Source of the DNA: Bdellovibrionota bacterium FG-2 | Lineage (GTDB): Bacteria; Bdellovibrionota; UBA1018 | Assembly (NCBI GenBank): GCA_051382305.1 | Contig: JBBCAV010000153.1 | Location: forward strand, 6,216 to 70,215 | Length of the DNA: 64,000 nt | Direction: 5' to 3' | In this document: in pieces, positions 1-64,000 of the stretch | How positions within the stretch are numbered: the first letter of the stretch is position 1 | Layout: each line of letters opens with the position of its first letter | Made by a program: the position numbers and the translations under genes | Notes under the pieces: model-generated | The model's database searches: none | Told to the model about the DNA's origin: nothing | The model's input: only the letters and a program-made list of their open reading frames with translations

Positions 1-924
1 TTCAATTTGGCAGCAGCTTTGGTTTTGGGACTCTCTTGGGTTTGCAGCGTGAAGGCGGAGCAAGGCAAGATCGCACTTCCCACATTTGGCAAAACTTTAG
101 GCGGAAACACCAGTGGTGGCGGCAACGACGAGACGACGCTCGCGGGGTTATTGCCAAAAACGATACACGCGGTTTTTGATTTGGAATTTTATACTGAGGG
201 TTACGGGTACAGCTCCAAACCAATTTTCGATCAACATAGATGCTATATTTTCAAAAAGTGCGACATTTTCCCAGAGACAATGCGCCTTTCCTCCACTTTG
301 CAGCTCGCAAGCGACCCCGACCTCCACTACGAAACACTTGACCTTGCCGTCACTTACGAGAGTGAGGGCGAGAGCGGCTATATTCCTGGAGCTAAAATTC
401 AATTTGGATAGCTTGCCAACACAGCAGATACTCAACTCCAACGCTTAGCAGCCCTTACTGTTCCATTTTTAGGAATTCGCCACTATAATCGCACGGAAAC
501 GCTCTCCGAACCTACAGACATGTTTGAATTACTAGTAGGCTATCGCTCCGACCTTCGCGTGGGGCTTCGCAACAATCACTACGAACTTCAAATAGACGGC
601 ATCACAGTATCTGATGGCTACTTCATGGGTGACCGCAAAATCAAAGAACGAATGGCCGGCATTCAAACCCCGCTCCAATTGTAAACAGACTTTCGAGATG
701 TCCAGGCGTTTAGAAAACTTTGGGGGCAGGTCAAAAAACTTCAAGACATCTACATGGCTGTTAGGGCTCACGCTGTTTGGCAGGAGTTCCTCTCGCTTGG
801 CTTTTCAGCCATCGCCCAAGATGGCACTTGCGATGCAAGCAAGTACGCCGATCTCTTAGCTAAACTGGGCGAGTGGAAAACTGGAAGCGCCATCTACTTC
901 TACGAACTCAACGGCAATGACTAA
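1..924 (+). pseudogene. 5'-partial secreted-protein ORF interrupted by two in-frame stop codons (TAG 409-411, TAA 682-684)
   Basis: Track ORF 7..411 and untracked protein-like segments 412..681 and 685..921 share one frame. The N-terminus looks like a signal peptide (ALVLGLSWVCSVKA). The last stop overlaps the ATG of the next gene. Confidence 0.3.
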
Positions 925-1731
925 AATCCTTTCTCTCTTTGCACTTCTGAGTATGTTTGCAATCCCTGGCGCGTTTGCCGCAGAGGCTGTGAACAGCGGC
1001 GTCGCCGACGCCGCCAGGGATCAAGCCCTTGCCACCTGCGAGTCGCGCTTAAGCAAAAGCCTCTACCTGCCGCTAGCTAAAATGCAGGGTCCCAACCACG
1101 ACTACCCTGTGAATCGTATCAACGAAAAAAATCCCCTCACCCATCCGTTTGCTAAAGACTATCATCTGCTCATCTCCGACCTTGCCGCGCACCTCACCTC
1201 TTTGCCACTCGAAACTCAGACCGTGTGCCTGGAGCTGGAACACAAGGTAGAGGCCCAACTCACGTCTTTTTTTACGCGCCGGTTTGCGCTTTTACAGGTC
1301 AACGAAAACCTTGACGTATTCTACCAGGAATTCCAAACCGTCTTAGCCTACTGGGGCTTAGTCGCCGAACGACGAATGCTGGTTGAGCGGTTTCACGACG
1401 CCACCCAAAACTACCTGCAATTAGGCCTCGTTTTACTTAAGCGAGATCTCGTGGGTACGCCCTGGGAGAATTACGCGGCCTTCGAGCCGACCCTTGAAAC
1501 ATGGAACGACGAATGGTTAAGATCGTTTTGTTTCATGAACTCTCTCATCTTGCTGATCCTGCTCTCGCAACCGAAGAGGGACGCATTGCCCTCACCCGCG
1601 AGTCGGCCGAAGTCTTTGCTTGGGGCGAGACCGTCAAGTTTTTGCAAGCCTTGAAGTCTCGGGGCACCGTTTTGCCCCCCCGATTTGAGTCGAGGCTGGT
1701 GTTGATTTCTCAGTATGGCCTTAAGACGTAG
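917..1731 (+). pseudogene. secreted hypothetical protein split by a frameshift near 1500 (ORFs 917..1654 and 1501..1731)
   Basis: Signal peptide MTKILSLFALLSMFAIPGAFA. The 917 frame ends in low-complexity sequence, while the 1501 frame continues protein-like (EEGRIALTRESAEVFAWGETVKFLQALK). Confidence 0.35.
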
Positions 1732-2662
1732 GTTGAAGCAGTGATCGGGAAATAAGCCCCTGTTTTTCGGCCGTGTACGCGTTATGGCTTCGACACCTCA
1801 ATCTTAGATTTGCCTCGCTTGTCTCCCCACCCCACGCAAACGGCTTCGCGTGATCATACTCCAGCGCAAATCGGCTCCCGCATCGCTTACCTGTCTTTTC
1901 ATCTTGATACGTACAACATCCCCCATCACGCGCGAACACTCGTCGTTTGACCTCCGCCGGAATATACCGTGACCCGACTTTTTCCACTGTGGAAACAAAA
2001 GCAGTCTTCGCGTCATTATCTGGCCGCTCTGACTTAGGCTTCTTGGGCTCGATTTCCTTTAGAGCCATATTCGCCAAAACCTCAAAAAGCCCTTCATAGC
2101 TGCCGTCTGGATTCTGATGCGCGAGCAAGCCCTTTAGTTTCTCAAGCTTCTCCACCAGCTCTTGGCCTGCAGAAAACTGAATCAAAGTTTTGCCCTGAGA
2201 AAGTTCGCGAGTCTTCTCAGACGGAAGCGCAGCCTGCGGTGAAATTTCTGCCAACTTCTTCTCACACTCACGCATTGAAGCGCCGAGCATAGATAGGGCG
2301 ATATCTTGCTTCACCTGCAAACTCAATTTCTGATCGCCATCGCCCTTTCGCCGCTTGTCCTCACTTTTAAAAAAACTCTGCGTCTTCGCTGCTACACAAA
2401 GTGACAGACTGCCGGTTTCAATTTGGCTTGCTATTTCTGGCAGTGTTTTGATTAGCCGCATCGATTGAATACGCCGATGAGCAGCGACAGCCGAATATCC
2501 CAGCTTTTGAGTCACAAATTCAAACAGTGAGGGAAAGCCCATTTCCAAATAATGCCCGTCACGCTCTACTTCTCGAAGTAAATGGAGTACCCGAATCTGG
2601 GACTTACGCTCTTCGGCCACGGCATTTTGAAGTTCTGATAATACGGTTTCGTGATTTCTCAT
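1721..2662 (-). CDS. HNH endonuclease, DUF222-like N-terminus with C-terminal HNH motif
   Basis: C-terminal RDGGCCTYQDEKTGKRCGSRFALEYDHAKPFAWGGETSEANLRLRCRSHN. Clear paralog of 54745..55752. Confidence 0.7.
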   Translation of the reverse strand: MRNHETVLSELQNAVAEERKSQIRVLHLLREVERDGHYLEMGFPSLFEFVTQKLGYSAVAAHRRIQSMRLIKTLPEIASQIETGSLSLCVAAKTQSFFKSEDKRRKGDGDQKLSLQVKQDIALSMLGASMRECEKKLAEISPQAALPSEKTRELSQGKTLIQFSAGQELVEKLEKLKGLLAHQNPDGSYEGLFEVLANMALKEIEPKKPKSERPDNDAKTAFVSTVEKVGSRYIPAEVKRRVFARDGGCCTYQDEKTGKRCGSRFALEYDHAKPFAWGGETSEANLRLRCRSHNAYTAEKQGLISRSLLQPTS

Positions 2663-2980
2663 AGAGAGAGGTCATAACACGGGTTTTCTGAAGGGCATTT
2701 TCGCTTGGCCGAGCTCACCTGAAAAACGCAGGCACACACGCGTTTAGGCGCTTGCTATTGAAACAGACGAATTCCAATCCTGATACATTTCCAAACGCCG
2801 CAAACAAACCTCTCTAGGAGTCTGCAAAGTGCCTGATATTTTCGTCAAGACCTAAATCTCAGATCCAAAAATATTTTGCCCCCGCTCTAGCAATCGCGGA
2901 TGATTCGCCACTCTCGAATTCTCGCCCCCCCGCGAAGAGCCCTATTGATTTCTTCCAAAATTCCTCTAAAATTTAATCCA

Positions 2981-3832
2981 ATGACACATACCACATTTCT
3001 CCTCCCCCTCATTCTCCTCTGCTTTTCCAATCCCCTCTTTGCCGAGGAGCACCCCCAGGGCAACGGCCAAGACCAGGGCAAAACCCAGGAGCACGGAGCC
3101 GCCGCGCCAAGCGCACACTCCGGGCCGAGCGCGGCCGCACACTCAACCGCACACGCTGGCCCCCACTGGTCCTACGAGGGCGAAGGCGGACCCGAACACT
3201 GGGGAGAGCTGGACCCCAAGTTTCAGACCTGCGGTCAGGGAGGCGAACAATCCCCCATCAATTTAAAATGGTCCAAGAAGAAGGGCGAAGGGCCGATTGA
3301 ATTTCACTACGCACCCTCGCCGCTCAAAATAATCGATAATGGGCATACGGTGCAAGTGAGTTTTGCCCCAGGGAGCAAAGTGATCATTCGCCAAAAAGAG
3401 TATCAGTTGATTCAGGCGCATTTTCACGCCCAAAGCGAGCATACGATTTCAAATAAAAGCTACCCGCTTGAATTTCATTTTGTGCACAAAAATGAAGGCG
3501 GACAATTGGCGGTCTTAGGTGTGATGATTGAGGAAGGTGAAGAGAACCCGTCCCTTGATAAGGTTATCAGGAATTTGCCTAAAGAGAAGAACAAAGAAGT
3601 AGAGGTCGCAGCCGTCACGCTGAACCCTCTGGAGCTGCTCCCCACCGTTCAAACCTACTACCATTATATGGGCTCGTTAACGACGCCCCCGTGTTCTGAG
3701 CGCGTTAACTGGAATGTCTTTAACACTCCCGTCCGCGCATCAGCCGCGCAAATCTCGGCCTTTCGTACAGCCTATGGGCACAACAACCGTCCCGTGCAAG
3801 CGCTTAATAATCGCAATCCAATCAATTTTTAG
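2981..3832 (+). CDS. alpha-type carbonic anhydrase, periplasmic (signal peptide plus His/Ala-rich linker)
   Basis: HWSYEGEGGPEHWGEL, QSPINL, QAHFHAQSEHT, EFHFVHKN, SLTTPPCSE, NNRPVQALNNR. Start chosen at the Met preceding signal peptide MTHTTFLLPLILLCFSNPLFA. Confidence 0.85.
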   Translation: MTHTTFLLPLILLCFSNPLFAEEHPQGNGQDQGKTQEHGAAAPSAHSGPSAAAHSTAHAGPHWSYEGEGGPEHWGELDPKFQTCGQGGEQSPINLKWSKKKGEGPIEFHYAPSPLKIIDNGHTVQVSFAPGSKVIIRQKEYQLIQAHFHAQSEHTISNKSYPLEFHFVHKNEGGQLAVLGVMIEEGEENPSLDKVIRNLPKEKNKEVEVAAVTLNPLELLPTVQTYYHYMGSLTTPPCSERVNWNVFNTPVRASAAQISAFRTAYGHNNRPVQALNNRNPINF

Positions 3833-3834
3833 TG

Positions 3835-5262
3835 CTAAGCCCCCGCCAACCAATTCAATAGCGCCGCAAAAACCGGCCAGGTATTATCCGGGTCAACCAA
3901 CGGCAGCGAGCTATTGTTTCGGTAGTCGTCCCAAAACGTCCAGTCCAATTCGTCATTACCAGGTAAAGACTGAAGATGAGTCGCAATCAATACCACCTTG
4001 CCACTCCCATAATTATAGCGAACCATCGCCGCCTGGCCTGCCGCAGAACCACCATAAGCATAGGTTCCAACCGTCGTGACATGCGAACCTTGTTGCGCAT
4101 CGGTGGGAATCGTCCCAAAATCGCCGATGACGCTATCCCCACTCACATTAATCGGAGTCAGGCCATAATCCGGCCAAGGGATAATATCGTTAATCGGCCC
4201 CGTCACGACTCCTTTATAGATCCCAAGCGGAAACGGAATATTTTGCCCGTCCAATTTAATCGTCGATGCCGCATAAAAAGAACCTGCGCAATCACCCCAA
4301 TATGCCCCTCCCGAACTCATGAAGTTTCGAATCTTCGATTCTTGCCCCGCAAGCCCTGTCTTCAGTCCGTAGGCATAGCCACCATCAAAAAAGGCGACCT
4401 GAAAATTGGCTAACGTCAAGCGCCCAGCCGCAATCTCTTGAAAACGAATCGCCAGAGGAATATTCCCACTAAACTCAATGGCGCGCCCTACCGCCGGCAA
4501 TAAGGGAGGCGCGATTCCGCCATCCGTCGTGTGAGTCGCCACCACCGCGACACGTGCTCCCGTGGGATTAGGTGTTTCCGTCATCGCGGGCGCCGACGCA
4601 TCACCGTTATATGCAAAACCAATCATGCGCCCGAGTAACCTCCAGGCCCCTATCGAATTCGCGTGAACGCCACCCATCATCAAATTGTCCCAAATCGTCC
4701 AATCCAGGCCACTATCGCCACGCAACGAGAGTTCAAACGCTCCCAAAACCACGCGTCCCGCATTATATGAAGCACGCACAATCACTGGCCGGTTTGACGT
4801 ATCCCGTGCGACAACAGTCGCATTTGATGCCACATTAAAATATCCGCCACCACTATTGAGGTAAGCCCGAATCGCGTTCATCGCCGCAATACTCCCTAGC
4901 GAATTCGCATTGTCCGCGTAATGTCCACTGCAGCAGCGTTGGCCGCCCTCACCTGCAGGCAAAATAAAAACATCAAAATTGGCTTTCGTAAGGCGGTTAT
5001 TCAGGACATCCGAATGCGTAATTCCTAATGGCGTATGGCCCATCGCCTGCACTGCTCTAAATAGCGAAAGAATTTTATCCGAATCCGCCCCGATATCGTT
5101 GAAGATCGCAATCCGCAAACCGGTTGCCGAATACGAGCTCGTCGCGGTTGAGATAGCTAAAATCAAAAATGTGGCTCCGAGACCTACAAATCTTAGCGCG
5201 GAGCGAACCAATTTAAGAGAGTGCATACAGAGACCTTCTTTCCAGAACCCCCTTTTGCACAC
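3835..5262 (-). CDS. secreted protein with two tandem class-I glutamine-amidotransferase-like (BPL_N-like) domains; function unknown
   Basis: 475-aa ORF with an N-terminal hydrophobic signal region. The repeated halves each contain GGGYF/GGAYWGDCAGSFYAAS-type motifs. Confidence 0.4.
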   Translation of the reverse strand: MCKRGFWKEGLCMHSLKLVRSALRFVGLGATFLILAISTATSSYSATGLRIAIFNDIGADSDKILSLFRAVQAMGHTPLGITHSDVLNNRLTKANFDVFILPAGEGGQRCCSGHYADNANSLGSIAAMNAIRAYLNSGGGYFNVASNATVVARDTSNRPVIVRASYNAGRVVLGAFELSLRGDSGLDWTIWDNLMMGGVHANSIGAWRLLGRMIGFAYNGDASAPAMTETPNPTGARVAVVATHTTDGGIAPPLLPAVGRAIEFSGNIPLAIRFQEIAAGRLTLANFQVAFFDGGYAYGLKTGLAGQESKIRNFMSSGGAYWGDCAGSFYAASTIKLDGQNIPFPLGIYKGVVTGPINDIIPWPDYGLTPINVSGDSVIGDFGTIPTDAQQGSHVTTVGTYAYGGSAAGQAAMVRYNYGSGKVVLIATHLQSLPGNDELDWTFWDDYRNNSSLPLVDPDNTWPVFAALLNWLAGA

Positions 5263-5329
5263 GCTATGCCATGTCGCATTACTTTATGATCTTTGTAAAA
5301 CTTAATTCGTATGGTATTTCACGGCTGTG

Positions 5330-5899
5330 ATACGCAAGCCCGTCCTTATAACTGGAGGAGATCGAAGTTCGCAGCCTAGATATCTGTGACCCTCGCAACC
5401 CTGTTTCTGGAGTGAACTACATCAAAGGAGATGTCCGCGACCCAGTGGCCCTTGCGTGTGCGGCTGCTGGGGTCGAGGCCAGGATCCTCTTTCGCCTTAT
5501 TCAGGCGTTATCAGTATTTTCTCCCGATTGAGTCGCGATCACATCCCCCTTCAAATTCACGGAGGAGGGACACAAACGCGTGATTTCATCTCCGTCCACG
5601 ATATCGTAGCCGCCTGTTTTTTGGCCCTTCCACCCACGACCGTTTCAGCAGAGGCGATCAATCTAGGAACAGGTAAAGCCACCTCCATTCGGCAATTAGC
5701 GGAACAAATCTCAGGCATTTCCAGAGGAACCCCTTCTCTCGTCGCAACACCCTCCCGCGCTGCTGATGTATTACATTCACTTGCTGATATTTCTCAGGCG
5801 GAGCGTATCCTTGGTTGGAAACCTCGGGTCACACTCGTAATGGGTTTGAAGGAGCTTCTTTCAGAAATTCCACCAAACGCACCGGACCCCAAAAAATAA
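5330..5899 (+). pseudogene. remnant of NAD-dependent epimerase/dehydratase (C-terminal part only, frameshifted)
   Basis: ORF 5456..5899 encodes only an epimerase C-terminus (NLGTGKATSIRQLAEQI...ILGWKP). An upstream fragment in another frame reads YIKGDVRDPVALACAAAGV. There is no N-terminal Rossmann GxxGxxG part. Confidence 0.5.
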
Positions 5900-5935
5900 T
5901 TTATTTATTGCACAGGCTTCGGCTATATTCTCCCA

Positions 5936-6961
5936 ATGCCATTGCCTCACACGACAGTTCACGGACGCGTTCTGCTTCTTACCCCTTCTTTTGAAACTGA
6001 GGGGCTCCTTACGGAGCTTCGAGCCAGGGGCCAGTGGGAGCCATTTGTGCTACCTTCACCCCCGGCGCTTTGGGGCTTACTTAAGTTCATTCATGCCCAC
6101 AAAATCAATATCATTCACTCCCATGGCAAGGGCACCCTGTTTTACGCGGTTTTAACAAAAATTCTCACATTTGGTCGTATTCGCATTGTTCATTCCCAGC
6201 CGAACTTCGCTCCTCTGAGCTTTCTTGTGCGCTTTGTTGACGTTCTAGCCGTCGCTAGCGAAAGCCTGCAGGCGCCCTATGAGGCACTAGGTGTTGCCCA
6301 ACCCAAGCTCAGAGTGATTAACAATGGCGTTGTTTTTCCAAAGCAGCCCGTTGTCACTTTTGATGAAAAAATACAGCTCCGCCGTGAAATTCTAGCCCAG
6401 CTTTCCTCGGGGGATAAGATTATTCCACCCCGAGCCCCTTTTCCCGTTTTTGCAACTAAAGATCACTGGATCCTTGACCTTGCCCCCTTGCACACACTTG
6501 AGGATCAAAAGAAGGCAGCCGAACTGTGGAGTGGGCTAAACCCGGTGATTCGAAAAGCCTCATTACTATGGATCTTCAAGGCCGAGCCGAGTAGCGACTT
6601 ATTGAAAGCCTTTGAATCCGTTCCCAATCGAGATCGAGTGGTTTTCATCCGTAAGCACAATGAGGGGGCACTGACCCGGCAACTTTGGCTCAGAGCTTCG
6701 GACTTAGCCCTCACCATGGAGCCCCATGAAGCCTTAGGTTCTGGCCTCGCCGCAGTAGTGTCTTCTGATGTTCGCCAGAACGCGGCTGCGATTGAAGCGG
6801 CCCTCACCGCGCCAGGATACCGGACCCCTCTTTATTACTATCACCTCTGGCGGGCAAATCGGGGCGTGCGACAAGATTTTTCACTCATGGGCATGGTTGA
6901 AAAGTATGGCAAGGCATACGAGGATTCTTTGGCGACTTCTCAGCAGGCATCAAATAACTGA
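5936..6961 (+). CDS. putative glycosyltransferase, divergent GT-B fold
   Basis: IIHSHGKGTLFYAVL N-terminal motif and EPHEALGSGLAAVVSSD C-terminal motif. Weak similarity only. Confidence 0.35.
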   Translation: MPLPHTTVHGRVLLLTPSFETEGLLTELRARGQWEPFVLPSPPALWGLLKFIHAHKINIIHSHGKGTLFYAVLTKILTFGRIRIVHSQPNFAPLSFLVRFVDVLAVASESLQAPYEALGVAQPKLRVINNGVVFPKQPVVTFDEKIQLRREILAQLSSGDKIIPPRAPFPVFATKDHWILDLAPLHTLEDQKKAAELWSGLNPVIRKASLLWIFKAEPSSDLLKAFESVPNRDRVVFIRKHNEGALTRQLWLRASDLALTMEPHEALGSGLAAVVSSDVRQNAAAIEAALTAPGYRTPLYYYHLWRANRGVRQDFSLMGMVEKYGKAYEDSLATSQQASNN

Positions 6962-7344
6962 AACACGAAGATGGATTGAATTTGATTTTGCTCTAGCTGA
7001 TCCAAACTCACAGTGCAATAATCCTCATTTTCGACCACGATCTTGGTTTCACGTTTTTGTGCATCAAAAGTCGCAGCAATAACCTGGCAAGCAGAACCCG
7101 TCGTGCGCACCACAAAATCCCGCCCCAAAGCGCCAGGAACTGAAAAACTAATCGCGCGGTAAACGATGTCATCGCAACGCATGGGCAGAGCGAGCTCGCG
7201 ACCGCCGTCACGTCTCCAATCAATACGCTGATGCGCATATATGCCGTTTTCCGGGTTTTTTGGAGTCGCGCCAAAGGCGCTGCCAACTATTGATTGAAAA
7301 GCGACAAGACCCAGAGCCAATACAGAAATTTTTTGTGGTTTCAT
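6940..7344 (-). CDS. small secreted hypothetical protein
   Basis: Signal peptide MKPQKISVLALGLVAFQSIVGSAFG. Confidence 0.4.
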   Translation of the reverse strand: MKPQKISVLALGLVAFQSIVGSAFGATPKNPENGIYAHQRIDWRRDGGRELALPMRCDDIVYRAISFSVPGALGRDFVVRTTGSACQVIAATFDAQKRETKIVVENEDYCTVSLDQLEQNQIQSIFVFQLFDAC

Positions 7345-7440
7345 CAGGCCCCAACCTACGCCACCGGCCCGCGAAGGTGAAATGCATAGATGTAAAGTTA
7401 TTATACCTAATGTGCATGATGCCGAAAACCGCGATCGGAT

Positions 7441-9321
7441 CTAGTGCCCCATCGTGCTTTCAATGAGAATCAAGATAATCCCGATAATCGAGCCCCCGGC
7501 AATTACCCCGGCGGCCAGCGTTTCTTGGTTGGCCACAAAAGCTCTAAAGCCAAAGCTCGATTTTTCCTTGAATTTGAGGCGGCAAATCCAAAAGAACAGC
7601 GTCCCGACCGCCATGAGCCAGGCGTCGGAAAATCTCAAAACAAAGCCCAATCCCATCCCCACTCCCGAAATAGGCCATTTGCCACGAGTGCGTTTATTTA
7701 AAATCTCGAACACTATACCAAGAATCGCACCCACAAGCGCCGCCACTTGCGCAGTGGGGTGAAGCGCGCCCAATCCCTTCGTGAGCACCTCCGCAACGCC
7801 TTTCCAAATCGAAGCCCCCGGGAGCGGGAGCGCATCTGAAGTAAAACGTGAAATATCGCCCCCGAATATTTGATAAAACACGGGAACGGCGACCAGGCCC
7901 CCTGCAAAAATTCCGAGGACATGGCCGATCGCTTGATGCCGAGGTTTGCCGCCCAAGAGGTACCCCGGTTTGATATCCATCAATAAATTGCTCGCATTGA
8001 GCGCCACTTCGGAGGTGATTCCGGCGGTCATCAAATTGGTCGAAATGTTCCCAGGCGCCAACACGCTGTAGGTGATCTGCGTGAGTTTGCCCAACGCCCC
8101 ACCCGGCGTAATCGCCGTCAAGCCCGTCGAAGTCACTGCAATAAGGGTGAACACAAAAACCAGCGGAATCGCAAGCAGCCCCAGCCACCAATGAATGCCG
8201 AACCACGCATGCCCCATCCAAACCGTGATCGCGCCCATGATAGGGATACCGACCACAAAAATCCACATCGGCAGCTCGATGTCTTTGAGGGGGTCGACTT
8301 TGAGGTCGGCTTTTTTGGCAAACGGCTTCTTGAAGGCATCAATCAACATCTGAGGCTTTGAGAAAAATGCATAGAGAGAGGACGTCGTCATCATCGAAGC
8401 GCCCAGCCATAACGACCACATCGTAATCGCCTTGAACTTCGCCTCCGGAATCACCCCCGCATTGATCATAATCGGCGCCAACACAAAATAGTTCAGCCCG
8501 CCACCCAAGAGGATCGACATCGCAGTCTTCATGCTCATCAGCCCGCCCGTGCCCACCATCACAATCGAAGTCTCCCATTGGATGGTCAACGCTTTGAGGG
8601 GAATTCCCCCAATCGCCGGCGTGAAAAACCGATACACAAAATCATCCCAATACTGGGGCAGCGCCAGCGCTTTAAGCCTCAGGGCGCCCATCACCGTCGA
8701 ATTGCGCCAAGTCTCTAAAAGTGCAGAAAAGAACATCCCCATAAAAAGTAGTTTTGCCTTAAACACCCCCTCTTTGCCCCCGTGATCGGAGTGCAAATTG
8801 TCCAGCACAACTCCCGAAGCATAGCCCTCAGGAAACGGCAGCTGCTCATCGTTGATAAATCTCTTCTTAAGGGGGAACGCAAACAAGACGCCGAGCAATG
8901 AGAGCACGATGATCCACCAAAACGTCTGCCACATGGGAACTACCGTGTGGGTGACCATCATGTACGCGGGCATTGAGGCCATCATGGGCGCGGTCATGTA
9001 GCCCGCGCTCGTGGCGATGGATTGCATGGCGTTATTTTCGAGGATCGACATTTCCTTTCCCAATTTGAGCCGAGACAGAACCCGAAAAATAGCAAAGGAC
9101 AAAATCACGGAGGAAATTCCTACGCCTAATGTCCAACCCGTTTTAATCCCTACATAGAGGTTGGTGAGACTCAAAACTCCGCCTAAAAGCATCCCCGTAA
9201 TAGCGGATCTAAAATTGAGTTGCGGCATATCGCGCTTATAAACGGTCTTAAGCCACCACTGATCTTTTTGCTCAAGAGTCATCGTTCGGATTTGTTCGGG
9301 GGTCAGTTCGTGTATTGCCAT
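7441..9321 (-). CDS. OPT family oligopeptide transporter
   Basis: 626-aa polytopic membrane protein. N-terminus MAIHELTPEQIRTMTLEQKDQWWLKTVYKRDMPQLNFRSAITGMLLGG is typical of the OPT superfamily. Confidence 0.85.
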   Translation of the reverse strand: MAIHELTPEQIRTMTLEQKDQWWLKTVYKRDMPQLNFRSAITGMLLGGVLSLTNLYVGIKTGWTLGVGISSVILSFAIFRVLSRLKLGKEMSILENNAMQSIATSAGYMTAPMMASMPAYMMVTHTVVPMWQTFWWIIVLSLLGVLFAFPLKKRFINDEQLPFPEGYASGVVLDNLHSDHGGKEGVFKAKLLFMGMFFSALLETWRNSTVMGALRLKALALPQYWDDFVYRFFTPAIGGIPLKALTIQWETSIVMVGTGGLMSMKTAMSILLGGGLNYFVLAPIMINAGVIPEAKFKAITMWSLWLGASMMTTSSLYAFFSKPQMLIDAFKKPFAKKADLKVDPLKDIELPMWIFVVGIPIMGAITVWMGHAWFGIHWWLGLLAIPLVFVFTLIAVTSTGLTAITPGGALGKLTQITYSVLAPGNISTNLMTAGITSEVALNASNLLMDIKPGYLLGGKPRHQAIGHVLGIFAGGLVAVPVFYQIFGGDISRFTSDALPLPGASIWKGVAEVLTKGLGALHPTAQVAALVGAILGIVFEILNKRTRGKWPISGVGMGLGFVLRFSDAWLMAVGTLFFWICRLKFKEKSSFGFRAFVANQETLAAGVIAGGSIIGIILILIESTMGH

Positions 9322-9406
9322 AGGGATGTTCTACAATAGCCGCTCCTTTTTGTCACAATTCCTCCTATCTTCTCTCGCCGCGCTTTGTTATTACCTTCCC
9401 CTCACT

Positions 9407-11035
9407 ATGATTCACTTTACCAACGTCACCAAGCAGTATGGTCACCATGTTTTATATCGAGAAGGCAGCTTTCAAGTGCGCCCCAACGATCGCATTGGGT
9501 TGGTCGGCCCCAATGGCGCCGGCAAAACCACAGTTTTTCGCCTCATTACGGGCGAGGAGAAGGCCGACGCCGGGGGCATTACGTTTTCAGATAAGCTCGT
9601 GATTGGCTATTTCTCCCAAGACGTGGGCGAAATGTCTGGCCGCTCGGCACTCGAAGAAGTGAAAGCGGGCGCAGGGCGGATTTCGGCGTTGGCGGAGCGG
9701 ATTTCGACGATGGAAAAGCGGCTGGAACTTTCGGCCGTGAAACCACTGTCTGATGACCAAATGGAGAAGCTCCTTGAAGACTATGGCGACGCCCAGCTTG
9801 AGTTTGAGCAACGAGGCGGCTACGACCTCGACTCTCGTGCCAAAGCCGTTCTAACCGGACTCGGAATTGGTCCTGACGACTACGACCGCCCTGTCGAGAC
9901 TTTCAGCGGTGGTTGGAAAATGCGTATTGCGCTGGCCCGCATTTTGGCACTCAACCCCGATCTTTTACTCATGGACGAGCCGACCAACCATTTGGACATC
10001 GAAAGCATTGTCTGGCTTGAAGAGTGGCTTGCGAGTTTCAAAGGCGCGCTTGTGATGACATGCCATGATCGCGATTTTATGAATCGTCTCGTGACAAGAA
10101 TTGTGGAAGTCGCCAACAAGGCCATCACTTCTTACACCGGCAATTATGATTTTTATGAGCGCGAGCGGGACATTCGCAAAGACCAGCTCCTGGCCTCTCA
10201 GAGAAAACAACAAGACATGCTGGCTAAAGAAGAGGAATTTATTGCGCGCTTCGCGGCTCGGGCCTCCCATGCAGCGCAAGTGCAGTCGCGAGTGAAGAAG
10301 CTTGAGAAGATTGACCGCATCGAGATCCCGGCGGCGGAGAAGACCGTAAATTTTGAATTTCCCACGCCTCCTCGCAGCGGCAATGACGTTGTGAAACTTG
10401 ACGGGATTGCTAAATCTTGGCCGCTGCCTGATGGCCGGGTGAAACCGGTTTTTCACGGAGTTTCTGGCCGGGTGACCCGGCTGGATCGTATCGCGGTCGT
10501 CGGCGTTAACGGCGCGGGCAAATCCACACTGCTCAAATGCATCGCCGGAATGACAGAGCCCACGGAAGGCCATGTCACCATTGGCGCGAACGTCAATATT
10601 GGCTATTTTAGCCAGAATTCTTTAGACGTCTTGAATCCGGAAAAATCGGTTTTCGATGAAATTCACGACCGGATTCCTGATTCAACCTTAGGCTACGTTC
10701 GTAATCTCTTAGGTGCTTTTTTGTTTGGCGGCGATGACGTGTATAAGAAGATCTCGGTGCTTTCGGGCGGCGAAAAAAGCCGTCTCGTGTTGGCAACGAT
10801 TTTGGCCACTCCCGTGAATTTTTTGATTTTGGACGAGCCTACTAATCATCTGGACATCAAAACCCGGGAAATTCTCCTGCAAGCCATCCAAAATTTTGAT
10901 GGGACCGTCATGATCGTTAGCCATGATCGACACTTTTTGCGGCACGTCGCCCGCAGTGTTGTGGAAGTCGACCACGGGGAGCTGCGCGTGTACGAAGGCG
11001 GCTACGAGTATTATCTCACAAAAAAGGGACACTGA
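9407..11035 (+). CDS. ABC-F family ATPase (tandem ABC domains, no TMD)
   Basis: Two Walker A motifs (GPNGAGKTT, GVNGAGKST) and two signatures (LSGGWKMR, LSGGEKSR). Start taken at MIHFTNVTKQYG. Confidence 0.85.
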   Translation: MIHFTNVTKQYGHHVLYREGSFQVRPNDRIGLVGPNGAGKTTVFRLITGEEKADAGGITFSDKLVIGYFSQDVGEMSGRSALEEVKAGAGRISALAERISTMEKRLELSAVKPLSDDQMEKLLEDYGDAQLEFEQRGGYDLDSRAKAVLTGLGIGPDDYDRPVETFSGGWKMRIALARILALNPDLLLMDEPTNHLDIESIVWLEEWLASFKGALVMTCHDRDFMNRLVTRIVEVANKAITSYTGNYDFYERERDIRKDQLLASQRKQQDMLAKEEEFIARFAARASHAAQVQSRVKKLEKIDRIEIPAAEKTVNFEFPTPPRSGNDVVKLDGIAKSWPLPDGRVKPVFHGVSGRVTRLDRIAVVGVNGAGKSTLLKCIAGMTEPTEGHVTIGANVNIGYFSQNSLDVLNPEKSVFDEIHDRIPDSTLGYVRNLLGAFLFGGDDVYKKISVLSGGEKSRLVLATILATPVNFLILDEPTNHLDIKTREILLQAIQNFDGTVMIVSHDRHFLRHVARSVVEVDHGELRVYEGGYEYYLTKKGH

Positions 11036-11042
11036 GGCGTCC

Positions 11043-11705
11043 GTGAGTGAGCTCGTCTTCGACTCCCATGACCCCTTTCCCCTGTTTCCACTTGACCATC
11101 ACGCCTACGCCGACGCGCAAATTCATTCAGAGCAGGTCGATGCTTGGCTTGGATTTGAAACTTCGCCTGTTGAATCGGGGCTTGCATCCCCGAGCCTTGA
11201 TCAGCAGTTTTGGCAGCATCTGCCTCCGCGATCCTTTCAGACGCCCTACACGGAGATAAGGCAAATCCTTCACGTCTTGGATCCAAAACCTGGCAGCACT
11301 TTGATTGATCTGGGCGCGGGTTATGGCCGAATGGCCTTTGTTGTAAGCCGGCACTACCCAGAAGTGCGTTTCATAGGATATGAAGCCGTGGAGGCGCGCG
11401 TTCGCGAAAGCCAGCGAGTTTTAGAACAATGGCCAGTTTTAAACGCCCAAATGGTTTGTGTGGATCTTTCGCGGCCAGAGTTTGTTTTACCATTTGCGGA
11501 GAACTATTTTGTTTTTGATTTCGGCTCTCGGCAGGACGTTTCCAAGACTCTGGACGATCTTAAGCAACTCTCGGCACGCGGCATGCTTTCGGTGGTCGCG
11601 CGCGGGCGTTTGAGCCGTCATCTCATTGACCAAGAGCATCCCTGGCTTGCACAAGTGGTTCCACCTCGGCATTTTGCGCAGTTTTCGATTTATGCGAGCG
11701 CTTGA
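11043..11705 (+). CDS. class I SAM-dependent methyltransferase
   Basis: LIDLGAGYGRMAF motif I. GTG start proposed just after the ABC-F stop; ORF frame 10923..11705. Confidence 0.5.
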   Translation: MSELVFDSHDPFPLFPLDHHAYADAQIHSEQVDAWLGFETSPVESGLASPSLDQQFWQHLPPRSFQTPYTEIRQILHVLDPKPGSTLIDLGAGYGRMAFVVSRHYPEVRFIGYEAVEARVRESQRVLEQWPVLNAQMVCVDLSRPEFVLPFAENYFVFDFGSRQDVSKTLDDLKQLSARGMLSVVARGRLSRHLIDQEHPWLAQVVPPRHFAQFSIYASA

Positions 11706-11729
11706 ATTAGTTCGCGCGCGACGCTAGTT

Positions 11730-11777
11730 AATTTTCGGGTTTGTTCGGGTTTTGATTTCCTAACAAACCCGAAAATT
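11730..11777. repeat. perfect 16-bp inverted repeat (aattttcgggtttgtt / aacaaacccgaaaatt) with 16-nt loop
   Basis: Read directly from the sequence between the methyltransferase stop and the rnr start. No T-run follows. Confidence 0.6.
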
Positions 11778-11838
11778 CACTAGGGTCTTTCAGCCTGCCC
11801 GTCTCAGTCATTGCCATGTCCTCCATATATGCGCTACA

Positions 11839-14037
11839 TTGAGCGCTATGAAGCGACAGAAGAAACAAGAAGACCGACCTGCAAACAGTGGACATTTTGT
11901 TGACCGAAGTGGTCGCGTGCACGGCAAAAAAGGAAGCGTGGCTCCCGCCACGCCTGCAAGCTCCCATAACCCTGCGCATAAAAATGCACCAAAGGGCACG
12001 CCTTCAGGCGCGCGCACCGCGCGCACCGCGCGTCCCAACACGCACAAGATCGTGCTAAACCGCCCAGAAAAACAACCTCCCAAGGAAATTTCCGCACCTC
12101 GTGAGACACGCCTCCGAGGCACAGTGGAGAAGAATCGCAAGGGTTTTGGATTTGTGATTTTCGAAGGACAAAGAAGAGAAGACGCCTTTGTCCCGCCGCG
12201 AGATGCGGCAAAATTGTTTCAGGGTGATCGGGTGGAGGTCACCCTCAATCAGCGCGGGGTCGTGGTTGATCTTAAAGTCTTGGAGCATCGTTTTCGCGAG
12301 CTGGTGGGCCGCTACTCTCCCATGCCAACGCAGGGCAAACACCCCCGTGGGGGCTTTGTCGTCTATGAACGCAAACGCTCACGCGAAGAAGTTTTTGTGC
12401 CAGAGAAGTCTGCGGTTCCCAAAGACGGTAAAGCGATGATCCCTGGCGACTGGGTGCGCGCCAAACTGTATTTTCATGAAAAGGGCCCCTTCCCTGTCAC
12501 CGCCGAAATCACCCAAAACTATGGCAGTGTCCTGCCCGCCAGCGCCGATATCGAAATGGTCGCCGCCGAATACAATTTAACCGAAGAACATACCGCCGCG
12601 GCGGTACGCGAGGCAAAAGAATTCAAGCTTGATTTCCAGCAGGTTCTCGCCTCAGGACGCGAAGATCTGCGCAAAGTGCCCTTTATTACCATTGACGGCG
12701 AAACGGCGCGAGACTTTGATGATGCCGTTTTTGTTGAGCGCAACAAATCAGGGTATAGACTCTGGGTCGCTATCGCCGACGTCAGCCATTACGTTCGCCC
12801 AGGCACGGCACTTGATAAAGAAGCGCTCTCCCGAGGGACGAGTGTCTATTTTCCAGAACGCGCTTTTCACATGCTCCCCGGAGCCTTGTCTGAAAACTTG
12901 TGCAGTCTCAAACCTAAAGAGCCCCGTCTAGCTTTTGTCGCCAAGATGGAATTCGATCGTAATGGGGTGAGGGAAAACACGCAACTCATCGAGGCCGTCA
13001 TTGAGAGCCACCGGCGTGCCACCTACACCGAGATTCAAAACGAATGGCAAGCACAGAAGAGGAACGCGAGCTGGGAATTTGTGCCTCATTTTGAGCTATT
13101 TCGGGCGATTCAAAAGACCCGCACCGCCCGAGGTTCGATCGATTTTGATTTACCTGAGGCGCAGGTGCGCGTCGATGATACCGGCGAACCGATTTCAATT
13201 ACGCTGGCAGAACGTTTCGATTCTCATCGTTTAATTGAAGAATTCATGATCGCGGCCAACGAGGCCGTAACCGAATGGATGATGCAACGGAAATGGCCGT
13301 TTATTTATCGCACGCATGATGAGCCCGCGGCGGAGGCCTTGCTCAAGTTTTCGAAACTTGCCGCAACCGCAGGCGTGAAGTTTTCATTAAAAGGCGATAA
13401 TCTCAATCAGGCGCTCGCAGATCTAGTCCGCCGGTTGGACAAGCATCCGGCCCAATCCCTTCTGAACACGGCTCTTTTGCGTTCCCTAAAACGCGCCATT
13501 TACAGTGCGATTCATGGTATCCACTTCGGTCTCGCCTCTCCTGGTTATACTCATTTTACGAGTCCGATTAGGCGATATCCTGATCTGGTGGTGCATCGGC
13601 TCCTGCGCCATGCTCTGCAAATCGAAAAACGCAAACTTCCCTCGCTCAAAATGAACGAGCGAGACGCAATGGAAAAGTTGTTGGATGAAACCGCCGAGCA
13701 TTGCAGTTATCGCGAGCGGGTCGCGACCCTTGCGGATCGCGAAGCGACGAGGCTAAAACAAGTGCGTCTGATGATGCATCATTTGGGTGAGGAGTTTGCG
13801 GGCAAAATCATTGGCATGGCGGAAATCGGGATGTTTGTCCAAATTGATGCGCCTTACGTCGAGGGTCTTGTGACCGCAGAGTCCATCGGCGATGACTTTT
13901 ACCAATTCAACGAAGAGCGCATGATCTTCTCTGGGACGCGCAAGAAGAGAACTTTTCGCATGGGCGATCCGGTGCGCGTACGCGTGACTCGGGCAGATCT
14001 GGATGAGCGAAAAATCGATTTTCAGTTTATTGAGTAG
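11839..14037 (+). CDS. rnr: ribonuclease R (RNB family 3'-5' exoribonuclease) with N-terminal basic extension
   Basis: Cold-shock domain (GFGFV), RNB core and C-terminal S1 domain. About 95 aa of Lys/Arg/Pro/Ala-rich N-terminal tail. Confidence 0.9.
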   Translation: MSAMKRQKKQEDRPANSGHFVDRSGRVHGKKGSVAPATPASSHNPAHKNAPKGTPSGARTARTARPNTHKIVLNRPEKQPPKEISAPRETRLRGTVEKNRKGFGFVIFEGQRREDAFVPPRDAAKLFQGDRVEVTLNQRGVVVDLKVLEHRFRELVGRYSPMPTQGKHPRGGFVVYERKRSREEVFVPEKSAVPKDGKAMIPGDWVRAKLYFHEKGPFPVTAEITQNYGSVLPASADIEMVAAEYNLTEEHTAAAVREAKEFKLDFQQVLASGREDLRKVPFITIDGETARDFDDAVFVERNKSGYRLWVAIADVSHYVRPGTALDKEALSRGTSVYFPERAFHMLPGALSENLCSLKPKEPRLAFVAKMEFDRNGVRENTQLIEAVIESHRRATYTEIQNEWQAQKRNASWEFVPHFELFRAIQKTRTARGSIDFDLPEAQVRVDDTGEPISITLAERFDSHRLIEEFMIAANEAVTEWMMQRKWPFIYRTHDEPAAEALLKFSKLAATAGVKFSLKGDNLNQALADLVRRLDKHPAQSLLNTALLRSLKRAIYSAIHGIHFGLASPGYTHFTSPIRRYPDLVVHRLLRHALQIEKRKLPSLKMNERDAMEKLLDETAEHCSYRERVATLADREATRLKQVRLMMHHLGEEFAGKIIGMAEIGMFVQIDAPYVEGLVTAESIGDDFYQFNEERMIFSGTRKKRTFRMGDPVRVRVTRADLDERKIDFQFIE

Positions 14038-15289
14038 AGGCTGAGAGTTTCCTGACCCTGGCCATAAAGGCCAACTGCTCGGGCGGGAGAGGCTTCATGC
14101 CCTCAAGAAGATCTAGAATTCTTCGTGATCCGTTGGTTTTAGCTATTATGGCTGAATGAGCAAGAAGCATCCATCGCCCCGGGGTTGAAGCCGCTTCGCG
14201 GATTAAGGGTTCTGATAAACTTTCAAAAGCGCCGTCGCAAATGAGGTGGACGATGCGAGGTAGTTCAGTATTTGCACTTTTAGGAACGCCCTCAAACGAG
14301 TGGTTTTCAAGGTCTTTGAGAAATACTTCAAAAAACAGGCCGCGAATAATGGGTTTCGAAAACATGGGTAAGCGAGTCTGGGTAATTCGTTCCGAAAATC
14401 GTAACCAAGACTCCGAAAACAAAAGCAACGCATTTTCGGTGCAATCACTATGAGGTGTGAGTTCAGGGCAAAGAAGGGTGCTGCGAATAGCGTCAGCATC
14501 AATGACATTACTGACCCCTTCAAAAAGGTCCCCCGTGCCTAACATAACCCTAAGCCATTCAAAGAAACCTTTTTCCAAGGCACGAACAAGGTGAACCCCA
14601 GTCAGAATCCCGACAAAGTGCCCGTCTTTATCAAAAAGTGGCGAGCCACTATAGCCCTTGCGAGAGTCAAGCTCGACCTCCAGAAAGGGGCCGATTCTTC
14701 CTGAAACAGCCCCCTGCTTTACGAGCGTCGCGCCCTCATATTCGAAATGCCGATTCGCAAGAGTTAGAACTTTCTCTGTAGGGGAATTTGGATTTTTATC
14801 AAAAGAAGGTTTCCCGATGGGCTGCCCCACTTCGGCAAAAGCGCAAACATCGAGCCATTGCGAACAGCGCAGCGGCTTTATCCGTACTTTTCTAAACTTA
14901 AGCTCGTTATAAAAACTGACATTCATTTCCTCGGGGCAGCCAGTACTCAAACAGATAATATTCAAAACATGATGATTCGTTAAATAGTAATTAGAACCAG
15001 GAAAGCGATAGGCTCGCGCGCCCGAATCTTCATTAGCAGGAGAAATATCAAGAATGGCAGACTGCACTTGGGCGAGTCTCGAGGGGTCGAGCACAGCAGA
15101 AGCAGGAACAGACTTATAGATTCTAAACGACTCAACGGTCTTGAGCCAAGTCATTGCACTCTTCGCAACTATAATGAAAATGCTCAGGAGCGCAAAAAAA
15201 AGCACGACTGAACCAATCCACCGGGCCAGGGTTCTCCAGATTTTTGCAAGTGTCGCGAACATCGTCCGCCTGCGTTTCTCTTTGTTCAT
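14027..15289 (-). CDS. membrane-anchored trypsin-like (S1 family) serine peptidase
   Basis: N-terminal TM segment. GYSGSPLFDKDGHFVGILTG resembles a GDSGGP-type active site. Confidence 0.55.
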   Translation of the reverse strand: MNKEKRRRTMFATLAKIWRTLARWIGSVVLFFALLSIFIIVAKSAMTWLKTVESFRIYKSVPASAVLDPSRLAQVQSAILDISPANEDSGARAYRFPGSNYYLTNHHVLNIICLSTGCPEEMNVSFYNELKFRKVRIKPLRCSQWLDVCAFAEVGQPIGKPSFDKNPNSPTEKVLTLANRHFEYEGATLVKQGAVSGRIGPFLEVELDSRKGYSGSPLFDKDGHFVGILTGVHLVRALEKGFFEWLRVMLGTGDLFEGVSNVIDADAIRSTLLCPELTPHSDCTENALLLFSESWLRFSERITQTRLPMFSKPIIRGLFFEVFLKDLENHSFEGVPKSANTELPRIVHLICDGAFESLSEPLIREAASTPGRWMLLAHSAIIAKTNGSRRILDLLEGMKPLPPEQLAFMARVRKLSASTQ

Positions 15290-15427
15290 AGATCAGGAGT
15301 CAAACACAGTATATTGCGAAGCTCAACACCCGAGGTTATTGCTTCTCTTGCTTTAAGCGATCTAACTCAGCTTGAGCTTGATGGATAGCCATTTCCAGGT
15401 CCAAATCCTCGTCAGATTGGGTGTTCA

Positions 15428-15766
15428 TTAAACCCTGCTGACGAGCGATGCGGCTTTGTGATAGCAAAGACCTTTCAGTAACCAAATTTGAAAACGACCT
15501 CGACTATCTGCTGATGCAGACGGTCCAATGTTAACCCCCCAGATCACATAGACCGACTCGTCCCCATAACGGCCGTAGTATTTAAATTCGGGAAATTGAT
15601 TTGGCTGGGCCGAGGAGTTCCAATCCAACAACGGTGTTGCATCATAATACGATCCTCGGACAACCTTGCACCCGAGAGGCGCATCGTCAGCAAAGGCCGT
15701 ACCTTGCAATAATGAAAGCATGAGGCTTGTAGCCACTAATACCTGATAAGCGATTTTGATAAACAT
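15428..15766 (-). CDS. small secreted hypothetical protein
   Basis: Signal peptide MFIKIAYQVLVATSLMLSLLQGTAFA. Confidence 0.4.
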   Translation of the reverse strand: MFIKIAYQVLVATSLMLSLLQGTAFADDAPLGCKVVRGSYYDATPLLDWNSSAQPNQFPEFKYYGRYGDESVYVIWGVNIGPSASADSRGRFQIWLLKGLCYHKAASLVSRV

Positions 15767-15854
15767 TCTCCTTCGTTTCTAAATTCTATGATTCTGCCCG
15801 AAACATGTTTTTTCGTGTTTCAGGCTAACAGCCGGCTCACTCGGTTGTGCAAGT

Positions 15855-15893
15855 GCAAACGGAACAATGTGTTCCGACCTAGCAAAACGGAAC
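15855..15893. promoter_or_regulatory. candidate operator: palindrome CGGAACA-atg-TGTTCCG plus a third GCAAAACGGAACA repeat
   Basis: Seen in the divergent intergenic region between 15766 and 15982. Confidence 0.35.
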
Positions 15894-15981
15894 ACCACCT
15901 GCCTTTTGTCCTCTTTGAAATACCTTGCCTAAGGGTGCGATGCGATATATCAAAATCCAACCGTTATTGGGGGATGATACT

Positions 15982-16449
15982 ATGAACCGCTTTTCAATCA
16001 CTTACGCGTCTTTTATATTTGCGCTCGCCCTAGGTTTGGCCCCAGTTCCCGGGGCGTCAGCAGCAGATCCGTTCTGCGCCCGCACGCTTAATGACATCAA
16101 GCAAGCGGCGCAAGATCCCGCGATGCGCTTGAGTTTTTCCAATCAAGGGGGCGCTTTTAGTTCAGGGGTATGTTGGTGGCTTTCCCGATTTCAAAGAGCC
16201 GCGCTCTATCTCGCGAGGTTTTATCCCGAACTCCCCAAACCCACCGCTGACGAAGCCCGAAAGCTGATTCGGCGGCTTGCGCAAATGAACGAAGTCGTTG
16301 AGATCCCAGGGTATCGCAATATTTTTGATTTCTCGTGCGACTTTTCGACCTTGATTCAACGAAGACTTGAGCGTTGGCAAATTCTCGACGGAATTTTTCG
16401 ATTTGCCTGGATTGAGGGGATTAGAGGCAAGTCCGCTCTTCCAAACTAA
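15982..16449 (+). CDS. secreted hypothetical protein
   Basis: Signal peptide MNRFSITYASFIFALALGLAPVPGASA. First gene of a co-directional block leading to the ECF sigma. Confidence 0.45.
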   Translation: MNRFSITYASFIFALALGLAPVPGASAADPFCARTLNDIKQAAQDPAMRLSFSNQGGAFSSGVCWWLSRFQRAALYLARFYPELPKPTADEARKLIRRLAQMNEVVEIPGYRNIFDFSCDFSTLIQRRLERWQILDGIFRFAWIEGIRGKSALPN

Positions 16450-16452
16450 AAA

Positions 16453-16788
16453 ATGAAATCCCATATGGTTGATCTTTTCTTGGCCCATGAACAAAACCGG
16501 GCTTTGACGTTTCTGAAGCTACAGGTCCCTGGACTTGTCGCCCACTCTTGGATCGTCATTGATCTACTTCCCACACCCAGCGGCTACGAAATCTATTCAA
16601 TCGATAGCAACGTTCCGGCAGAAACGCTTCGTACCCAATACGTTTTTGGTGACACCCATTTGTCGTTCCCTTATGCCCCTCTTAGGTTTGTGCCTCATCT
16701 GGATTTTCAAGGTGACCTGCGAAAAATGGGGGCTGCACTCACAAAAACTTGCGGTCCGTCACAACCCGGCAACCCCAATCGTATATAG
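16453..16788 (+). CDS. hypothetical protein
   Basis: 111-aa ORF tightly spaced between the secreted protein and the sigma factor. Confidence 0.35.
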   Translation: MKSHMVDLFLAHEQNRALTFLKLQVPGLVAHSWIVIDLLPTPSGYEIYSIDSNVPAETLRTQYVFGDTHLSFPYAPLRFVPHLDFQGDLRKMGAALTKTCGPSQPGNPNRI

Positions 16789-16804
16789 CAACAGAAGAGG
16801 TTTA

Positions 16805-17323
16805 ATGGACGAGGAACTGAGCAATGAAGCATTGATGGTCGCTTATCAAAAGGGCGACCTGAAGGCGTTTGAAGTTCTTTATCGCAGGCATTCGGGCCGA
16901 GTCTATGGCTTTTTAGTAGGGAAACTAAAAGGAGTGGGAATGGCGGATGACGTTTTTCAAGCCACGTTTCTGAAGCTGCATCAGTCACGCGCGTCTTATG
17001 AGGCCTCCTACCCTTTTCTGCCTTGGCTGTTTACGATTTGCCGAAACACGATGATCGATTCGTTACGCAAAAACAAACGATCGATAGAAGAACTTAATCC
17101 CGTCGCGATCGAAAAAGCACAGGCGCCGGCAGGGGAAAACACGGAGGACTGGAGCGCGATTCCGAGTCTGAGCACGCTTCCCGAAAACCAGCGTCAGGCC
17201 CTTGAACTTCGCTACAGTGAGGAGCTTTCGTTTGTAGAAATTGCGCAAAAACTCAAAACTTCGCCCGTCAATGTGAGGCAGCTCATTAGCCGCGCTGTCA
17301 AGAAACTGAGGGCGAACGCATGA
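16805..17323 (+). CDS. RNA polymerase ECF sigma-70 factor
   Basis: Sigma region 2 (DDVFQATFLKLHQS) and region 4 (LELRYSEELSFVEIAQKLKTSPVNVRQLISRAVKKLR). Confidence 0.8.
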   Translation: MDEELSNEALMVAYQKGDLKAFEVLYRRHSGRVYGFLVGKLKGVGMADDVFQATFLKLHQSRASYEASYPFLPWLFTICRNTMIDSLRKNKRSIEELNPVAIEKAQAPAGENTEDWSAIPSLSTLPENQRQALELRYSEELSFVEIAQKLKTSPVNVRQLISRAVKKLRANA

Positions 17324-17844
17324 TGACTGAAAACAAAAGTTTCACAGAATTTATTTCAAGCAAAGAGGTGACGCCTCCCGCCCATCTCACGCATGAGATT
17401 CTCAATACTGTACGCGGCGCCCTTCATCCCCCAGTCTGGAGGGTGTTTACGAAACTGGGATCGTTGCAACTAACCGTGGGCGCCGTGGTGCTGATGTTTT
17501 GCCCTCAATTCGGCACGAACCTGTTTCCTGGAATGGGGCTCATGTCCCTGTTTATGCGCTTTGGGGACGTGGGTTGCATGATCGGCTGCGGGGGCGTGTT
17601 CTTGGGCGGGAGTGGCCTTTTAGGGAGCCTGATTTTTAGTCTGGAGGAGATTCGGGTGATCCGTGGGTCGAGATTCCTTCAACTGAGTTCCATGACCCTG
17701 CTTTCAGGCGCCGCGTTCGTGTGCCTAGCCGGTGACCAACTCCTGACCCTTGGCGTGGCTTGGGTTTTAGGCGGACTCGTGGGTGGAATGACGACTCTTG
17801 AGCTGGGGTGGCTGGTGCGCAAGGCCGTTTGGGCCGGAAAATAG
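17320..17844 (+). CDS. anti-sigma factor, NrsF/DUF1109-like polytopic membrane protein
   Basis: Start overlaps the sigma stop (ATGA). Short cytoplasmic N-terminus followed by multiple TM helices. Confidence 0.55.
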   Translation: MMTENKSFTEFISSKEVTPPAHLTHEILNTVRGALHPPVWRVFTKLGSLQLTVGAVVLMFCPQFGTNLFPGMGLMSLFMRFGDVGCMIGCGGVFLGGSGLLGSLIFSLEEIRVIRGSRFLQLSSMTLLSGAAFVCLAGDQLLTLGVAWVLGGLVGGMTTLELGWLVRKAVWAGK

Positions 17845-17945
17845 CCCGACCAAAAGAGTTGGTTGCGGCGTAATAAGCGCAACAAAAGAGTCAGATTTTG
17901 CGCAACTACTTTTCTCCACGAAACGATCGTGCTAAGCCTTCCCAC

Positions 17946-18968
17946 ATGCCTAATACCAATCTGCCGATCCTAGAATTCGTCCTCAAAAACTACAAAAATT
18001 TCAATTCACGCGCGACCCGTGATGCGACTCTCTCTTATTGGAGTCATATTGAAGGCGGCGGCAAGATGTTGTGGGCCGTGGCCGGTGCTATGTCCTCCGC
18101 CCAACTCGGCATTACACTCGCGCCAGCAATTCGCGCAGGCCTGATTCACGGTCTCTCGGTGACCGGCGCCAACCTCGAAGAATCCCTTTTTAGACTCGTG
18201 GCGCATCACGGCTACAAAGATTTTCCGGAGTATCGCTATTTTACCAAAGATGATGATACGCGCATCCTTGAACAACGTATGCGTCGGGTGACGGATACGA
18301 GTATTCCCGAAGACGAAGCGTTTCGCGCGGTTGAAAAATACATCGTCCCCATGTGGACGGATGCGACAAAGAGCAACACGCGCCGTTTCTGGCATGAGTA
18401 CTTTTACGAACTCATTCAAAAGATTGATCCGCAACTTTATGAAGGGAGTGCTGAGGAATGTTGGCTCTTGGCTGCCGCCCGCGCAAAGTTACCTATGGTC
18501 GTGCCGGGATGTGAAGACTCCACATTTGGAAACATTTTTGCTTCCCACGTTAAGACCAACGAGTGTAGCGCCTCGATCGTCAAATCCGGAATCGAGTACA
18601 TGGGGCAGCTTTATGATGATTATAAAGAACTGTCTTCAGGCAAAGGTGTAGGATTCTTCCAAATCGGCGGCGGAATCGCAGGCGACTTCCCGATCTGCGT
18701 GGTGCCCTCGATTAAGTATGACTTGAGCGAACCCGTGAAACCTTGGGCGTACTTCTGCCAGATCTCGGATTCGACGACTTCGTATGGTTCGTACTCAGGC
18801 GCGACCCCCAACGAAAAAATCACGTGGGACAAACTCACGCGCGACACGCCGATGTTCGTCATTGAATCGGACGCAACGATTGTGGTGCCGCTCATGCTCA
18901 ACGCGCTTTTAGAAGCCAAGCAAAATCCAAAAGTGGCCAATGAGTTAATTAAGAAGTATACGGCTTAA
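17946..18968 (+). CDS. deoxyhypusine synthase-like protein
   Basis: N-terminal AGLIHGLSVTGANLEESLFRL resembles the DHS NAD-binding region. Assignment is tentative. Confidence 0.45.
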   Translation: MPNTNLPILEFVLKNYKNFNSRATRDATLSYWSHIEGGGKMLWAVAGAMSSAQLGITLAPAIRAGLIHGLSVTGANLEESLFRLVAHHGYKDFPEYRYFTKDDDTRILEQRMRRVTDTSIPEDEAFRAVEKYIVPMWTDATKSNTRRFWHEYFYELIQKIDPQLYEGSAEECWLLAAARAKLPMVVPGCEDSTFGNIFASHVKTNECSASIVKSGIEYMGQLYDDYKELSSGKGVGFFQIGGGIAGDFPICVVPSIKYDLSEPVKPWAYFCQISDSTTSYGSYSGATPNEKITWDKLTRDTPMFVIESDATIVVPLMLNALLEAKQNPKVANELIKKYTA

Positions 18969-18976
18969 CCGTTCAC

Positions 18977-19636
18977 CTAGCCCAGCCACTCCGCGAATTC
19001 CTCCACGCGCTTAAACAACGGCGTGGGTTGCTCGATCATAAAATGATGTTCGGGCAGATGAGCAGGCTTTTTGGCCCACGCCGCGCCCGCAAAAGCACAT
19101 TCTGCCGCACGCGCCCCTTCCCAATCATGGGGATGATCGCCGACGACCAAAATCTGTGAGGGCATGAGCGCCATTTTCTCTAACGTCAAATGAAGGCCTG
19201 AAGGATCAGGCTTGTTGACAGCTACCATGCATCCCCCAACGACCGTTTCGAAATAATCTCGCACTCCGTTTAATCGCAAAACCTGCTCGGCACCAAAGGC
19301 GGGCCGACCTGTCCAGACGCTCATTCGAATGCCAGCGGTTTTAAGCGTGGCAAGCATATCTTTGATTCCCGGGAATAGCGGGATCTTCGAGGCCCCTTGC
19401 GTTGCGAAACTCGCTAACCGCTCAAAGGCAACTTTTGCGTCTTTGGGAGGAAGCAGGTCCTTAAACACCTCGAGCGCAGGCAGCGCTCGAATTCCCTCAA
19501 GCAGCACGTCATCGCAGACAATGCCAAATGGCTCCAGCGCATATTTAAACGACTCAAACACGACGGCCCCTGAATCAATCAAAGTGCCATCCAAATCAAA
19601 AACGACTGCCGCAAATTCGCGCCCCTTCGGTTCCAT
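18977..19636 (-). CDS. HAD superfamily hydrolase (phosphatase)
   Basis: Motif I VVFDLDGTLIDS and motif IV VGDHPHDWEGA. Confidence 0.75.
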   Translation of the reverse strand: MEPKGREFAAVVFDLDGTLIDSGAVVFESFKYALEPFGIVCDDVLLEGIRALPALEVFKDLLPPKDAKVAFERLASFATQGASKIPLFPGIKDMLATLKTAGIRMSVWTGRPAFGAEQVLRLNGVRDYFETVVGGCMVAVNKPDPSGLHLTLEKMALMPSQILVVGDHPHDWEGARAAECAFAGAAWAKKPAHLPEHHFMIEQPTPLFKRVEEFAEWLG

Positions 19637-19676
19637 GCCACAAGCATAGCCCATAAATAATTAAGAGTGAAACATT

Positions 19677-19958
19677 TCAGAGACTCTGGCTTTTTTCCCG
19701 ACGACTATTCTCGGGATTGAACTTTTGCTGTTCTTCCCGATAAAGCGCTTCAAAACGATTTTCAAAGCCTAGAAAATGCTCTTCGAGATAACGCTTTAAC
19801 GTATCCAATTCAAGTTTGACGTGTCCCAGTTCGCCCTGCTGCGCCAGCCGCTGGGCTTCGAGCGATTCCCCAAGAAGTTCAATTTCTCTTTTCAACAAAT
19901 GCATATCCATAGCACCAAGTGTCGACATCGTGTGCCCCCTTAGCGCTTTGGATTGCAA
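19677..19958 (-). CDS. small coiled-coil hypothetical protein
   Basis: Lies between polX and the HAD gene on the same strand. Heptad-like E/L-rich sequence. Confidence 0.4.
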   Translation of the reverse strand: MQSKALRGHTMSTLGAMDMHLLKREIELLGESLEAQRLAQQGELGHVKLELDTLKRYLEEHFLGFENRFEALYREEQQKFNPENSRREKSQSL

Positions 19959-19960
19959 AC

Positions 19961-21724
19961 TCAGTGCCTTCTCAACAACTTCTTAATCTCGCTCCATGAA
20001 CGAGTATTGACGACGTCCGACGCCTCAAGCCCCCCCCGCCGCGCTTGTGCAATGCCCAAAGGCATGAAGTCCAATTCGTGATCATCATGTGCGTCAGAAG
20101 AGATCACAACCTTCACACCCAACGCCTTTGCCAACTTGCAATGCACGTCATTCAAATCCAAACGCTCAGGCTGGGAGTTAAGTTCTAAGAAACACCCCCG
20201 CTCACGCGCGGCCTGTAGGATTTTCTCAATATCAATGTCGTAAGGCTCGCGTTCCAAAAGAAGCCGTCCGGTCGGATGCGCCAGCACATGAAAATGAGGA
20301 TGATCCATCGCGCGAATGATCCGCTCGGCTTGCTTCTCACGCGTTAACTTAAACCGTGAGTGCACTGAGCACACCACCCAATCCAGCGCCGCAAGCAACT
20401 CATCGTCATAATCGAGCGCGCCGTCTTCCAAAATGTCGACCTCGGCGCTTTTCAAAATCCGAAACAAACCATCATTAAGCTCATTAAATCTATCTATCTC
20501 CCGAATGCGCTCCCACAACCTTTTGGGCTCCAACCCCCGCCCCACTGTGAGGCGTTGAGAATGATCCGTCACGGCCAAGTATTCATAGCCCAAGGCCCGT
20601 GCTTTGGCCGCCATCTCTTGGAGCGTTTTTCGCCCGTCGGAAGCGGTCGTGTGGCAATGAAGGTCGCCACGGATATGCGAAGTTAAGACAAGGGAGCGTA
20701 GTTTGTGTGCGAGAGAGGCTTCGATTTCACCTGCGTTTTCTCGCAATTCGGGCGGAATATACGACAATCCCACCGTTTTAAAGATATCCGTCTCCTCTGC
20801 CCCACTCACCCACCTGGCGCCCTTGTATACCCCGTACTCGCTAATACGAAGCCCCTTCTTCATCGCCATCGTTCGCACAGCAATGTTATGCGCCTTTGAA
20901 CCCGTAAAATAGTGCAAAGCAGCGCCCCACTCCCGCTCACTTACGAGCCGTACGTCGACATGCATCCCTGCGTGCCCTTGGGGGTACCCCCTCAATACAA
21001 ACGTCAACTTCTTGGGACCACGCGCCAGGACGGCTTCAATGTCCTCATATTCCAAAATGGTTTTGAGGATTGCGGTATGCCCCTTAGATCCAGCGGCCGC
21101 CTCCACCAAAATATCCAGATCTCCCACTGTTTCCAAACGGCGCCGCAAACTCCCTGCGACCTCCGCTTGCTTAACCCCTGGGATCGCCCGTATATACTCA
21201 AGCATCGGCAATGCGAGTTGATTAGCGGCTACCCAAAGCACGCGAGTGGGAAGCTTGGCCTGCGCCATCTTCTTTACGATTCCCTCATAAAGTTGGTGCG
21301 CAATCTTCTCTCCAAAACCAGGCAGCTCGACCACTCGCTTTTCTTTAAGCGCCTTTTTGAGGTCGTCGATTCCTTGAATTTTAAGATCCGTCATCAAAGT
21401 TCGGACCCGCTTTGGCCCTAAGCCCGGGATCTTCAGTAACTCCAATACCCCTACCGGAATTTTCTGCGTAAGCTCTTCCAAAAGAGCGATTTTCCCTGTC
21501 GTCACGAACTCCGCGATCTTTTGCCCCAGGTCCTTCCCCACCCCGGACATCTTTGGCAAGGCCTCGCCCTTCGCGATTAGCTCCGAGAGTTCCAGCGCAG
21601 ATCCCGTAATGACGCGCGCCGCGTTTCGATAGGCACGTACCCGAAACTCGTTCTCCCCCTGAATCTCGAGAATGTCGGCGATCTCTTCGAAACAAGCGGC
21701 AATTTCAGAATTATGAATAGCCAT
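19961..21724 (-). CDS. polX: DNA polymerase X family protein with C-terminal PHP domain
   Basis: N-terminal helix-hairpin-helix (IQGENEFRVRAYRNAARVI), pol-beta palm (GSLRRRLETVGDLDILV) and PHP His motifs (HCHTTASDGR, VTDHS, SDAHD). Confidence 0.85.
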   Translation of the reverse strand: MAIHNSEIAACFEEIADILEIQGENEFRVRAYRNAARVITGSALELSELIAKGEALPKMSGVGKDLGQKIAEFVTTGKIALLEELTQKIPVGVLELLKIPGLGPKRVRTLMTDLKIQGIDDLKKALKEKRVVELPGFGEKIAHQLYEGIVKKMAQAKLPTRVLWVAANQLALPMLEYIRAIPGVKQAEVAGSLRRRLETVGDLDILVEAAAGSKGHTAILKTILEYEDIEAVLARGPKKLTFVLRGYPQGHAGMHVDVRLVSEREWGAALHYFTGSKAHNIAVRTMAMKKGLRISEYGVYKGARWVSGAEETDIFKTVGLSYIPPELRENAGEIEASLAHKLRSLVLTSHIRGDLHCHTTASDGRKTLQEMAAKARALGYEYLAVTDHSQRLTVGRGLEPKRLWERIREIDRFNELNDGLFRILKSAEVDILEDGALDYDDELLAALDWVVCSVHSRFKLTREKQAERIIRAMDHPHFHVLAHPTGRLLLEREPYDIDIEKILQAARERGCFLELNSQPERLDLNDVHCKLAKALGVKVVISSDAHDDHELDFMPLGIAQARRGGLEASDVVNTRSWSEIKKLLRRH

Positions 21725-22195
21725 GCCCTAGTCTCTAACACAACATCCGTGAAGCAGGGAGATCCTTGCCCAAAAAGACATCTAGAGTTAGGAGTATGGC
21801 CATGCTCCATTACGGTGCCTTCACAATATAATCCGTCAGGCCTTGGATCATTTACTTTGTCGTTTGGGCAACAGACAAATTACTTCGATAATACCGAGCA
21901 AACGGTGACAATATCGGATCTTGGAAAAACAGATATCGCGGACCTCAAGCAGGGGCCTTATGCTGTTAACTATGACAACAACGTGGATGCCGCCTGTTTT
22001 GCCACATACGCGTATAGCAAGGATAGAAAGATCGGCAAGGAGAATCACTTCAACTGGGAGTGCCGACTTACTGGCAAGGGAGGCTCCAAAATGCTGTGTG
22101 CGCTCAAAATGACTTCCAATCCCGAAACGATTGACCCCGAACACGCTGATTATAATACTCGCATTGGAGCGTTCATAGAGTTCGTGCGGAAATAG
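21713..22195 (+). CDS. hypothetical protein
   Basis: 160-aa ORF with no recognised motif. Overlaps the polX start by 12 bp on the opposite strand. Confidence 0.3.
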   Translation: MNSHALVSNTTSVKQGDPCPKRHLELGVWPCSITVPSQYNPSGLGSFTLSFGQQTNYFDNTEQTVTISDLGKTDIADLKQGPYAVNYDNNVDAACFATYAYSKDRKIGKENHFNWECRLTGKGGSKMLCALKMTSNPETIDPEHADYNTRIGAFIEFVRK

Positions 22196-22357
22196 CAATA
22201 TGTGATAGCTGACAACCGTTTGTTTTCGCGACGGCGGATGACCGGCTTCCATAATATGAGATATCCCGACCGCCCCAACTTCTGAAATAGTGAAGTTAGA
22301 GGCTCACCCCCCTGCCGGGTAGGCCATTTTCTTCGCTATTTGCGAAGTTCGGGGATT

Positions 22358-22392
22358 CTTCCAAGATAATTCCAAGATAATTCCAAGATAAA
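22358..22392. repeat. tandem repeat ttccaagataa x3; nearby ccccgctcca x2-3 at 22501..22534
   Basis: Read from the intergenic sequence upstream of the 22556 gene. Confidence 0.7.
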
Positions 22393-22555
22393 GTGAGAAT
22401 TGAGTTAATCGTCAAACCTTCGCAACAGCTTATGCTCTCAGGCACCGGAAGCTTAGTCACAAGAACTCGTCAAAAATAAAAAACATGGGGTCCTTAGCCC
22501 CCCGCTCCACCCCGCTCCACCCCGCTTCGGCCCAGTTTTCGCTACTCATTAGAGC

Positions 22556-23146
22556 ATGACAAACCGCAAACTTGATCACCAATTTAGAGAGCCTACCCGC
22601 ACTGATCCCTATCGCGACACCCGCAAAGCCGCAGGCCTTGCCACTTGCAAGGACTGTGGAGCCGTTTGTTTTCGCGGGCGCTGGGTTTCGGAGGCCGAAT
22701 ATCAAAAGCACTTTGAATTAAGGCCGCTTGAAATGCACAAAGCCACATGCCCCGCCTGCCTAAAACTCAAGTATCGCTATGCCCAAGGTGTGCTTGAACT
22801 TACGGGCACCCAATGGCTTAAATCAAAGAATGCAATTCTCAATACCTTGCGACGATCAGAGCAAATCTTTCGAAAGCGCAACGACCAAAGCCGAATCTTA
22901 TGGTTTGGGGATAACCCAAAACATCGAGAGGTCGCCGACAAATTCAAAATCTATGTCACCCTCCCCGAACTCGCCCGTCACATGGGGCGCCAGCTTCAAA
23001 AAACGTTCAAGGGACTGATCCATACGAGTACCTCCCCAGAAGAGCCTTTTGTTCGTGTGCGATGGGGTGCAGAGCAGCCCATTGATCTAAACCGTCGGCG
23101 CCACACCTCGCGTGCGTTTCGAAAACGAGGATCTAGCAATGCTTAG
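22556..23146 (+). CDS. zinc-ribbon hypothetical protein (CxxC...CxxC)
   Basis: CKDCGAVCF ... CPACLKLKY. Confidence 0.45.
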   Translation: MTNRKLDHQFREPTRTDPYRDTRKAAGLATCKDCGAVCFRGRWVSEAEYQKHFELRPLEMHKATCPACLKLKYRYAQGVLELTGTQWLKSKNAILNTLRRSEQIFRKRNDQSRILWFGDNPKHREVADKFKIYVTLPELARHMGRQLQKTFKGLIHTSTSPEEPFVRVRWGAEQPIDLNRRRHTSRAFRKRGSSNA

Positions 23147-23149
23147 TTT

Positions 23150-23482
23150 CTAAGTCGATTGTTTAGAAAGGTCGACCTGCACGCTGATTTTAAGTTGCTT
23201 GCCATCAGAGCCCAAAACCTCAAAATGAACCCCGGAAGCTTTGCTTGCAGAACTCAAAAGCTCAGCGGCTAACGCCTCCACATCACGTCCGGTGACCCAA
23301 GCAATGACAGAAGAATTATCTAAAACGAGATTGGTTTTCCCACCGACGCCAACCGAAAAACGAAAAGGTTTCCCCCCAGGAAAAGGTACTTTTTCGGAAA
23401 TGGCCGTTCCCTCCCGAAGACTCACAAACTCTTTTTCGCTCAAGCGAAACCTTACTGATCTTCCATCAAGTCGAATGTTCAT
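23150..23482 (-). CDS. hypothetical protein, last gene of the moa operon
   Basis: Overlaps the mobA stop on the same strand. Confidence 0.35.
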   Translation of the reverse strand: MNIRLDGRSVRFRLSEKEFVSLREGTAISEKVPFPGGKPFRFSVGVGGKTNLVLDNSSVIAWVTGRDVEALAAELLSSASKASGVHFEVLGSDGKQLKISVQVDLSKQST

Positions 23483-24047
23483 GGTATTCCTGAAATTCCT
23501 CTGGAGTATTTACATTCAAAAACGCTGCACGCTCAACAGACTGCAACGAGAGTGCCTCTAGGTTACTGCTTTCCCCAAGAAGTTCAAGAAATGCCTGAAC
23601 CGAAAGACGAGAATCCGCAATGCACCGCAACAGGCAATCTAACACCCGAGGCTCGCACCGAAGAGCCACAGGCAGCGGAAATCCCTCAAAATGCACGGCC
23701 AAGGTATCCTCACTCGCCAAGAGGGCTTGCGCCATTTTTTCAAAGTAATGCTTTGTCATTTGCGGCATGTCAACGGGGACAAAAAGTAATGCTTTGGGCG
23801 GAACTTTCTCACCTAGCGCACGCTTCAAGACTGTGCTCACCCCACCCAGAGGACCCAGATCTGGGCAATCATCAGCAATGCCCCCTGCTCCACTCACCCA
23901 AATCTCAGGGGTCACTTCGCGCAGCCGCGCAATCATTCGATCAAGGAATCGCTCACCTGACACCTCAAGTAACTCCTTGGGACGCCCCATCCGCGAGGAT
24001 TTACCCCCCGCCAAAACAACGCCTACAATCTCACGCCCTTGAGCCAC
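23466..24047 (-). CDS. mobA: molybdenum cofactor guanylyltransferase MobA
   Basis: N-terminal VGVVLAGGKSSRMGRPKELL. Confidence 0.8.
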   Translation of the reverse strand: MAQGREIVGVVLAGGKSSRMGRPKELLEVSGERFLDRMIARLREVTPEIWVSGAGGIADDCPDLGPLGGVSTVLKRALGEKVPPKALLFVPVDMPQMTKHYFEKMAQALLASEDTLAVHFEGFPLPVALRCEPRVLDCLLRCIADSRLSVQAFLELLGESSNLEALSLQSVERAAFLNVNTPEEFQEYHEHST

Positions 24048-24508
24048 TGCGATTCACCCTCTTTATAATGTTCCAATTTCCAAATCGGCGCACGGATTTT
24101 GAGTTGCTCTATCAAATAGCGAGACGCTTCAAAGGCCGCCTCGCGATGCGCACTCCCCACGGCTATCCCCACGCTCGCCTCACCCACCGCAAGTTTTCCC
24201 ACGCGATGTACCAGGACAAGGTCTAAATCTTCATCCCACTTGGCGTGCGCATTCGCCACGCTTTCTTGACAAATTTCCCCAAAAATCTTCTCAGATAATC
24301 CAAGATGCGCATCATAAGAAACAGCCAGAACTTCACGACCGTCATGAAAGTTACGAACGATGCCTAAGAAAAGCACACTCGCACCATGCGCAGGGTTCGA
24401 AACAGAAGCCAAAAGGGCTTGCAATCGATTCGCATCGATGGCCTCATCGCTCACTTTTACCGTAATACGCCCCACGCCTCTATCCTCCACAAACCGGCGG
24501 CAACACAC
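24023..24508 (-). CDS. moaE: molybdopterin synthase catalytic subunit MoaE
   Basis: LVLVHRVGKLAVGEASVGIAVGSAHREAAFEASRYLIEQLKIRAPIWK. Confidence 0.7.
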   Translation of the reverse strand: MCCRRFVEDRGVGRITVKVSDEAIDANRLQALLASVSNPAHGASVLFLGIVRNFHDGREVLAVSYDAHLGLSEKIFGEICQESVANAHAKWDEDLDLVLVHRVGKLAVGEASVGIAVGSAHREAAFEASRYLIEQLKIRAPIWKLEHYKEGESQWLKGVRL

Positions 24509-24740
24509 TTAAGGTCATACTCTTTGAGATTCGTGCTTCATCCGAAAGAATATGACTCTCATCCGCAAAAACCGAATCACTCACCAGCGCGGCCTCCATC
24601 GCTTGTGGATCATGAAGCTTGATTTCCTCACTCAAATGCCGACGAAACTCTCCCACGCTACATTCGGAGACAAGGTTGACGTTTAGTTCTGAGCCCAGCC
24701 TCTTAAACGCTCCAAAATATTTTACCTTCACTTCAATCAC
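24480..24740 (-). CDS. moaD: molybdopterin synthase sulfur carrier MoaD (ThiS/MoaD fold, C-terminal GG)
   Basis: 86 aa ending in ...PPVCGG. Confidence 0.75.
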   Translation of the reverse strand: MIEVKVKYFGAFKRLGSELNVNLVSECSVGEFRRHLSEEIKLHDPQAMEAALVSDSVFADESHILSDEARISKSMTLSVLPPVCGG

Positions 24741-26044
24741 AAAAATACTCCTCCGCCACTAAGGGTCGCCTGCAGAGGATAAACCTCTAGCAACTCGCCT
24801 TCTCTCAAAACATCAATAGACTCTGGCAATACCGCCCAGGCGTTAGCCTCCAAAAGCGGACTCACCATGAACGAAGCTTGTCCCTGCAAAATCTTCACAC
24901 GCGCCTGCCCATCTTGCGCGCTTACACGAAGCTGCGCCTTATAGAAACACTCCAAACCCGGAGGTTTCTTCACAACGCCCTCAAGTTTCGCCCAAATAGC
25001 TGACTCGTTCTTTAACCCCATTAGATTTCTCAAAAAAGGAACGACAAAAAAACGCAAGCCAACTGCTGTCGAAACGGGGTTCCCGGGAACGCCAAAAAAT
25101 GAAACGTTTCCGAGCTTAGCAAAAAGAATTGGTTTTCCGGGTCGAATCTTGACCTTATGAAAAAACACTTCAGCGCCTTTTTTTTCTAGGACTTGCGCGA
25201 CAAAATCAAATTTGCCCATCGATACAGCACCTGTTGTTAAAACGACATCTGGTTTTTCCGCCAGTACACGATCTAAGACGCGCTCAAACTCCCGCGCATC
25301 ATCTTGAATATTGCCAAAAAATGTAGCTTGAGCCCCAAAGGTTTTTAGAGAGGCTTCAAGATACGGGGCGCTGGAGTTTCGGATAGTTCCCGGTTTTAGG
25401 CCAACTTTAAGTGCCCCGGTATCCAGATCCACAAGCTCGCGGCCCGTAGAGAGAAAAATCACTTTGGGTTTTCTCAGCACTTCAAGCTTGGCAATCCCTA
25501 ATGAAGCGAACGCCATGATGCACTCTGGGGTGATGCCCCGCCCCTTTTCGCCTATTTGCTGCTCGCGTTTAAAATCTTCACCTATAAAACGAACATTTTC
25601 CCCAGGTTTTAGGGCTTTTCGTAAAATCACCTCCTGTGGGTTGCCCTTTGCGTCGCGCACCAATTCAACATCTTCGATCTTAACCACACCATCAAATTTC
25701 ATCGAACCGTGTGACACCGGCATCGGGGCCCCAGTCATAATCTCGAATACGCCCCCCTCGGCCGCAGGATAATCAACGCAAATGGGGGCATCGCCTGCCG
25801 ATATGCAACCCAACGCTTTCAACTTCAGAGGCGCTGCCGGAGAGGCAGAAAAAGTAAGCAGTGCGTTGACCGCAAATCCATCCATGGCCGAATTGTCAAA
25901 AGAAGGGACTGCCTCTGGTGAAAAGAGATCGGTAGCCAAAACACGTCCCAAAGACTGATCAAGACTCACACTCTCCACACCCCAGGGCCCGAAACTCTGC
26001 GCGACTTGCGTTAGGATTCCGCGCGCTTTAGTGTAAGATAGCAC
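24737..26044 (-). CDS. moeA: molybdopterin molybdotransferase MoeA
   Basis: SFDNSAMDGFAV and overall MoeA domain order. 435 aa. Confidence 0.85.
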   Translation of the reverse strand: MLSYTKARGILTQVAQSFGPWGVESVSLDQSLGRVLATDLFSPEAVPSFDNSAMDGFAVNALLTFSASPAAPLKLKALGCISAGDAPICVDYPAAEGGVFEIMTGAPMPVSHGSMKFDGVVKIEDVELVRDAKGNPQEVILRKALKPGENVRFIGEDFKREQQIGEKGRGITPECIMAFASLGIAKLEVLRKPKVIFLSTGRELVDLDTGALKVGLKPGTIRNSSAPYLEASLKTFGAQATFFGNIQDDAREFERVLDRVLAEKPDVVLTTGAVSMGKFDFVAQVLEKKGAEVFFHKVKIRPGKPILFAKLGNVSFFGVPGNPVSTAVGLRFFVVPFLRNLMGLKNESAIWAKLEGVVKKPPGLECFYKAQLRVSAQDGQARVKILQGQASFMVSPLLEANAWAVLPESIDVLREGELLEVYPLQATLSGGGVFL

Positions 26045-27213
26045 AACCCCTCCTCAAGAACCTCAAACGCAATTGCCACGCACAACACCCAAAGCATATT
26101 GTTCGTGAGGACTGTGACCCCGGCCGCCACAAGAAGTTTCAGTTTCCCAACAGGCAGCCGCCAAGTTTCAACAGCCAATCCCATATGGAAAACTCCCGTC
26201 GCCATGAGCAGGGAGGAAAGCAAAAACGGCGCAATCCCAAGTCCTGAGGGCCCAAACCAAAAGCCAAGCAAAGCCACGGCCATCACGATGTTTGATAAAG
26301 CGCTTCGTGCACCGCCCGAGCCATGGCAAAAAGGGAGTCCCGCGACAGCGGCCGTTAGGAGATTCCCCAATCCAATCGAAACGAGCAGACTCTTGATGCT
26401 CACACGATGGACTGATTCTCCAAAATAGCGATCCACGGCCTGTTTCGTTCCCAGCACAGAATTCGTGAGCGTCAAAGCTTCGGGGGTAATATCGCGAGGA
26501 GAAATTCCGGTGCCGCCTGCAACGACAATAAGATCTGCTTTGTCCGTTTTCGAAAACCTCTCGATAGCAGCCGCCACCAAAGCCACCTCATCGGCAACGA
26601 CTCGCAAGCAGATGTCGCTTGCGCCTTGGGCTTTCAAGATCTCGACCGCTTTGGGGCCTGAAGTGTCCTGTGCGTCTCCGCGCGAGCAGCGATCGCTGAC
26701 GATGAGCACGCGCGCACGAACACCATTCAACGCAAGCGCCGCTTGAGGCTCCGCAGCAGCAGGGGCATGATTGGGATTAACCCACACACCTGATTTGCCC
26801 CCCTCTTTTACGCTCAGGTGAATGCCCGAGATCGTCAGTACCGGATCAATCCCCTTCGTCAAATCATAGACGCACAAAAGCGCCGCACTCACGCCGGCTA
26901 AGGCTTCCATCTCCACACCCGTTTTTGCAAAAGCGTGGGCTTCGCAACTGACAACGACTTCAGAGCCTTGGACTTCACACTTCACATAGACCGCATCTAA
27001 CGGCAAAGGATGGCAAAGTGGCAGCGTTTCAGAAACTCGCTTAGCACCCATGATGCCTGTCATTTCGGCAAGCGCCAGCACGTCACCTTTAGGCATATCC
27101 CGAGCCGCAATTCGCTGAGCCGTCTGGATCGCCATTTCGATTTTGCCGAAGGCCACCGCGCGACGATGAGTCGAAGTCTTCTCTCCTACGTTGATCATTT
27201 TAAAAGTACTCAT
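26011..27213 (-). CDS. moaC: bifunctional MoaC / MogA(MoaB) molybdenum cofactor biosynthesis protein with unusual hydrophobic C-terminal extension
   Basis: N-terminal MoaC region, then MogA-like LIVSDRCSRGD...LIVVAGGTGISPRDITPEA. The last ~95 aa are strongly hydrophobic. Confidence 0.7.
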   Translation of the reverse strand: MSTFKMINVGEKTSTHRRAVAFGKIEMAIQTAQRIAARDMPKGDVLALAEMTGIMGAKRVSETLPLCHPLPLDAVYVKCEVQGSEVVVSCEAHAFAKTGVEMEALAGVSAALLCVYDLTKGIDPVLTISGIHLSVKEGGKSGVWVNPNHAPAAAEPQAALALNGVRARVLIVSDRCSRGDAQDTSGPKAVEILKAQGASDICLRVVADEVALVAAAIERFSKTDKADLIVVAGGTGISPRDITPEALTLTNSVLGTKQAVDRYFGESVHRVSIKSLLVSIGLGNLLTAAVAGLPFCHGSGGARSALSNIVMAVALLGFWFGPSGLGIAPFLLSSLLMATGVFHMGLAVETWRLPVGKLKLLVAAGVTVLTNNMLWVLCVAIAFEVLEEGLCYLTLKRAES

Positions 27214-27216
27214 GAG

Positions 27217-28239
27217 CTAGCCCCCTATTTGCGAAAGATTTTCGATATTTCCCAGGCGCCCCTGACGTAACCCATGAGCTTCGGGTTTTAACTTCAACAC
27301 TGTGCGCACGCGATCCAGCAACTCGCTTTGTTGATCAGGGCTTTGCAATAAATCGCGCAAGCTCGCCGTTTGATTTCCATCCCCAAAAAGACAAAGCCGC
27401 AAAGCGCCTTTAGCGCTCACCCTGAGTCGATTGCAACCGTCACACAAACCTTCTTGATAAGGAGAAATCAATCCCACACTTCCCGCATAATTCGGATGCC
27501 CATACTCAAGCGCTGGGCCATCCGTAGATGATTTGGATTTTGGACTAAAACCGAGGCCAACAAACTTTGACCTCAAAGCATCTAAAGACAAATGAGCCTG
27601 CTCAAAAACCCCTGCTGCGCTGCGAGTTTGCATGAGTTCTATAAAGCGAATACTAAGCTTTTCAGTTCTCGCCCAATGAAGGTAGGCATCAATATCTTGA
27701 TCGTTTAGCCCCTTCATCAACACGACATTGATCTTAATCGATTCAAACCCAGCGTCCTGAGCCGCTCGAACGCCCGCCAAGACTCCATCTCGACGATCCA
27801 TCCCCGTGATAGAGCGGAACCCCTCGCGAGTAAGACTATCAACACTTACATTGATTTGATCCACGCCCGCTTCTTTGAGCGAACTAGCCAAAGCCTTCAA
27901 TCGGTAACCATTCGTCGTAAGCGCAAGGGTATGGATTCCTGACACCTGTTTAGCAACGCGCGCGATCTCCAGAATATCGGCACGAACCGTAGGCTCACCT
28001 CCTGTCAAGCGGACCTTCGTCACGCCTAAAGTGGTAAAAGCAGAAAGGAGATTTTGAATTTCAATGGGGGTCAAAAAAGGGTTCAAAGAATCGGGGGCAA
28101 TACTCCCGCACTTCTCGGCAACGTAACCCTTGGGCAGGCAATAGACGCAACGAAAGTTACACACATCCGTGATCGAAAGCCTGAGGTAATTAAATGTGCG
28201 CCCAAAGGGATCGGCCAAGCCGATCCCGGAATTATTCAC
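27217..28239 (-). CDS. moaA: GTP 3',8-cyclase MoaA (radical SAM)
   Basis: CNFRCVYCLP radical-SAM cluster motif, C-terminal CxxC, 340 aa. Confidence 0.9.
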   Translation of the reverse strand: MNNSGIGLADPFGRTFNYLRLSITDVCNFRCVYCLPKGYVAEKCGSIAPDSLNPFLTPIEIQNLLSAFTTLGVTKVRLTGGEPTVRADILEIARVAKQVSGIHTLALTTNGYRLKALASSLKEAGVDQINVSVDSLTREGFRSITGMDRRDGVLAGVRAAQDAGFESIKINVVLMKGLNDQDIDAYLHWARTEKLSIRFIELMQTRSAAGVFEQAHLSLDALRSKFVGLGFSPKSKSSTDGPALEYGHPNYAGSVGLISPYQEGLCDGCNRLRVSAKGALRLCLFGDGNQTASLRDLLQSPDQQSELLDRVRTVLKLKPEAHGLRQGRLGNIENLSQIGG

Positions 28240-28242
28240 TGT

Positions 28243-28400
28243 AATTAGCCCCTTTCCAAACGCGGAAGGTCAATACTTACGCGGAAGTTTTGTCCGTACG
28301 CTACTCCACAATTTAAAGACTTGCAATTGGCCCAAAAACCTCTATAAAGGCCCTCGCACCTTTTCAGCCCCAAGGGTGTCCCTTTTAGAGTTGACGCAAC
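28243..28400 (-). ncRNA. candidate Moco riboswitch / long structured 5' leader of moaA
   Basis: About 180-nt leader on the moaA strand containing CCUUGGGGCUGAAAAGGUGCGAGGGCC. The motif assignment is not verified. Confidence 0.2.
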
Positions 28401-28495
28401 AAGTTGCTCCTGATAGACGCTACGCATCTAGCGGGATTCGTTTGGGACGTTGAACCTACAAAGTAACTTTACTAAGAAGTCTTAGGAGGACTTAT

Positions 28496-29593
28496 ATGCA
28501 GATTATTTCAAATCGTTTAGCACTCGTTCTATCATTGGGTCTGCTGTTGGGAACAACTTCGCAGGCCCTAGCTGCGGCCCCTGAAGATGTCGCAATCGAT
28601 CCCATTACCGGGGACACCTTTGTAATCGAAAAAAGCCAGAATCCCCATGGTACTCTCTTGATCCTAAACGATCACGACGAAAATTTTAAACAAACCCTAG
28701 ACCTGCTTGATACCCCTTCAGATAACGCCAAGTTTGAAGTGAAGCTCAACGAATCAGGCAACTTAACCTACCTCGTCTCCGTAGACGGTTTGTGGATGAT
28801 GGGAAGCGTAAAGAAGACCGACAAAGGTTGGGCTAAGACTTCTCTTCGCAAAGCGATCAGTGGCCAAGGCGAAGCCCAAGGCTTAGCCGCTCTTCCAGAT
28901 GGCCGCGTCGGGGTCACCGTGAGTTCTAACGAAGCGCCCGATGGCGAAATTCTCTTGGTAAACACCCCTGTTCAAACAGGCTCAAATTACCAGGTCATTG
29001 AAAAAATTCCTGCCGCTGTCATCGAAAACAGTGTCAATCAAGTCGTGGCTGAAATGGCCGCAAAACCAGAATCCGAAAACACAGGATCCGGCCACGGATT
29101 GGGATTTGCGGCTGGCGTTGAAGCCGGAGTCGGAATTGCTTATCGTCGCCATTTTGAAAACAAATGGGGCATGCAACTCGCCGGGATCGCCTTTGGTAGC
29201 AGCTCCTCCGTGAACGCAAACTTTGGCGCCACGATTCTACGCACGCTGGCCAAGACCCAGATCGTTCGGTTTTACGCCCTTGCCGGGGTCAGCGCTTTTT
29301 ATAGCGGCAATAACAACCAAACCTACGCGCCTTGCCCTATAAGCTATGATCCCTACGGCAATCCCATCAAGGATCCTAATTCAACCTGCGGAAACGAACC
29401 TGCGACGAGCACCTGGAACAATAACTGGATGTTAAACTTCGGCATGGGTATAGGGATTGAATTCACGATCGCTAAGACCATCGGCCTAGCCATCGAACTT
29501 CCTGTCACCGTGTCGTTCCAAACGGAGCAAGGTAACCTCAAGTTCAATTATGTTTACCCGATTCCAAGCGCCGCACTCATTTACTATTTCTAA
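28496..29593 (+). CDS. outer-membrane beta-barrel-like secreted protein
   Basis: Signal peptide ...TSQALAAAP. Gly/aromatic-rich C-terminal region ending ...LIYYF. Good RBS aggagg. Confidence 0.5.
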   Translation: MQIISNRLALVLSLGLLLGTTSQALAAAPEDVAIDPITGDTFVIEKSQNPHGTLLILNDHDENFKQTLDLLDTPSDNAKFEVKLNESGNLTYLVSVDGLWMMGSVKKTDKGWAKTSLRKAISGQGEAQGLAALPDGRVGVTVSSNEAPDGEILLVNTPVQTGSNYQVIEKIPAAVIENSVNQVVAEMAAKPESENTGSGHGLGFAAGVEAGVGIAYRRHFENKWGMQLAGIAFGSSSSVNANFGATILRTLAKTQIVRFYALAGVSAFYSGNNNQTYAPCPISYDPYGNPIKDPNSTCGNEPATSTWNNNWMLNFGMGIGIEFTIAKTIGLAIELPVTVSFQTEQGNLKFNYVYPIPSAALIYYF

Positions 29594-30716
29594 GACTGTA
29601 GTAGTGGGGATGTCCGGCGGAGTTGATTCCGCCGTGGCATCCCTTCTGCTTAAACAGCAGGGCTACAACGTCATTGGGCTGTTCATCAAAAGTTGGAATG
29701 AGAAAGATCCTGATGGCAGTTGCACCTCTGCGCGTGACTTCAGCGACCTCGAGCGAATTTGCGCAAAACTTCAAATCCCCTACACTTCCGTCGATCTCGT
29801 CAAAGACTACTGGGATCGTGTTTTTTCAAACTTCTTAGCCGAAATCAAAGCAGGCTTTACACCCAACCCCGACATCTTGTGTAATCGCGAAATCAAATTC
29901 GATGTATTCTTGGAAAAAGCGCGCGAACTCGGCGCAGACTTCTTCGCCACCGGTCATTATTGCAGACTCGAGCACGACACTCACGGCAGCCCCACCCTCC
30001 TCAAAGGTTTGGATACAAACAAGGACCAAAGCTATTTTCTTCACGCCGTAAAAGGCGAAGCGCTAAGAAACGTCCTCTTCCCACTGGGCGCGATGACCAA
30101 ACCCGAAATCCGTAAAATCGCAGAAGCCGCCGGAATCTCAGTGTTTGCCAAAAAAGGGAGCACCGGCATTTGCTTTATTGGCGAGCGCCGGTTTCGCCCT
30201 TTTTTGAAGCAATACCTTTCGGCAAATGAAGGTGAAATTCGCACCTTAGATGAAAAGCGCGTAGGCACTCACATGGGGAGTGCCTACTTCACGCTGGGCC
30301 AACGTAAAGGTCTGGGCTTAGGCGGCGAAGGCGAGCCATGGTTTATCGTTAAAAAAGACACTGTGAGAAACATCCTTTATGTAGCTCGCGGCGACGATCA
30401 TCCCGCGCTTTATGCGAAGACCCTTTTTGCGGAGAATCCGACATGGATTTCTGGTGTGGCACCCGGCGAGAATCCCAAAGCCCCCTATCGCTGCTGGGCC
30501 AAAATCCGGTATCGGCAAGCGGATCAGGCGTGCACGATCACGGCTCACGGATCTGAGGGCGGCTTGCGAGTGGATTTTGATGAACCCCAGCGCGCGATTG
30601 CTCCCGGCCAGTTTGCCGTCTTTTACCAAGGCGATGTGTGCTTAGGTGGTGCAGTTATTCGTGGAGTGGGGGATCCTGAGCCTTTGCCTGAGCCTTTGCC
30701 TGAGCTTTTGCCTTAG
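29550..30716 (+). CDS. mnmA: tRNA-specific 2-thiouridylase MnmA with C-terminal PEPL repeat tail
   Basis: PP-loop VVVGMSGGVDSAV, catalytic region GICFIGER. Start is ambiguous between ATG 29550 and GTG 29604. Confidence 0.85.
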   Translation: MFTRFQAPHSFTISKTVVVGMSGGVDSAVASLLLKQQGYNVIGLFIKSWNEKDPDGSCTSARDFSDLERICAKLQIPYTSVDLVKDYWDRVFSNFLAEIKAGFTPNPDILCNREIKFDVFLEKARELGADFFATGHYCRLEHDTHGSPTLLKGLDTNKDQSYFLHAVKGEALRNVLFPLGAMTKPEIRKIAEAAGISVFAKKGSTGICFIGERRFRPFLKQYLSANEGEIRTLDEKRVGTHMGSAYFTLGQRKGLGLGGEGEPWFIVKKDTVRNILYVARGDDHPALYAKTLFAENPTWISGVAPGENPKAPYRCWAKIRYRQADQACTITAHGSEGGLRVDFDEPQRAIAPGQFAVFYQGDVCLGGAVIRGVGDPEPLPEPLPELLP

Positions 30717-31218
30717 ATTCCGCCCGGACACTCGCCGCAATTGTCCTTCTTGATTGCTTTTGTTGATCCGCCAAAAGAAAGCTCTGATAAAAAGTATTTC
30801 CCTCATTAATTCTTTCAACTTTTCTAGACTGCTCTATGGCCACGCTCCGATCTTTTTCTAAACCAACAAACAGTTTTTGCGCGGCAATTTGGGGCCTAAA
30901 ATCCTCAGTGAAGGGACGCTCCATCTCGGCGACTAGAATCTGTTTTGCGGCGTTCTCAGACGCTGCATTCTTTGCCCTGACCGCAATGCGATGGGCTAAG
31001 CGCACGCATTCCAATCGATAGCTAGCGGGCATCGATGTCTCGCGTTTCAATACGGCACTCAGCGCACCGAGATAACTGATCGGATTCTCGCTAATTGCTT
31101 TGAATTCATCGCTGCGTAAAGCCAATGACATCATCGTCCGCCGCTGGCGAATCTTCAGCGAAGCCCCCACCCTCCGTCCACGTTTCTTGCCCACAGAGGG
31201 ATCGCTATCGGGAGACAA
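30655..31218 (-). CDS. hypothetical protein with C-terminal KAQA repeats
   Basis: Protein-like 187-aa ORF. Its C-terminus is encoded antisense to the mnmA tail repeat. Confidence 0.35.
   Translation of the reverse strand: MSPDSDPSVGKKRGRRVGASLKIRQRRTMMSLALRSDEFKAISENPISYLGALSAVLKRETSMPASYRLECVRLAHRIAVRAKNAASENAAKQILVAEMERPFTEDFRPQIAAQKLFVGLEKDRSVAIEQSRKVERINEGNTFYQSFLLADQQKQSRRTIAASVRAESKAKAQAKAQAKAQDPPLHE
30676..30713. repeat. 12-bp tandem repeat (cctgagcctttg x3) coding PEPL on + and KAQA on -
   Basis: Read directly from the sequence. Confidence 0.7.
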
Positions 31219-31285
31219 GAGTTTGCCGCGATCGCGTCACAACAGTCTGAACGTCGACATCTAGTTAGAAAGTCTTAATCGGAAC

Positions 31286-31828
31286 TCACCTGGACTTCAG
31301 TGCTTCTTGCATTTGGTCATAGCGTAACAATTTTTCCCGATCAGCCGACGCATCCCTTAATTTTCCGATCAAGCGAACCAGTGTTTTTCCTTCCGAAGAT
31401 GATAGTTCGGCTGATTTTAACTTGAGCATTTCAAGACAGTCTCGAAAATCAGATTCCGATAACCGAGACAATTTCAACTGAAGGAAAAGCATCACGCTCG
31501 GACGATAAATCTTTGCCTGTCCCTGCTGAATTAGAACGAGATGATTCTTGAAATCCGGAATTTTTTGCAGAAAAAAGGCAGCGGCCCCATTCACGGTTTC
31601 AATGGGTAACCCTAACTCCTCGCAAATCGTCATGATCTTTAAACTCTGATCATTCGTCATGGCCTCGACTGGAACAAAATCGATATCAGTCGTCGTGCGA
31701 TAGGAGTGCCCAAGATACGGCAAGACCGTTCCTCCTAAGAGCACCCACTCCCCGCTTAGCCGCCCAGAAGCCAGCTTCAAGAATCGCTTTAGCAGTTTCT
31801 CATCAAGACTCTTCACCACAGGGGTCAC
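31286..31828 (-). CDS. AbiEii-like minimal nucleotidyltransferase (putative toxin)
   Basis: VLLGGTVLPYLGHSYRTTTDIDFV matches the pol-beta NTase hG[GS]...DhDh motif and the AbiEii N-terminal consensus. Confidence 0.55.
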   Translation of the reverse strand: MTPVVKSLDEKLLKRFLKLASGRLSGEWVLLGGTVLPYLGHSYRTTTDIDFVPVEAMTNDQSLKIMTICEELGLPIETVNGAAAFFLQKIPDFKNHLVLIQQGQAKIYRPSVMLFLQLKLSRLSESDFRDCLEMLKLKSAELSSSEGKTLVRLIGKLRDASADREKLLRYDQMQEALKSR

Positions 31829-32349
31829 AAGTACTCCGAAATCTTCGCCAAGGCCAAGCGCCGCAATTTAACCACGCGCCCCGATCGTACCCGTGCCATA
31901 AACTCGGCCTGCTGGTTTCGTCCGAAATGGGCTCGGAAAAAGGAAGGATAATGCGTCGAAAGCGCCAAAATCAACGCCGCAACTGCTTCGGTTTTTCGCG
32001 CCTCACATCCACCAGCGCTCGCTTCAATAATCGCGGTGCGGAGCTCTCGAACCAAGTCTTCTTTATTACCTTGATTGCCCCTATGCCTTGGCCCCAGAGC
32101 GCTCGACTGCGCTCGCATCAGAGGCAAACCCAATTCGATGAGTCGGTCCCAATCACAAGTTTTTAGCTGAAGCTCTACCGAAAAGCCTAAGACTCGGCCC
32201 AACTTCTCGAGGGTATCTATCGAAGGATTTGAAGTCCCAGCCTCCAACTGTTGAAGCGTCGGGAGCGCAATCTGGGCCTGAGCCGCAAGCTCAACCTGGG
32301 TAAGGCCAAGGCATAAGCGTTGAGATCTAACATTTTCCAGAACAGACAT
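31825..32349 (-). CDS. XRE-family HTH protein with ~110-aa C-terminal domain (putative antitoxin/regulator)
   Basis: HTH LGLTQVELAAQAQIALPTLQQLEAGTSNPSIDTLEKL. Its stop overlaps the NTase start by 4 bp. Confidence 0.6.
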   Translation of the reverse strand: MSVLENVRSQRLCLGLTQVELAAQAQIALPTLQQLEAGTSNPSIDTLEKLGRVLGFSVELQLKTCDWDRLIELGLPLMRAQSSALGPRHRGNQGNKEDLVRELRTAIIEASAGGCEARKTEAVAALILALSTHYPSFFRAHFGRNQQAEFMARVRSGRVVKLRRLALAKISEYL

Positions 32350-32391
32350 ACATCTATTAAACCATGTATGCTAAACTATGTCAACTTCGCC

Positions 32392-32985
32392 CTATGCCGC
32401 CTTCACTTGGTTACGACCCGAAGCCTTTGCCACATACAGAGCCTTATCCGCCTCGGTTAGAAGCTTCTCGGACTCGTACCCCAAGCGCTCCGTAGAGGCG
32501 ACACCCACACTGATAGAGCACCCGCCAAAGCGCTCTACTTGCCTTCGGACCCGTTCAGCAAGGGTTAAGAGATCCTGCTGCGAGCCTTCGGCGGCAATCA
32601 CGAACTCCTCACCCCCAAAGCGACCTACCACGCAACCTGCAGACTCAAAATTCTTTAGAAGCCCTGCCACTCGTTTAAGCACCACATCTCCTTCGACATG
32701 CCCTAGCGTGTCGTTGATCTTTTTAAAATGATCAATATCCACGATGATCATTCCGCAGTTTTCAGTTTCCTTCTCACACGTATCCAAAATCGTTTTCCAT
32801 TTAGCGAAGAAGGCCTTTCTTCTGAGGAGTCCCGTTAGCTCATCGACGTTACACACGCCTTCTAAGTTTTGAATAACCGAAAGCACCCGAGAGTAGGATG
32901 CCTCTAACTCGGTGACTTCACCATGGAGGTTAGAGAGGAGTTGGCGAATCTCGAAGAGGCTTGTTTCTAGGTGCTTTCGGTCCAT
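32392..32985 (-). CDS. diguanylate cyclase (GGDEF domain, GGEEF active site), no sensor domain
   Basis: RFGGEEF, DIDHFKKINDTLGH. Short coiled-coil N-terminus. Confidence 0.8.
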   Translation of the reverse strand: MDRKHLETSLFEIRQLLSNLHGEVTELEASYSRVLSVIQNLEGVCNVDELTGLLRRKAFFAKWKTILDTCEKETENCGMIIVDIDHFKKINDTLGHVEGDVVLKRVAGLLKNFESAGCVVGRFGGEEFVIAAEGSQQDLLTLAERVRRQVERFGGCSISVGVASTERLGYESEKLLTEADKALYVAKASGRNQVKAA

Positions 32986-33154
32986 ATTGTGTTTTCTCCT
33001 TGCACACTAAGTAGAGCACGCGCAGTGCCATTAAATTTAGCTGCAAAAACGCGAGGTTACTTAGCGTTCGGTCCAAGTTACCCTGTGGTACCAAAAGACA
33101 CACTGATGCGCGCGCGACCTCTTTTTCTACTGGACAACGCTGTGCAGCCACCAT

Positions 33155-33763
33155 ATGTTGCACCGCATGAAAACAATAATGCTGATACTCGCCCTGAGCT
33201 TAACAAGCCTAATGCAATTACACAGTGCCCTTGCAAACGATCGCGAAGATCTCACCCCCGGTTTGCTCGATGAGATTCAAGCCGTAAAAGATGGCATGAA
33301 AAAAACGCGAGTCTACTTGAGTCGCTCACTACACATCAATCGTACCGACTATATCGGAGAATCCGACAGCAGTGTCGTCGGCGGCGGACTTGAGAAGACC
33401 ATTAAAGACAAACGTCGCAATGAAGACATTCCCAGAAACGCAAGAGGCCAAATCATCGAAATCAAAGACGAGCACGTCTGGATCGCTTTCGACAAAGATT
33501 GCGAGAGCAGAGAATGCGCTTTTCATTTTCAATTTCGCGCGCGCGAAAACGATACAAGCCGATTCCCCAAGGAAAAATTCATCTTCAACAACGCCCCGAA
33601 GAATCCGGATTTTAGAACCGTGACTTATCGAGCAACCAGTTTTTGGTTCGGGATTTTGAGAACCTCCGAAATCATTCATCTCGAAGTCAAATACGACGAA
33701 ATTCACGAGTTTATCACCGAGTACAAAACTCACCCTGGCGTGGATGCCCCGGACGAGCGCTAA
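33155..33763 (+). CDS. secreted hypothetical protein
   Basis: Signal peptide MKTIMLILALSLTSLMQLHSALA. Confidence 0.45.
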   Translation: MLHRMKTIMLILALSLTSLMQLHSALANDREDLTPGLLDEIQAVKDGMKKTRVYLSRSLHINRTDYIGESDSSVVGGGLEKTIKDKRRNEDIPRNARGQIIEIKDEHVWIAFDKDCESRECAFHFQFRARENDTSRFPKEKFIFNNAPKNPDFRTVTYRATSFWFGILRTSEIIHLEVKYDEIHEFITEYKTHPGVDAPDER

Positions 33764-35286
33764 GCGATCTTCTTAACCGGCACCACCACGGCGCTCGGGG
33801 ACCCACCTACTTTTCTAAAGTCCGAAGCCGTGATGCGAAACTTGCGCAACATACGCAGAAAATTACTGCGATCAATTTTCGATTCTTGAGAGGCCTTACT
33901 CACATTCCCATGGTGACGGGTGAGCATCCCCGTCAGAAACTCTTTTTCGAAATTCTCACTCCAGCGTTTCTTAAGATCTCGATATACGCCCAGCTGAGAC
34001 GTGGATTTTACCGGGAGATTTAGCGTCTGAGCAACTACTCGCAGCTCAGACGTCTTAGGAAGAGCAAGCAATCTCGCGCCAACAGTCTCCCCACCCTGGA
34101 ATACAAGCGCCACCCGCTCAATCACGTTTTGTAATTCACGAACGTTACCCGGCCACGCGTAGCCCTCTAGCGCCGCGCGCGCTTCTTCGCTAAACCCAGA
34201 GAAGACTTTTCCGCGCGCGGAAAACGCGTCCCTTGAAAACTGCTCGGCAAACGGGACGATATCAGAGCGCCTTTCACGAAGCGCCGGGAGCTGTAAAACG
34301 ACGCGACTCAAACGATGAAACAGATCCTCGCGAAACCCGCCTTCCGCCACTCGCTTGTTGAGATCCACGTGAGTTGCGGCAATCACCCGAACATCTGTCT
34401 TTTCGTCTTGCGTGGCGCCCACGCGCCTAAACACTTTTTCTTGAAGTACGCGCAGGAGTTTAGCTTGAAGTTTTGGATCCATTTCACCAATTTCATCTAA
34501 GAAAAGTGTGCCGCCTTTTGCGATTTCAAAAAGGCCGCGCTTTAGCGCCACGGCGCCCGTGAAGGCGCCCTTCTCATGACCAAAGAGTTCAGACTCCAAA
34601 AGCTGCTCATTAAAATTTGCACAGTTCACGGCTACCCAAGGTCCCTGCGCACGCGCCGAATCAGAATGGGTTCGACGCGCAATCCCCTCCTTACCAGTTC
34701 CACTCTCTCCCAAGATCAGGACGGTAGGTTCTTCTACGCCCTGCCTTAAGGCCTCGCGCCGCAAAACACTGAGCCACTCATTGACCTTGGACATCGACGG
34801 ATCTTTTGAAGCAATCCAGCTCTTCACCAATCGGGCGCCCCCGCCCTGCGCCTCAGCTCTAACGGCACGCGCTTCCAGCCTTGCGAGCAGGTCTTCATTT
34901 TCGCGTTCTAAAAAGACTTCGGCCTGCGCTCTTTTAACAGCGATGCTCAGCTCATCTAAATCAAAGGGCTTCTCCAAGTAATCCACGGCACCTAACTTGA
35001 GTGCCGAGATCGCCACATCTTTTTCGCCATGCCCAGTGATCATAATGACCCGAAGCCGCGGAAATATCTCTTTGGCCCAAGCCATCAAAGCCAGCCCATC
35101 TTTGCCGGGCATTTTTAGATCCGTGATCAATACCCCAAAACCAGGGGTCAAGGCTTTTTCGGCCTCTTCGGCCCCATGTGCGGTTACGACCTCAAACCCC
35201 TCACGCTCCAAACGCGACTTCAGGAGTTTTCTAATCGTTTCTTCATCATCCACAACCAGCACTTTTTGCGGCATCTGATTTTTCAC
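33760..35286 (-). CDS. sigma-54-dependent response regulator (NtrC family: REC, AAA+, Fis HTH)
   Basis: REC VLVVDDEETIRK, Walker A GESGTGKE, GAFTGA motif, C-terminal HTH. Confidence 0.85.
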   Translation of the reverse strand: MKNQMPQKVLVVDDEETIRKLLKSRLEREGFEVVTAHGAEEAEKALTPGFGVLITDLKMPGKDGLALMAWAKEIFPRLRVIMITGHGEKDVAISALKLGAVDYLEKPFDLDELSIAVKRAQAEVFLERENEDLLARLEARAVRAEAQGGGARLVKSWIASKDPSMSKVNEWLSVLRREALRQGVEEPTVLILGESGTGKEGIARRTHSDSARAQGPWVAVNCANFNEQLLESELFGHEKGAFTGAVALKRGLFEIAKGGTLFLDEIGEMDPKLQAKLLRVLQEKVFRRVGATQDEKTDVRVIAATHVDLNKRVAEGGFREDLFHRLSRVVLQLPALRERRSDIVPFAEQFSRDAFSARGKVFSGFSEEARAALEGYAWPGNVRELQNVIERVALVFQGGETVGARLLALPKTSELRVVAQTLNLPVKSTSQLGVYRDLKKRWSENFEKEFLTGMLTRHHGNVSKASQESKIDRSNFLRMLRKFRITASDFRKVGGSPSAVVVPVKKIA

Positions 35287-36503
35287 CCTAATTCCCTAAA
35301 ATCTCTTGGTATGCGAACTAAAAACACCGTCCCCTTGCCCATTTCACTTTCAACGCGGATCGAACCATGAAGCTTTGAAATCATCCCATAACTTAGACTC
35401 AAACCTAGCCCCATGCCCTTACCAACTTCTTTTGTCGTAAAAAAGGGATTGAAAGCCTTGGATTTGGTGCGCTCATTCATGCCGGCGCCGTCATCACTAA
35501 ACTGGACCTCAACAAACTCACCGTTAATTCGCGTCGTAATTGAAACTTTCCCAGAGCCCCGCCCTGTCGCCTCAATCGCATCCCGCGCATTAGTGGCAAG
35601 ATTAATAAACACCTGCTCCAACTGAAGCGCGTTAGCATAGACCGGAGGAAGCTCCTGGCCGTAGCAACGGGTGACTTGAATTCCCCGCGTGACGAACTGT
35701 CGGGCTAGCATTTTAAGGGCTTCTTCAATACGATCATGGACATTCGTGAATTCGTGGCTCTCCGTTGATTTTCGTGTAAATGCGCGCAGATAATCAATGA
35801 TTTTAGCCATCTTGTCAGCGTTGCTGATCACTTCTTGCAAACCGTCTTGGGTTTGCTTGAAGCCCTCTTGATTCGCAATCAAGGGCAGCGCAATCGCCTG
35901 CAGCTCCTGAGCATAACCTCTGATCCCCTGTAACGGTTGATTAAGCTCGTGTGCGATGCCTGCCGCAAGTTCTCCCAGTGCCGCCATCTTGCCCGATTGC
36001 ACCAGCGTTTCTTGCATCGAGTGAAGCTCCGCATTTTGCTTTTCGAGCTGAAAGTAGGCGTTTCTTAGTTCCGCGTGTTTTGTGATGAGCTCCCGCTCCA
36101 TGCGCTTTTTCTCGCTCACATCTCGAAAAATCGCGAGCGACAGCTTGGAGTGACTCCCCTGCACACGCCGGACACTCACATCGACCAACGTTACATACCC
36201 ATCTTTTCTCACCACGGCGATATCTTCATACGTGCCCGCTATCTTAAACGTTTCTCGCGCCAGCGGCCTTGCTCGTTCAGGGATTCGGTGTTTTGTGGGA
36301 TCGGGAATCAAGAGCTGAATGGATTCCCCAATAAGTTCTTCTTTGAGATACCCCGTCAGCTCCTCGCCGGCCTTATTGAGCGCATCGACTTTGCCCGTGG
36401 GAAGCACTGTTAAAATTGCGTCCGAAGCCTGGTCAAATAGGATTTGATAATTATTTTCGGACTCCGCTTCTGCTATGCGAAGATGTTTTCGATTAGTGGG
36501 CAT
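35283..36503 (-). CDS. PAS-domain sensor histidine kinase
   Basis: HisKA H-box HELNQPLQGIRGY, HATPase G-boxes (GMGLGLSLSYG). Confidence 0.8.
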   Translation of the reverse strand: MPTNRKHLRIAEAESENNYQILFDQASDAILTVLPTGKVDALNKAGEELTGYLKEELIGESIQLLIPDPTKHRIPERARPLARETFKIAGTYEDIAVVRKDGYVTLVDVSVRRVQGSHSKLSLAIFRDVSEKKRMERELITKHAELRNAYFQLEKQNAELHSMQETLVQSGKMAALGELAAGIAHELNQPLQGIRGYAQELQAIALPLIANQEGFKQTQDGLQEVISNADKMAKIIDYLRAFTRKSTESHEFTNVHDRIEEALKMLARQFVTRGIQVTRCYGQELPPVYANALQLEQVFINLATNARDAIEATGRGSGKVSITTRINGEFVEVQFSDDGAGMNERTKSKAFNPFFTTKEVGKGMGLGLSLSYGMISKLHGSIRVESEMGKGTVFLVRIPRDFRELG

Positions 36504-37380
36504 GCAAAAACGCGCTGGCCCTTTCTATTTCTTTTCCCAATTCCTCTTCGAGGACGGGAATTTCCTCCGGCTTAATTTTCAAGGGGGCCAACATATCGGG
36601 CGTGATGTCGCCAGCAGAGAAGTCCCCGGATTTTCCGATTTTATTCTTCACACAAAGCGCGTTGGCTAGCCTCACCATGTGGATCACGGGCTTGGCCGAA
36701 GCTAAAACGCTATCCATTTTTGAAACATCAAAATGATGATAGCGAATCGCGAGACGAATAACCTGAGGCAACCCCCATTTTGAGGCAATCACCTCGCCCA
36801 AGAAAGAGTGTCCTGGAAGTTCAAATTCTTTTTCGACCTCCACGAAGGAGCATTCACGTTTGAGGGTTTCCTTGATGATTCCCTGTAGGCGTTCAGGATC
36901 AATTTTATGGAGCACAAGTTTCCCAATGTCGTGAAGCAGTCCACAGGTAAACGCCTCTTCAGGCTTGGGATGTTTAATGCGTTTCGCGAGCATCTCGGCG
37001 CCCACGGCGGTTGCAAGTGCGTGCCGCCAAAAATCCATCATGGGAAAATCTTCTAACTCGATATCTGGAAAAACCGAGAAAACGGAGAGCCCCAACACGA
37101 GTTGCGCAAGCGTATTGAAACCCAAGAAGGCCAACGCCCGCTGAACATCGGTCACCCCCCCTGGAATGGCATAATACGAGGAATTCACAAGCCGCAGGAT
37201 CTTGGCCGTCAGGACCTGGTCCTTTTTAAGCACCATGGCAATGTCCGAGCTTGAAGAACTGGGATCGTTAATGAGCTCGTTGACGCACATCGCAACAACC
37301 GGAAGAGTTGGAATATCTTGAAGTTTTTCAAGCAGAGCCGAGTATTCGGATTGAGTTTTTTTCGTATTGGGTGTGGCCAT
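36493..37380 (-). CDS. HDOD domain signalling protein
   Basis: Conserved HD-related residues (LLHDIGKLVL). First gene of the HDOD, histidine-kinase, response-regulator block. Confidence 0.8.
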   Translation of the reverse strand: MATPNTKKTQSEYSALLEKLQDIPTLPVVAMCVNELINDPSSSSSDIAMVLKKDQVLTAKILRLVNSSYYAIPGGVTDVQRALAFLGFNTLAQLVLGLSVFSVFPDIELEDFPMMDFWRHALATAVGAEMLAKRIKHPKPEEAFTCGLLHDIGKLVLHKIDPERLQGIIKETLKRECSFVEVEKEFELPGHSFLGEVIASKWGLPQVIRLAIRYHHFDVSKMDSVLASAKPVIHMVRLANALCVKNKIGKSGDFSAGDITPDMLAPLKIKPEEIPVLEEELGKEIERASAFLHAH

Positions 37381-37469
37381 AGGCTCTCTTAGGTAGTTAT
37401 CGGAAGACGGGGGCGAGAAATTGAAGGAAAAGGGAGAAGAGTAGAGGCAGGAGGGAAAACATCAAACCT

Positions 37470-37497
37470 TTGACGCCAACAAAAAACAACGTTATAG
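37470..37497 (+). promoter_or_regulatory. sigma-70-like promoter for tRNA-Val (TTGACG -N16- TTATAG)
   Basis: -35 at 37470..37475 and -10 at 37492..37497, about 22 nt before the tRNA 5' end. Confidence 0.4.
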
Positions 37498-37519
37498 GTT
37501 TGTTTCCTACACGAAATGT

Positions 37520-37594
<75 letters not shown>

Positions 37595-37732
37595 TTAAAA
37601 TTCAATCATGTAACCAGAGAGAAGGAATGCACAAGAACGCCCCGTGGGACAGTGTTAATTCTACCAGATCTGACGCTCGGCGTCAAGTGAGTGGCCAATG
37701 CGCCGAGCCTCCCAATCGGTACGGTTTTAGCA

Positions 37733-38429
37733 CTATTCGCAACCCACCTCTTGCATGACGAATTCAATCGCCTTGCCACCTTTGGATTCCCTTCGGTCTA
37801 AAATCTTGAACTTAGCGCCGGGAAGAAAAATTATTTCACGCTCCTCTGGGTGAACGGAGATCTTTTCAATATTGCGTCCGCATCGAGAGGAAATAATAAA
37901 ACGGTGTGTGCACTTAAAGCCAGATCCGATCGAGGTACTTGTATAGCCTTCATAGGTCACAATGTCCCCCACTTGATGATGCTTCAGAGCGGCATCGGGC
38001 AAATCAGCCCCACGTTCAACTGGGCCATCTTTCCAAAACGAGGCCCACTACTTTGATATAGGGCTCTGCGGATTTAAGTTCGGTGCACCCACTTCTTAGT
38101 GCGTTGTTGACTTGCATGAAGATGCTCCCGGTATAGCTACGAATGGCGGCCACCTCGGCGTAAGTAAGATGGTATTGTCGGACCAACTCTTTGCCACCCG
38201 TGCTGGTTTTTGCAAAGAAGTAATTATCATTCGTGGCCAAGAGGGGGCGTCCATAGAAAGTCTCGAGCAGGGTCTCCTCGACCTGCTCTTCAGTGTCTGG
38301 GCCCAGATTCAAGGCTACCGATTTAACCTGATCGCCGTGCGTCCAGCTCACTGTTTTGAGTGAAGACGGCTCTAGTGTCTTTATAGAAAAATCAAACTCA
38401 GTTTTCAACTTGGGGTTATGATCAATCAT
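37733..38429 (-). pseudogene. R-S-E type mono-ADP-ribosyltransferase toxin domain, split by a frameshift (ORFs 38429..38016 and 38002..37733)
   Basis: N-terminal part AAIRSYTGSIFMQVNNALR (catalytic Arg motif). Downstream part YEGYTSTS (STS motif) and PEEREIIFLPGAKFKI (E-x-E). Confidence 0.6.
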
Positions 38430-40007
38430 TTAGTTGTCTAAAATGACCGGAAGCAAATCGTCCTTCAAAATATAGATTACCTCGGATCGCTCTGGCGGCG
38501 TGATGTGAAACAACACGGATTGAGCCCAGTCGCGAACAAAAGGTAACGGTGCTTTTCCGTAAACCAGCAGACCGGTCCCCGCTTCACTCTCTGCTAGGAG
38601 GTTTGCGACAATTGATTTGAGCCAGCTTTGGGCTTCGGGGCTATCGACTTTTCCGAAACGCCCCGCAAGCGGATTTAGGGCTTGAGTCATTTGCCTGCCG
38701 TCGGGGTTGAAAAGATGCATAATCTTCTCAGTCGTGTTCGTGAGCGTTGCCGTAAGCATCTTCACTTCGTCAGGAGTCCGGCAAAGATTATTGAGATCTG
38801 CCGTCGGCGGAACCACAGGCGCAGAAGCAAGGTCGGGGATTTCAATCAATAAATCACGATAGCATTGAATATTCGTAGCAGCGACATTTTCGAGAATGGC
38901 GGCAACCTGGATGGGGAATTTATTTCGGATGTGCTCAGATTTGAGAAGTGACACAATGACTTCGGCGTCTTGAGTGAGCTTGAGCGCGCCCGGCTTTTGA
39001 AGTTTGAGCAAAAACGCTTCTGTTTGGCTGGCGGAGAGTTGCCCATTCTTGAAGTCGCGCAGATTGGGTACAGCGGTTAGCCAGTCCTTATCTTGGGATG
39101 GATATCGGCAAAGCAACCATGAAGAATACTTTCGGAGCTAGAGAGAGGTGTCTGTCCCTTAGTTGTTACGCTTTGGTTGGCACAGTCTGGTTTCTTAAGG
39201 GGCGTTTCATCTGCAATTTGCAAAGAGCCCGTAAAACAAGCTTTTTCGATTTGATAAAGGACCGGTGGCCTAGCCTTGTCATCTAAGGAGAAGTTTCCAT
39301 TCGGTTTGGAGTGATAGAGGGGATAAGGAAAAATATATTCTCGATCATTAACCCACAGGGTGTCTTTATATCCGCTCACAGCGGTGTATTGAAAGAAGTT
39401 TCCGTTTACAATATCGAAGTTTCCCTGAGACAGGTTTGCCTCCTTGGGAAACTTCTTGACTGGATTTATCAAATTATCAAAATCCAGTGCGTAGCTTTCT
39501 TGGGCCGTTTTACCGAGAATTATGAAGTTTTTGCTTTGATTGAGCGTAGCGCTACCCTGCGCGGGGATAGAATAGTTTTGGATTAACGCTCCAGTCGGAA
39601 GAGAGCAATGTAGGATAGAAGAGGGGGTTTGAACGACAAAACCGGGCGTGGGTGTCAGGATCTTAACGTGCTCACTCGTACCTCCGCAGGCTTTGATAAG
39701 CTCAGCTTCTGGGCGTGTGGTCTCTATTGCCCGCTGGGGCTGAACTGGCGCATGAAATGTCAGTCGCAATTGACTTTTGAGTTTGGGATTCGAAAAGAAC
39801 CAACTTACCCAATGAAGAGCAAAGCGCTAGTCGAGTTCCATCGTTTGAAATGGAGCGAAAGGTTGAATTTTTAGGAAACGGAATTGCCACAAGGTTTTGA
39901 ACGCATTTTTCGGGAAGTGATGACGCGGTTGCAGATTCAGTAAAGAAGAGCGGCAACAAGCTTCCTAATACATTAATGAACACAGAGGTGTGCCTGCACA
40001 TTCCCAT
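38430..40007 (-). pseudogene. large secreted protein of unknown function upstream of the ART gene, broken by two frameshifts
   Basis: Three overlapping ORFs in different frames (40007..39702, 39769..39077, 39116..38430). N-terminal signal-peptide-like SVFINVLGSLLPLFFTESATA. Ends with TAA immediately followed in-frame by the ATG of the ART ORF. Confidence 0.45.
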
Positions 40008-40162
40008 GTTGGTTTTATCGGCAATTGCGGGCTTTTAATATTTAATAAAGGTTAAAGGTGTCGGTGATTGCGTCAATAAAGTAGCGGTTTTTTCTACCCC
40101 CCATCTAGTATGTTTGGAATCCAAACCGCTCCTACTCACTGGCAGAACTCAAGGACCGCCCC

Positions 40163-41155
40163 TCAATACACCCGCTCCGGCGGCAAATACTCAATCATCG
40201 CGCCCTGCCCGACATTCACGGTAAACGTCCACCCCGTATGAACATATCCATCCGCCTCAACCAAGCCCGTGGGCGGATTGGGAAACCGCGAAATTTTCCG
40301 CCATGACGAATCCACGGCTGAATCAAACTCATCGATTCCTGAGCTTTGCATTCTGCGGATTTCAATGAGCCCCCCCTCTCGATCCAAAATCACATCCACC
40401 ACGGTCGAATACTCTCCCGGCCGCACTTGCCTTCGGTAGCCAATGGAGCGAATCCGAGACTGCCAAACAGGACCAATGGCTTCATACAAACGAGCGTAAA
40501 AAGTATAAAAAATAGATTCCTTTGTATTCAAAAGATTCTCAGCCCCCTCCGGCAAATCCTTTTCACGTAGCGCCTGATCGCCCCCCTCCGAGCCGGGCTG
40601 CACTTGTTGAGCTTGCGATTTGCGCCCGTCTTTTCCTACTTTTTTGCGATCGGGAGCAAATTTCATGGGAATCCCCAAATTCCCCAGCTTTACTTTGGAT
40701 CGCGACTTAGCGGCTTCGTTTTGAGCTTTGGGCAGTGCATTTTCCTGGGGCTGCGCCTGCTGAAAAGGAACTGCGGGCTTAGGAATCACATTCGTTTGCT
40801 TTGCCCGTTGTTCTTTTTCCACCCGAACATTACGTGCGGATTCATAGCGTGCGTCCTTAGGCGCCTCCTTTTCGCTGGGCGCTTTGGGATCTTTATCGAG
40901 GAGAAACCCCGTAGGTTTCTTCTCTTGGTCACGCCATTGCTTGCGGATCGCCTCGAGTTTATTCATATCAATCTGCTTAACTTCGACAGGCATCGGACGA
41001 GCAGGCGAACTCCACTGAACCTTCACCCACATAAAAAGCAGATGAAAAATCAAAGCCGCGAGCAAAGCAAGCCACACCCCGGAGCGTCGCCATGGAGAAG
41101 GCTGATCCATACTCACTGAAGAAGTAAATGAGGAGGTGATAGCAGACGAAGACAT
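40163..41155 (-). CDS. TonB family energy transducer-like protein
   Basis: N-terminal TM segment, Pro/Lys/Gln-rich linker, C-terminal TonB-C-like region (EYSTVVDVILDREGGLIEIRRMQSSGIDEFDSA). Confidence 0.5.
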   Translation of the reverse strand: MSSSAITSSFTSSVSMDQPSPWRRSGVWLALLAALIFHLLFMWVKVQWSSPARPMPVEVKQIDMNKLEAIRKQWRDQEKKPTGFLLDKDPKAPSEKEAPKDARYESARNVRVEKEQRAKQTNVIPKPAVPFQQAQPQENALPKAQNEAAKSRSKVKLGNLGIPMKFAPDRKKVGKDGRKSQAQQVQPGSEGGDQALREKDLPEGAENLLNTKESIFYTFYARLYEAIGPVWQSRIRSIGYRRQVRPGEYSTVVDVILDREGGLIEIRRMQSSGIDEFDSAVDSSWRKISRFPNPPTGLVEADGYVHTGWTFTVNVGQGAMIEYLPPERVY

Positions 41156-41403
41156 AACTCAAACCTAACTTGAGTTGACCTGCAATCCAAGCACCTTGAA
41201 GGTGATTCCAAAATGGAACCATTTTGCGCCCCCAGAACGCCTTTGGAACCACCTACTAGTTGCGCACAGCTCAATAGAAACACTCAGACACAGATCTCAA
41301 AAGAAGAGGTCAAAAAAAACATGGCCTCAAAAGGCCTTAATTATAGGGCAACATCAAAAATCACAAAAACAACTGCCCACAAAACCTCCCAAACCCGGCC
41401 AAC

Positions 41404-41419
41404 TGGCACAAGCATTGCT
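41404..41419 (+). promoter_or_regulatory. sigma-54 promoter-like element TGGCAC-N5-TTGCT
   Basis: Exact -24/-12 consensus (GG 41405-06, GC 41417-18) in an intergenic region. Confidence 0.35.
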
Positions 41420-41436
41420 AACTGCTAAATCCGTTC

Positions 41437-41545
41437 GGCTGCTTTCACCACTGAGAAAAATCTTTTCCTTTCCAAAAAAAGGAACATTCCCCTCCATAGA
41501 GATTTAGCTCAACCAAGGGTGGTGAAAGCAGCCATTCGTTTTTTT
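41437..41545 (+). ncRNA. candidate small RNA / structured element: 15-bp perfect inverted repeat with 67-nt loop followed by T7
   Basis: ggctgctttcaccac (41437..41451) pairs with gtggtgaaagcagcc (41519..41533). ttttttt at 41539..41545. Confidence 0.3.
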
Positions 41546-41563
41546 GCGGATTAAATCTCAACT

Positions 41564-42445
41564 TTAAGACATTGCGCGGATCAAGAACCCGACGAGCATA
41601 ACGGCTAAGAAAACCAACCCCAGCTTCGCGTCTGAGCGCGCCGCAAAAACCCCCAGCGACTCCAGAAAACTGTTTTCCAAAAATGAGCGATTCAATGCCC
41701 GCGGCGTGTCCACGACTTGCTGCAACTGTTGAAATTCGCTTTCTTTTTGCGCAAAAGACGGAAAAAACTTTTCAATCGCAAAGTAAAGCTCGCGGGCAAC
41801 ACCCAGCGATTTTCTACAAGAAGCGCACGCCATTAGGTGATTTTGCACAAAAAGCTGCTCAGATTTTTTCTCAAATTCATCATCCAAAAAACGCTGCGTC
41901 CATGGCCTCAGCGTATCGTATTCAGGGCATTTGGCTCCGGTTTGCGAATTCCCAACAGGATAACGCATTGCAGCCCCAAGCCCCGCCTCTCCCAACTGTA
42001 CCCGCGCACGCCAAGCTTGCTCCTGCACCCATTCCACATCCTCATCAAAAACTCGAGCCAATCTCTGATAGGACCAGTTTCCACGATGCAGCGCAACAAG
42101 CAGAAAGCGATGTTCTGGAAACAAACGATAAAATGGATGCCCCAGCAAATGCAAATTCTCTACTAAATTCGCAGGCATCCCCTCGCGAGTCGCACGTCCA
42201 ATGAGGGCCGACGCAGCGCGCTCAAGCGTCCTCTCTGAGGTAAGCTCAAGCGACGAAACTGCACTGAGGGTCTCCGTTACAATCCGAACCGAACGCACAG
42301 GATCCGCCCAAAGTGCGACTCCTAGCTCAGTAAAAGTGCGAATTTCCTCACGATCAAGACGCGACATGGATTTCACAATACCTCTGTACCCCTTGACAGC
42401 CCTCACATTTTTGAGAGAGGCTGCCCTTGCATTGAAGTTTAACAC
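41564..42445 (-). CDS. membrane anti-sigma factor-like protein with zinc-finger (CxxC) and an N-terminal sigma region-4-like HTH
   Basis: HLMACASCRKSL ZAS-like motif, C-terminal TM. The N-terminus resembles sigma-70 region 4. Confidence 0.4.
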   Translation of the reverse strand: MLNFNARAASLKNVRAVKGYRGIVKSMSRLDREEIRTFTELGVALWADPVRSVRIVTETLSAVSSLELTSERTLERAASALIGRATREGMPANLVENLHLLGHPFYRLFPEHRFLLVALHRGNWSYQRLARVFDEDVEWVQEQAWRARVQLGEAGLGAAMRYPVGNSQTGAKCPEYDTLRPWTQRFLDDEFEKKSEQLFVQNHLMACASCRKSLGVARELYFAIEKFFPSFAQKESEFQQLQQVVDTPRALNRSFLENSFLESLGVFAARSDAKLGLVFLAVMLVGFLIRAMS

Positions 42446-42451
42446 AATGTT

Positions 42452-43711
42452 TTGTGGAGGGGAAATTCAGTGCAACTAAAAAGTTTCGCCTTTTATGCGT
42501 GCTTGGTTTTGTTGGCTTTTGAGAGTGCGCCTTCGCTTGCTCGCACCCCTAGCACCCCCATTGGGCCAATTCGCGAATCTGTGCTGAGCCTGGATGGTTT
42601 CACTTTGGCACTCAAGCATTTTTCTAACCCAGGAAAACAGCCTCTTCTTCTCATTCACGGCCTTGCGCAAAATGATCGCATCTGGGACTCACCCATTGGG
42701 CGCTATCGATTTGCACAAATCCTTCATGCTCAAGGCTATGATGTGTGGGTTGGAAACTTAAGAGGCGCGGGGACCGAAGGTTTTCGAAGCGACACGCCTC
42801 CTGGACCACACCACTGGACAGTTGATGACTATGCCATCAATGACATGCCAGCGCTGGTAGACAAGGTGTACAGAGAAACCGGTCAAAAACCTTGGCTCAT
42901 CGGCCACAGCTTGGCGGCATGGGTTTTCACGGGTTACCTTGGCGGAATTGACTACACGCTTGATGGACAAGTCAGCGCTGACGATGAAAAAAGTGCGGTC
43001 CGGCAAGCCACGGTGGCAGGAGTCATCACGATTGCAGGAGTCTACAATCTGGCTTGGGAGCATTCGGTAGAGAATCTCCTCAAAGATCCGATTCGCTCCG
43101 AAGAAGACTTCTATCACTCAAACTATGAACTGGAACTTCTGGCCAAGGATCGGCCGCTTTTCTGGATCATTCCTAGGCTCCCGGGGCTTCCACTCGGGTG
43201 GATTGGCACCGTTTTGGGGCTACAATTTGATCGGATTCCGCTGATCGGAAAAAAACTTACGCAAGCTTACTCGGGGCTGCAGTCGCAGATCATTAAAACG
43301 CCTGTGTTCAGCATGTTCTACTCGCCGTCGAACACGAATGCCGAGATGGTCAAGAAACATGTCGCCGATGGATTTGAAGACCTGGGCCCCCATCTGGTTG
43401 AGCAACTTGCGAACGCCGTGAATAATCATGAAACCACGAGCTATTATCACTTAGAGCGCCCCCTGCAAGCTTATCGCTACAGCGATGTTTTGAAGTCGCT
43501 CAAACTCCCTATCCTCTTTATGGGCGGGGAAAAAGACCGGCTCGCCTCTACACATCAGATCTACAATGACGGGTATCTGAAGACCGCGAGCCTTGATAAG
43601 ATGTTCATCACCGTCCCCAATGCCGGACACCTCGATATTCTAACCGGGGAAAACTCCTCTGAAATCACGATCCCGGCTGTCGTGCGGTTTATCGAAGACC
43701 ACCAGCGGTAA
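42452..43711 (+). CDS. secreted alpha/beta hydrolase (lipase/esterase-like)
   Basis: Signal peptide, HGLAQND oxyanion region and nucleophile elbow GHSLAA. Confidence 0.6.
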   Translation: MWRGNSVQLKSFAFYACLVLLAFESAPSLARTPSTPIGPIRESVLSLDGFTLALKHFSNPGKQPLLLIHGLAQNDRIWDSPIGRYRFAQILHAQGYDVWVGNLRGAGTEGFRSDTPPGPHHWTVDDYAINDMPALVDKVYRETGQKPWLIGHSLAAWVFTGYLGGIDYTLDGQVSADDEKSAVRQATVAGVITIAGVYNLAWEHSVENLLKDPIRSEEDFYHSNYELELLAKDRPLFWIIPRLPGLPLGWIGTVLGLQFDRIPLIGKKLTQAYSGLQSQIIKTPVFSMFYSPSNTNAEMVKKHVADGFEDLGPHLVEQLANAVNNHETTSYYHLERPLQAYRYSDVLKSLKLPILFMGGEKDRLASTHQIYNDGYLKTASLDKMFITVPNAGHLDILTGENSSEITIPAVVRFIEDHQR

Positions 43712-43738
43712 GACTAATATTTGCAGCCCCTCTGAGGC

Positions 43739-44650
43739 ATGAACAAATTTATTTTTCCACACGGCCTAAGTCGGTGGATGTTTGTCTTGACGATTCTAAC
43801 GCTTTCTTGTGCCGAATTCATGGTTTCATGTAGCAGCAAAACTACGCCGCCCCTCCCCCAAGAGAGCCAACAGCCAGGTATAGCACCCACAACCATTCCG
43901 ACCGCTGAGCCGCCGGAAACTCCGACGGAAACTCCAACAAGCCCCTCACCAGTTCCTGACGCTCCTGGAACCGCGCCTTCACCAAGCGCTCAGCCAGCGC
44001 CGTTGCCATCCGCCATCCCAAGCCCTTCTCCGATTCCCACGCCCACTGAAACCGTCACTTGGTCCATTGTCTCTGAGAAAAAAGATTGTCCCTACCCCCT
44101 TTGTAAAGGCCGTGGGCTTTTTTGGATTGACAGCACGGGGCACTACTTTCAAGAACGCGAACAGGAGTCAGAGGACGACTTTAGGTTTCCCGATGCTCTG
44201 CGAGCGCAGGGCCGAATTACTCCCAGCGAACGGGTTGAGCTCTCAGCCATTGCGGACGTGGTGGCGGAGCAGAACTTTTCGCACTGGATGAGCTGCTCAC
44301 CGATGAGTCCCGTACCGGGAATGTCGAGCGTGACCCTTCAGATGTGGTTTACGGATTGGACACTTCAAACTATCTATAAAGTGGATGTCCAGAATGAAGA
44401 GGCCTGCCACGCAGGCAGCCTACCCAAGGCGCTGGCGCTTTACCGTGTGCTCGACACCTTGGTAAATAAATACTATATCATTCCTAGTAGTTACGAACCC
44501 TGTCGCGACAAAGCTTGTGGTGAACAATGTAAGATCTGCTCGCCCGATGATCCCACGTGTGAGGAGACAGCTGTCATAAAGCACTGTGACGCGCAAAAAC
44601 ACTGTGTGCCGGGGGTCGTGAGCTGCCCACCCGCAGCTATAAGTCACTGA
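43739..44650 (+). CDS. lipoprotein with Pro/Thr/Ser-rich linker and Cys-rich C-terminal domain
   Basis: Lipobox-like LSCAEFMVSCSS, then a long PT-rich linker. Confidence 0.5.
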   Translation: MNKFIFPHGLSRWMFVLTILTLSCAEFMVSCSSKTTPPLPQESQQPGIAPTTIPTAEPPETPTETPTSPSPVPDAPGTAPSPSAQPAPLPSAIPSPSPIPTPTETVTWSIVSEKKDCPYPLCKGRGLFWIDSTGHYFQEREQESEDDFRFPDALRAQGRITPSERVELSAIADVVAEQNFSHWMSCSPMSPVPGMSSVTLQMWFTDWTLQTIYKVDVQNEEACHAGSLPKALALYRVLDTLVNKYYIIPSSYEPCRDKACGEQCKICSPDDPTCEETAVIKHCDAQKHCVPGVVSCPPAAISH

Positions 44651-44747
44651 AAATACAACCAAAAATACTGCGGCCAAAACGCAATACTGTAATTGTCAAC
44701 TAATCAATTCCGAGCTATAATCATATTTGGGGGAACTAGATATCGCT

Positions 44748-45707
44748 ATGGGGATATCGCGACGCTCTTTTGCCACTGCCTTCGTTTCAGCATGGGCAAC
44801 ACTTGCCATGTGTTCGTGCGCCGTGGAGTTCTACAACGACCCCAACGCCGAGACGCCCGCAACTGCAGCCGCGACAGCCGATAACATCGAATCGCCCACT
44901 CCAAGTCCTTCGCCTTCGGCGTCGGCAACGCCATACGCTTCGCCTTCAGCGTTGCCGAGCCCGGCATCAACTGCTTGCGCTGACATCGCAGGGGACTGGG
45001 CTGGCCCATGCAGATCAAACTCCAAAACAATGGTCTTATACACGTTTAATTCAGACTGCAGTTATAGTGGATTCACCCAAAACTTCTCCGATGCCAACTG
45101 CGCTGTTGCGACGACGCAATCAGATGTAATCTCGGGCACCCTCGGCTTGGGAACCGAATCCTCGGGACAAAAGAGTCTAACACTTACTGAAACTAGCAGC
45201 CACTTCAGCCAAACTCTCTATTCTGCAATTGAAATTATCAATAACGAACTCTTCATGCAAACTGAGTCTGCTTCAGCCGTCTCATTGACCTCGCCACTTG
45301 TTATTTCATTTACTGACACCAGCCGAGGTTTAGGCCCAGCAATGACGGCGGCAAACCTTGCAGGAACGTGGATCATAAACACTTGCGCCTGGCGTGGGGC
45401 CTACTCTGCCTATGCCAAGGACATCTATACCTTTGACGCAAATGGCGCCGCCACCCTCACAATCAAGGCCTACTCCGATGCAGGTTGCACAAGCTTAACT
45501 TCAACAAACTCAGTCTACTCGGGGCATTACGCGCTCACTGATCTTGGAGGAAACAACTCAGGTGCCCAAGGCATCAACTTTAGTAACCCCGCGCTCACCG
45601 TTGACGGACACGGCTCAGACATTTTCGTCACCTTCTGGGGATCTGGGTTCATCGGATTCGATAGCACACGCGCCATTAACACCACGCCCTACTACACCAA
45701 ACAATAA
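44748..45707 (+). CDS. secreted or lipoprotein with Pro/Ser-rich linker, Thr/Ser-rich globular domain
   Basis: Signal peptide MGISRRSFATAFVSAWATLAMCSCA. Architecture similar to the preceding gene. Confidence 0.45.
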   Translation: MGISRRSFATAFVSAWATLAMCSCAVEFYNDPNAETPATAAATADNIESPTPSPSPSASATPYASPSALPSPASTACADIAGDWAGPCRSNSKTMVLYTFNSDCSYSGFTQNFSDANCAVATTQSDVISGTLGLGTESSGQKSLTLTETSSHFSQTLYSAIEIINNELFMQTESASAVSLTSPLVISFTDTSRGLGPAMTAANLAGTWIINTCAWRGAYSAYAKDIYTFDANGAATLTIKAYSDAGCTSLTSTNSVYSGHYALTDLGGNNSGAQGINFSNPALTVDGHGSDIFVTFWGSGFIGFDSTRAINTTPYYTKQ

Positions 45708-45999
45708 CCTCCACACATTCTGTTATTCTCCCCATGTTATGTGAAAAATCAAGCAAGGACTTTGCCCTAAATTGACTTTTTGTATTCTGTGATCTCAAAA
45801 TAGTTTCTGTTTTTACGGTTCTTTTCCCTTTTCTATCTGCTTCGACAATTTTAGCTGAACGACCTGTTATTCGTAGTCAAGGCCTTAGCCTCGCCACCAG
45901 TTGCAAAATTCGCTGTCTAAAAATCATGTGCCGCGCCACATACTGGGACTACGTGATGAGAAAATCCTCTCACGAGGGGGATAACGTAGTCACGGCAAA

Positions 46000-47230
46000 G
46001 CTCTCAGTTCATACCTTTTTGTCGATGCAAATCATTGTATTCGATCAAAACTTCTATTCGCTGTTGTGTGTTTCGACTCACATGCAGACCCCCAATTGAT
46101 ATGTCATTTTTTGCCTGAAACAGGCCCTAATTCGACCACTAAGTTTTCTGGCAATGGCGACGATTGCCCTTTTCTTGCCGCGCGTGCCAGCGATCCGTTC
46201 GAACATGGCTTTAAGCGCCGGATCTTTATCTATCGCAAACCATGCGGCCTCCACCAATATTTGCCGGACTCGATACGACCCCTGATGCGTGATGTGGCCT
46301 CTTCTAACGGCGTAAGTCCAGTGAATTTGAACAGCTCCCTCTCATTATTGAATCGCTTTGATAAGTCACCCATCTCGTTTGACAGTACTCGCGCTCCAAT
46401 TGGCCCAATGCCCGGCACACTACGGTAAACCTTTTCCAGATGAAGGTCCTTTTTGCTTTGCTCCTGAAGCTTCTTTCGAAGATCCACCAACTGTAGGGTC
46501 AAAAAACGCCATTGTTCGATCAAGAGATTCAAGGAATCCGAAAGGTCCTCGGGTAATTGCGTTTCTTAGATCTCTTTTAAACGGCGATTGCAAAGCGTCC
46601 GTTTAGGAGTATTGCAAGTGAGCAAGCCAAAATAATAGAGTTTGCTCTTAATTTGTCGAGCAACACGTCCCCGCGATTCTACAATCTGCTCCCGCGTGCG
46701 TGTTAACTGCCGTCTAAGTTCTTGCGCCCGATCTGGCACAAAAATACAACGAAGTCTTCCCGCCTCTAGCTGCTCCGCGAGTTTTTTTGAATCCCGGCGA
46801 TCTGTTTTGACTTTGTCGTTAGCAGCCACTTCAACGGACGCCGCATTGATTACGATGTTGTGAATGCCTCCCTCGACCAATGTACGATGTAGTACAAACC
46901 CACTAAAACCAGCTTCGTACACGCTAAAAATACTCTTCGCATCCCCAAAGCTCCGCTTCAAGAAGGTGACGACCCCAGTCGGGTTTGCCTCCATCGTTAC
47001 CCGATAGGCGATCTCTCCGTCGCATCGAACGGTAATCGAATAAGTTTTTAAATGAACAGCAATTCCCACGTAGACTTTTTTCCCTTTATAGCTGATTTTC
47101 TTAGCGCTCATATGAGCCCCCCTTGGTTGGTTTTGTTGTTTGTTTAGCAACCTGTAACAAATGCCAATCAAGGGGATCTTTCAATAACTTCTCTCACCAC
47201 TCCTTGTGATTTTTCAGCATAGCGACTGAG
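46000..47230 (-). mobile_element. IS110-family insertion sequence remnant
   Basis: Contains the degraded IS110 transposase. Boundaries are approximate because IS110 elements lack clear terminal inverted repeats. Confidence 0.55.
46075..47111 (-). pseudogene. IS110-family transposase, disrupted by two frameshifts
   Basis: N-terminal DEDD domain (KKVYVGIAVHLKTYSI). Middle part VPGIGPIGARVLSNEMGDLSKRF...FKFTGLTPLEEATS. C-terminus in a third frame AIDKDPALKAMFERIAGTRGKKRAIVAIARKLSGRI. Confidence 0.65.
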
Positions 47231-47252
47231 AGTGTGCTAGAATCCTCCCTCT

Positions 47253-48476
47253 ATGGGAAAAATCTTGTTTTTCGTCTTCGTTCTGCTTGCCACGCTTTCG
47301 CCTTTTTCAGCCCGTGCCGGAGGCCTCTGGAAAGCCACCGAATCTTGGAACTGGGATTGGGAAAAGCGCTACGCTACCTGGGTGGACACGGAGTTGACGG
47401 CGGATTTCTTTTTCCGCTTTGGAATTCCCACCGACTGCGCCGACGCAGGCCTGGCTGCGCGCTGGATCTTCTCGCGCATCAATCACCTTCCAGCTGGAAA
47501 CCATCTCGCGGGCGCTGATAAACTTTTGACTCACCAATCAATGCGACGTGAATGGATGAGTCTGCCGACGTCTGAAAACTGGGCAGAAGACAAACGGTTT
47601 CGAGCCGCACTCGATTATCTTCTTCTTTACACCGATTCCCACAGCGTTTTCCGGGACACTTATCCTGTTGCGATCACCCCAGAAGCCCTTGCGCCCGGAA
47701 CACTTCAACTCGAAATCAGTGAGCACAGCGGCCACACCTATATTGTAAGACACCTTGATCTCACCCCCAAAGCCGAAGTGCCAATCGGACTTATGAACTC
47801 TACCGTTCCCAGAAAAGTACGAATTCTAGCTGAAACGGGGTTCTGGCGAATGGATCAACCCACCGAAGAAGAGGGGGGCTTTAGAAGGTTCCTCTGGATT
47901 AAAGAGATCGAGCATGGCCAGTGGGCACAGCTCGCGCCCGAAGAAATGCCCTACTTTTCTCGTGAGCAATTCGAACCCTTTTTTGTCGCGGGTTTTTTTA
48001 GTTTTGCCGATGCCGTGATTGTACGAATCAATCCTACCTATGACCGAGTGAAACGACTCATTGGAGGAATAGAGAGCCTCAAAACCCAACTCATCATGCG
48101 GATGCGACTCATCGAAAACGGCATTCAAGTCTGTCAAACAAATCCGTGCACTCCGCAATCGGCAAACTATTATTATTGGAGCACGGATCATCGAGACGCA
48201 CAAATCGGCGCCGTCTTCGAACAACTCGAAGCCCTTTACCAGGAACTAGCTCCCTTTCACTCAGAGCTCGCTGCGAATTGGGAAAACGAAATGAATCAAG
48301 TCTTCCTCGTCCCACTGCCTTCCTTACCTTTTTCGCTCAAAGAACTCGCTAGGCGATGGAAGACGCATCAGTATTCTTCTGATCCCAGAGATACGGAAGA
48401 AGCGCGCTGGGGTGGACCCGTAACTGAGTTAGCCCTTGAAATATCGGCGCTACGCAGCCATACTCAGGCATCATGA
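47253..48476 (+). CDS. secreted hypothetical protein with possible Cys/His (transglutaminase- or papain-like) motif
   Basis: Signal peptide MGKILFFVFVLLATLSPFSARA. DCADAG and SGHTYIVRHLD motifs. Weak assignment. Confidence 0.4.
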   Translation: MGKILFFVFVLLATLSPFSARAGGLWKATESWNWDWEKRYATWVDTELTADFFFRFGIPTDCADAGLAARWIFSRINHLPAGNHLAGADKLLTHQSMRREWMSLPTSENWAEDKRFRAALDYLLLYTDSHSVFRDTYPVAITPEALAPGTLQLEISEHSGHTYIVRHLDLTPKAEVPIGLMNSTVPRKVRILAETGFWRMDQPTEEEGGFRRFLWIKEIEHGQWAQLAPEEMPYFSREQFEPFFVAGFFSFADAVIVRINPTYDRVKRLIGGIESLKTQLIMRMRLIENGIQVCQTNPCTPQSANYYYWSTDHRDAQIGAVFEQLEALYQELAPFHSELAANWENEMNQVFLVPLPSLPFSLKELARRWKTHQYSSDPRDTEEARWGGPVTELALEISALRSHTQAS

Positions 48477-49738
48477 ATCCCTCCCTCATCCAATGGCTTG
48501 CGCTAATTATATTTGGGCTTGCGGTAAGTCACACATTTCTCGTTAAACGGTTTCAACACTGGGCCCATCAATACCGCGAAGGATCGGTTCCGGAAAACTT
48601 TTTCCATCTCTTGGGCGAAGTCGAGATCGTCTTTGGACTTTGGGCGGCCGTTTTGATTTTGGCTCTAGCCGCCCTGAGTGGCCCCACAGTTGCTATCCAG
48701 TATCTTGAGTCACGAAACTTTACGGAGCCGGCGTTTGTTTTTGTCGTCTTAAGTCTTTGCTCCACCCGCCCCATTTTGGAGCTTGCCGAAAGATTGATCT
48801 CAGCTCTCTCAAAGCTTCTTCCGTTTAAGCGCCCCATTGCATTTTTTGCAACCGCCTTGGCCGTGGGTCCGATCTTGGGGAGTTTCATCACGGAGCCTGC
48901 AGCGATGACAGTGACGGCGCTTCTCCTTCTGGACCACTTTTTTGGGAAAGAAATCTCCACCCAGCTTAAATACGCCACACTCGGGGCCCTCTTCGTCAAC
49001 GTCTCCATTGGCGGAACCCTCACGCCCTATGCCGCCCCTCCTGTACTCATGGTCGCAGGATCTTGGGGCTGGGGACTCAAACACATGTTTCTTAATTTTG
49101 GATGGAAAGGTGCGACCGCCTGCATTATTTCAGCCGCATTTGTCGCGATCCGGTTCAAAAAAGAAATCAACACCCTTCGCGTCGACCTGAAACTCCGCGC
49201 CCGAAGATCTCCGCTTTGGGTACAAGCCATCCACTTGCTGTTTCTCATCGCAACTGTCGCGGCGGCCCACTCCCCTACAATTGTCATTGGCTTGTTCCTC
49301 TTCTTCTTGGGCTTTACGCGAGTCACAAGTGAACACCAGGAACCGATTCAGCTACGACAAGGACTCCTCGTGTCTTTTTTCCTCGCAGGACTCGTCGTGA
49401 TCGGAGGCCAGCAGAATTGGTGGCTCGGACTCATTCTGGGTCAGCTCTCGACTCTCTCGCTCTACTTAGGTGCTATCGTCCTTACTGCTTTTACGGACAA
49501 TGCCGCCCTCACCTATTTAGGATCACTGGTCCCTACGCTCTCAGATTCCTCGCGCTACGCCTTGGTTGCAGGCGCAGTCGTGGGTGGTGGCCTCACCGTG
49601 ATCGCTAATGCACCAAATCCAGCAGGCTACAGCATCCTCAATCCGAGCTTTGGCGAAGAGGGAATCAGTCCCCTTGGACTTTTTCGCGCAGCCCTGATTC
49701 CGACCGCGATTGCGGGGACATGTTTTTGGTTGCTCTAA
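48473..49738 (+). CDS. polytopic inner-membrane protein (putative permease/transporter)
   Basis: About 11 predicted hydrophobic helices. Start overlaps the upstream stop (ATGA). Confidence 0.45.
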   Translation: MNPSLIQWLALIIFGLAVSHTFLVKRFQHWAHQYREGSVPENFFHLLGEVEIVFGLWAAVLILALAALSGPTVAIQYLESRNFTEPAFVFVVLSLCSTRPILELAERLISALSKLLPFKRPIAFFATALAVGPILGSFITEPAAMTVTALLLLDHFFGKEISTQLKYATLGALFVNVSIGGTLTPYAAPPVLMVAGSWGWGLKHMFLNFGWKGATACIISAAFVAIRFKKEINTLRVDLKLRARRSPLWVQAIHLLFLIATVAAAHSPTIVIGLFLFFLGFTRVTSEHQEPIQLRQGLLVSFFLAGLVVIGGQQNWWLGLILGQLSTLSLYLGAIVLTAFTDNAALTYLGSLVPTLSDSSRYALVAGAVVGGGLTVIANAPNPAGYSILNPSFGEEGISPLGLFRAALIPTAIAGTCFWLL

Positions 49739-50382
49739 CCCAAAACCGCGCTTTCGTTTTTCTTCAAATACGCCAGGTAATCTTCTTTGAAAGTCGGCCT
49801 CACCGATTCCCGAACCGCAGGGAACGCAATTAGGGCTTCCGCCCATTTTCGGGTTTTAGGCATTGGCGACCAGGCAGAATCTGTCCACAAGCTGCTTAGA
49901 AGCTCTAGTCTTACAAAAAGAGGCGCAAACGAGGTATCGACTAAGGAAAAAGTTTGTCCGCTAAAATAGGGCCCTTTGATCATCGGTTCAAGTTTCTGCA
50001 GCGTTTCAAAAAACTCCGCTTTTTGAGTGGCCAACGCCTCTCGCTCCTTCTCCACCGAAACTTCATAGAGCATCCCAATGAGCTCCGAAGCATATTCGAT
50101 CCACGCGCGTTCAAATGCTTTTTGCAAGGGCTCGGAAGCCAGCAGTCTGGGCGCAGTCACTTCGTCCAAGAATTCGTTAATAACTGCCGACTCAAAAATG
50201 GCCGTTTTGTCATCCACCATCAACACGGGAACTTTTCCAAGCGGGGAGAGCTTTAAGAACCATTCCGGCGGATTCACGATGTCGACATCTCGAAAAGTGA
50301 ATGGCACCTTCTTGTGTTTAAGTGTGATCACCGAGCGTTGAACATAGGGGCAAAGTGAGAAGCTAAGAAGCTCGAATTTCAT
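49735..50382 (-). CDS. glutathione S-transferase
   Basis: Thioredoxin-like N-terminus with LCPYVQRSVITL and GKVPVL, plus a C-terminal alpha domain. Confidence 0.8.
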   Translation of the reverse strand: MKFELLSFSLCPYVQRSVITLKHKKVPFTFRDVDIVNPPEWFLKLSPLGKVPVLMVDDKTAIFESAVINEFLDEVTAPRLLASEPLQKAFERAWIEYASELIGMLYEVSVEKEREALATQKAEFFETLQKLEPMIKGPYFSGQTFSLVDTSFAPLFVRLELLSSLWTDSAWSPMPKTRKWAEALIAFPAVRESVRPTFKEDYLAYLKKNESAVLG

Positions 50383-50489
50383 AGCGCTAGAGCTTAGCGC
50401 GTGCGCGCGAGATTCGCAACGAGGTCATTTGGCTCAGCGCCGCCATCTAGAATCATTGACATTATTGGCCTTCCCGCAGTATTCATTAA

Positions 50490-52961
50490 GTGGGGAGTGT
50501 GCCTGTGCGTTTCGAAAAAATCTGGCGAAGCCTTTTGGTGGTCTCGCTCATTGTATTTCCTTTTTCGTATTCGTACGCGTCTTCTGCCGCGACTCCCCCC
50601 CAACCTCGAACTTTTTCCGCTCTCACTCTCAACGTCCAGTTTCTGACCTTCCCCACGACCGTGGCAAATATGTATCTTGTTTCCCAGCGCAAGCGGGCAA
50701 AACTTCTGGTTCAAAATGTCTTAAACGATAGCGGGCCCGACATTGTCGTCCTCAACGAATGTTTTTCCGACACCTGCCAAGATGCCGTCATGAGCGCGGC
50801 GGTCTCCCCGCTCTATATCACGCGCTTTACCCATATTTTTCATCGCTCCGCAAACCTCCTACAAGACAGTGGGCTTGCGATTCTCAGCAAATTTCCCCTC
50901 GCAGATATTGCGCAAGACCTCACGGATCCCTTTTCCTATTCCGAATTGTGTGCGCGAGGCAATCTCGACCTAGGAAACAGGCACTTCAAACACGCTTTTG
51001 ATAAAACGGTTTGCTTAGAAAAATTCTTTCGGTCTTTTGCGGAAATTGCAGAAGTAAGACACCTCCGATTTTCAAATTTCGACCGGCTCGCAGCGCACCC
51101 TTTTGATACCGATAGTCAGGCCGAAAAAGGCGTCGGTTTCGTCCGACTTAAAAACCCCACGACTCAACGGGACATCGACATTTACTTTGCTCACTTGCAA
51201 TCGGGGTTTTCTGAGCGCGCGTCCACGGTCCGAAAAACTCAGTTGGAATCCATTCAAGATTCCATTCTAGCCCACTCCTTTTTAGCCCCCGGCACCCACG
51301 TCGATAACACCGACATTCTATTCATGGGTGACCTTAATGTTGCCGGAGAGCCTCCCGGTTCCCCGCTTAATGCATCAGAAGTCCCTGGCTTTTGGGACAC
51401 CTCCCACCGCTGGAGCCAACATATCGCACGCAGCGACAGCGACCTGAACAGGAAACTCTCGGAAAAAGGCCGGTATTTATGGGACTTGTGGTGGAGCACA
51501 AACCCCGAGCATGACACAGGCGAAACCCATTCACGGAAAACTGCCCATTTTGGGAATCGGGATTATTGGAACGGAACACGTGACGACGAAGCGCGATTTG
51601 ATTATCTGCTGCTGAGCGCAGCCCCTCTGCGCGAGGGCGGCCTTTGTGCCCAGAGCATTTTTCTAGATGAGAGTTTCTCTGCACCCGAAGGTTATCCACT
51701 TAACAACGCAACTCAAGCCCCTCGGGGGGGGCTATATCTCACCGATCATTTCGGCGTGCATGCTATTTTTGGCCCCACCTATCCTGGCTGCCGAGTGAGG
51801 GATGCAATTCATGTTGAAGACGTGCGTTCTGCGAATGCAATTACATCCCTGGCGTCCCAAATTCCAGTTGCGAATGGATTCCAATGGTTTGAACTTGCTC
51901 CGGGCACCTATACAGCACGACTCATGGCCGACGCCGCTTTATCGGCCTCTGCCTTTTCCGGATCAGACGTGACCCACGCGTTGCCGCTTCATGAAGCAAT
52001 TCTCGATGAGAAATCCCGGTCTTTTGCCTTTTCCGCAAGTGAGCGCCTCTTTTTTCGTGTGGGAACTCAAGAGACGCCCGCCCTGTATGAGATCCAATTT
52101 TTGCGACATCAGGGCGTATCATTTGATGAAGCGCTTGACCTGGAAACTCCCGGGATTCGAAAACCGTTGGAACTCGATCCAGACGCAGAGCACTTTATTC
52201 GCATCACCCCTCGCACCTTGTCTCACCCGGGGCATCAGGTGTTTTCGGTAGACTTAGGAGCAGAGCCTTCTCAAGAACCAAACATTGCTGTAAGCGTCAT
52301 ACGAAGAAATGAAGACCGACTTGAAGTTTTGCACGATCTTCGAACCGGCCTAATTCTCGATTCGCTTTCGCCCTCTTCTCCCATGCTACAAGATGGCTTT
52401 TCATTAGATAATGAGTCTGAGTTTTTCGTCCGCGTTTCCAGTACTGCGCCCCTTACTCTCCGGCTAAACCCTCGCTATGATACGGACCTTCGCTCGTTCT
52501 CCCTAATCAACCTCCTCAACCTCAACAACAAAGAATCAGGCTGGTTTTCTAATGACCAGATTCGCCTTCGAGTTCTTATCAAGAATGCTTCTGGCAACAC
52601 CTTAGAATCCTTCACTCACTATTGCGGAGCGATGGACAAAAACTCCCCGTGTGCTTTTCCCGACGCAAATACAGTTCCCGGCATTCGCGGTTTCACGATT
52701 AACTTCCTGCCTGTTGACACAGTCGATGTCGAACTTTGGGAAGACAGGCTCATAGGTCAAACATCTTTTGCGGCCTTGAGTGACCGCTATGGAATCCAGA
52801 AAGCCCGAATCCTCCAAGACGACCCCGAAACCCAAGGGGTTACGATCCCAGATCCCTATCGTTCTTCAGAAATAAAATCCGAGATTTGGTTTCACAAGCG
52901 AAGGTTTCCGAGCTTGCGCGCCGACTGGGCCTATCACCTGACCTACACCACAACACGTTAA
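50490..52961 (+). CDS. large secreted endonuclease/exonuclease/phosphatase (EEP) family protein with ~500-aa C-terminal extension
   Basis: Signal peptide. EEP motifs TLNVQFL and DIVVLNECF, plus downstream His/Asp motifs. Confidence 0.6.
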   Translation: MGSVPVRFEKIWRSLLVVSLIVFPFSYSYASSAATPPQPRTFSALTLNVQFLTFPTTVANMYLVSQRKRAKLLVQNVLNDSGPDIVVLNECFSDTCQDAVMSAAVSPLYITRFTHIFHRSANLLQDSGLAILSKFPLADIAQDLTDPFSYSELCARGNLDLGNRHFKHAFDKTVCLEKFFRSFAEIAEVRHLRFSNFDRLAAHPFDTDSQAEKGVGFVRLKNPTTQRDIDIYFAHLQSGFSERASTVRKTQLESIQDSILAHSFLAPGTHVDNTDILFMGDLNVAGEPPGSPLNASEVPGFWDTSHRWSQHIARSDSDLNRKLSEKGRYLWDLWWSTNPEHDTGETHSRKTAHFGNRDYWNGTRDDEARFDYLLLSAAPLREGGLCAQSIFLDESFSAPEGYPLNNATQAPRGGLYLTDHFGVHAIFGPTYPGCRVRDAIHVEDVRSANAITSLASQIPVANGFQWFELAPGTYTARLMADAALSASAFSGSDVTHALPLHEAILDEKSRSFAFSASERLFFRVGTQETPALYEIQFLRHQGVSFDEALDLETPGIRKPLELDPDAEHFIRITPRTLSHPGHQVFSVDLGAEPSQEPNIAVSVIRRNEDRLEVLHDLRTGLILDSLSPSSPMLQDGFSLDNESEFFVRVSSTAPLTLRLNPRYDTDLRSFSLINLLNLNNKESGWFSNDQIRLRVLIKNASGNTLESFTHYCGAMDKNSPCAFPDANTVPGIRGFTINFLPVDTVDVELWEDRLIGQTSFAALSDRYGIQKARILQDDPETQGVTIPDPYRSSEIKSEIWFHKRRFPSLRADWAYHLTYTTTR

Positions 52962-52990
52962 TCTTCGGGCACTGAGGGCACTGATCTCGC

Positions 52991-54736
52991 TTGACGAAGC
53001 AGGGCGTTTTGAGCTTTGCTTTCCCCATGATCCTACTTCATCCCCATAAAACTATTCGACCCAGCACCGATCCCCATACTCGAGAGCTCATGCTCAAAAC
53101 CGTCGAGTTTTTTGAAAACCGCGGCAAAGCCAAGCTTAAGCAAGATGATCATGACCGAGTTTGGTACAAAGACTTCTTGGAGTTCATCGCAAAAGAACAG
53201 GTTTTCGCTTCCCTCCTCACTCCCCCCGCGTACGGCGGTCCGGCGTGTCGCTGGGACACTTATCGCAACTGCGAGTTCAATGAGATTTTGGGCTTTTATG
53301 GATTACCCTATTGGTACACCTGGCAAGTTTCAATATTGGGGCTGGGTCCTCTTTGGATGAGTAAAAACGAAGCCATCAAAATCAAAACCGCCGCGCATTT
53401 GAAGGCCGGTGGAATTTTTGGTTTCGGCCTTTCGGAAAAAGAGCATGGCGCCGACCTTTATTCGAGCGAAATGACACTCACCCCAGAAAGCCCGGGGCAT
53501 TATAAAGCCAACGGTCGCAAGTATTACATCGGAAACGCAAACGAAGCGGCGCTTCTTTCCACGTTCGGCAAAATGAGCGCCAAAAAGACTGAAGGCGGCG
53601 ACTATGTATTTTTTGCCACCGATCCCAAACGCGAAGGTTTTGAGCTCGTCAAGAATGTCGTCAATTCTCAAAACTACGTCGCTGAATATGCCTTGCACGA
53701 TTACGCCGTTTCTGAAGCCGAGATCTTATCCAAGGGTCAAGAGGCCTGGGACTGCTCTCTCAACACGATCAATGTTGGGAAGTTCAATTTGGGTTGGGCT
53801 TCTATCGGAATGTGTACGCACGCTTTATACGAGGCCATCAACCACGCTTCGCACCGCAAACTTTTTGGACACACAGTTACGGATTTCACGCATATCAAAC
53901 ACCTCTTTACCGATAGTTACGCGCGCTTGACAGCTATGAAACTCTTTGCCCTGCGCGCTTCGGATTACATGCGCTCTGCAACGCTAGAGGATCGCAGATA
54001 TTTGCTCTATAACCCCATGGTCAAAATGAAAGTCACCACGCAAGGCGAAGAAGTCATCAATCTTCTCTGGGATGTGATTGCCGCCAAAGGATTTGAAAAG
54101 GATACGATTTTTGAATCCGTCGCCCGTGACATTCGAGCCCTCCCTAAGCTCGAAGGCACCGTGCATGTCAACATGGCGCTCATTATTAAATTTATGGGCA
54201 ACTACTTCTTTAAGCCTGGGAAGCTCCCGGCAATCGGCAAGCGCGATGAGCCCGTCCACGATGAGTTTCTTTTCAAACAGGGCCCTACCAAAGGCTTAAG
54301 CAAAATTCGTTTTCACGACTACCGCATTGCCTACAACAGCGTGAATCTGCCTAATGTGGATATTTTCAAAAAGCAGATACGTATTTTGAAAACCTTTTTA
54401 CTCGTGGCCAAACCGAGCAAGAAACAAACTGAGGACATTGATTTTCTGCTGATTTTGGGCGAACTTTTTACCCTGGTCGTTTATGGACAGCTGTTAATCG
54501 AAAGCGCCAAAATCCAGAAAACCGAGGGCGAACTCTTGGATCAGATTTTTGATTTCATGATTCGAGATTTCTCAAAATTTGCGCTGCAACTCTATTCCAA
54601 AACGAGCAGCACGACGCTTCAACAATTCTTGTGTCTGCAGATGATCAAAAAACCAAAGGTCAATCCGGAGCGCACAGATCGCATCTGGCGCAATCATGTG
54701 GAGAGCTTAAAAGATGGGTATGAGATGAAAGCGTGA
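52991..54736 (+). CDS. acyl-CoA dehydrogenase family protein
   Basis: GIFGFGLSEKEHGADL (middle domain) and C-terminal helical domain. 581 aa. Confidence 0.55.
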   Translation: MTKQGVLSFAFPMILLHPHKTIRPSTDPHTRELMLKTVEFFENRGKAKLKQDDHDRVWYKDFLEFIAKEQVFASLLTPPAYGGPACRWDTYRNCEFNEILGFYGLPYWYTWQVSILGLGPLWMSKNEAIKIKTAAHLKAGGIFGFGLSEKEHGADLYSSEMTLTPESPGHYKANGRKYYIGNANEAALLSTFGKMSAKKTEGGDYVFFATDPKREGFELVKNVVNSQNYVAEYALHDYAVSEAEILSKGQEAWDCSLNTINVGKFNLGWASIGMCTHALYEAINHASHRKLFGHTVTDFTHIKHLFTDSYARLTAMKLFALRASDYMRSATLEDRRYLLYNPMVKMKVTTQGEEVINLLWDVIAAKGFEKDTIFESVARDIRALPKLEGTVHVNMALIIKFMGNYFFKPGKLPAIGKRDEPVHDEFLFKQGPTKGLSKIRFHDYRIAYNSVNLPNVDIFKKQIRILKTFLLVAKPSKKQTEDIDFLLILGELFTLVVYGQLLIESAKIQKTEGELLDQIFDFMIRDFSKFALQLYSKTSSTTLQQFLCLQMIKKPKVNPERTDRIWRNHVESLKDGYEMKA

Positions 54737-54744
54737 GGCGGCAC

Positions 54745-55752
54745 TCACTTCAACCCCGGAACAAACTGCGCCATTTTCTCGGAGCCAAACTCTCGAATAG
54801 CCTCCCACGGGTTGTGCTTCGCACATAACAAACGCAGGGATTGAAGTTCCGACGCGCCCCCCTTGGCAAGTGGAATGCGATGATCGATTTGAATTCCAAA
54901 TCTAGACCCACATCGCCTGCCCGTCTCGGGCGAAACAAAAGTACAACAGCCGCCATCACGAGCCCAGACTTGCCTGCGCACAGCCGCCGGAATATTGCGC
55001 CGCAAAGCCTGGGGCGGCTGGGAAGCCTTAGTTTGCGGCTCTTTTGTGCGCTGCGCCTCCGGCGCCGGAGTGATTAGCGGAGTAGACTCTGAAGTCGCCG
55101 TTGGAACAGATTTTCGCGGCTTTTTTCGAGCCGGATCCAATTGCGCGAGCGCCCGATCCGCCAAGAGTTCAACCAACTGCGCGAACCTAAGACCTGGGTG
55201 AGCATGCGCCAACAATCCCTTAAGATGATCGAGTTTCTGCATCCACTCGTCTGAGGCGAAGAGTTTAAGTTCAGTTTCCGTGGGAGAAATCACCCGCAAA
55301 CTCTCCTGGCGCTTTGCTGACTCAGGCGAGATCCTTTGAAGGATTTTGTCACACTCGCGATGTGAACGATTCTCCATTTGCCCAAGAAGCTCACGCTTTT
55401 CCTGAACCGAATAGACTTTGCCTTTTCCGCGCTCTTCACGTTTCAAGAAACATTGCACTGAACTTAGGGTAGAAAGATTGAGAACTCCTGTTTCAATTTG
55501 TACGACCGCACCCGGCACGTCCTTCAGCAACCGCATTGAATGAATTCGGCGAGCGGCACTGGCTTCACTATAGCCCAACTCTTTGACCGCGTACAAAAAT
55601 AGCGACGCGTAACCTTGTTGCGCGAAGAGTCTGCGACGCTCTACCTCGCGCAAAAGTTCGAGCACTTGCACGGTAAACTTGCGCTCTTCGAGTGCGCAAT
55701 GTTTGAGCTGATTCAAAAGATCGCAGTCGGTTAGTGTTTTGGGGTGTTGCAT
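54745..55752 (-). CDS. HNH endonuclease (DUF222-like), paralog of 1721..2662
   Basis: LLREVERRRL, RRIHSMRLLK, IETGVLNL, KGLLAH, WARDGGCCTF...GRRCGSRFGIQIDHRIPLAKGG...LRLLCAKHN. Confidence 0.7.
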   Translation of the reverse strand: MQHPKTLTDCDLLNQLKHCALEERKFTVQVLELLREVERRRLFAQQGYASLFLYAVKELGYSEASAARRIHSMRLLKDVPGAVVQIETGVLNLSTLSSVQCFLKREERGKGKVYSVQEKRELLGQMENRSHRECDKILQRISPESAKRQESLRVISPTETELKLFASDEWMQKLDHLKGLLAHAHPGLRFAQLVELLADRALAQLDPARKKPRKSVPTATSESTPLITPAPEAQRTKEPQTKASQPPQALRRNIPAAVRRQVWARDGGCCTFVSPETGRRCGSRFGIQIDHRIPLAKGGASELQSLRLLCAKHNPWEAIREFGSEKMAQFVPGLK

Positions 55753-55871
55753 AGGTGGGCAAGCCTATCACAAATTCAACAAAAAACAGCTTAAAAGAAG
55801 CTAATATCTCGAGTTTTTTTCAAGCCAACATAGTCCGAAAACCGGACCCATCCCAGCCCCGAACCCCCTCG

Positions 55872-56657
55872 CTAAATCGCTCGCCCAATCACTCGCATCA
55901 CCCCCGGCAAAAACCGCGCAAGCCACACCGCGACCTTGCCATGCAAAGTCACAACATACTCACGCCGCCGTTTAACAACCGCGCGCAAAATATGGCGTGC
56001 CGCCGCCTCCGTAGGCATCACTAGCCATGAGGGCGCGCGATCCTCAGTTTCAGAATGCAGCACCCCTTGATTATCCACGTGCCTAATCTCACTCTTCACA
56101 AGCCCCGGAGATACCAGCGTGACGCCCACGCCCCACTCCCGCCATTCTTCGGTCAATGAATCCGCAAGCGCACGCACTGCAAACTTGCTCATCGAATACG
56201 CACTGGATTCTGCAGGTGAGATATAAGACATAACGCTACCCAAAATAACAAATTGACCGCGCGAATTTTTCAAAGACTCAAGACCCGCATACGCCGATCG
56301 CAAGACCCCAAATACATTTGTTTCAAACTGGCGTCGGTAGTCATCAAGTCTCAATTCGTTTAACCGGCCTGTGACACCAAAACCTGCGTTCGCGATGAAA
56401 ACATTGAGTTTGCCATATTCCTTAATCGCAGCCGCCACTGCCGCCTCAAGATCCCCATCACGATTGACGTCTGCCGCAACAGCCAAGGCTCTGCCTCCAC
56501 CTGCACAAATTTCTTGCGCAAGCGCTTTGATGCGATCATCGCGTCGGGCAACAAGCGTGACGAAAGCACCCTGGTGTGCGGCGAGCCTAGCCAACGCGGC
56601 TCCAATTCCTGCAGATGCCCCTGTGATCAAGACTGATTTTCCGTGAAAATTGCTCAT
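55872..56657 (-). CDS. SDR family oxidoreductase
   Basis: TGASAGIGAALA cofactor motif and catalytic YSMSK. Confidence 0.85.
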   Translation of the reverse strand: MSNFHGKSVLITGASAGIGAALARLAAHQGAFVTLVARRDDRIKALAQEICAGGGRALAVAADVNRDGDLEAAVAAAIKEYGKLNVFIANAGFGVTGRLNELRLDDYRRQFETNVFGVLRSAYAGLESLKNSRGQFVILGSVMSYISPAESSAYSMSKFAVRALADSLTEEWREWGVGVTLVSPGLVKSEIRHVDNQGVLHSETEDRAPSWLVMPTEAAARHILRAVVKRRREYVVTLHGKVAVWLARFLPGVMRVIGRAI

Positions 56658-56817
56658 GCAGGTATCCTAAATAATATTCGCTTATTGACCTAACGGAAAA
56701 TGGCGTCAAATTCTAGACGCCATGGGCCCAAAAATCCGCACCAGCGCCGTGCAACAATACACAAAACATCATCAAGCCCCACCCCATTCTCGCCGAAAAG
56801 TCCTTTAGGAGTGAGCT

Positions 56818-58066
56818 GTGAAATCTATTCCCCTTAATCGCCCCAAGACCGTTTTCTCGAAGTAACTCTACTTCTCACTGACCGCGATTACTGCCCTGAC
56901 CTTAGGGCTGGCACTGGGCCCGCAAACACATGCGGCCCCGCCGACGAGCCTTACCCAACCGCAAGCCCAAGCCGAAGAGCCTCTTTTCTTTACCGTCGAC
57001 GCAGGCAAGGGCCATGAAATGATCGAGAAGGCCATCAAGACCCCGTTAGATAAATCTGCTCCAGATTACGGGATGAGCATCTCCAAGAATTCAGTGATGT
57101 TGAATGACCATCTCGGTCGAGTCAAAAACTCTAATAGAAGAAGGGAAAATAGATCCCAAAATAAAAGAAGTGCAATTCGTCACAGATCACGACGTGAATT
57201 TCAATTACCTCTCGCGCGGACTCATTATAGTTCCCCACCCCTCCCTTAAAGATAAACTCGTTAAAATGGGCAAGGACCCCAGCCTTGTGAAGGTTGTGGA
57301 GGGGATTCCAGCTGGGCCCGCTTATCTTGAAGATTTTGACAAAGCGGCCGTTCGAGCGGAGCTCAATGCATCTCTCTCGGCTGAGCTGAAGAGGCCGAAT
57401 ATTTTGGGCATAGAAGACCCCTTGATTCTTGCGACCGGTGGAGGGTTAGGTCTGGGGCTTAAGCCCATTGCAGATTTTTTGCCAAAGTGGAAACCCACGA
57501 AGCCGGTAAAGCTTGTAGTAGTCTGCGGGAGCAATAAAGAAATGCTACTACGTTTTCAGAAACTTCAAGTATCAAACAAACTTGATCCGAATATTACACT
57601 CATCGTAAAGGGCTATACACCCCTTGCGCCCTACGTAAAAGCCGCGACGATGATCATTTCAAAGCCTGGGGGTTCGCAAACCGCAGAAGCCATTGCCGCA
57701 AAGCCCCCTCTTTTCGCGCATACTTATATCCGAGGACAGGAAACCAACAATTATGAGCTTCTGAGCAAAATCGAAGCAATCGGCAAACTCGATCTCAATG
57801 AGCTCAATGATATGGATAAGATGCTAAAGCGCGTGGAAGTCATCACGGCGGGGATTAAGCGCGAATACCCAAATGCCCGAAAGCTCCCAGAACAAATTGC
57901 CCAGATTTTGGGGGATTATGCTCATGACCGGATTCGAGATAATCCCAAAGAATGGGACGCGATCCTTGCCCGAAGAGCGGCGATAGCTGCGAAAGTTCCC
58001 TTGGGCAAGCGAATTGGGTGCAAGCTTTCGGACGTCTTGTTTTCGCTGCTGCACCCCGAATCGTAA
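56818..58066 (+). pseudogene. GT28 family (MGDG synthase / MurG-like) glycosyltransferase, frameshifted in N-terminal domain
   Basis: C-terminal domain intact in ORF 57104..58066 (ILATGGGLGLG, VVVCGSN, KPGGSQTAEA). The N-terminal GxGH region (FTVDAGKGHEMIEKAI) lies in another frame and is preceded by a signal-like segment in yet another frame. Confidence 0.5.
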
Positions 58067-58108
58067 ACGCGAGAGCCTTGGCCCACCTCTTGCTCTGCCC
58101 CTAAGCCT

Positions 58109-59578
58109 ATGCGAACCACCAAAATGTTTCTGCTGCTGCTGTTCCCACTCATCCTTCTGACCCCGGGCCCTGCTCCCTCAATCGCCGCGGACACGCCCGA
58201 GACCCTAGAACTGCCCCCCCTGGTCTTAGCCCAAGGAGAACAGCGTCTCATCAAGCTCGCCCAAAACTCAGACGTCAAGAAGTTCACGCTTGGCAGCCCC
58301 ATCGTCAGATCCCTGAAATCCTCCGCGGAACACATCCTTCTCAAAGGCGTCAGCCCCGGGATCACCGATCTTTGGGTCTGGAAATCAGACGGATCGACTG
58401 AACATCGAAAAATCCGCGTAGAAAAACTCAATCCCGGTGACCTCTCCTCACCGCTTGAGCGCGCGCTCTCCGATCTCACCGAGACCGAGGTCATTTTCAA
58501 CGGCAGAAGCGTGCTCCTGCGCGGCACTATTCAAACCCTCAAAGAGAGCACTAAAGTGACTTTTCTCACCGAACAGTTTCCCAAAGAAGTCATCGATCAA
58601 ACGGAACTTGGCGCTAAACTCCTGGAAAAAGGACAAAACCTGCTGCGCGATTGGATTGATAAAAACAAATACTCCACAAAAATTCGAATCGAGACCGAAG
58701 GCAGGAGCCTCTGGGTGCGAGGCCACATTGAACTGGCTCAAACGCGAACCGAACTTGTGAGACAACTTCACGCGATTTTCCCGCCAGCCAAGATCATCAT
58801 CGACGCGCTCCCTGATGAAGCCCCGACCATTCACTTCAAGGTGTTTCTCCTGGAACTCAAACGCACGCGCTTTTCAGCCCTGGGAATCACCTGGCCCGGC
58901 GGCCAAGAAGGCGCCTTTCGCGTCACGACCGGAGGAATCCAAAACCTGTTAGCCCTGGATCTTGCACTGCAAGCGCTCGAAGGAGAAGGTTCGGCGCGGA
59001 TCCTATCCAATCCCGAACTCGTGGTGCGCGCGCCAGGTGATGCTGAGCTTTTTGCAGGAGGAGAAATTCCGATCCAAATCAAAACCAAATTTGGCTCAAC
59101 CGTGACCTGGAAAAACCATGGCCTAACCCTGCAACTCAAAGTGAGCCACTCCACGGGCGAACTCGTGCGCCTGGATATTTTCACCGAAGTCAGTCACCTC
59201 GACCCTTCGACGAGTATCGAAAACATCCCTGGCATCGCGGCCAACCGCATGAAAACCCAAGTCGACGCCCGTTACGGAGTACCGCTGCTGCTCTCCGGCC
59301 TCCTCCAACAAGGCATGCGGGAGCAAGCACGCGGGCTGCCTTGGCTGAGACGAATTCCAATCTTGGGTGTTCTCTTTGGCTCCGAAGATTATCTGAGTGA
59401 AAAATCCGAACTCGTCGCGATTCTACTGCCCAGCCTTGCACCGCCTTCTACTCAAGTCTCAAGAATCCAAGACGCGATTCCGAAAGGTCCCACACCGCTA
59501 CCGCGAGATTGGCTGAGTCCCGAGGAACAAGAAAAACTTAAGGCGGATCCCGACTATCCCTGGAACGTGCTCCAATGA
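58109..59578 (+). CDS. cpaC: Flp/Tad pilus secretin CpaC/RcpA family
   Basis: Signal peptide. C-terminal secretin motif GVPLLLSGLLQQ...GLPWLRRIPILGVLFGS. Confidence 0.75.
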   Translation: MRTTKMFLLLLFPLILLTPGPAPSIAADTPETLELPPLVLAQGEQRLIKLAQNSDVKKFTLGSPIVRSLKSSAEHILLKGVSPGITDLWVWKSDGSTEHRKIRVEKLNPGDLSSPLERALSDLTETEVIFNGRSVLLRGTIQTLKESTKVTFLTEQFPKEVIDQTELGAKLLEKGQNLLRDWIDKNKYSTKIRIETEGRSLWVRGHIELAQTRTELVRQLHAIFPPAKIIIDALPDEAPTIHFKVFLLELKRTRFSALGITWPGGQEGAFRVTTGGIQNLLALDLALQALEGEGSARILSNPELVVRAPGDAELFAGGEIPIQIKTKFGSTVTWKNHGLTLQLKVSHSTGELVRLDIFTEVSHLDPSTSIENIPGIAANRMKTQVDARYGVPLLLSGLLQQGMREQARGLPWLRRIPILGVLFGSEDYLSEKSELVAILLPSLAPPSTQVSRIQDAIPKGPTPLPRDWLSPEEQEKLKADPDYPWNVLQ

Positions 59579-60615
59579 ATACCCCCACCTGGCTTGCAAC
59601 ACTTCTTGCGCGCCCTGATATCACCGACCTGTGCCTCAACGGTCACACCGAAGTCTTCGCAGATCAGGGCGGCGGAATGCTCCCCTCACCTTTCGACAGC
59701 TGGAGCGAGCCCGAAATGCGTACTTGGGTTTTGCAACAAATCTCAGCTGCCGGAAAAACTTGGGATGCAAAAAACCCCTTCATCGATGCAACCCTGCCCA
59801 CGGGCCATCGAATTCATGTCGTTTTTCCGCCCATATCTCCGCAAGGCCTGATTGTGTCCCTGCGCAGGCTCGCAAAACGGAATCGCCAAAACGCCACGGA
59901 CAACTCCCACACACAAAGTGCCGAATCTCGTTGGGGCGACTCCCCCCTGTTTCAAACACTAAAAGAAGCGGTGGTGCGTGGGGATTCGGTGATTCTCTCA
60001 GGCCCCACAGGTAGCGGGAAAACCACGCTGGCCAATGATTTGTTAGAAGGAGTTCCGGCCAATGAGCGCATTATTGCGCTTGAAGATACGCCGGAGCTTT
60101 CGCCCGCTCACCCCCATTTTCTCTCGCTCATCAGTCGCCCCCCCAACGCCGATGGTTTTGGAGAAGTCACCCTCCGCTCGCTCCTCAAACAAGCTTTGCG
60201 CATGCGCCCAGATCGAATTGTATTGGGTGAATGTCGCGGTGCCGAAGTCTTAGACCTCCTGCAAATTCTCAACACAGGCCACCAAGGGGGGCTGGCCACG
60301 CTCCACGCCAACTCGCCGAGAGATGCCCTGCGAAGGATCGAACTTCTCTGCCTGCTCGCGTCTTCCGGATCTTTGCCGCAGAGCGTGGTTCGCGAGTTTC
60401 TAGCCTCGGGAGTCCAATGGGTAGGGCAGCTTCAGACGGATCGAAAATTGGGCAAGCGCACCCTAACTGAACTTTGGAGAATTGAAGGGCGCGAAGGGGA
60501 TACCATCCTGATGAGGCCAATGGTACAACAGAAGCAAGGAGACATTACTCGGCATGACTTCAAACTATCCCACTGGCAATCCCATGGGCAACCCTACGCC
60601 CGCGCAAACACCTAG
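59575..60615 (+). CDS. cpaF: Tad pilus assembly ATPase CpaF/TadA (type II/IV secretion NTPase)
   Basis: Walker A GPTGSGKTT, Asp box, GECRGAEVLDLLQILNTGHQGGLATLHANS. Confidence 0.8.
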   Translation: MNTPTWLATLLARPDITDLCLNGHTEVFADQGGGMLPSPFDSWSEPEMRTWVLQQISAAGKTWDAKNPFIDATLPTGHRIHVVFPPISPQGLIVSLRRLAKRNRQNATDNSHTQSAESRWGDSPLFQTLKEAVVRGDSVILSGPTGSGKTTLANDLLEGVPANERIIALEDTPELSPAHPHFLSLISRPPNADGFGEVTLRSLLKQALRMRPDRIVLGECRGAEVLDLLQILNTGHQGGLATLHANSPRDALRRIELLCLLASSGSLPQSVVREFLASGVQWVGQLQTDRKLGKRTLTELWRIEGREGDTILMRPMVQQKQGDITRHDFKLSHWQSHGQPYARANT

Positions 60616-61042
60616 CTTTCCCGTTATTCGTAGGCTCATGAAAGTACTCGCCTTCATTTATGCGGTGGTAGGCATGAGTTTTTTCTTTTTTTCCGAAACG
60701 GTATTAGAATCCATTAACTCGATTGCATCACTGTTTAAGCTCGCCACGCCCATCCCCTTAAACACAGAACACTTCTGGGTCGTGCTCGCAACTTCCATGA
60801 TGATCATGCTCGTGGCGCTCTCAATCCTTTCCTCACGCGCGCCTGAGATTCGGGGATACTTGTGGGTACACTTGGTGTCTAAAGTCGCATCGAGTGCAGC
60901 CTTTTTTTATCTCTTTTTTCACAAACAACCCTATTTTGCTTACGTTGCGGGAATTGCAACCGATCTCCCACTTGCGCTCCTTATCTTGGGATTCATCATT
61001 CGCATCACTTTAGCATTAAGAACCTCAAGGAAGGCGACATGA
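60554..61042 (+). CDS. hypothetical membrane protein
   Basis: Four hydrophobic segments. The true start is probably internal, as the ORF overlaps cpaF by 62 bp. Confidence 0.35.
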   Translation: MTSNYPTGNPMGNPTPAQTPSFPVIRRLMKVLAFIYAVVGMSFFFFSETVLESINSIASLFKLATPIPLNTEHFWVVLATSMMIMLVALSILSSRAPEIRGYLWVHLVSKVASSAAFFYLFFHKQPYFAYVAGIATDLPLALLILGFIIRITLALRTSRKAT

Positions 61043-62040
61043 CAGGCAACTCGCCCCTTTGGGCGCCCGATAGGCAACCCTTTCAAGAAGTCTGGTATCT
61101 CAAACTCAACGATCCAAGTGCTCAACGCGCCCTTTGGCTCCGATTCACTCTTCTTGTGAGCCACAACGGATTCAAACGGATTGCGGAGGTTTGGGCGATC
61201 TTTTTTCAGCGCGGCCTCACCAAGGATATTTCAAAAATCGCTTTGAAACAAACCTTCAGCATCGAGAACTTTGCAAATAACCCCAGTAGCACTGGAATTC
61301 AAATCGCGCAATCTGAGCTGACCTCCTCTCTCACCAAGGGTGCGATTCAATCCAAAGGCAATTCGATCGAATGGGACTTAAAAATCTCTTCGGCTCAGGA
61401 TTACTCATTTAATATGGTGCCCGAAACGCTCTCAAGACTCAAAGTCGTCAAGAACACGGCCGTAACCGTCGCAGAGGATCTGCGTTTCACCGGTACTTCA
61501 AAAATCAACGGAGAAACGGTTTCTTGGAATCAAGCCCCTGGAATGCAAGGCCACTTAAGCGGCCCCAAAAACGGTCATTCCTGGACCTGGGGACACTGCA
61601 ACTGTTTCACAGATGAAAAGGGCAATGCAGTTCCCTTTGTTTTTGACGGCCTGACAGCGCGCGCGCAAGTCGCCGGAGCGCCCACCCCTTGGCTTTCGAC
61701 TTTCTTTTTCCTTTATCGCGGGACACCCTATCGCTTCAACACCCTTTGGGACGCGCTACGGGTACGTTCCTCTCACTCCCATACCGAATGGAGCTTTCAG
61801 GCAGATCGAGGAGAACTCTCTTTCCGAGGGGAAGCCAAAGCAGAACACAAAGATTTTGCGGGAGTCACCTACGAAGATACTAACGGGTCCTTACTCTATT
61901 GCGCCAACTCCAAACTTTCGAACATGAAGATTCACGTTTATCGGAGGGGAAAACTTGAATCTACTTTTGTTTCAAACGGCAATGCGGCCTTTGAAGTCGT
62001 ATCGCGGGAAAAGAACCCATACGTTCCTATCTTGATCTGA
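61039..62040 (+). CDS. hypothetical protein
   Basis: 333-aa ORF with start overlapping the upstream stop (ATGA). No recognised motif. Confidence 0.4.
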   Translation: MTGNSPLWAPDRQPFQEVWYLKLNDPSAQRALWLRFTLLVSHNGFKRIAEVWAIFFQRGLTKDISKIALKQTFSIENFANNPSSTGIQIAQSELTSSLTKGAIQSKGNSIEWDLKISSAQDYSFNMVPETLSRLKVVKNTAVTVAEDLRFTGTSKINGETVSWNQAPGMQGHLSGPKNGHSWTWGHCNCFTDEKGNAVPFVFDGLTARAQVAGAPTPWLSTFFFLYRGTPYRFNTLWDALRVRSSHSHTEWSFQADRGELSFRGEAKAEHKDFAGVTYEDTNGSLLYCANSKLSNMKIHVYRRGKLESTFVSNGNAAFEVVSREKNPYVPILI

Positions 62041-62131
62041 GCCGGAAAAATCCAAGGTTTCCCGCCCAACAAAATTGAAAACAGGACCACACGAAGCGCC
62101 CACGCAATGAGAGAATAGTTCATAATAATTT

Positions 62132-63151
62132 TTAGTGAGAAACCTCCCTTGCTGTAATCCAAAGCCCGAAAATTAAAAGACCAATCAGCGAAGGTGCGAC
62201 AAACAAAAACAAAGGTTTGAGCGCGCGGGTGGCGAGCAAAGACAGCTCCCGAGAAACGTGGGAGCGCAAATCCTCGCGTAGAGAGATCAAAACGGATTCC
62301 ACTCGCTCCACACAAGACCGACCTTCCATCAAACTCACCTGAATCCCCCGCTTAAGCGCAGCCCCTGCCTGCGCAATGGACTTCTCACAAAGCCCTTCGC
62401 GCCCAAACCCGGTCTCCCCTTTAGATGAGGCGCTCCAAAGCGAATTTCCCCACACAAGCGCCAAAGGCGGCGCCTGATCTCGCAAGAGGTTCAACGTTTC
62501 ATTCCAAGCCAAATCCGGGGGAGAGCCCGACCGCACCAACGATAAAAAGCGCTCCCCTCCACATTGAGCAGCCAAGACCCACGTGCGTTTTTCACTTGTG
62601 AGCCCACCCCAGCGTGCGGCATCGGCCATCTTGAGCATCCAAAAGGCGCCCACGAGCGAAAACATGATGGAGACAATCCCTGCCATCAACCATAGCCACG
62701 GATGTGCGGAAACCCCCGGAAGAATCAAAAAGAGAATACTCCCAAACACCGGGACCAAGACGACCGAAAATCCCGCTTGCATGATGGCCTGCGCAGAACG
62801 CCCCTGGGCCTCCCCTAGGTCCGCTTGATTCTGGACGGCTAGCGCTCTAAAGCGTTTAAGGGTCGGCAAAATGGGAGCACCGTTTCGGCGCAGTTCAATG
62901 AGGCTCTGCGAGGAGAGCCGCCCCCAGGGGGCCGGTAGTTGTCCAAGTCTGGCCCATTGACCATCGGTGGGCACCAAACCGGATTCAAAACAGTCTTCGA
63001 TTTCTAGGAGCATATCCACAACGTCCGCGAGCCGTTTCTTTTCTCGGCGAAAGGACATGAGCGATACCGATCCGGGATCCGGACAAAGCGCCGCAAAAAG
63101 AGACCTAATTCCACAAAAAAACCCGAAAATCGCAACAATCCACAAGAGCAT
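62132..63151 (-). CDS. TadB/TadC-like pilus assembly membrane protein (T2SS-F family)
   Basis: Topology has N-terminal TM, paired central TMs and a C-terminal TM. No strong diagnostic motif was seen, so the call is tentative. Confidence 0.4.
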   Translation of the reverse strand: MLLWIVAIFGFFCGIRSLFAALCPDPGSVSLMSFRREKKRLADVVDMLLEIEDCFESGLVPTDGQWARLGQLPAPWGRLSSQSLIELRRNGAPILPTLKRFRALAVQNQADLGEAQGRSAQAIMQAGFSVVLVPVFGSILFLILPGVSAHPWLWLMAGIVSIMFSLVGAFWMLKMADAARWGGLTSEKRTWVLAAQCGGERFLSLVRSGSPPDLAWNETLNLLRDQAPPLALVWGNSLWSASSKGETGFGREGLCEKSIAQAGAALKRGIQVSLMEGRSCVERVESVLISLREDLRSHVSRELSLLATRALKPLFLFVAPSLIGLLIFGLWITAREVSH

Positions 63152-63196
63152 GGTTCGGGCAAAAGCAAAAAATGGGCCTAAAGCTCTACCATCAAC

Positions 63197-63496
63197 CTAT
63201 GGGTCTAGAAAAACGATCATCTCCCCTAGCTCCGCAAGCAAACTATTTACCTCGTCCAGAAAATCCGGCGGAATCCGCAACTCCAAATCCCGGTGCGCGT
63301 CGCCAGATTTAAAATCCAAGGTCGAATAACTGCAAATCCCCTCCTGGGCTTCCATAATAAAATAGACAAAGGCTGAGTCTTCACTCCGAACCCGAATATT
63401 TTTGAAAATCGATCTTTGGGGCTGCACCTCGTCATTCGTACACCGTAAGCTCCATGAAATACCAACAAAAACTAGTTGCCCGCGTGCAAGAGTCAA
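63197..63496 (-). CDS. small hypothetical protein
   Basis: 99-aa ORF downstream of the TadB-like gene. Confidence 0.3.
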   Translation of the reverse strand: MTLARGQLVFVGISWSLRCTNDEVQPQRSIFKNIRVRSEDSAFVYFIMEAQEGICSYSTLDFKSGDAHRDLELRIPPDFLDEVNSLLAELGEMIVFLDP

Positions 63497-63510
63497 CTTA
63501 CCATTAAGAG

Positions 63511-64000
63511 GTGACCCACCTGCAACTTAAGGCTGCGACTGTGTGTTTGATGCTAACGAGCTGTGCCTGGGGGCGGCCCACGGTCAAACCGCAGGCTGAA
63601 GCTCCGATTGTGCCCGCCAAGCAAGCTGTCGTATCATCTGTGTTATCATCGGCGATTGATTCCCCACCCGCACCTCAGAAAAACGAAACGGTCAAGCCCC
63701 AGAACACAGAAGAGCTCGCCCGGCAGATCGACGCTCTCACTCGTAAAGTCGAAGCGCTGGAATCAAAACTTGCCACCGCAGAACCCGCAAAGTCGGTGAC
63801 CTCCGTCGCCGTGACTCCGAAAACGGTCGAGCACATCGGCTCTGCCCTAACAACTGCTCCAAGCCGATCGGATCCAGAAGCGGGCTTCATCAACGATGCC
63901 GCTGTCAAAGATTTTCGGGCTGCAAAAGTTTTATTTGATGCAAAAAAGCATACCGAAGCCGTGCTCGCATTCTCAAATTTCTTGGAAAAATACCCCGATC
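63511..64000 (+). CDS. 3'-partial lipoprotein, CpoB/YbgF-like (coiled coil then TPR)
   Basis: Not in the ORF track. GTG start, lipobox LMLTSC, coiled coil ELARQIDALTRKVEALESKL, then AVKDFRAAKVLFDAKKHTEAVLAFSNFLEKYPD running off the window. Confidence 0.5.
   Translation, partial: MTHLQLKAATVCLMLTSCAWGRPTVKPQAEAPIVPAKQAVVSSVLSSAIDSPPAPQKNETVKPQNTEELARQIDALTRKVEALESKLATAEPAKSVTSVAVTPKTVEHIGSALTTAPSRSDPEAGFINDAAVKDFRAAKVLFDAKKHTEAVLAFSNFLEKYPD

Follow-up and report, generated by a model that had tools for sequence, protein, structure and literature searches.

We favor, with moderate confidence, the interpretation that a two-gene cassette on the minus strand of the window (the whole 64,000-nucleotide stretch of DNA that was analyzed) is an autoregulated nucleotidyltransferase (NTase) toxin-antitoxin-like module. 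Judged from its sequence, it is most likely a previously unreported small variant of the AbiEii/MenT class of tRNA-modifying toxins, with toxicity being a predicted property. The cassette consists of the following features.

Window 32384..31286, minus strand: whole cassette of ~1.1 kb, comprising promoter-like element, gene 1 and gene 2.
32350..32384, minus strand: promoter/operator-like element, read directly from sequence and from conservation.
32384..32379, minus strand: perfect -35 box, TTGACA.
32361..32356, minus strand: imperfect -10 box, TTTAAT, after a 17-nt spacer from the -35 box.
32349..31825, minus strand: gene 1, predicted repressor/antitoxin, an XRE-HTH protein of 174 aa with an ATG start (from the ORF list).
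32173..32328, minus strand: XRE/Cro-C1 helix-turn-helix (HTH), gene 1 residues 8-59 (matched above gathering by Pfam HTH_3, E=7e-11).
32116..32157, minus strand: conserved linker motif CDWDRLIELGLPLM, gene 1 residues 65-78 (from the translation and relatives' alignments).
31828..32064, minus strand: all-alpha C-terminal domain, gene 1 residues 96-174, five predicted helices (AF2 model).
31828..31825, minus strand: GTGA start/stop overlap of gene 1 and gene 2, 4 bp shared.
31828..31286, minus strand: gene 2, predicted toxin, a pol-beta-fold NTase of the DUF6036-like clan, 180 aa with a GTG start.
31679..31738, minus strand: NTase motifs I/II, L-G32-G33-x10-R44-T-T46-T-D48-I-D50 (from the translation; contains the peptide LGGTVLPYLGHSYRTTTDID quoted in the original prediction).
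31436..31477, minus strand: NTase C-terminal block, L118-K119-L-S-R122-L-S-E-S-D127-F-R-D130-C131 (from the translation).

Gene 1 and gene 2 are genuine genes and not chance ORFs. The same pair is annotated, in identical form, in Bdellovibrionota bacterium FG-2, where the gene 1 protein is 100% identical, and the NTase has 321 relatives. No point was found in favor of chance ORFs or an annotation artefact, and the fact that hundreds of homologues keep length, motifs and pairing, together with confident structure predictions, makes such an explanation exceedingly improbable. The original prediction described two genes overlapping by 4 bp, with mnmA (29550..30716, plus strand) and a GGDEF gene (32985..32392, minus strand) among their neighbors, and both ORFs, on the minus strand, as well as both neighbors are indeed located there. 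The GTGA overlap of gene 1 with gene 2 implies that their translation is coupled. Within the window there is no second copy of the cassette, and the cassette region has neither an Rfam family nor a compositional (GC) anomaly. We rejected a downstream 187-aa ORF (30655..31218) as a possible third component, as it lacks a Pfam match and is missing from the syntenic relative L012.

Homologues of gene 1 and gene 2 are adjacent in 43/43 evaluable loci, which holds from the partner side as well. Specifically, among 38 distinct relative loci the junction is a 4-bp overlap in 23 and a 1-bp overlap in four (27/38 overlapping in total), with the others separated by a gap of no more than 29 nt, and this pairing with tight junctions spans GC contents of 33-70%. 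Flanking genes vary between loci and are common to the closest relatives only; for example, locus L001 (71% identity) has other neighbors than the window cassette. Similarity between relatives reaches from the -35 box to the NTase stop codon. The promoter-like element and the two genes thus far described are conserved and appear as a single unit in differing genomic contexts, which agrees with the original prediction that the pair acts as a cassette. That prediction had named two outcomes that would count against it, a lack of any pol-beta NTase score and a universal housekeeping synteny; given the profile support for the NTase described below and this cassette behavior, neither was found. Its additional proposal of mobile defense was not borne out. 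There are no NTase relatives in plasmid, phage, IMG/VR viral and PHROG collections, no recognizable defense island surrounds the loci, the GC composition is unremarkable, and the family occurs for the most part in Bdellovibrionota, with a single copy in every matched genome.

These observations also bear on the possibility that the same toxin-antitoxin-like pair is dedicated to anti-phage abortive infection, being triggered by infection as a phage defense. Three points speak for such a role: related NTases form the basis of the Abi systems AbiE and AbiG, the best defense-library match of the NTase is the PADLOC AbiEii profile (4e-5), and in some loci the pair adjoins either an HNH endonuclease or a methyltransferase together with a UvrD-type helicase. 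However, the PADLOC match covers only the shared NTase motif, and the neighbors are mostly housekeeping genes (mnmA, GGDEF, def, ProRS, IleRS, TrmO and QueC) with neither a defense island nor phage, plasmid or viral relatives. We regard dedicated anti-phage function as rather unlikely, and a phage-defense role for the cassette is unsupported. Without mobile-element relatives, in single copy and largely in one phylum, the family is also less promiscuous than typical toxin-antitoxin families. Note that one metagenomic locus (L009) has an in-frame stop in the partner gene with the NTase intact which, if real, argues against strong toxicity.

Gene 2 appears, from its active-site residues, to code for a catalytically intact minimal pol-beta NTase, and profile and structure comparisons both agree with the original assignment of the second protein to this fold. 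Residues G32, G33, R44, T46, D48 and D50 are invariant in 126/126 relatives, as are L118, K119, R122, D127 and D130, while C131 is kept in 125/126. By motif, D48 and D50 are the predicted metal-binding Asp pair. The order R-x-T-x-D-x-D, then an invariant Lys and DxxD, is by pattern the signature of AbiEii/MenT (DUF1814) toxins. DUF1814 motifs I/II are described as hG[G/S]-x(~15)-DhD, where motif II includes an Arg specific to the family (PMC3985639), and this pattern is present as L31-G32-G33-x14-D48-I-D50, with R44 four residues before D48. Also present, as T46, is the Ser/Thr two residues before the first catalytic Asp. In sequence comparison R44 and this Thr fit the AbiEii/MenT signature, with T46 at the phospho-acceptor position; literature positions are R63/T65/D67/D69, K173 and D192 in AbiEii, R37/T39/D41/D43, K137 and D152 in MenT1 and R76/S78/D80, K189 and D211 in MenT3, with T65, T39 and S78, respectively, being the phospho-acceptors. 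Alignment partners of motifs I/II are AbiGII (GG..RSTVDID) and plasmid AbiEii/AbiGii. As for the C-terminal block, K119 may be the counterpart of the Lys in DUF1814 motif III, and D127/D130 that of the +DxxD pentad of motif IV, by pattern only. Specifically, in L118-K119-L-S-R122 the Arg is at +3 versus +7 in motif III, which is KLxAaxxR-like with hydrophobic residues on either side of the Lys, a region left unaligned by hhalign, and D127-F-R-D130 is preceded by Ser/Thr and not Lys/Arg, is unaligned by profile, and has D127 8 residues past K119 versus 15-22 in MenT.

The N-terminus does match AbiEii/AbiGii profiles, as had been proposed from the AbiEii/DUF1814 motif, whereas membership of that family did not hold up. 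Pfam AbiEii (PF08843) is matched with E=0.0028 and 18.1 bits versus a gathering score of 22.5, and over residues 24-52 only. A search with the NTase profile against PDB sequences gave the AbiGII chain with E=0.0085. With hhalign, annotated AbiEii/AbiGii toxins from plasmids aligned over 33 N-terminal columns at E=8e-5 and a probability of 60%. With a score below gathering and the first ~30-50 residues alone aligning, AbiEii/DUF1814 membership was rejected. The best curated family is Pfam DUF6036 (PF19502), for which the window NTase scores 19.9 versus 23.6 bits over residues 20-134. Among 36 relatives, 30 match DUF6036 at E<=0.01 (best 2.2e-10) and 23 match AbiEii, and many relatives carry a precomputed PF19502 label. 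Going by these profiles, the window NTase is best described as a peripheral DUF6036 subfamily. Sequence searches of the PDB with whole-NTase and motif-only profiles reached AbiGII and no MenT chain; antibody light-chain J segments that surfaced in the motif-only search were discarded as chance matches to GGT.L.VLG. Literature searches found no mention of DUF6036 or PF19502, and nothing relevant for Bdellovibrio combined with toxin-antitoxin and nucleotidyltransferase.

The confident structure prediction for gene 2 has a pol-beta fold that resembles solved MenT/AbiEii-type toxins and that, at the fold level, is equally close to LnuA and ANT(2'') as to MenT toxins. An enzyme of this type could instead be a small-molecule NTase under a repressor that modifies an antibiotic or metabolite in the manner of LnuA or ANT(2''), with the XRE protein's tail sensing a ligand and de-repressing the operon, and with no toxin involved. 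This explanation is unlikely. There is no Pfam or NCBIfam resistance-NTase (Lnu / ANT(2'')) family match even at E<=10, profile matches are limited to AbiEii/AbiGii and DUF6036, and the invariant R-x-T-x-D-x-D, Lys and DxxD residues are those of DUF1814 toxins. In addition, the strict 1:1 adjacency with start/stop overlap over GC contents of 33-70% suggests a stoichiometric protein pair, not a regulator and its enzyme. The median pI of the NTase is 9.05, a basic value that would fit RNA binding.

Gene 1 has the layout of repressor-antitoxins, an HTH followed by a helical tail. The original prediction of an N-terminal XRE HTH with an unknown C-terminal domain of ~110 aa agrees with our searches, in which the tail past the HTH has no Pfam match and no PDB sequence match. 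Likewise, the C-terminal domain has no PHROG match, a fold search with the gene 1 protein gave HTH domains only and no match for the tail, and NCBIfam gave weak matches to HipB-type and PezA antitoxins that cover only the HTH. The proposal that an XRE HTH stands in place of the winged-helix AbiEi was also upheld by the HTH_3 match and by the lack of an AbiEi match in Pfam, PADLOC and NCBIfam. By these sequence criteria the C-terminal domain is undescribed before and family-specific. Its representatives number 500 (50% clustering, E<=1e-3), and of the 122 in which 50 aa or more precede the domain, 120 carry the HTH. The AF2 model of gene 1 has a pLDDT of 82, with values of 82-93 in residue blocks 101-160. 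Conserved features of the domain are ER..A, HYP..F and G..IKL.R.AL..EYL, and the invariant residues of gene 1 are a Gly, R118, two Ala, P135, K161, L162 and R164. With a pI of 9.8, the tail is basic rather than acidic. In the linker, G74, P76 and L77 are invariant among close relatives, and this region (CDWDRLIELGLPLM; segment CDWDRLIELGLPL) is a candidate NTase-contact segment.

Conservation of the tail domain is as strong as that of the NTase, which would also suit a non-toxic circuit in which the NTase modifies its XRE partner by nucleotidylylation or phosphorylation, or in which the NTase is protective like MNT and the XRE-tail protein is the effector. MNT antitoxins are known to AMPylate HEPN partners, and PDB entries 7aer and 6m6u are among the weak Foldseek matches. 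These MNT-type matches are, however, much weaker than those of MenT/AbiEii type, and the HTH-first order with an autoregulatory layout is the antitoxin pattern. The partner also has no Rx4-6H motif of HEPN proteins, and on this basis a HEPN-MNT system, in which the NTase is a minimal MNT of ~100-140 aa, was rejected. We consider a circuit of this kind improbable.

Upstream of gene 1, six nucleotides separate the -10 box from the ATG and there is no Shine-Dalgarno, from which a leaderless mRNA is predicted. The promoter-like element contains an imperfect direct repeat (GTTTAGCATAC / GTTTAATAGAT), and a 38-nt promoter stretch is kept in both L012 and L001 despite the unrelated upstream flank of L001. 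A sigma-70 consensus scan did not call the window promoter because position 2 of its -10 box is T, so that this promoter was read by eye and from conservation. Relatives have a similar arrangement, in that a TATAAT-like hexamer (at least 5/6) ends 3-12 nt upstream of the ATG in 30/37 and an SD-like tetramer is present in only 1/37. A significant palindrome, exceeding shuffles, is present upstream of gene 1 in 19/37 relatives. These palindromes are AT-rich and abut the probably leaderless ATG, and one such palindromic relative is L036, with its CATATTATAATATG repeats. The operator region of the window has no significant palindrome of its own and contains only the conserved promoter block and the imperfect direct repeats. 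Operator-like sequences vary from locus to locus.

In the toxin-antitoxin-like model that we favor, the NTase would extend the 3' end of an RNA by nucleotide addition, with the tRNA CCA end being the most plausible target, as it is for MenT1, MenT3, MenT4 and AbiEii, and this modification would block aminoacylation and stop growth. The linker and C-terminal domain of gene 1 would neutralize the NTase, which could occur by active-site occlusion and possibly also by induced auto-phosphorylation of the invariant T46, a type VII mechanism. The gene 1 HTH would act as the repressor of the operon by binding operators that overlap both the -10 box and the 5' start of the probably leaderless transcript, and tight translational coupling would keep both proteins in step. 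The GTP-dependent tRNA chemistry suggested in the original prediction is out of date, as a newer report describes AbiEii as using pyrimidines specifically on tRNA and as being neutralized by antitoxin-induced auto-phosphorylation (bioRxiv 10.64898/2026.01.19.700257). A type VII mechanism has been shown for MenA1-MenT1, MenA3-MenT3 and AbiEi-AbiEii.

A bolder version of the toxin-antitoxin reading, which we offer only tentatively, is that the cassette may be a minimal, lineage-restricted type VII system. Here the all-alpha tail would induce T46 auto-phosphorylation of a 180-aa tRNA NTase, and the system would be kept on the chromosome in predatory Bdellovibrionota, where it would possibly gate growth arrest between attack phase and growth phase and not serve in phage defense. 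If true, this would be the smallest known MenT/AbiEii-like toxin, and a third, unrelated antitoxin fold would have converged on the same control mechanism. Points that count against a toxin-antitoxin reading are the subthreshold NTase scores with only ~33 N-terminal columns aligning to AbiEii profiles, the low promiscuity of the family, the basic tail, the lack of a significant palindrome in the operator region of the window and, if real, the L009 stop codon.

AbiEii/MenT toxins block translation by tRNA 3'-end extension and are switched off by antitoxin-induced auto-phosphorylation. If the favored model is true, this class would reach a much smaller enzyme outside DUF1814, Pfam DUF6036 would gain its first functional hypothesis, and the tail, with its roughly 500 sequence clusters, would define an antitoxin domain that is new and so far missing from Pfam. 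With R-x-T-x-D-x-D, Lys and DxxD invariant throughout the 126 relatives, the model makes sharp predictions that cost little to check. The cassette would also be a compact natural example of a leaderless autoregulatory design with the operator at the start codon, and since it is restricted to predatory bacteria, one may ask whether it has a role in their life cycle. If the enzyme instead modifies a small molecule, it would represent a resistance-type NTase family not known before, paired with a sensor-repressor of its own.

Several known systems share parts of this organization. The PezA, HipB and spr1629-type repressor-antitoxins likewise come first in their operons and have an N-terminal XRE HTH with a helical extension, which in those proteins is toxin-binding, but their C-terminal domain is unrelated by sequence and their cognate toxins are a kinase or UNAG kinase, not an NTase. 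LnuA and ANT(2'')-Ia have no sequence-family match with the cassette NTase and resemble it at the fold level only; R-x-T-x-D-x-D with DxxD points to the toxin clade and not to these enzymes. To our knowledge, neither is found in an obligate pair with an HTH protein. DUF6036 (PF19502) is a nucleotidyltransferase family without a described function or partner, and the window NTase falls below its gathering score. For MenA1-MenT1 (Rv0078B-Rv0078A) and MenAT3/MenAT4 of Mycobacterium tuberculosis, the PDB search gave no MenT sequence match, the Lys-to-Asp spacing is 15-22 residues versus 8-11 in the cassette NTase, and MenA1, at 68 aa, lacks a DNA-binding domain, unlike gene 1.

Regarding AbiE and AbiG, these are plasmid-borne phage-defense systems, whereas the cassette is chromosomal and absent from plasmid and phage collections. 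Their AbiEii/AbiGii enzymes are ~280-300 aa versus 180 aa for the cassette NTase, with ~33 profile columns aligning, and AbiEi is a winged helix with an NTase-like C-terminal domain (AbiEi/COG5340) whereas the cassette partner combines an XRE HTH and an all-alpha tail. Nevertheless, AbiEi-AbiEii (of Streptococcus agalactiae and lactococcal AbiE) and AbiGi-AbiGii are likewise bicistronic and overlapping, with a first gene that is DNA-binding and autoregulating, as is predicted for gene 1 of the cassette, and a second that codes for a pol-beta NTase. Common to these enzymes and the cassette NTase is G-G-x14-16-R-x-T-x-D-x-D, including the Arg and the Thr that in AbiEii is the phospho-acceptor T65.

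Two overlapping genes, encoding proteins of 174 and 180 aa, are present at the positions of the original prediction, on the minus strand, sharing the four bases GTGA and flanked by the expected neighbours, mnmA and a GGDEF gene:

29550..30716, plus strand, mnmA, cassette neighbour
31828..31286, minus strand, NTase gene (gene 2), 180 aa, GTG start
32349..31825, minus strand, partner gene (gene 1), 174 aa, ATG start
32985..32392, minus strand, GGDEF diguanylate cyclase, cassette neighbour

In 'Bdellovibrionota bacterium FG-2' an identical pair is annotated, its products named helix-turn-helix domain protein and hypothetical protein, WDW86_08700. The N-terminal XRE HTH claimed for the first protein is borne out by Pfam HTH_3 at residues 8-59 (E=7e-11, above threshold), and the peptide quoted for the second is found in the 180-aa protein. 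On the same strand, 67 nt beyond the NTase gene, comes a 187-aa ORF (30655..31218, minus) that matches no Pfam family and whose C-terminal AKAQ repeat runs antisense to the mnmA tail PEPLPEPLPE. Since this ORF is missing from the syntenic relative L012, it is probably outside the cassette and may not be a gene. Elsewhere in the window, minus-strand ORFs at 26011-28239 resemble molybdenum-cofactor biosynthesis genes, judged from their translations, and a run of signalling genes (33760-37380, minus), a context unrelated to the cassette, lies just upstream of the GGDEF gene region:

26011..27213, minus strand, MoaC/MoaB-type fusion-like ORF with a hydrophobic C-terminal extension (translation read by eye)
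27217..28239, minus strand, MoaA-like ORF with a radical-SAM CxxxCxxC motif (translation read by eye)
33760..35286, minus strand, sigma-54-dependent response regulator (Pfam scan)
35283..36503, minus strand, PAS histidine kinase-like ORF (translation read by eye), 4-bp overlap with the response regulator
36493..37380, minus strand, further ORF of the signalling run
37520..37594, tRNA-Val, beyond the run

In HMM searches of all fetched loci, every one of the 43 that could be evaluated has the partner gene as the immediate upstream neighbour of the NTase gene, a count that leaves out one locus cut by a contig end. The HTH-tail gene is directly upstream of the NTase in all seven metagenomic neighbourhoods of homologues, whose flanks are mutually unrelated. 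Reciprocally, downstream of two distant representatives of the tail (the partner's C-terminal domain) lies a DUF6036 gene or a truncated gene, again overlapping by 4 bp. Among 38 distinct junctions the overlap is 4 bp in 23 and 1 bp in 4, with gaps of at most 29 nt in the remainder, and the GC content of the surveyed loci ranges from 0.33 to 0.70. Flanking genes are common to the closest relatives only: the window and L012 both have GGDEF, mnmA and an outer-membrane protein, and in L001 (71% NTase identity) the cassette has an aldehyde dehydrogenase on one side and an HNH endonuclease on the other. Nucleotide similarity among these three loci runs from the -35 hexamer to the NTase stop codon, indicating that the conserved unit is the promoter plus the two genes (32384..31286). 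By its constant pairing, differing flanks and bounded similarity the pair is thus a cassette, as had been proposed, and not a piece of housekeeping synteny that never co-varies.

In the 71%-identical relative a DUF222/HNH endonuclease gene (L001:2121-3269, L002:2097-3245) follows the cassette at a distance of 365 nt; no other neighbour gives a hint of mobile or defence DNA. A dedicated Abi defence role, a sub-case of a toxin-antitoxin-like model, receives little support from genomic context and is unlikely. We also observed an AAA_14 + DUF4143 ATPase gene within ~2.2 kb downstream of the NTase, on either strand, in 7 of ~38 distinct loci (L015, L016, L025, L031, L037, L044 and L045; for example L025:1467-2636, L031:3601-4755 and L016:1720-2958). 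It is absent beside the pair in the window, and its recurrence may be a loose association or merely reflect a many-paralogue family.

Past the GGDEF stop codon, the 42-bp minus-strand spacer consists of TTGACA, 17 nt, TTTAAT and 6 nt before the ATG, with no Shine-Dalgarno sequence; a consensus promoter scanner makes no call there because the -10 is imperfect. Among 37 distinct relatives, a TATAAT-like hexamer (5/6 or better) ends 3-12 nt before the ATG in 30, an SD-like tetramer precedes the partner ATG in only 1, and A+T is 73% in the last 40 nt versus 55% further upstream. The mRNA of the partner gene appears to be leaderless. A perfect inverted repeat exceeding dinucleotide shuffles (p<=0.05) is present in 19 of the 37 (mean arm 7.4 versus 4.7 in shuffles), often as two copies abutting the ATG. 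The -10 box and AT-rich palindromes adjoin the partner start (window 32350-32400; L003-L045). The palindrome varies by locus (CATATTATAATATG, CCTATTATAATAGG and GCATAATATATTATGC among the 50-nt upstream stretches of L003-L045); the double repeats include, for example, CATATTATAATATG-N-TATTATAATATG (L036, L011, L017, L021) and CCTATTATAATAGG (L030, L034). From these upstream sequences we infer that the operon is leaderless or nearly so, and autorepressed. In the window's own sub-clade the upstream element is conserved but holds imperfect direct repeats in place of a palindrome, and the operator claim is therefore weaker at this locus.

The AlphaFold2 model of the partner (pLDDT 82) has four parts:

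residues 1-58, HTH
residues 65-78, conserved linker CDWDRLIELGLPL
residues 80-91, disordered stretch
residues 96-170, five-helix C-terminal domain

The tail has no match in Pfam, PDB sequences or PHROG. Its profile retrieved 500 proteins at E<=1e-3 (249 at E<=1e-10) from 1.84 billion representatives; nearly all are 160-185 aa long and carry the domain at residues ~63-172, and an XRE HTH is found in 120 of the 122 having at least 50 residues upstream of it. The tail is therefore an undescribed domain in one fixed architecture.

The gene 2 product is solidly an NTase. Its AlphaFold2 model, built with the family alignment, is very confident (pLDDT 95.8, pTM 0.90), and its structural matches are LnuA (9.2), the fungal NTase-like protein 5uvd (8.9), TglT/MenT3 (8.5), MenT1 (8.1), ANT(2'') (8.0), JHP933 (7.7), TM1012 (7.6) and MenT4 (7.1); Foldseek gives the same picture, at weak E-values. 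The model thus places the protein about equally distant from MenT/AbiEii toxins and small antibiotic NTases. That the top match, LnuA, is an antibiotic NTase counts against a toxin-antitoxin reading, and a sensor-repressor paired with a small-molecule NTase is an alternative of low probability. By sequence, the window protein scores below cut-off against both DUF6036 (19.9 bits, residues 20-134; cut-off 23.6) and AbiEii (18.1 bits; cut-off 22.5), PADLOC AbiEii models match its N-terminus only (E down to 4e-5), and an NCBIfam search gave no match. Among 36 homologues, DUF6036 matches 30 (best 2e-10), AbiEii 23 and DUF2204 5, and the family is DUF6036-like. The single sequence relative of the family profile among solved structures is AbiGII (9hlo_B, E=0.0085), aligned over GG...R-S-T-V-D-I-D. 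The AbiEii-like label originally proposed therefore holds for the NTase fold and an N-terminal AbiEii-type match, and falls short in an AbiEii score that is subthreshold and confined to residues 24-52.

Across 126 family members G26, G32, G33, R44, T46, D48, D50, N80, R109, P110, L118, K119, R122, D127 and D130 are invariant, and W28, E77 and C131 are kept in 125. The window protein reads R44-T-T46-T-D48-I-D50 and, later, L-K119-L-S-R122-L-S-E-S-D127-F-R-D130-C. DUF1814 toxins have four defining motifs, including hG[G/S]-x~15-DhD with a family-specific Arg, a Lys-centred motif III and a +DxxD motif IV (PMC3985639). Catalytic sets are R63/T65/D67/D69/K173/D192 in AbiEii (PMC3985639; bioRxiv 10.64898/2026.01.19.700257) and, in the literature, R37/T39/D41/D43/K137/D152 in MenT1 and R76/S78/D80/K189/D211 in MenT3. 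The N-terminal half of this signature, as read from the residues, is exactly present, and aligns by profile with annotated plasmid AbiEii/AbiGii toxins (R64-S-T66-x-D68-x-D70). The likeness of the C-terminal half is one of pattern only, compressed and with no hhalign alignment, and the NTase is therefore not classed as a DUF1814 member, though by analogy we regard it as working like one; its residues predict an intact catalytic site with a toxin-type signature.

The loci demonstrate cassette behaviour, tight coupling and a repressor-type first gene. The best-supported reading, which we hold at slightly better than even confidence, is that the cassette is a toxin-antitoxin-like module. By analogy with MenT1/3/4 and AbiEii, the NTase would add nucleotides to tRNA 3' ends, the partner's linker and tail would neutralise it, and the operon would be autorepressed. 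The residue auto-phosphorylated on antitoxin binding is the Thr/Ser that lies two positions ahead of the first Asp (PMC11375011; bioRxiv 10.64898/2026.01.19.700257), and on the same analogy T46 may be auto-phosphorylated; a partner-modifying or MNT-like arrangement is improbable.

Several observations count against the toxin-antitoxin-like module. The tail is basic (pI 9.8) rather than acidic, GC content is ordinary, and relatives were not found in plasmid, phage, IMG/VR or PHROG searches. Scanning one genome per species gave 34 loci in as many assemblies, and this single-copy distribution is largely of one phylum: the records label 22 as Bdellovibrionota (Bdellovibrionia, Bacteriovoracia, Oligoflexia), 5 as 'Deltaproteobacteria', 4 as 'Myxococcales', and 1 each as an Anaeromyxobacter MAG, Pseudomonadota and 'uncultured bacterium'. 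MAGs that carry the label Myxococcales, Anaeromyxobacter or Pseudomonadota include copies of 63-70% GC (L032, L033, L035, L037, L038, L039); the family may extend into other former Deltaproteobacteria, or these labels may be unreliable. A further point against this reading is L009 (3467-3977, a long-read metagenome contig), where an in-frame TAA follows partner codon 105, with the remaining tail still in frame beyond it and the NTase gene intact. Either this stop is an error of sequencing or the partner is broken beside an intact NTase, and the latter case would argue against strong NTase toxicity.

The general principle of an NTase toxin with an HTH antitoxin is already established. Our literature search found no paper mentioning DUF6036 or PF19502, and none tying Bdellovibrio to NTase toxin-antitoxin systems; the cassette yields predictions that are sharp and cheap, and supplies two uncharacterised families with a first hypothesis. 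Among known systems it comes closest to AbiEi-AbiEii/AbiG and MenAT, above all to MenA1-MenT1, whose toxin has 189 aa; it shares with them the operon logic, fold, R-x-T-x-D-x-D signature and later Lys and Asp residues. In contrast to these systems, the NTase here has 180 aa and a compressed C-terminal lobe and falls below curated DUF1814 thresholds, the predicted antitoxin is a new XRE-fused domain, and the cassette lies on the chromosome and is found mostly in Bdellovibrionota.

Follow-up and report, generated by a model that had tools for sequence, protein, structure and literature searches.

A probable remnant of a gene for a signal-peptide ADP-ribosyltransferase protein beside tRNA-Val in Bdellovibrionota bacterium FG-2, and its intact paralogs

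Are the short open reading frames that lie beside a tRNA-Val gene in Bdellovibrionota bacterium FG-2 the parts of a working two-component toxin or what is left of a single gene? The 64,000-nucleotide stretch of DNA analyzed here (the window) comes from the metagenome-assembled genome (MAG) "Bdellovibrionota bacterium FG-2." This is a magnetotactic, putatively predatory bacterium, and a predatory lifestyle is proposed for it in the paper that describes it (PMC13200544). A reading made from the sequence alone, without database searches (the sequence-only reading), had described a frameshifted ADP-ribosyltransferase locus inserted next to the tRNA and had left open whether it represents a decayed toxin or the remains of a two-component system. 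We conclude, with a probability of roughly 0.8, that the locus is a nonfunctional remnant of one gene for a putatively Sec-exported multidomain protein of ∼870 to 900 amino acids.

The locus occupies positions 40007 to 37733 on the minus strand and consists of five open reading frame (ORF) pieces of 101, 230, 228, 137, and 89 amino acids, which together encode a signal-peptide protein with a C-terminal ADP-ribosyltransferase (ART) domain. The tRNA-Val (anticodon GAC; ARAGORN; Rfam RF00005, 63.9 bits) lies at 37520 to 37594 on the plus strand, 138 nucleotides from the stop codon of the remnant. The ORF pieces, the tRNA predictions, and the profile match described below confirm that a signal-peptide locus with an ART domain stands beside tRNA-Val on the opposite strand. 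The locus had also been called AT richer; its GC content is indeed lower than the window mean (0.477 versus 0.509, with a standard deviation of 0.015 across equal-sized windows), but weakly so, and the intact paralogs likewise lie at 0.48 to 0.49. NCBI lists the pieces as separate "hypothetical proteins," and merging them and flagging them as one pseudogene is warranted.

The joined ART reading frames match Pfam family PF03496 (ADPrib_exo_Tox) with an E value of 1.2e-7 and 31.7 bits against a cutoff of 23.4, which bears out the sequence-only reading, where such a search had been proposed as a check. The intact 894-amino-acid paralog P0001 also scores above the cutoff (35.7 bits), and across the window copy, P0001, and the intact relative P0002, Pfam returns ART families alone (two of them). 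Tre1 is matched by sequence in the PDB with E values of 7e-8 for the window copy and 4e-13 for P0001, with R, STS, and ExE aligned: GPVERG, YTSTS, and EEREIIF pair with ETYRG, FMSTS, and NEAEVLY of Tre1. HMMER alignment to Tre1 places the catalytic arginine, within GPVERG, at 38014 to 38012 (chain 6DRE_B), STS at 37939 to 37931, and ExE, as E-R-E, at 37843 to 37835, all on the minus strand in the last of the five fragments; in P0001, the two ExE glutamates are E857 and E859. For the intact paralog P0001, not the window copy, model residues 681 to 894 superpose on Tre1 chain 6DRH_F with a TM score of 0.83 and a root mean square deviation of 2.7 Å. Weaker PDB sequence matches cover the catalytic half (Vis, 3e-5; ExoT, 2e-4; SpvB, 0.016; XopAI, 0.02); membership in the XopAI family was rejected, as the NCBIfam equivalog scores 27 to 29 bits, far under its cutoff of 300.

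Judged from profile and alignment, the locus encodes an ART of the R-S-ExE type, in the cholera-toxin-type R-S-E class of PF03496, and the intact family is predicted to be arginine specific from its ExE motif and its likeness to Tre1 (PMC8120803). The strings that had been quoted as the R-S-E signature (AAIRSYTGSIFMQVNNALR, YEGYTSTS, and EEREIIFLPGAKF) are all present at the locus, and the PF03496 and Tre1 alignments agree with the class that was named from them. The arginine had been misplaced: what was taken for the R motif is the upstream YTG..N..LR helix (AAIRSYTG..NNALR), which the Tre1 alignment shows to be a conserved helix upstream of the catalytic arginine and which lies in the fourth fragment (YTGSIFMQVNNALR, 38135 to 38094, minus strand). 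The catalytic arginine in GPVERG stands past the last frameshift.

Elsewhere in the FG-2 MAG, intact paralogs, 894/902 and 905 amino acids long and each a single ORF, lie in tandem on one contig, the paralog contigs having been placed in FG-2 by tetranucleotide binning of a library that also contains FG-1; at NCBI, the window pieces and the paralogs all stand under FG-2 names. The tandem genes number two at a minimum and probably three. The joined locus aligns with P0001 across 95% of its length (E = 2e-223), and tblastn of P0001 against the locus gives four collinear blocks in alternating frames. At ∼50% protein identity to the intact paralogs, the window copy is a diverged paralog.

Comparison with the intact relatives at the codon level revealed four lesions, all on the minus strand. 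Fragment 1 (39750 to 40007; ORF list and tblastn) carries the start codon, a conserved LPEKC motif, the first propeller strands, and a signal-peptide-like N terminus (MGMCRHTSVFINVLGSLLPLFFTESATA, 40007 to 39924) recognized by inspection from a basic n-region, ∼14 hydrophobic residues, and A-T-A. It ends at lesion 1 (39713 to 39749), where 37 nucleotides stand against 348 in P0001 (residues 80 to 195), a net loss of ∼311 nucleotides and ∼3 beta-propeller blades with a change of frame. Fragment 2 (39119 to 39712; tblastn, 47% identity) corresponds to P0001 residues ∼196 to 391 and encodes the C-terminal propeller blades; lesion 2 follows at 39117 to 39118, where GG replaces a full codon, a 1-nucleotide loss that changes the frame and lies outside any homopolymer run. 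Fragment 3 (38433 to 39116), equivalent to P0001 residues 396 to 620, is an all-helical middle domain that ends in lesion 3, an in-frame TAA at 38430 to 38432 that is followed by ATG. Fragment 4 (38049 to 38429; ORF list and tblastn; NCBI hypothetical protein MGK5087631.1) holds a small beta domain and the N-terminal ART helices; the ORF as listed (137 amino acids, 38016 to 38429) continues out of frame to a TGA. Lesion 4, seen against P0001, P0002, and the third intact relative, P0003, leaves 1 base (38048) of 63 nucleotides that in P0001 encode LSRALNKLPKYKTADPSLLPR. This 62-nucleotide deletion changes the frame inside the ART domain, between its N-terminal helices and the catalytic arginine, and removes the LNKLP helix end that is also kept in Tre1. 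Fragment 5 (37733 to 38047; tblastn of P0001 residues 789 to 894, 66% identity) is the catalytic half of the ART domain and closes with a TAG stop at 37735 to 37733.

It is probable that these four independent lesions (the ∼311-nucleotide loss, the 1-nucleotide frameshift, a CAA-to-TAA change, and the 62-nucleotide ART deletion) inactivated the window copy, in which the 62-nucleotide deletion with its frame change, the TAA, and two further frame changes interrupt the coding sequence that an active enzyme would need. The deletions are called against paralogs, not an ancestor: no ortholog of the window copy was found in other genomes, so there is no ancestral sequence to compare. The sequence-only reading was right that the locus is disrupted, a pseudogene on the available evidence, and right about the TAA with its in-frame ATG (38432 to 38430). 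Its three frame changes are where it had put them, two upstream (39749 to 39713 and 39118 to 39117) and one in the ART domain (38048), but two of the three are deletions, and the last falls between the YTG..N..LR helix and the catalytic arginine rather than between the arginine and STS.

The TAA-ATG pair is a classic translational-coupling arrangement, and the break falls where one domain meets the next, the helical domain on one side and the small beta domain on the other. Both points would fit a functional split system, one component being the upstream signal-peptide protein and the other a stand-alone ART whose translation restarts at the ATG. The comparison with the three intact relatives (P0001, P0002, and P0003) argues strongly otherwise. 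All read without a break at this point; opposite the TAA, P0001 and P0003 have CAA (Gln) and P0002 has CAC (His), and the ATG aligns with CCC, GTA, and CTC, a variable hydrophobic position. Because the intact paralogs are single ORFs, the TAA and ATG are best read as a nonsense change within one ancestral gene and not as a gene boundary, and the two-component toxin of the sequence-only reading therefore falls away. Both would-be components are also broken, the upstream half by two frame changes and the lost propeller blades and the ART half ahead of its catalytic arginine, and we give this alternative the least credence of any. Only slightly more credible, and still very improbable, is the idea that the copy serves as a silent store of sequence with which the intact paralogs can recombine, in the manner of Rhs/CdiA orphan toxin modules. 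The family looks modular, as P0086, P0100, P0118, and P0124 carry its scaffold with another C-terminal domain, and one genome holds several paralogs; however, the window copy retains its start codon and signal peptide, unlike most orphan modules, from which the 5′ part is missing, its ∼50% divergence from the intact copies over the full length makes recent exchange unlikely, and its toxin domain bears a deletion.

A different kind of doubt concerns the sequence itself: the gene could be intact in the organism, with the frameshifts and deletions being chimeras of multiple displacement amplification (MDA) or single-cell-mode assembly artifacts of a paralogous family. A single MDA library, made from ∼100 sorted cells and sequenced as run SRR34512804 (BioProject PRJNA1064047), supplied all of the sequence; the assembler was SPAdes --sc, and the MAG is 84.8% complete. 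MDA chimeras can create deletions, which two of the lesions are, and contigs of a second assembly of the same run (Logan) break within the adjacent tRNA-Val, so the assembly graph is not simple there. Yet four separate artifacts of three kinds would be needed (two deletions, a 1-nucleotide indel outside a homopolymer, and a base substitution), and at just 63 to 74% DNA identity to the paralogs the copy is no collapse or chimera of them. The Logan assembly, made with another assembler, gives the locus base for base and is identical across 8.2 kb, although it was built from the same reads and the two assemblies are thus not independent. Homopolymer errors are unlikely because the reads are Illumina 2×150 (PMC13200544). 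On balance, we consider an artifact improbable and prefer decay of a single gene.

How the decayed gene came to lie beside tRNA-Val is a separate matter. The remnant occupies the gap between two synteny breakpoints, the left one at the tRNA-Val 3′ end, just past which the alignment with a relative (L007) diverges; its right flank is collinear with a relative. In the closest relative, an HDOD gene and tRNA-Val are followed by LplA-B and DnaE (L007), and other genes come after the TonB-like gene (L010), with the remnant absent and both flanks different. Tracing the HDOD and TonB-like neighbors into the closest relatives found the gene absent at that position in all of them, and the comparison of orthologous loci by which the sequence-only reading had hoped to find an intact version thus yielded none. 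A search for att-like and inverted repeats within 37400 to 40300 returned short, chance-like repeats but no second copy of the tRNA 3′ end, and no integrase or mobility genes occur in the flanks, where the genes (including those for a TonB-like protein, an anti-sigma-like protein, and HDOD) are housekeeping or regulatory. The adjacency that had been read as insertion next to the tRNA is real, but a tRNA-associated genomic island, lacking both an integrase and a tRNA 3′-end repeat, is not supported. With both flanks different in the closest relative, the locus looks more like the junction of a rearrangement than the site of a simple insertion.

As a case of ordinary gene decay, the remnant carries little weight by itself; of greater interest is the family, in which a signal peptide and beta-propeller lead to a helical domain without a fold match and, at the C terminus, a Tre1-like ART. 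In the P0001 model, the first 26 residues are unstructured and residues 28 to 356 are all beta and match WD40 propellers, and no recognizable fold relative was found for the middle helical domain. The ancestral protein probably had a WD40-like beta-propeller after its signal peptide, then a helical domain and a small beta domain, and at its C terminus a Tre1-like R-S-ExE ART. Among 1.84 billion representative proteins, this full layout occurs only in FG-1 and FG-2, both MAGs of magnetotactic, putatively predatory Bdellovibrionota: exhaustive HMMER search recovered as full-length members P0001 to P0003 and the window's own pieces only, a word-indexed search for the family gave one match, and a scan of GTDB genomes gave one locus, in FG-1. 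P0086, P0100, P0118, and P0124 match P0001 only at residues ∼390 to 677 and have N-terminal WD40 propellers and a different C terminus, for which no PDB or Pfam match was found. The scaffold held in common comprises the signal peptide, the beta-propeller, the helical domain, in which LLxFQKPG occurs, and, after a P-[VI]-I..ID junction, the small beta domain. Conserved cysteines stand in PEKC, SxCGR, and EVGCE.

We propose that an intact family protein would be exported through Sec, that its propeller and helical region would bind the target cell and deliver the C-terminal domain, and that the ART domain would use NAD+ for mono-ADP-ribosylation of an arginine, the target protein being most plausibly one of prey bacteria. 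An immunity gene would be unnecessary under this proposal because the enzyme would leave the cell before acting. As the sequence-only reading had noted, no immunity-like gene follows the remnant: 138 nucleotides of DNA lead directly to tRNA-Val. Nor is a cognate immunity gene found directly downstream of the intact paralogs; the gene after P0001 is another paralog, P0002 is followed by a 135-amino-acid signal-peptide ORF without a family match, and P0008 is followed by no codirectional gene. PADLOC defense-system models had no matches on the paralog locus, and the genes that lie divergently upstream of the two paralogs, considered as possible kin, proved unrelated.

A bolder conjecture, which we hold to be unlikely as a whole, is that the intact FG-1 and FG-2 proteins form a new class of polymorphic effectors, Sec exported and led by a propeller, with which predatory magnetotactic Bdellovibrionota poison prey, the scaffold being a delivery device that can be fitted with a Tre1-like ART or, alternatively, an unrelated His/Cys domain and works without an immunity gene and the window copy being a discarded member of a fast-turnover arsenal. 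If the intact paralogs are prey-directed toxins, they would be candidate predation effectors in a lineage without a cultured member and would offer an example of an ART toxin working without a cognate immunity gene.

Among known systems, the sequence-only reading had likened the locus to C2, iota, VIP2, SpvB, and ExoS. SpvB and ExoT/ExoS are indeed among its weaker relatives, but Tre1 is the nearest solved structure. The binary toxins C2, iota, and VIP2 share R-S-ExE chemistry and PF03496 membership with the family; the PDB sequence matches include no ART chain of a binary toxin, and the genes next to the window locus encode no separate binding or translocation component. Weaker similarity, in the catalytic half, links the family to the R-S-E ARTs Vis (Vibrio splendidus), SpvB, XopAI, and ExoT/ExoS; they are type III secretion system effectors or free-standing toxins directed against eukaryotic hosts and have nothing N-terminal of the ART in common with the family.

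Tre1, a type VI secretion system (T6SS) effector of Serratia proteamaculans (PDB 6DRE and 6DRH), is the best match for the ART domain in both sequence and structure, at 21 to 26% identity, and shares with the family the YT..N.ALR helix, the LNKLP segment, the catalytic arginine in x-R-G, STS, and ExE. It ADP-ribosylates arginine, at FtsZ R174 (PMC8120803). As a T6SS cargo, Tre1 is cytoplasmic and PAAR linked, and the immunity protein encoded next to it, Tri1 (DraG-like), is bifunctional; unlike Tre1, the family has a Sec-type signal peptide together with a beta-propeller and a helical scaffold. Pfam found no PAAR or other T6SS-loading domain in P0001 and P0002, and neither in the window nor beside the intact paralogs is there an adjacent immunity gene of the Tri1 type, whether an active-site occluder or a DraG-like ADP-ribosylhydrolase (ARH). 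The usual delivery modules of polymorphic toxin systems (Rhs/YD, CdiA/FHA, PAAR, LXG, and MAFB) were likewise not detected by Pfam. The principle of those systems is nonetheless the one seen here, a conserved N-terminal scaffold with alternative C-terminal domains: one scaffold carries an ART in P0001, P0002, P0003, and the window copy and an unrelated C terminus in the other relatives.

The minus-strand locus beside tRNA-Val(GAC) (37520-37594, plus strand; ARAGORN and Rfam) consists of five open reading frame (ORF) pieces of 101, 230, 228, 137, and 89 aa extending from 40007 to 37733, the first of which has an N-terminal signal-peptide-like stretch, MGMCRHTSVFINVLGSLLPLFFTESATA. The last two pieces hold the strings quoted in the sequence-only reading and, when joined, match Pfam family PF03496 (ADPrib_exo_Tox) at 31.7 bits (cut-off, 23.4) and the PDB chain of Tre1, the Serratia proteamaculans T6SS ADP-ribosyltransferase (ART) effector, with an E value of 7e-8. 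Given these two matches, the ART-bearing locus is real and no chance pattern. NCBI lists the pieces as separate hypothetical proteins (e.g., MGK5087631.1 and MGK5087633.1). The segment is AT-richer, as had been noted, though modestly so (GC content of 0.477 versus 0.509 for the window; standard deviation of 0.015 across equal-sized windows).

When the joined frames served as a protein query, the sole match was P0001, an intact 894-aa paralog on another FG-2 contig (E=2e-223, 95% query coverage). Searching P0001 against the window with tblastn gave four collinear blocks in alternating frames. Codon-level comparison with P0001, the second paralog P0002 (905 aa), and P0003 from FG-1 located four lesions, all read on the minus strand. 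Within 39749-39713, 37 nt stand in place of 348 nt in P0001 (residues 80-195), a net loss of ~311 nt with a frame change; at 39118-39117, 1 nt has been lost outside a homopolymer; at 38432-38430, TAA replaces CAA (P0001 and P0003) or CAC (P0002); and at 38048, a single base stands for the 63 nt of P0001 coding LSRALNKLPKYKTADPSLLPR, a 62-nt deletion that takes out the LNKLP helix end, a segment that Tre1 also conserves. The ATG after the TAA aligns to CCC, GTA, and CTC in the relatives. The TAA-ATG pair had been taken to delimit a stand-alone ART domain, possibly part of a two-component toxin; we reject that reading, as the TAA aligns to sense codons and represents a nonsense change within one ancestral gene. 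The collinear blocks and codon comparison show that one ancestral polypeptide carried the ART portion as its C-terminal domain, and that the ATG is a coincidental Met codon beside the nonsense mutation.

In HMMER alignments to Tre1 chains 6DRE_B and 6DRH_B, the catalytic Arg falls within GPVQRG in P0001 and within GPVERG in the window copy (R at 38014-38012); STS lies at 37939-37931 and ExE (E-R-E) at 37843-37835 of the window, all on the minus strand. The R-S-E-type signature thus holds, with all three motifs aligned to Tre1 and PF03496 above its cut-off. The string previously assigned the catalytic Arg, AAIRSYTGSIFMQVNNALR, corresponds instead to the Tre1 GAIYGYT..YTALNPALR helix upstream of it. 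Both halves are interrupted as claimed, the first two lesions lying upstream and the last in the ART domain; however, this last lesion therefore precedes the Arg rather than falling between Arg and STS. The C terminus is strictly conserved across all family members as EV[GD]CE-stop (37733-37750 in the window copy), and a Cys in S.CGR[ND]I is invariant (37880-37900). These conserved Cys residues would fit a predicted disulfide in an exported protein.

FG-1 and FG-2 are magnetotactic, putatively predatory Bdellovibrionota MAGs from a ferruginous spring; their DNA came from ~100 micromanipulated cells and was MDA amplified, sequenced by MiSeq 2x150, assembled with SPAdes --sc, and binned by tetranucleotide composition (FG-2 completeness, 84.8%) (PMC13200544). 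The lesions could be artefacts of this procedure. A Logan assembly reproduces window positions 37537-45764 at 100% identity, every lesion included, but draws on the same MDA library as the SPAdes assembly, so that the agreement excludes an assembler quirk, not a library artefact. Because there are four lesions of three kinds, the chemistry is Illumina, and the DNA diverges from the paralogs by 26 to 37%, we consider real decay much likelier than an artefact, with a probability of roughly 0.8. The pseudogene claim is upheld by comparison with intact relatives, and the locus is an ordinary pseudogene, although its family is unusual and lineage-restricted.

Logan contigs split inside the tRNA-Val, one ending at 37547 and the other starting at 37537 (11-nt overlap), and it is the SPAdes contig that bridges the tRNA. 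The split suggests that the assembly graph branches here, owing either to another copy of tRNA-Val or to the tRNA of FG-1, which shares the library; the left synteny breakpoint falls at the same place. In the closest relative available, whose HDOD protein is 91% identical, HDOD and tRNA-Val(GAC) are kept, followed beyond the tRNA 3' end by LplA-B and DnaE, neither of which is in the window. On the right, a TonB-like contig of that relative's metagenome runs collinear with window positions 54375 to 40163 and then carries unrelated genes. The remnant (37733-40007) occupies precisely the gap between the two breakpoints, which fits a rearrangement junction, or insertion plus rearrangement, rather than a clean island; with no integrase or att-like repeat at the locus and both flanks diverging, the proposed insertion beside tRNA-Val is not borne out. 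In FG-1, the arrangement differs again. The left flank (28472-37460) is collinear with the closest relative, and its signalling cluster (HDOD protein, PAS histidine kinase, sigma-54 response regulator, and GGDEF protein) recurs in a more distant one. At 40163-42445, the gene for a TonB_2-domain protein (NCBI: "cell envelope integrity protein TolA") adjoins one whose 293-aa product weakly matches zf-HC2 (anti-sigma-like). The closest relative keeps this pair, but FG-1 has the TonB-like gene inverted with respect to its neighbor.

An AlphaFold2 model of P0001 (13-sequence alignment; mean pLDDT, 80.1) comprises a disordered signal peptide region (residues 1-26), an all-beta region (28-356), a low-confidence linker (365-390), a helical domain lacking a solved-structure relative (392-598), a small beta domain (606-677), and the ART domain (681-894). 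Four metagenomic proteins of 813 to 970 aa (P0086, P0100, P0118, and P0124) share the helical and small beta region and have a signal peptide and N-terminal WD40 propellers (Pfam). Their unrelated C-terminal domain, with conserved EAHS[DE]GD and NTSC motifs and no Pfam or PDB sequence match, could be a candidate His/Cys hydrolase. A scaffold recurring with another C terminus in this way follows the polymorphic-effector pattern. Among 1.84 billion representatives searched exhaustively with HMMER, the only full-length members were P0001, P0002, the partial P0003, and the window pieces; P0008, a 565-aa relative, has no propeller, and the ART domain alone had 1140 relatives at E<=1e-3. When one genome per GTDB species was scanned, the FG-1 locus was the sole match. 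The short P0008 (L013 4439-6136; GCA_013558375.1, JACCDG011329171.1, from an assembly made up of very many contigs) combines the helical domain with an ART ending in EEVDCE, and its N terminus resembles a lipoprotein signal (LGVCGG).

In FG-2, P0002 and P0001 lie intact and in tandem (contig L002, 2144-12785), P0001 ~5 kb downstream, and at the contig end a third paralog begins, its start overlapping the P0001 stop by 8 nt. A 135-aa signal-peptide ORF overlaps the P0002 stop by 8 nt and is separated from P0001 by ORFs of 1121 aa and 406 aa, the latter divergent; none of the three matches a Pfam or PADLOC family. As the earlier reading stated, the window copy has no immunity-like gene downstream, only 138 nt and then the tRNA. 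Nor does one follow P0001 (next is another paralog), P0002 (next is the unmatched 135-aa ORF), or P0008 (no co-directional gene follows), and known delivery domains, PAAR and Rhs included, were not detected. The intact family may be an exported enzyme acting on non-self targets, with prey bacteria the most plausible given the proposed predatory lifestyle (PMC13200544).

Comparison with the binary toxins (C2/iota/VIP2) is not supported. The signal peptide and the lack of a known delivery domain and immunity gene argue against reading the family as a Tre1-style pairing of T6SS toxin and immunity protein. The ART domain adds a member to an enzyme class already known, and the domain combination of the intact family is a new variation.
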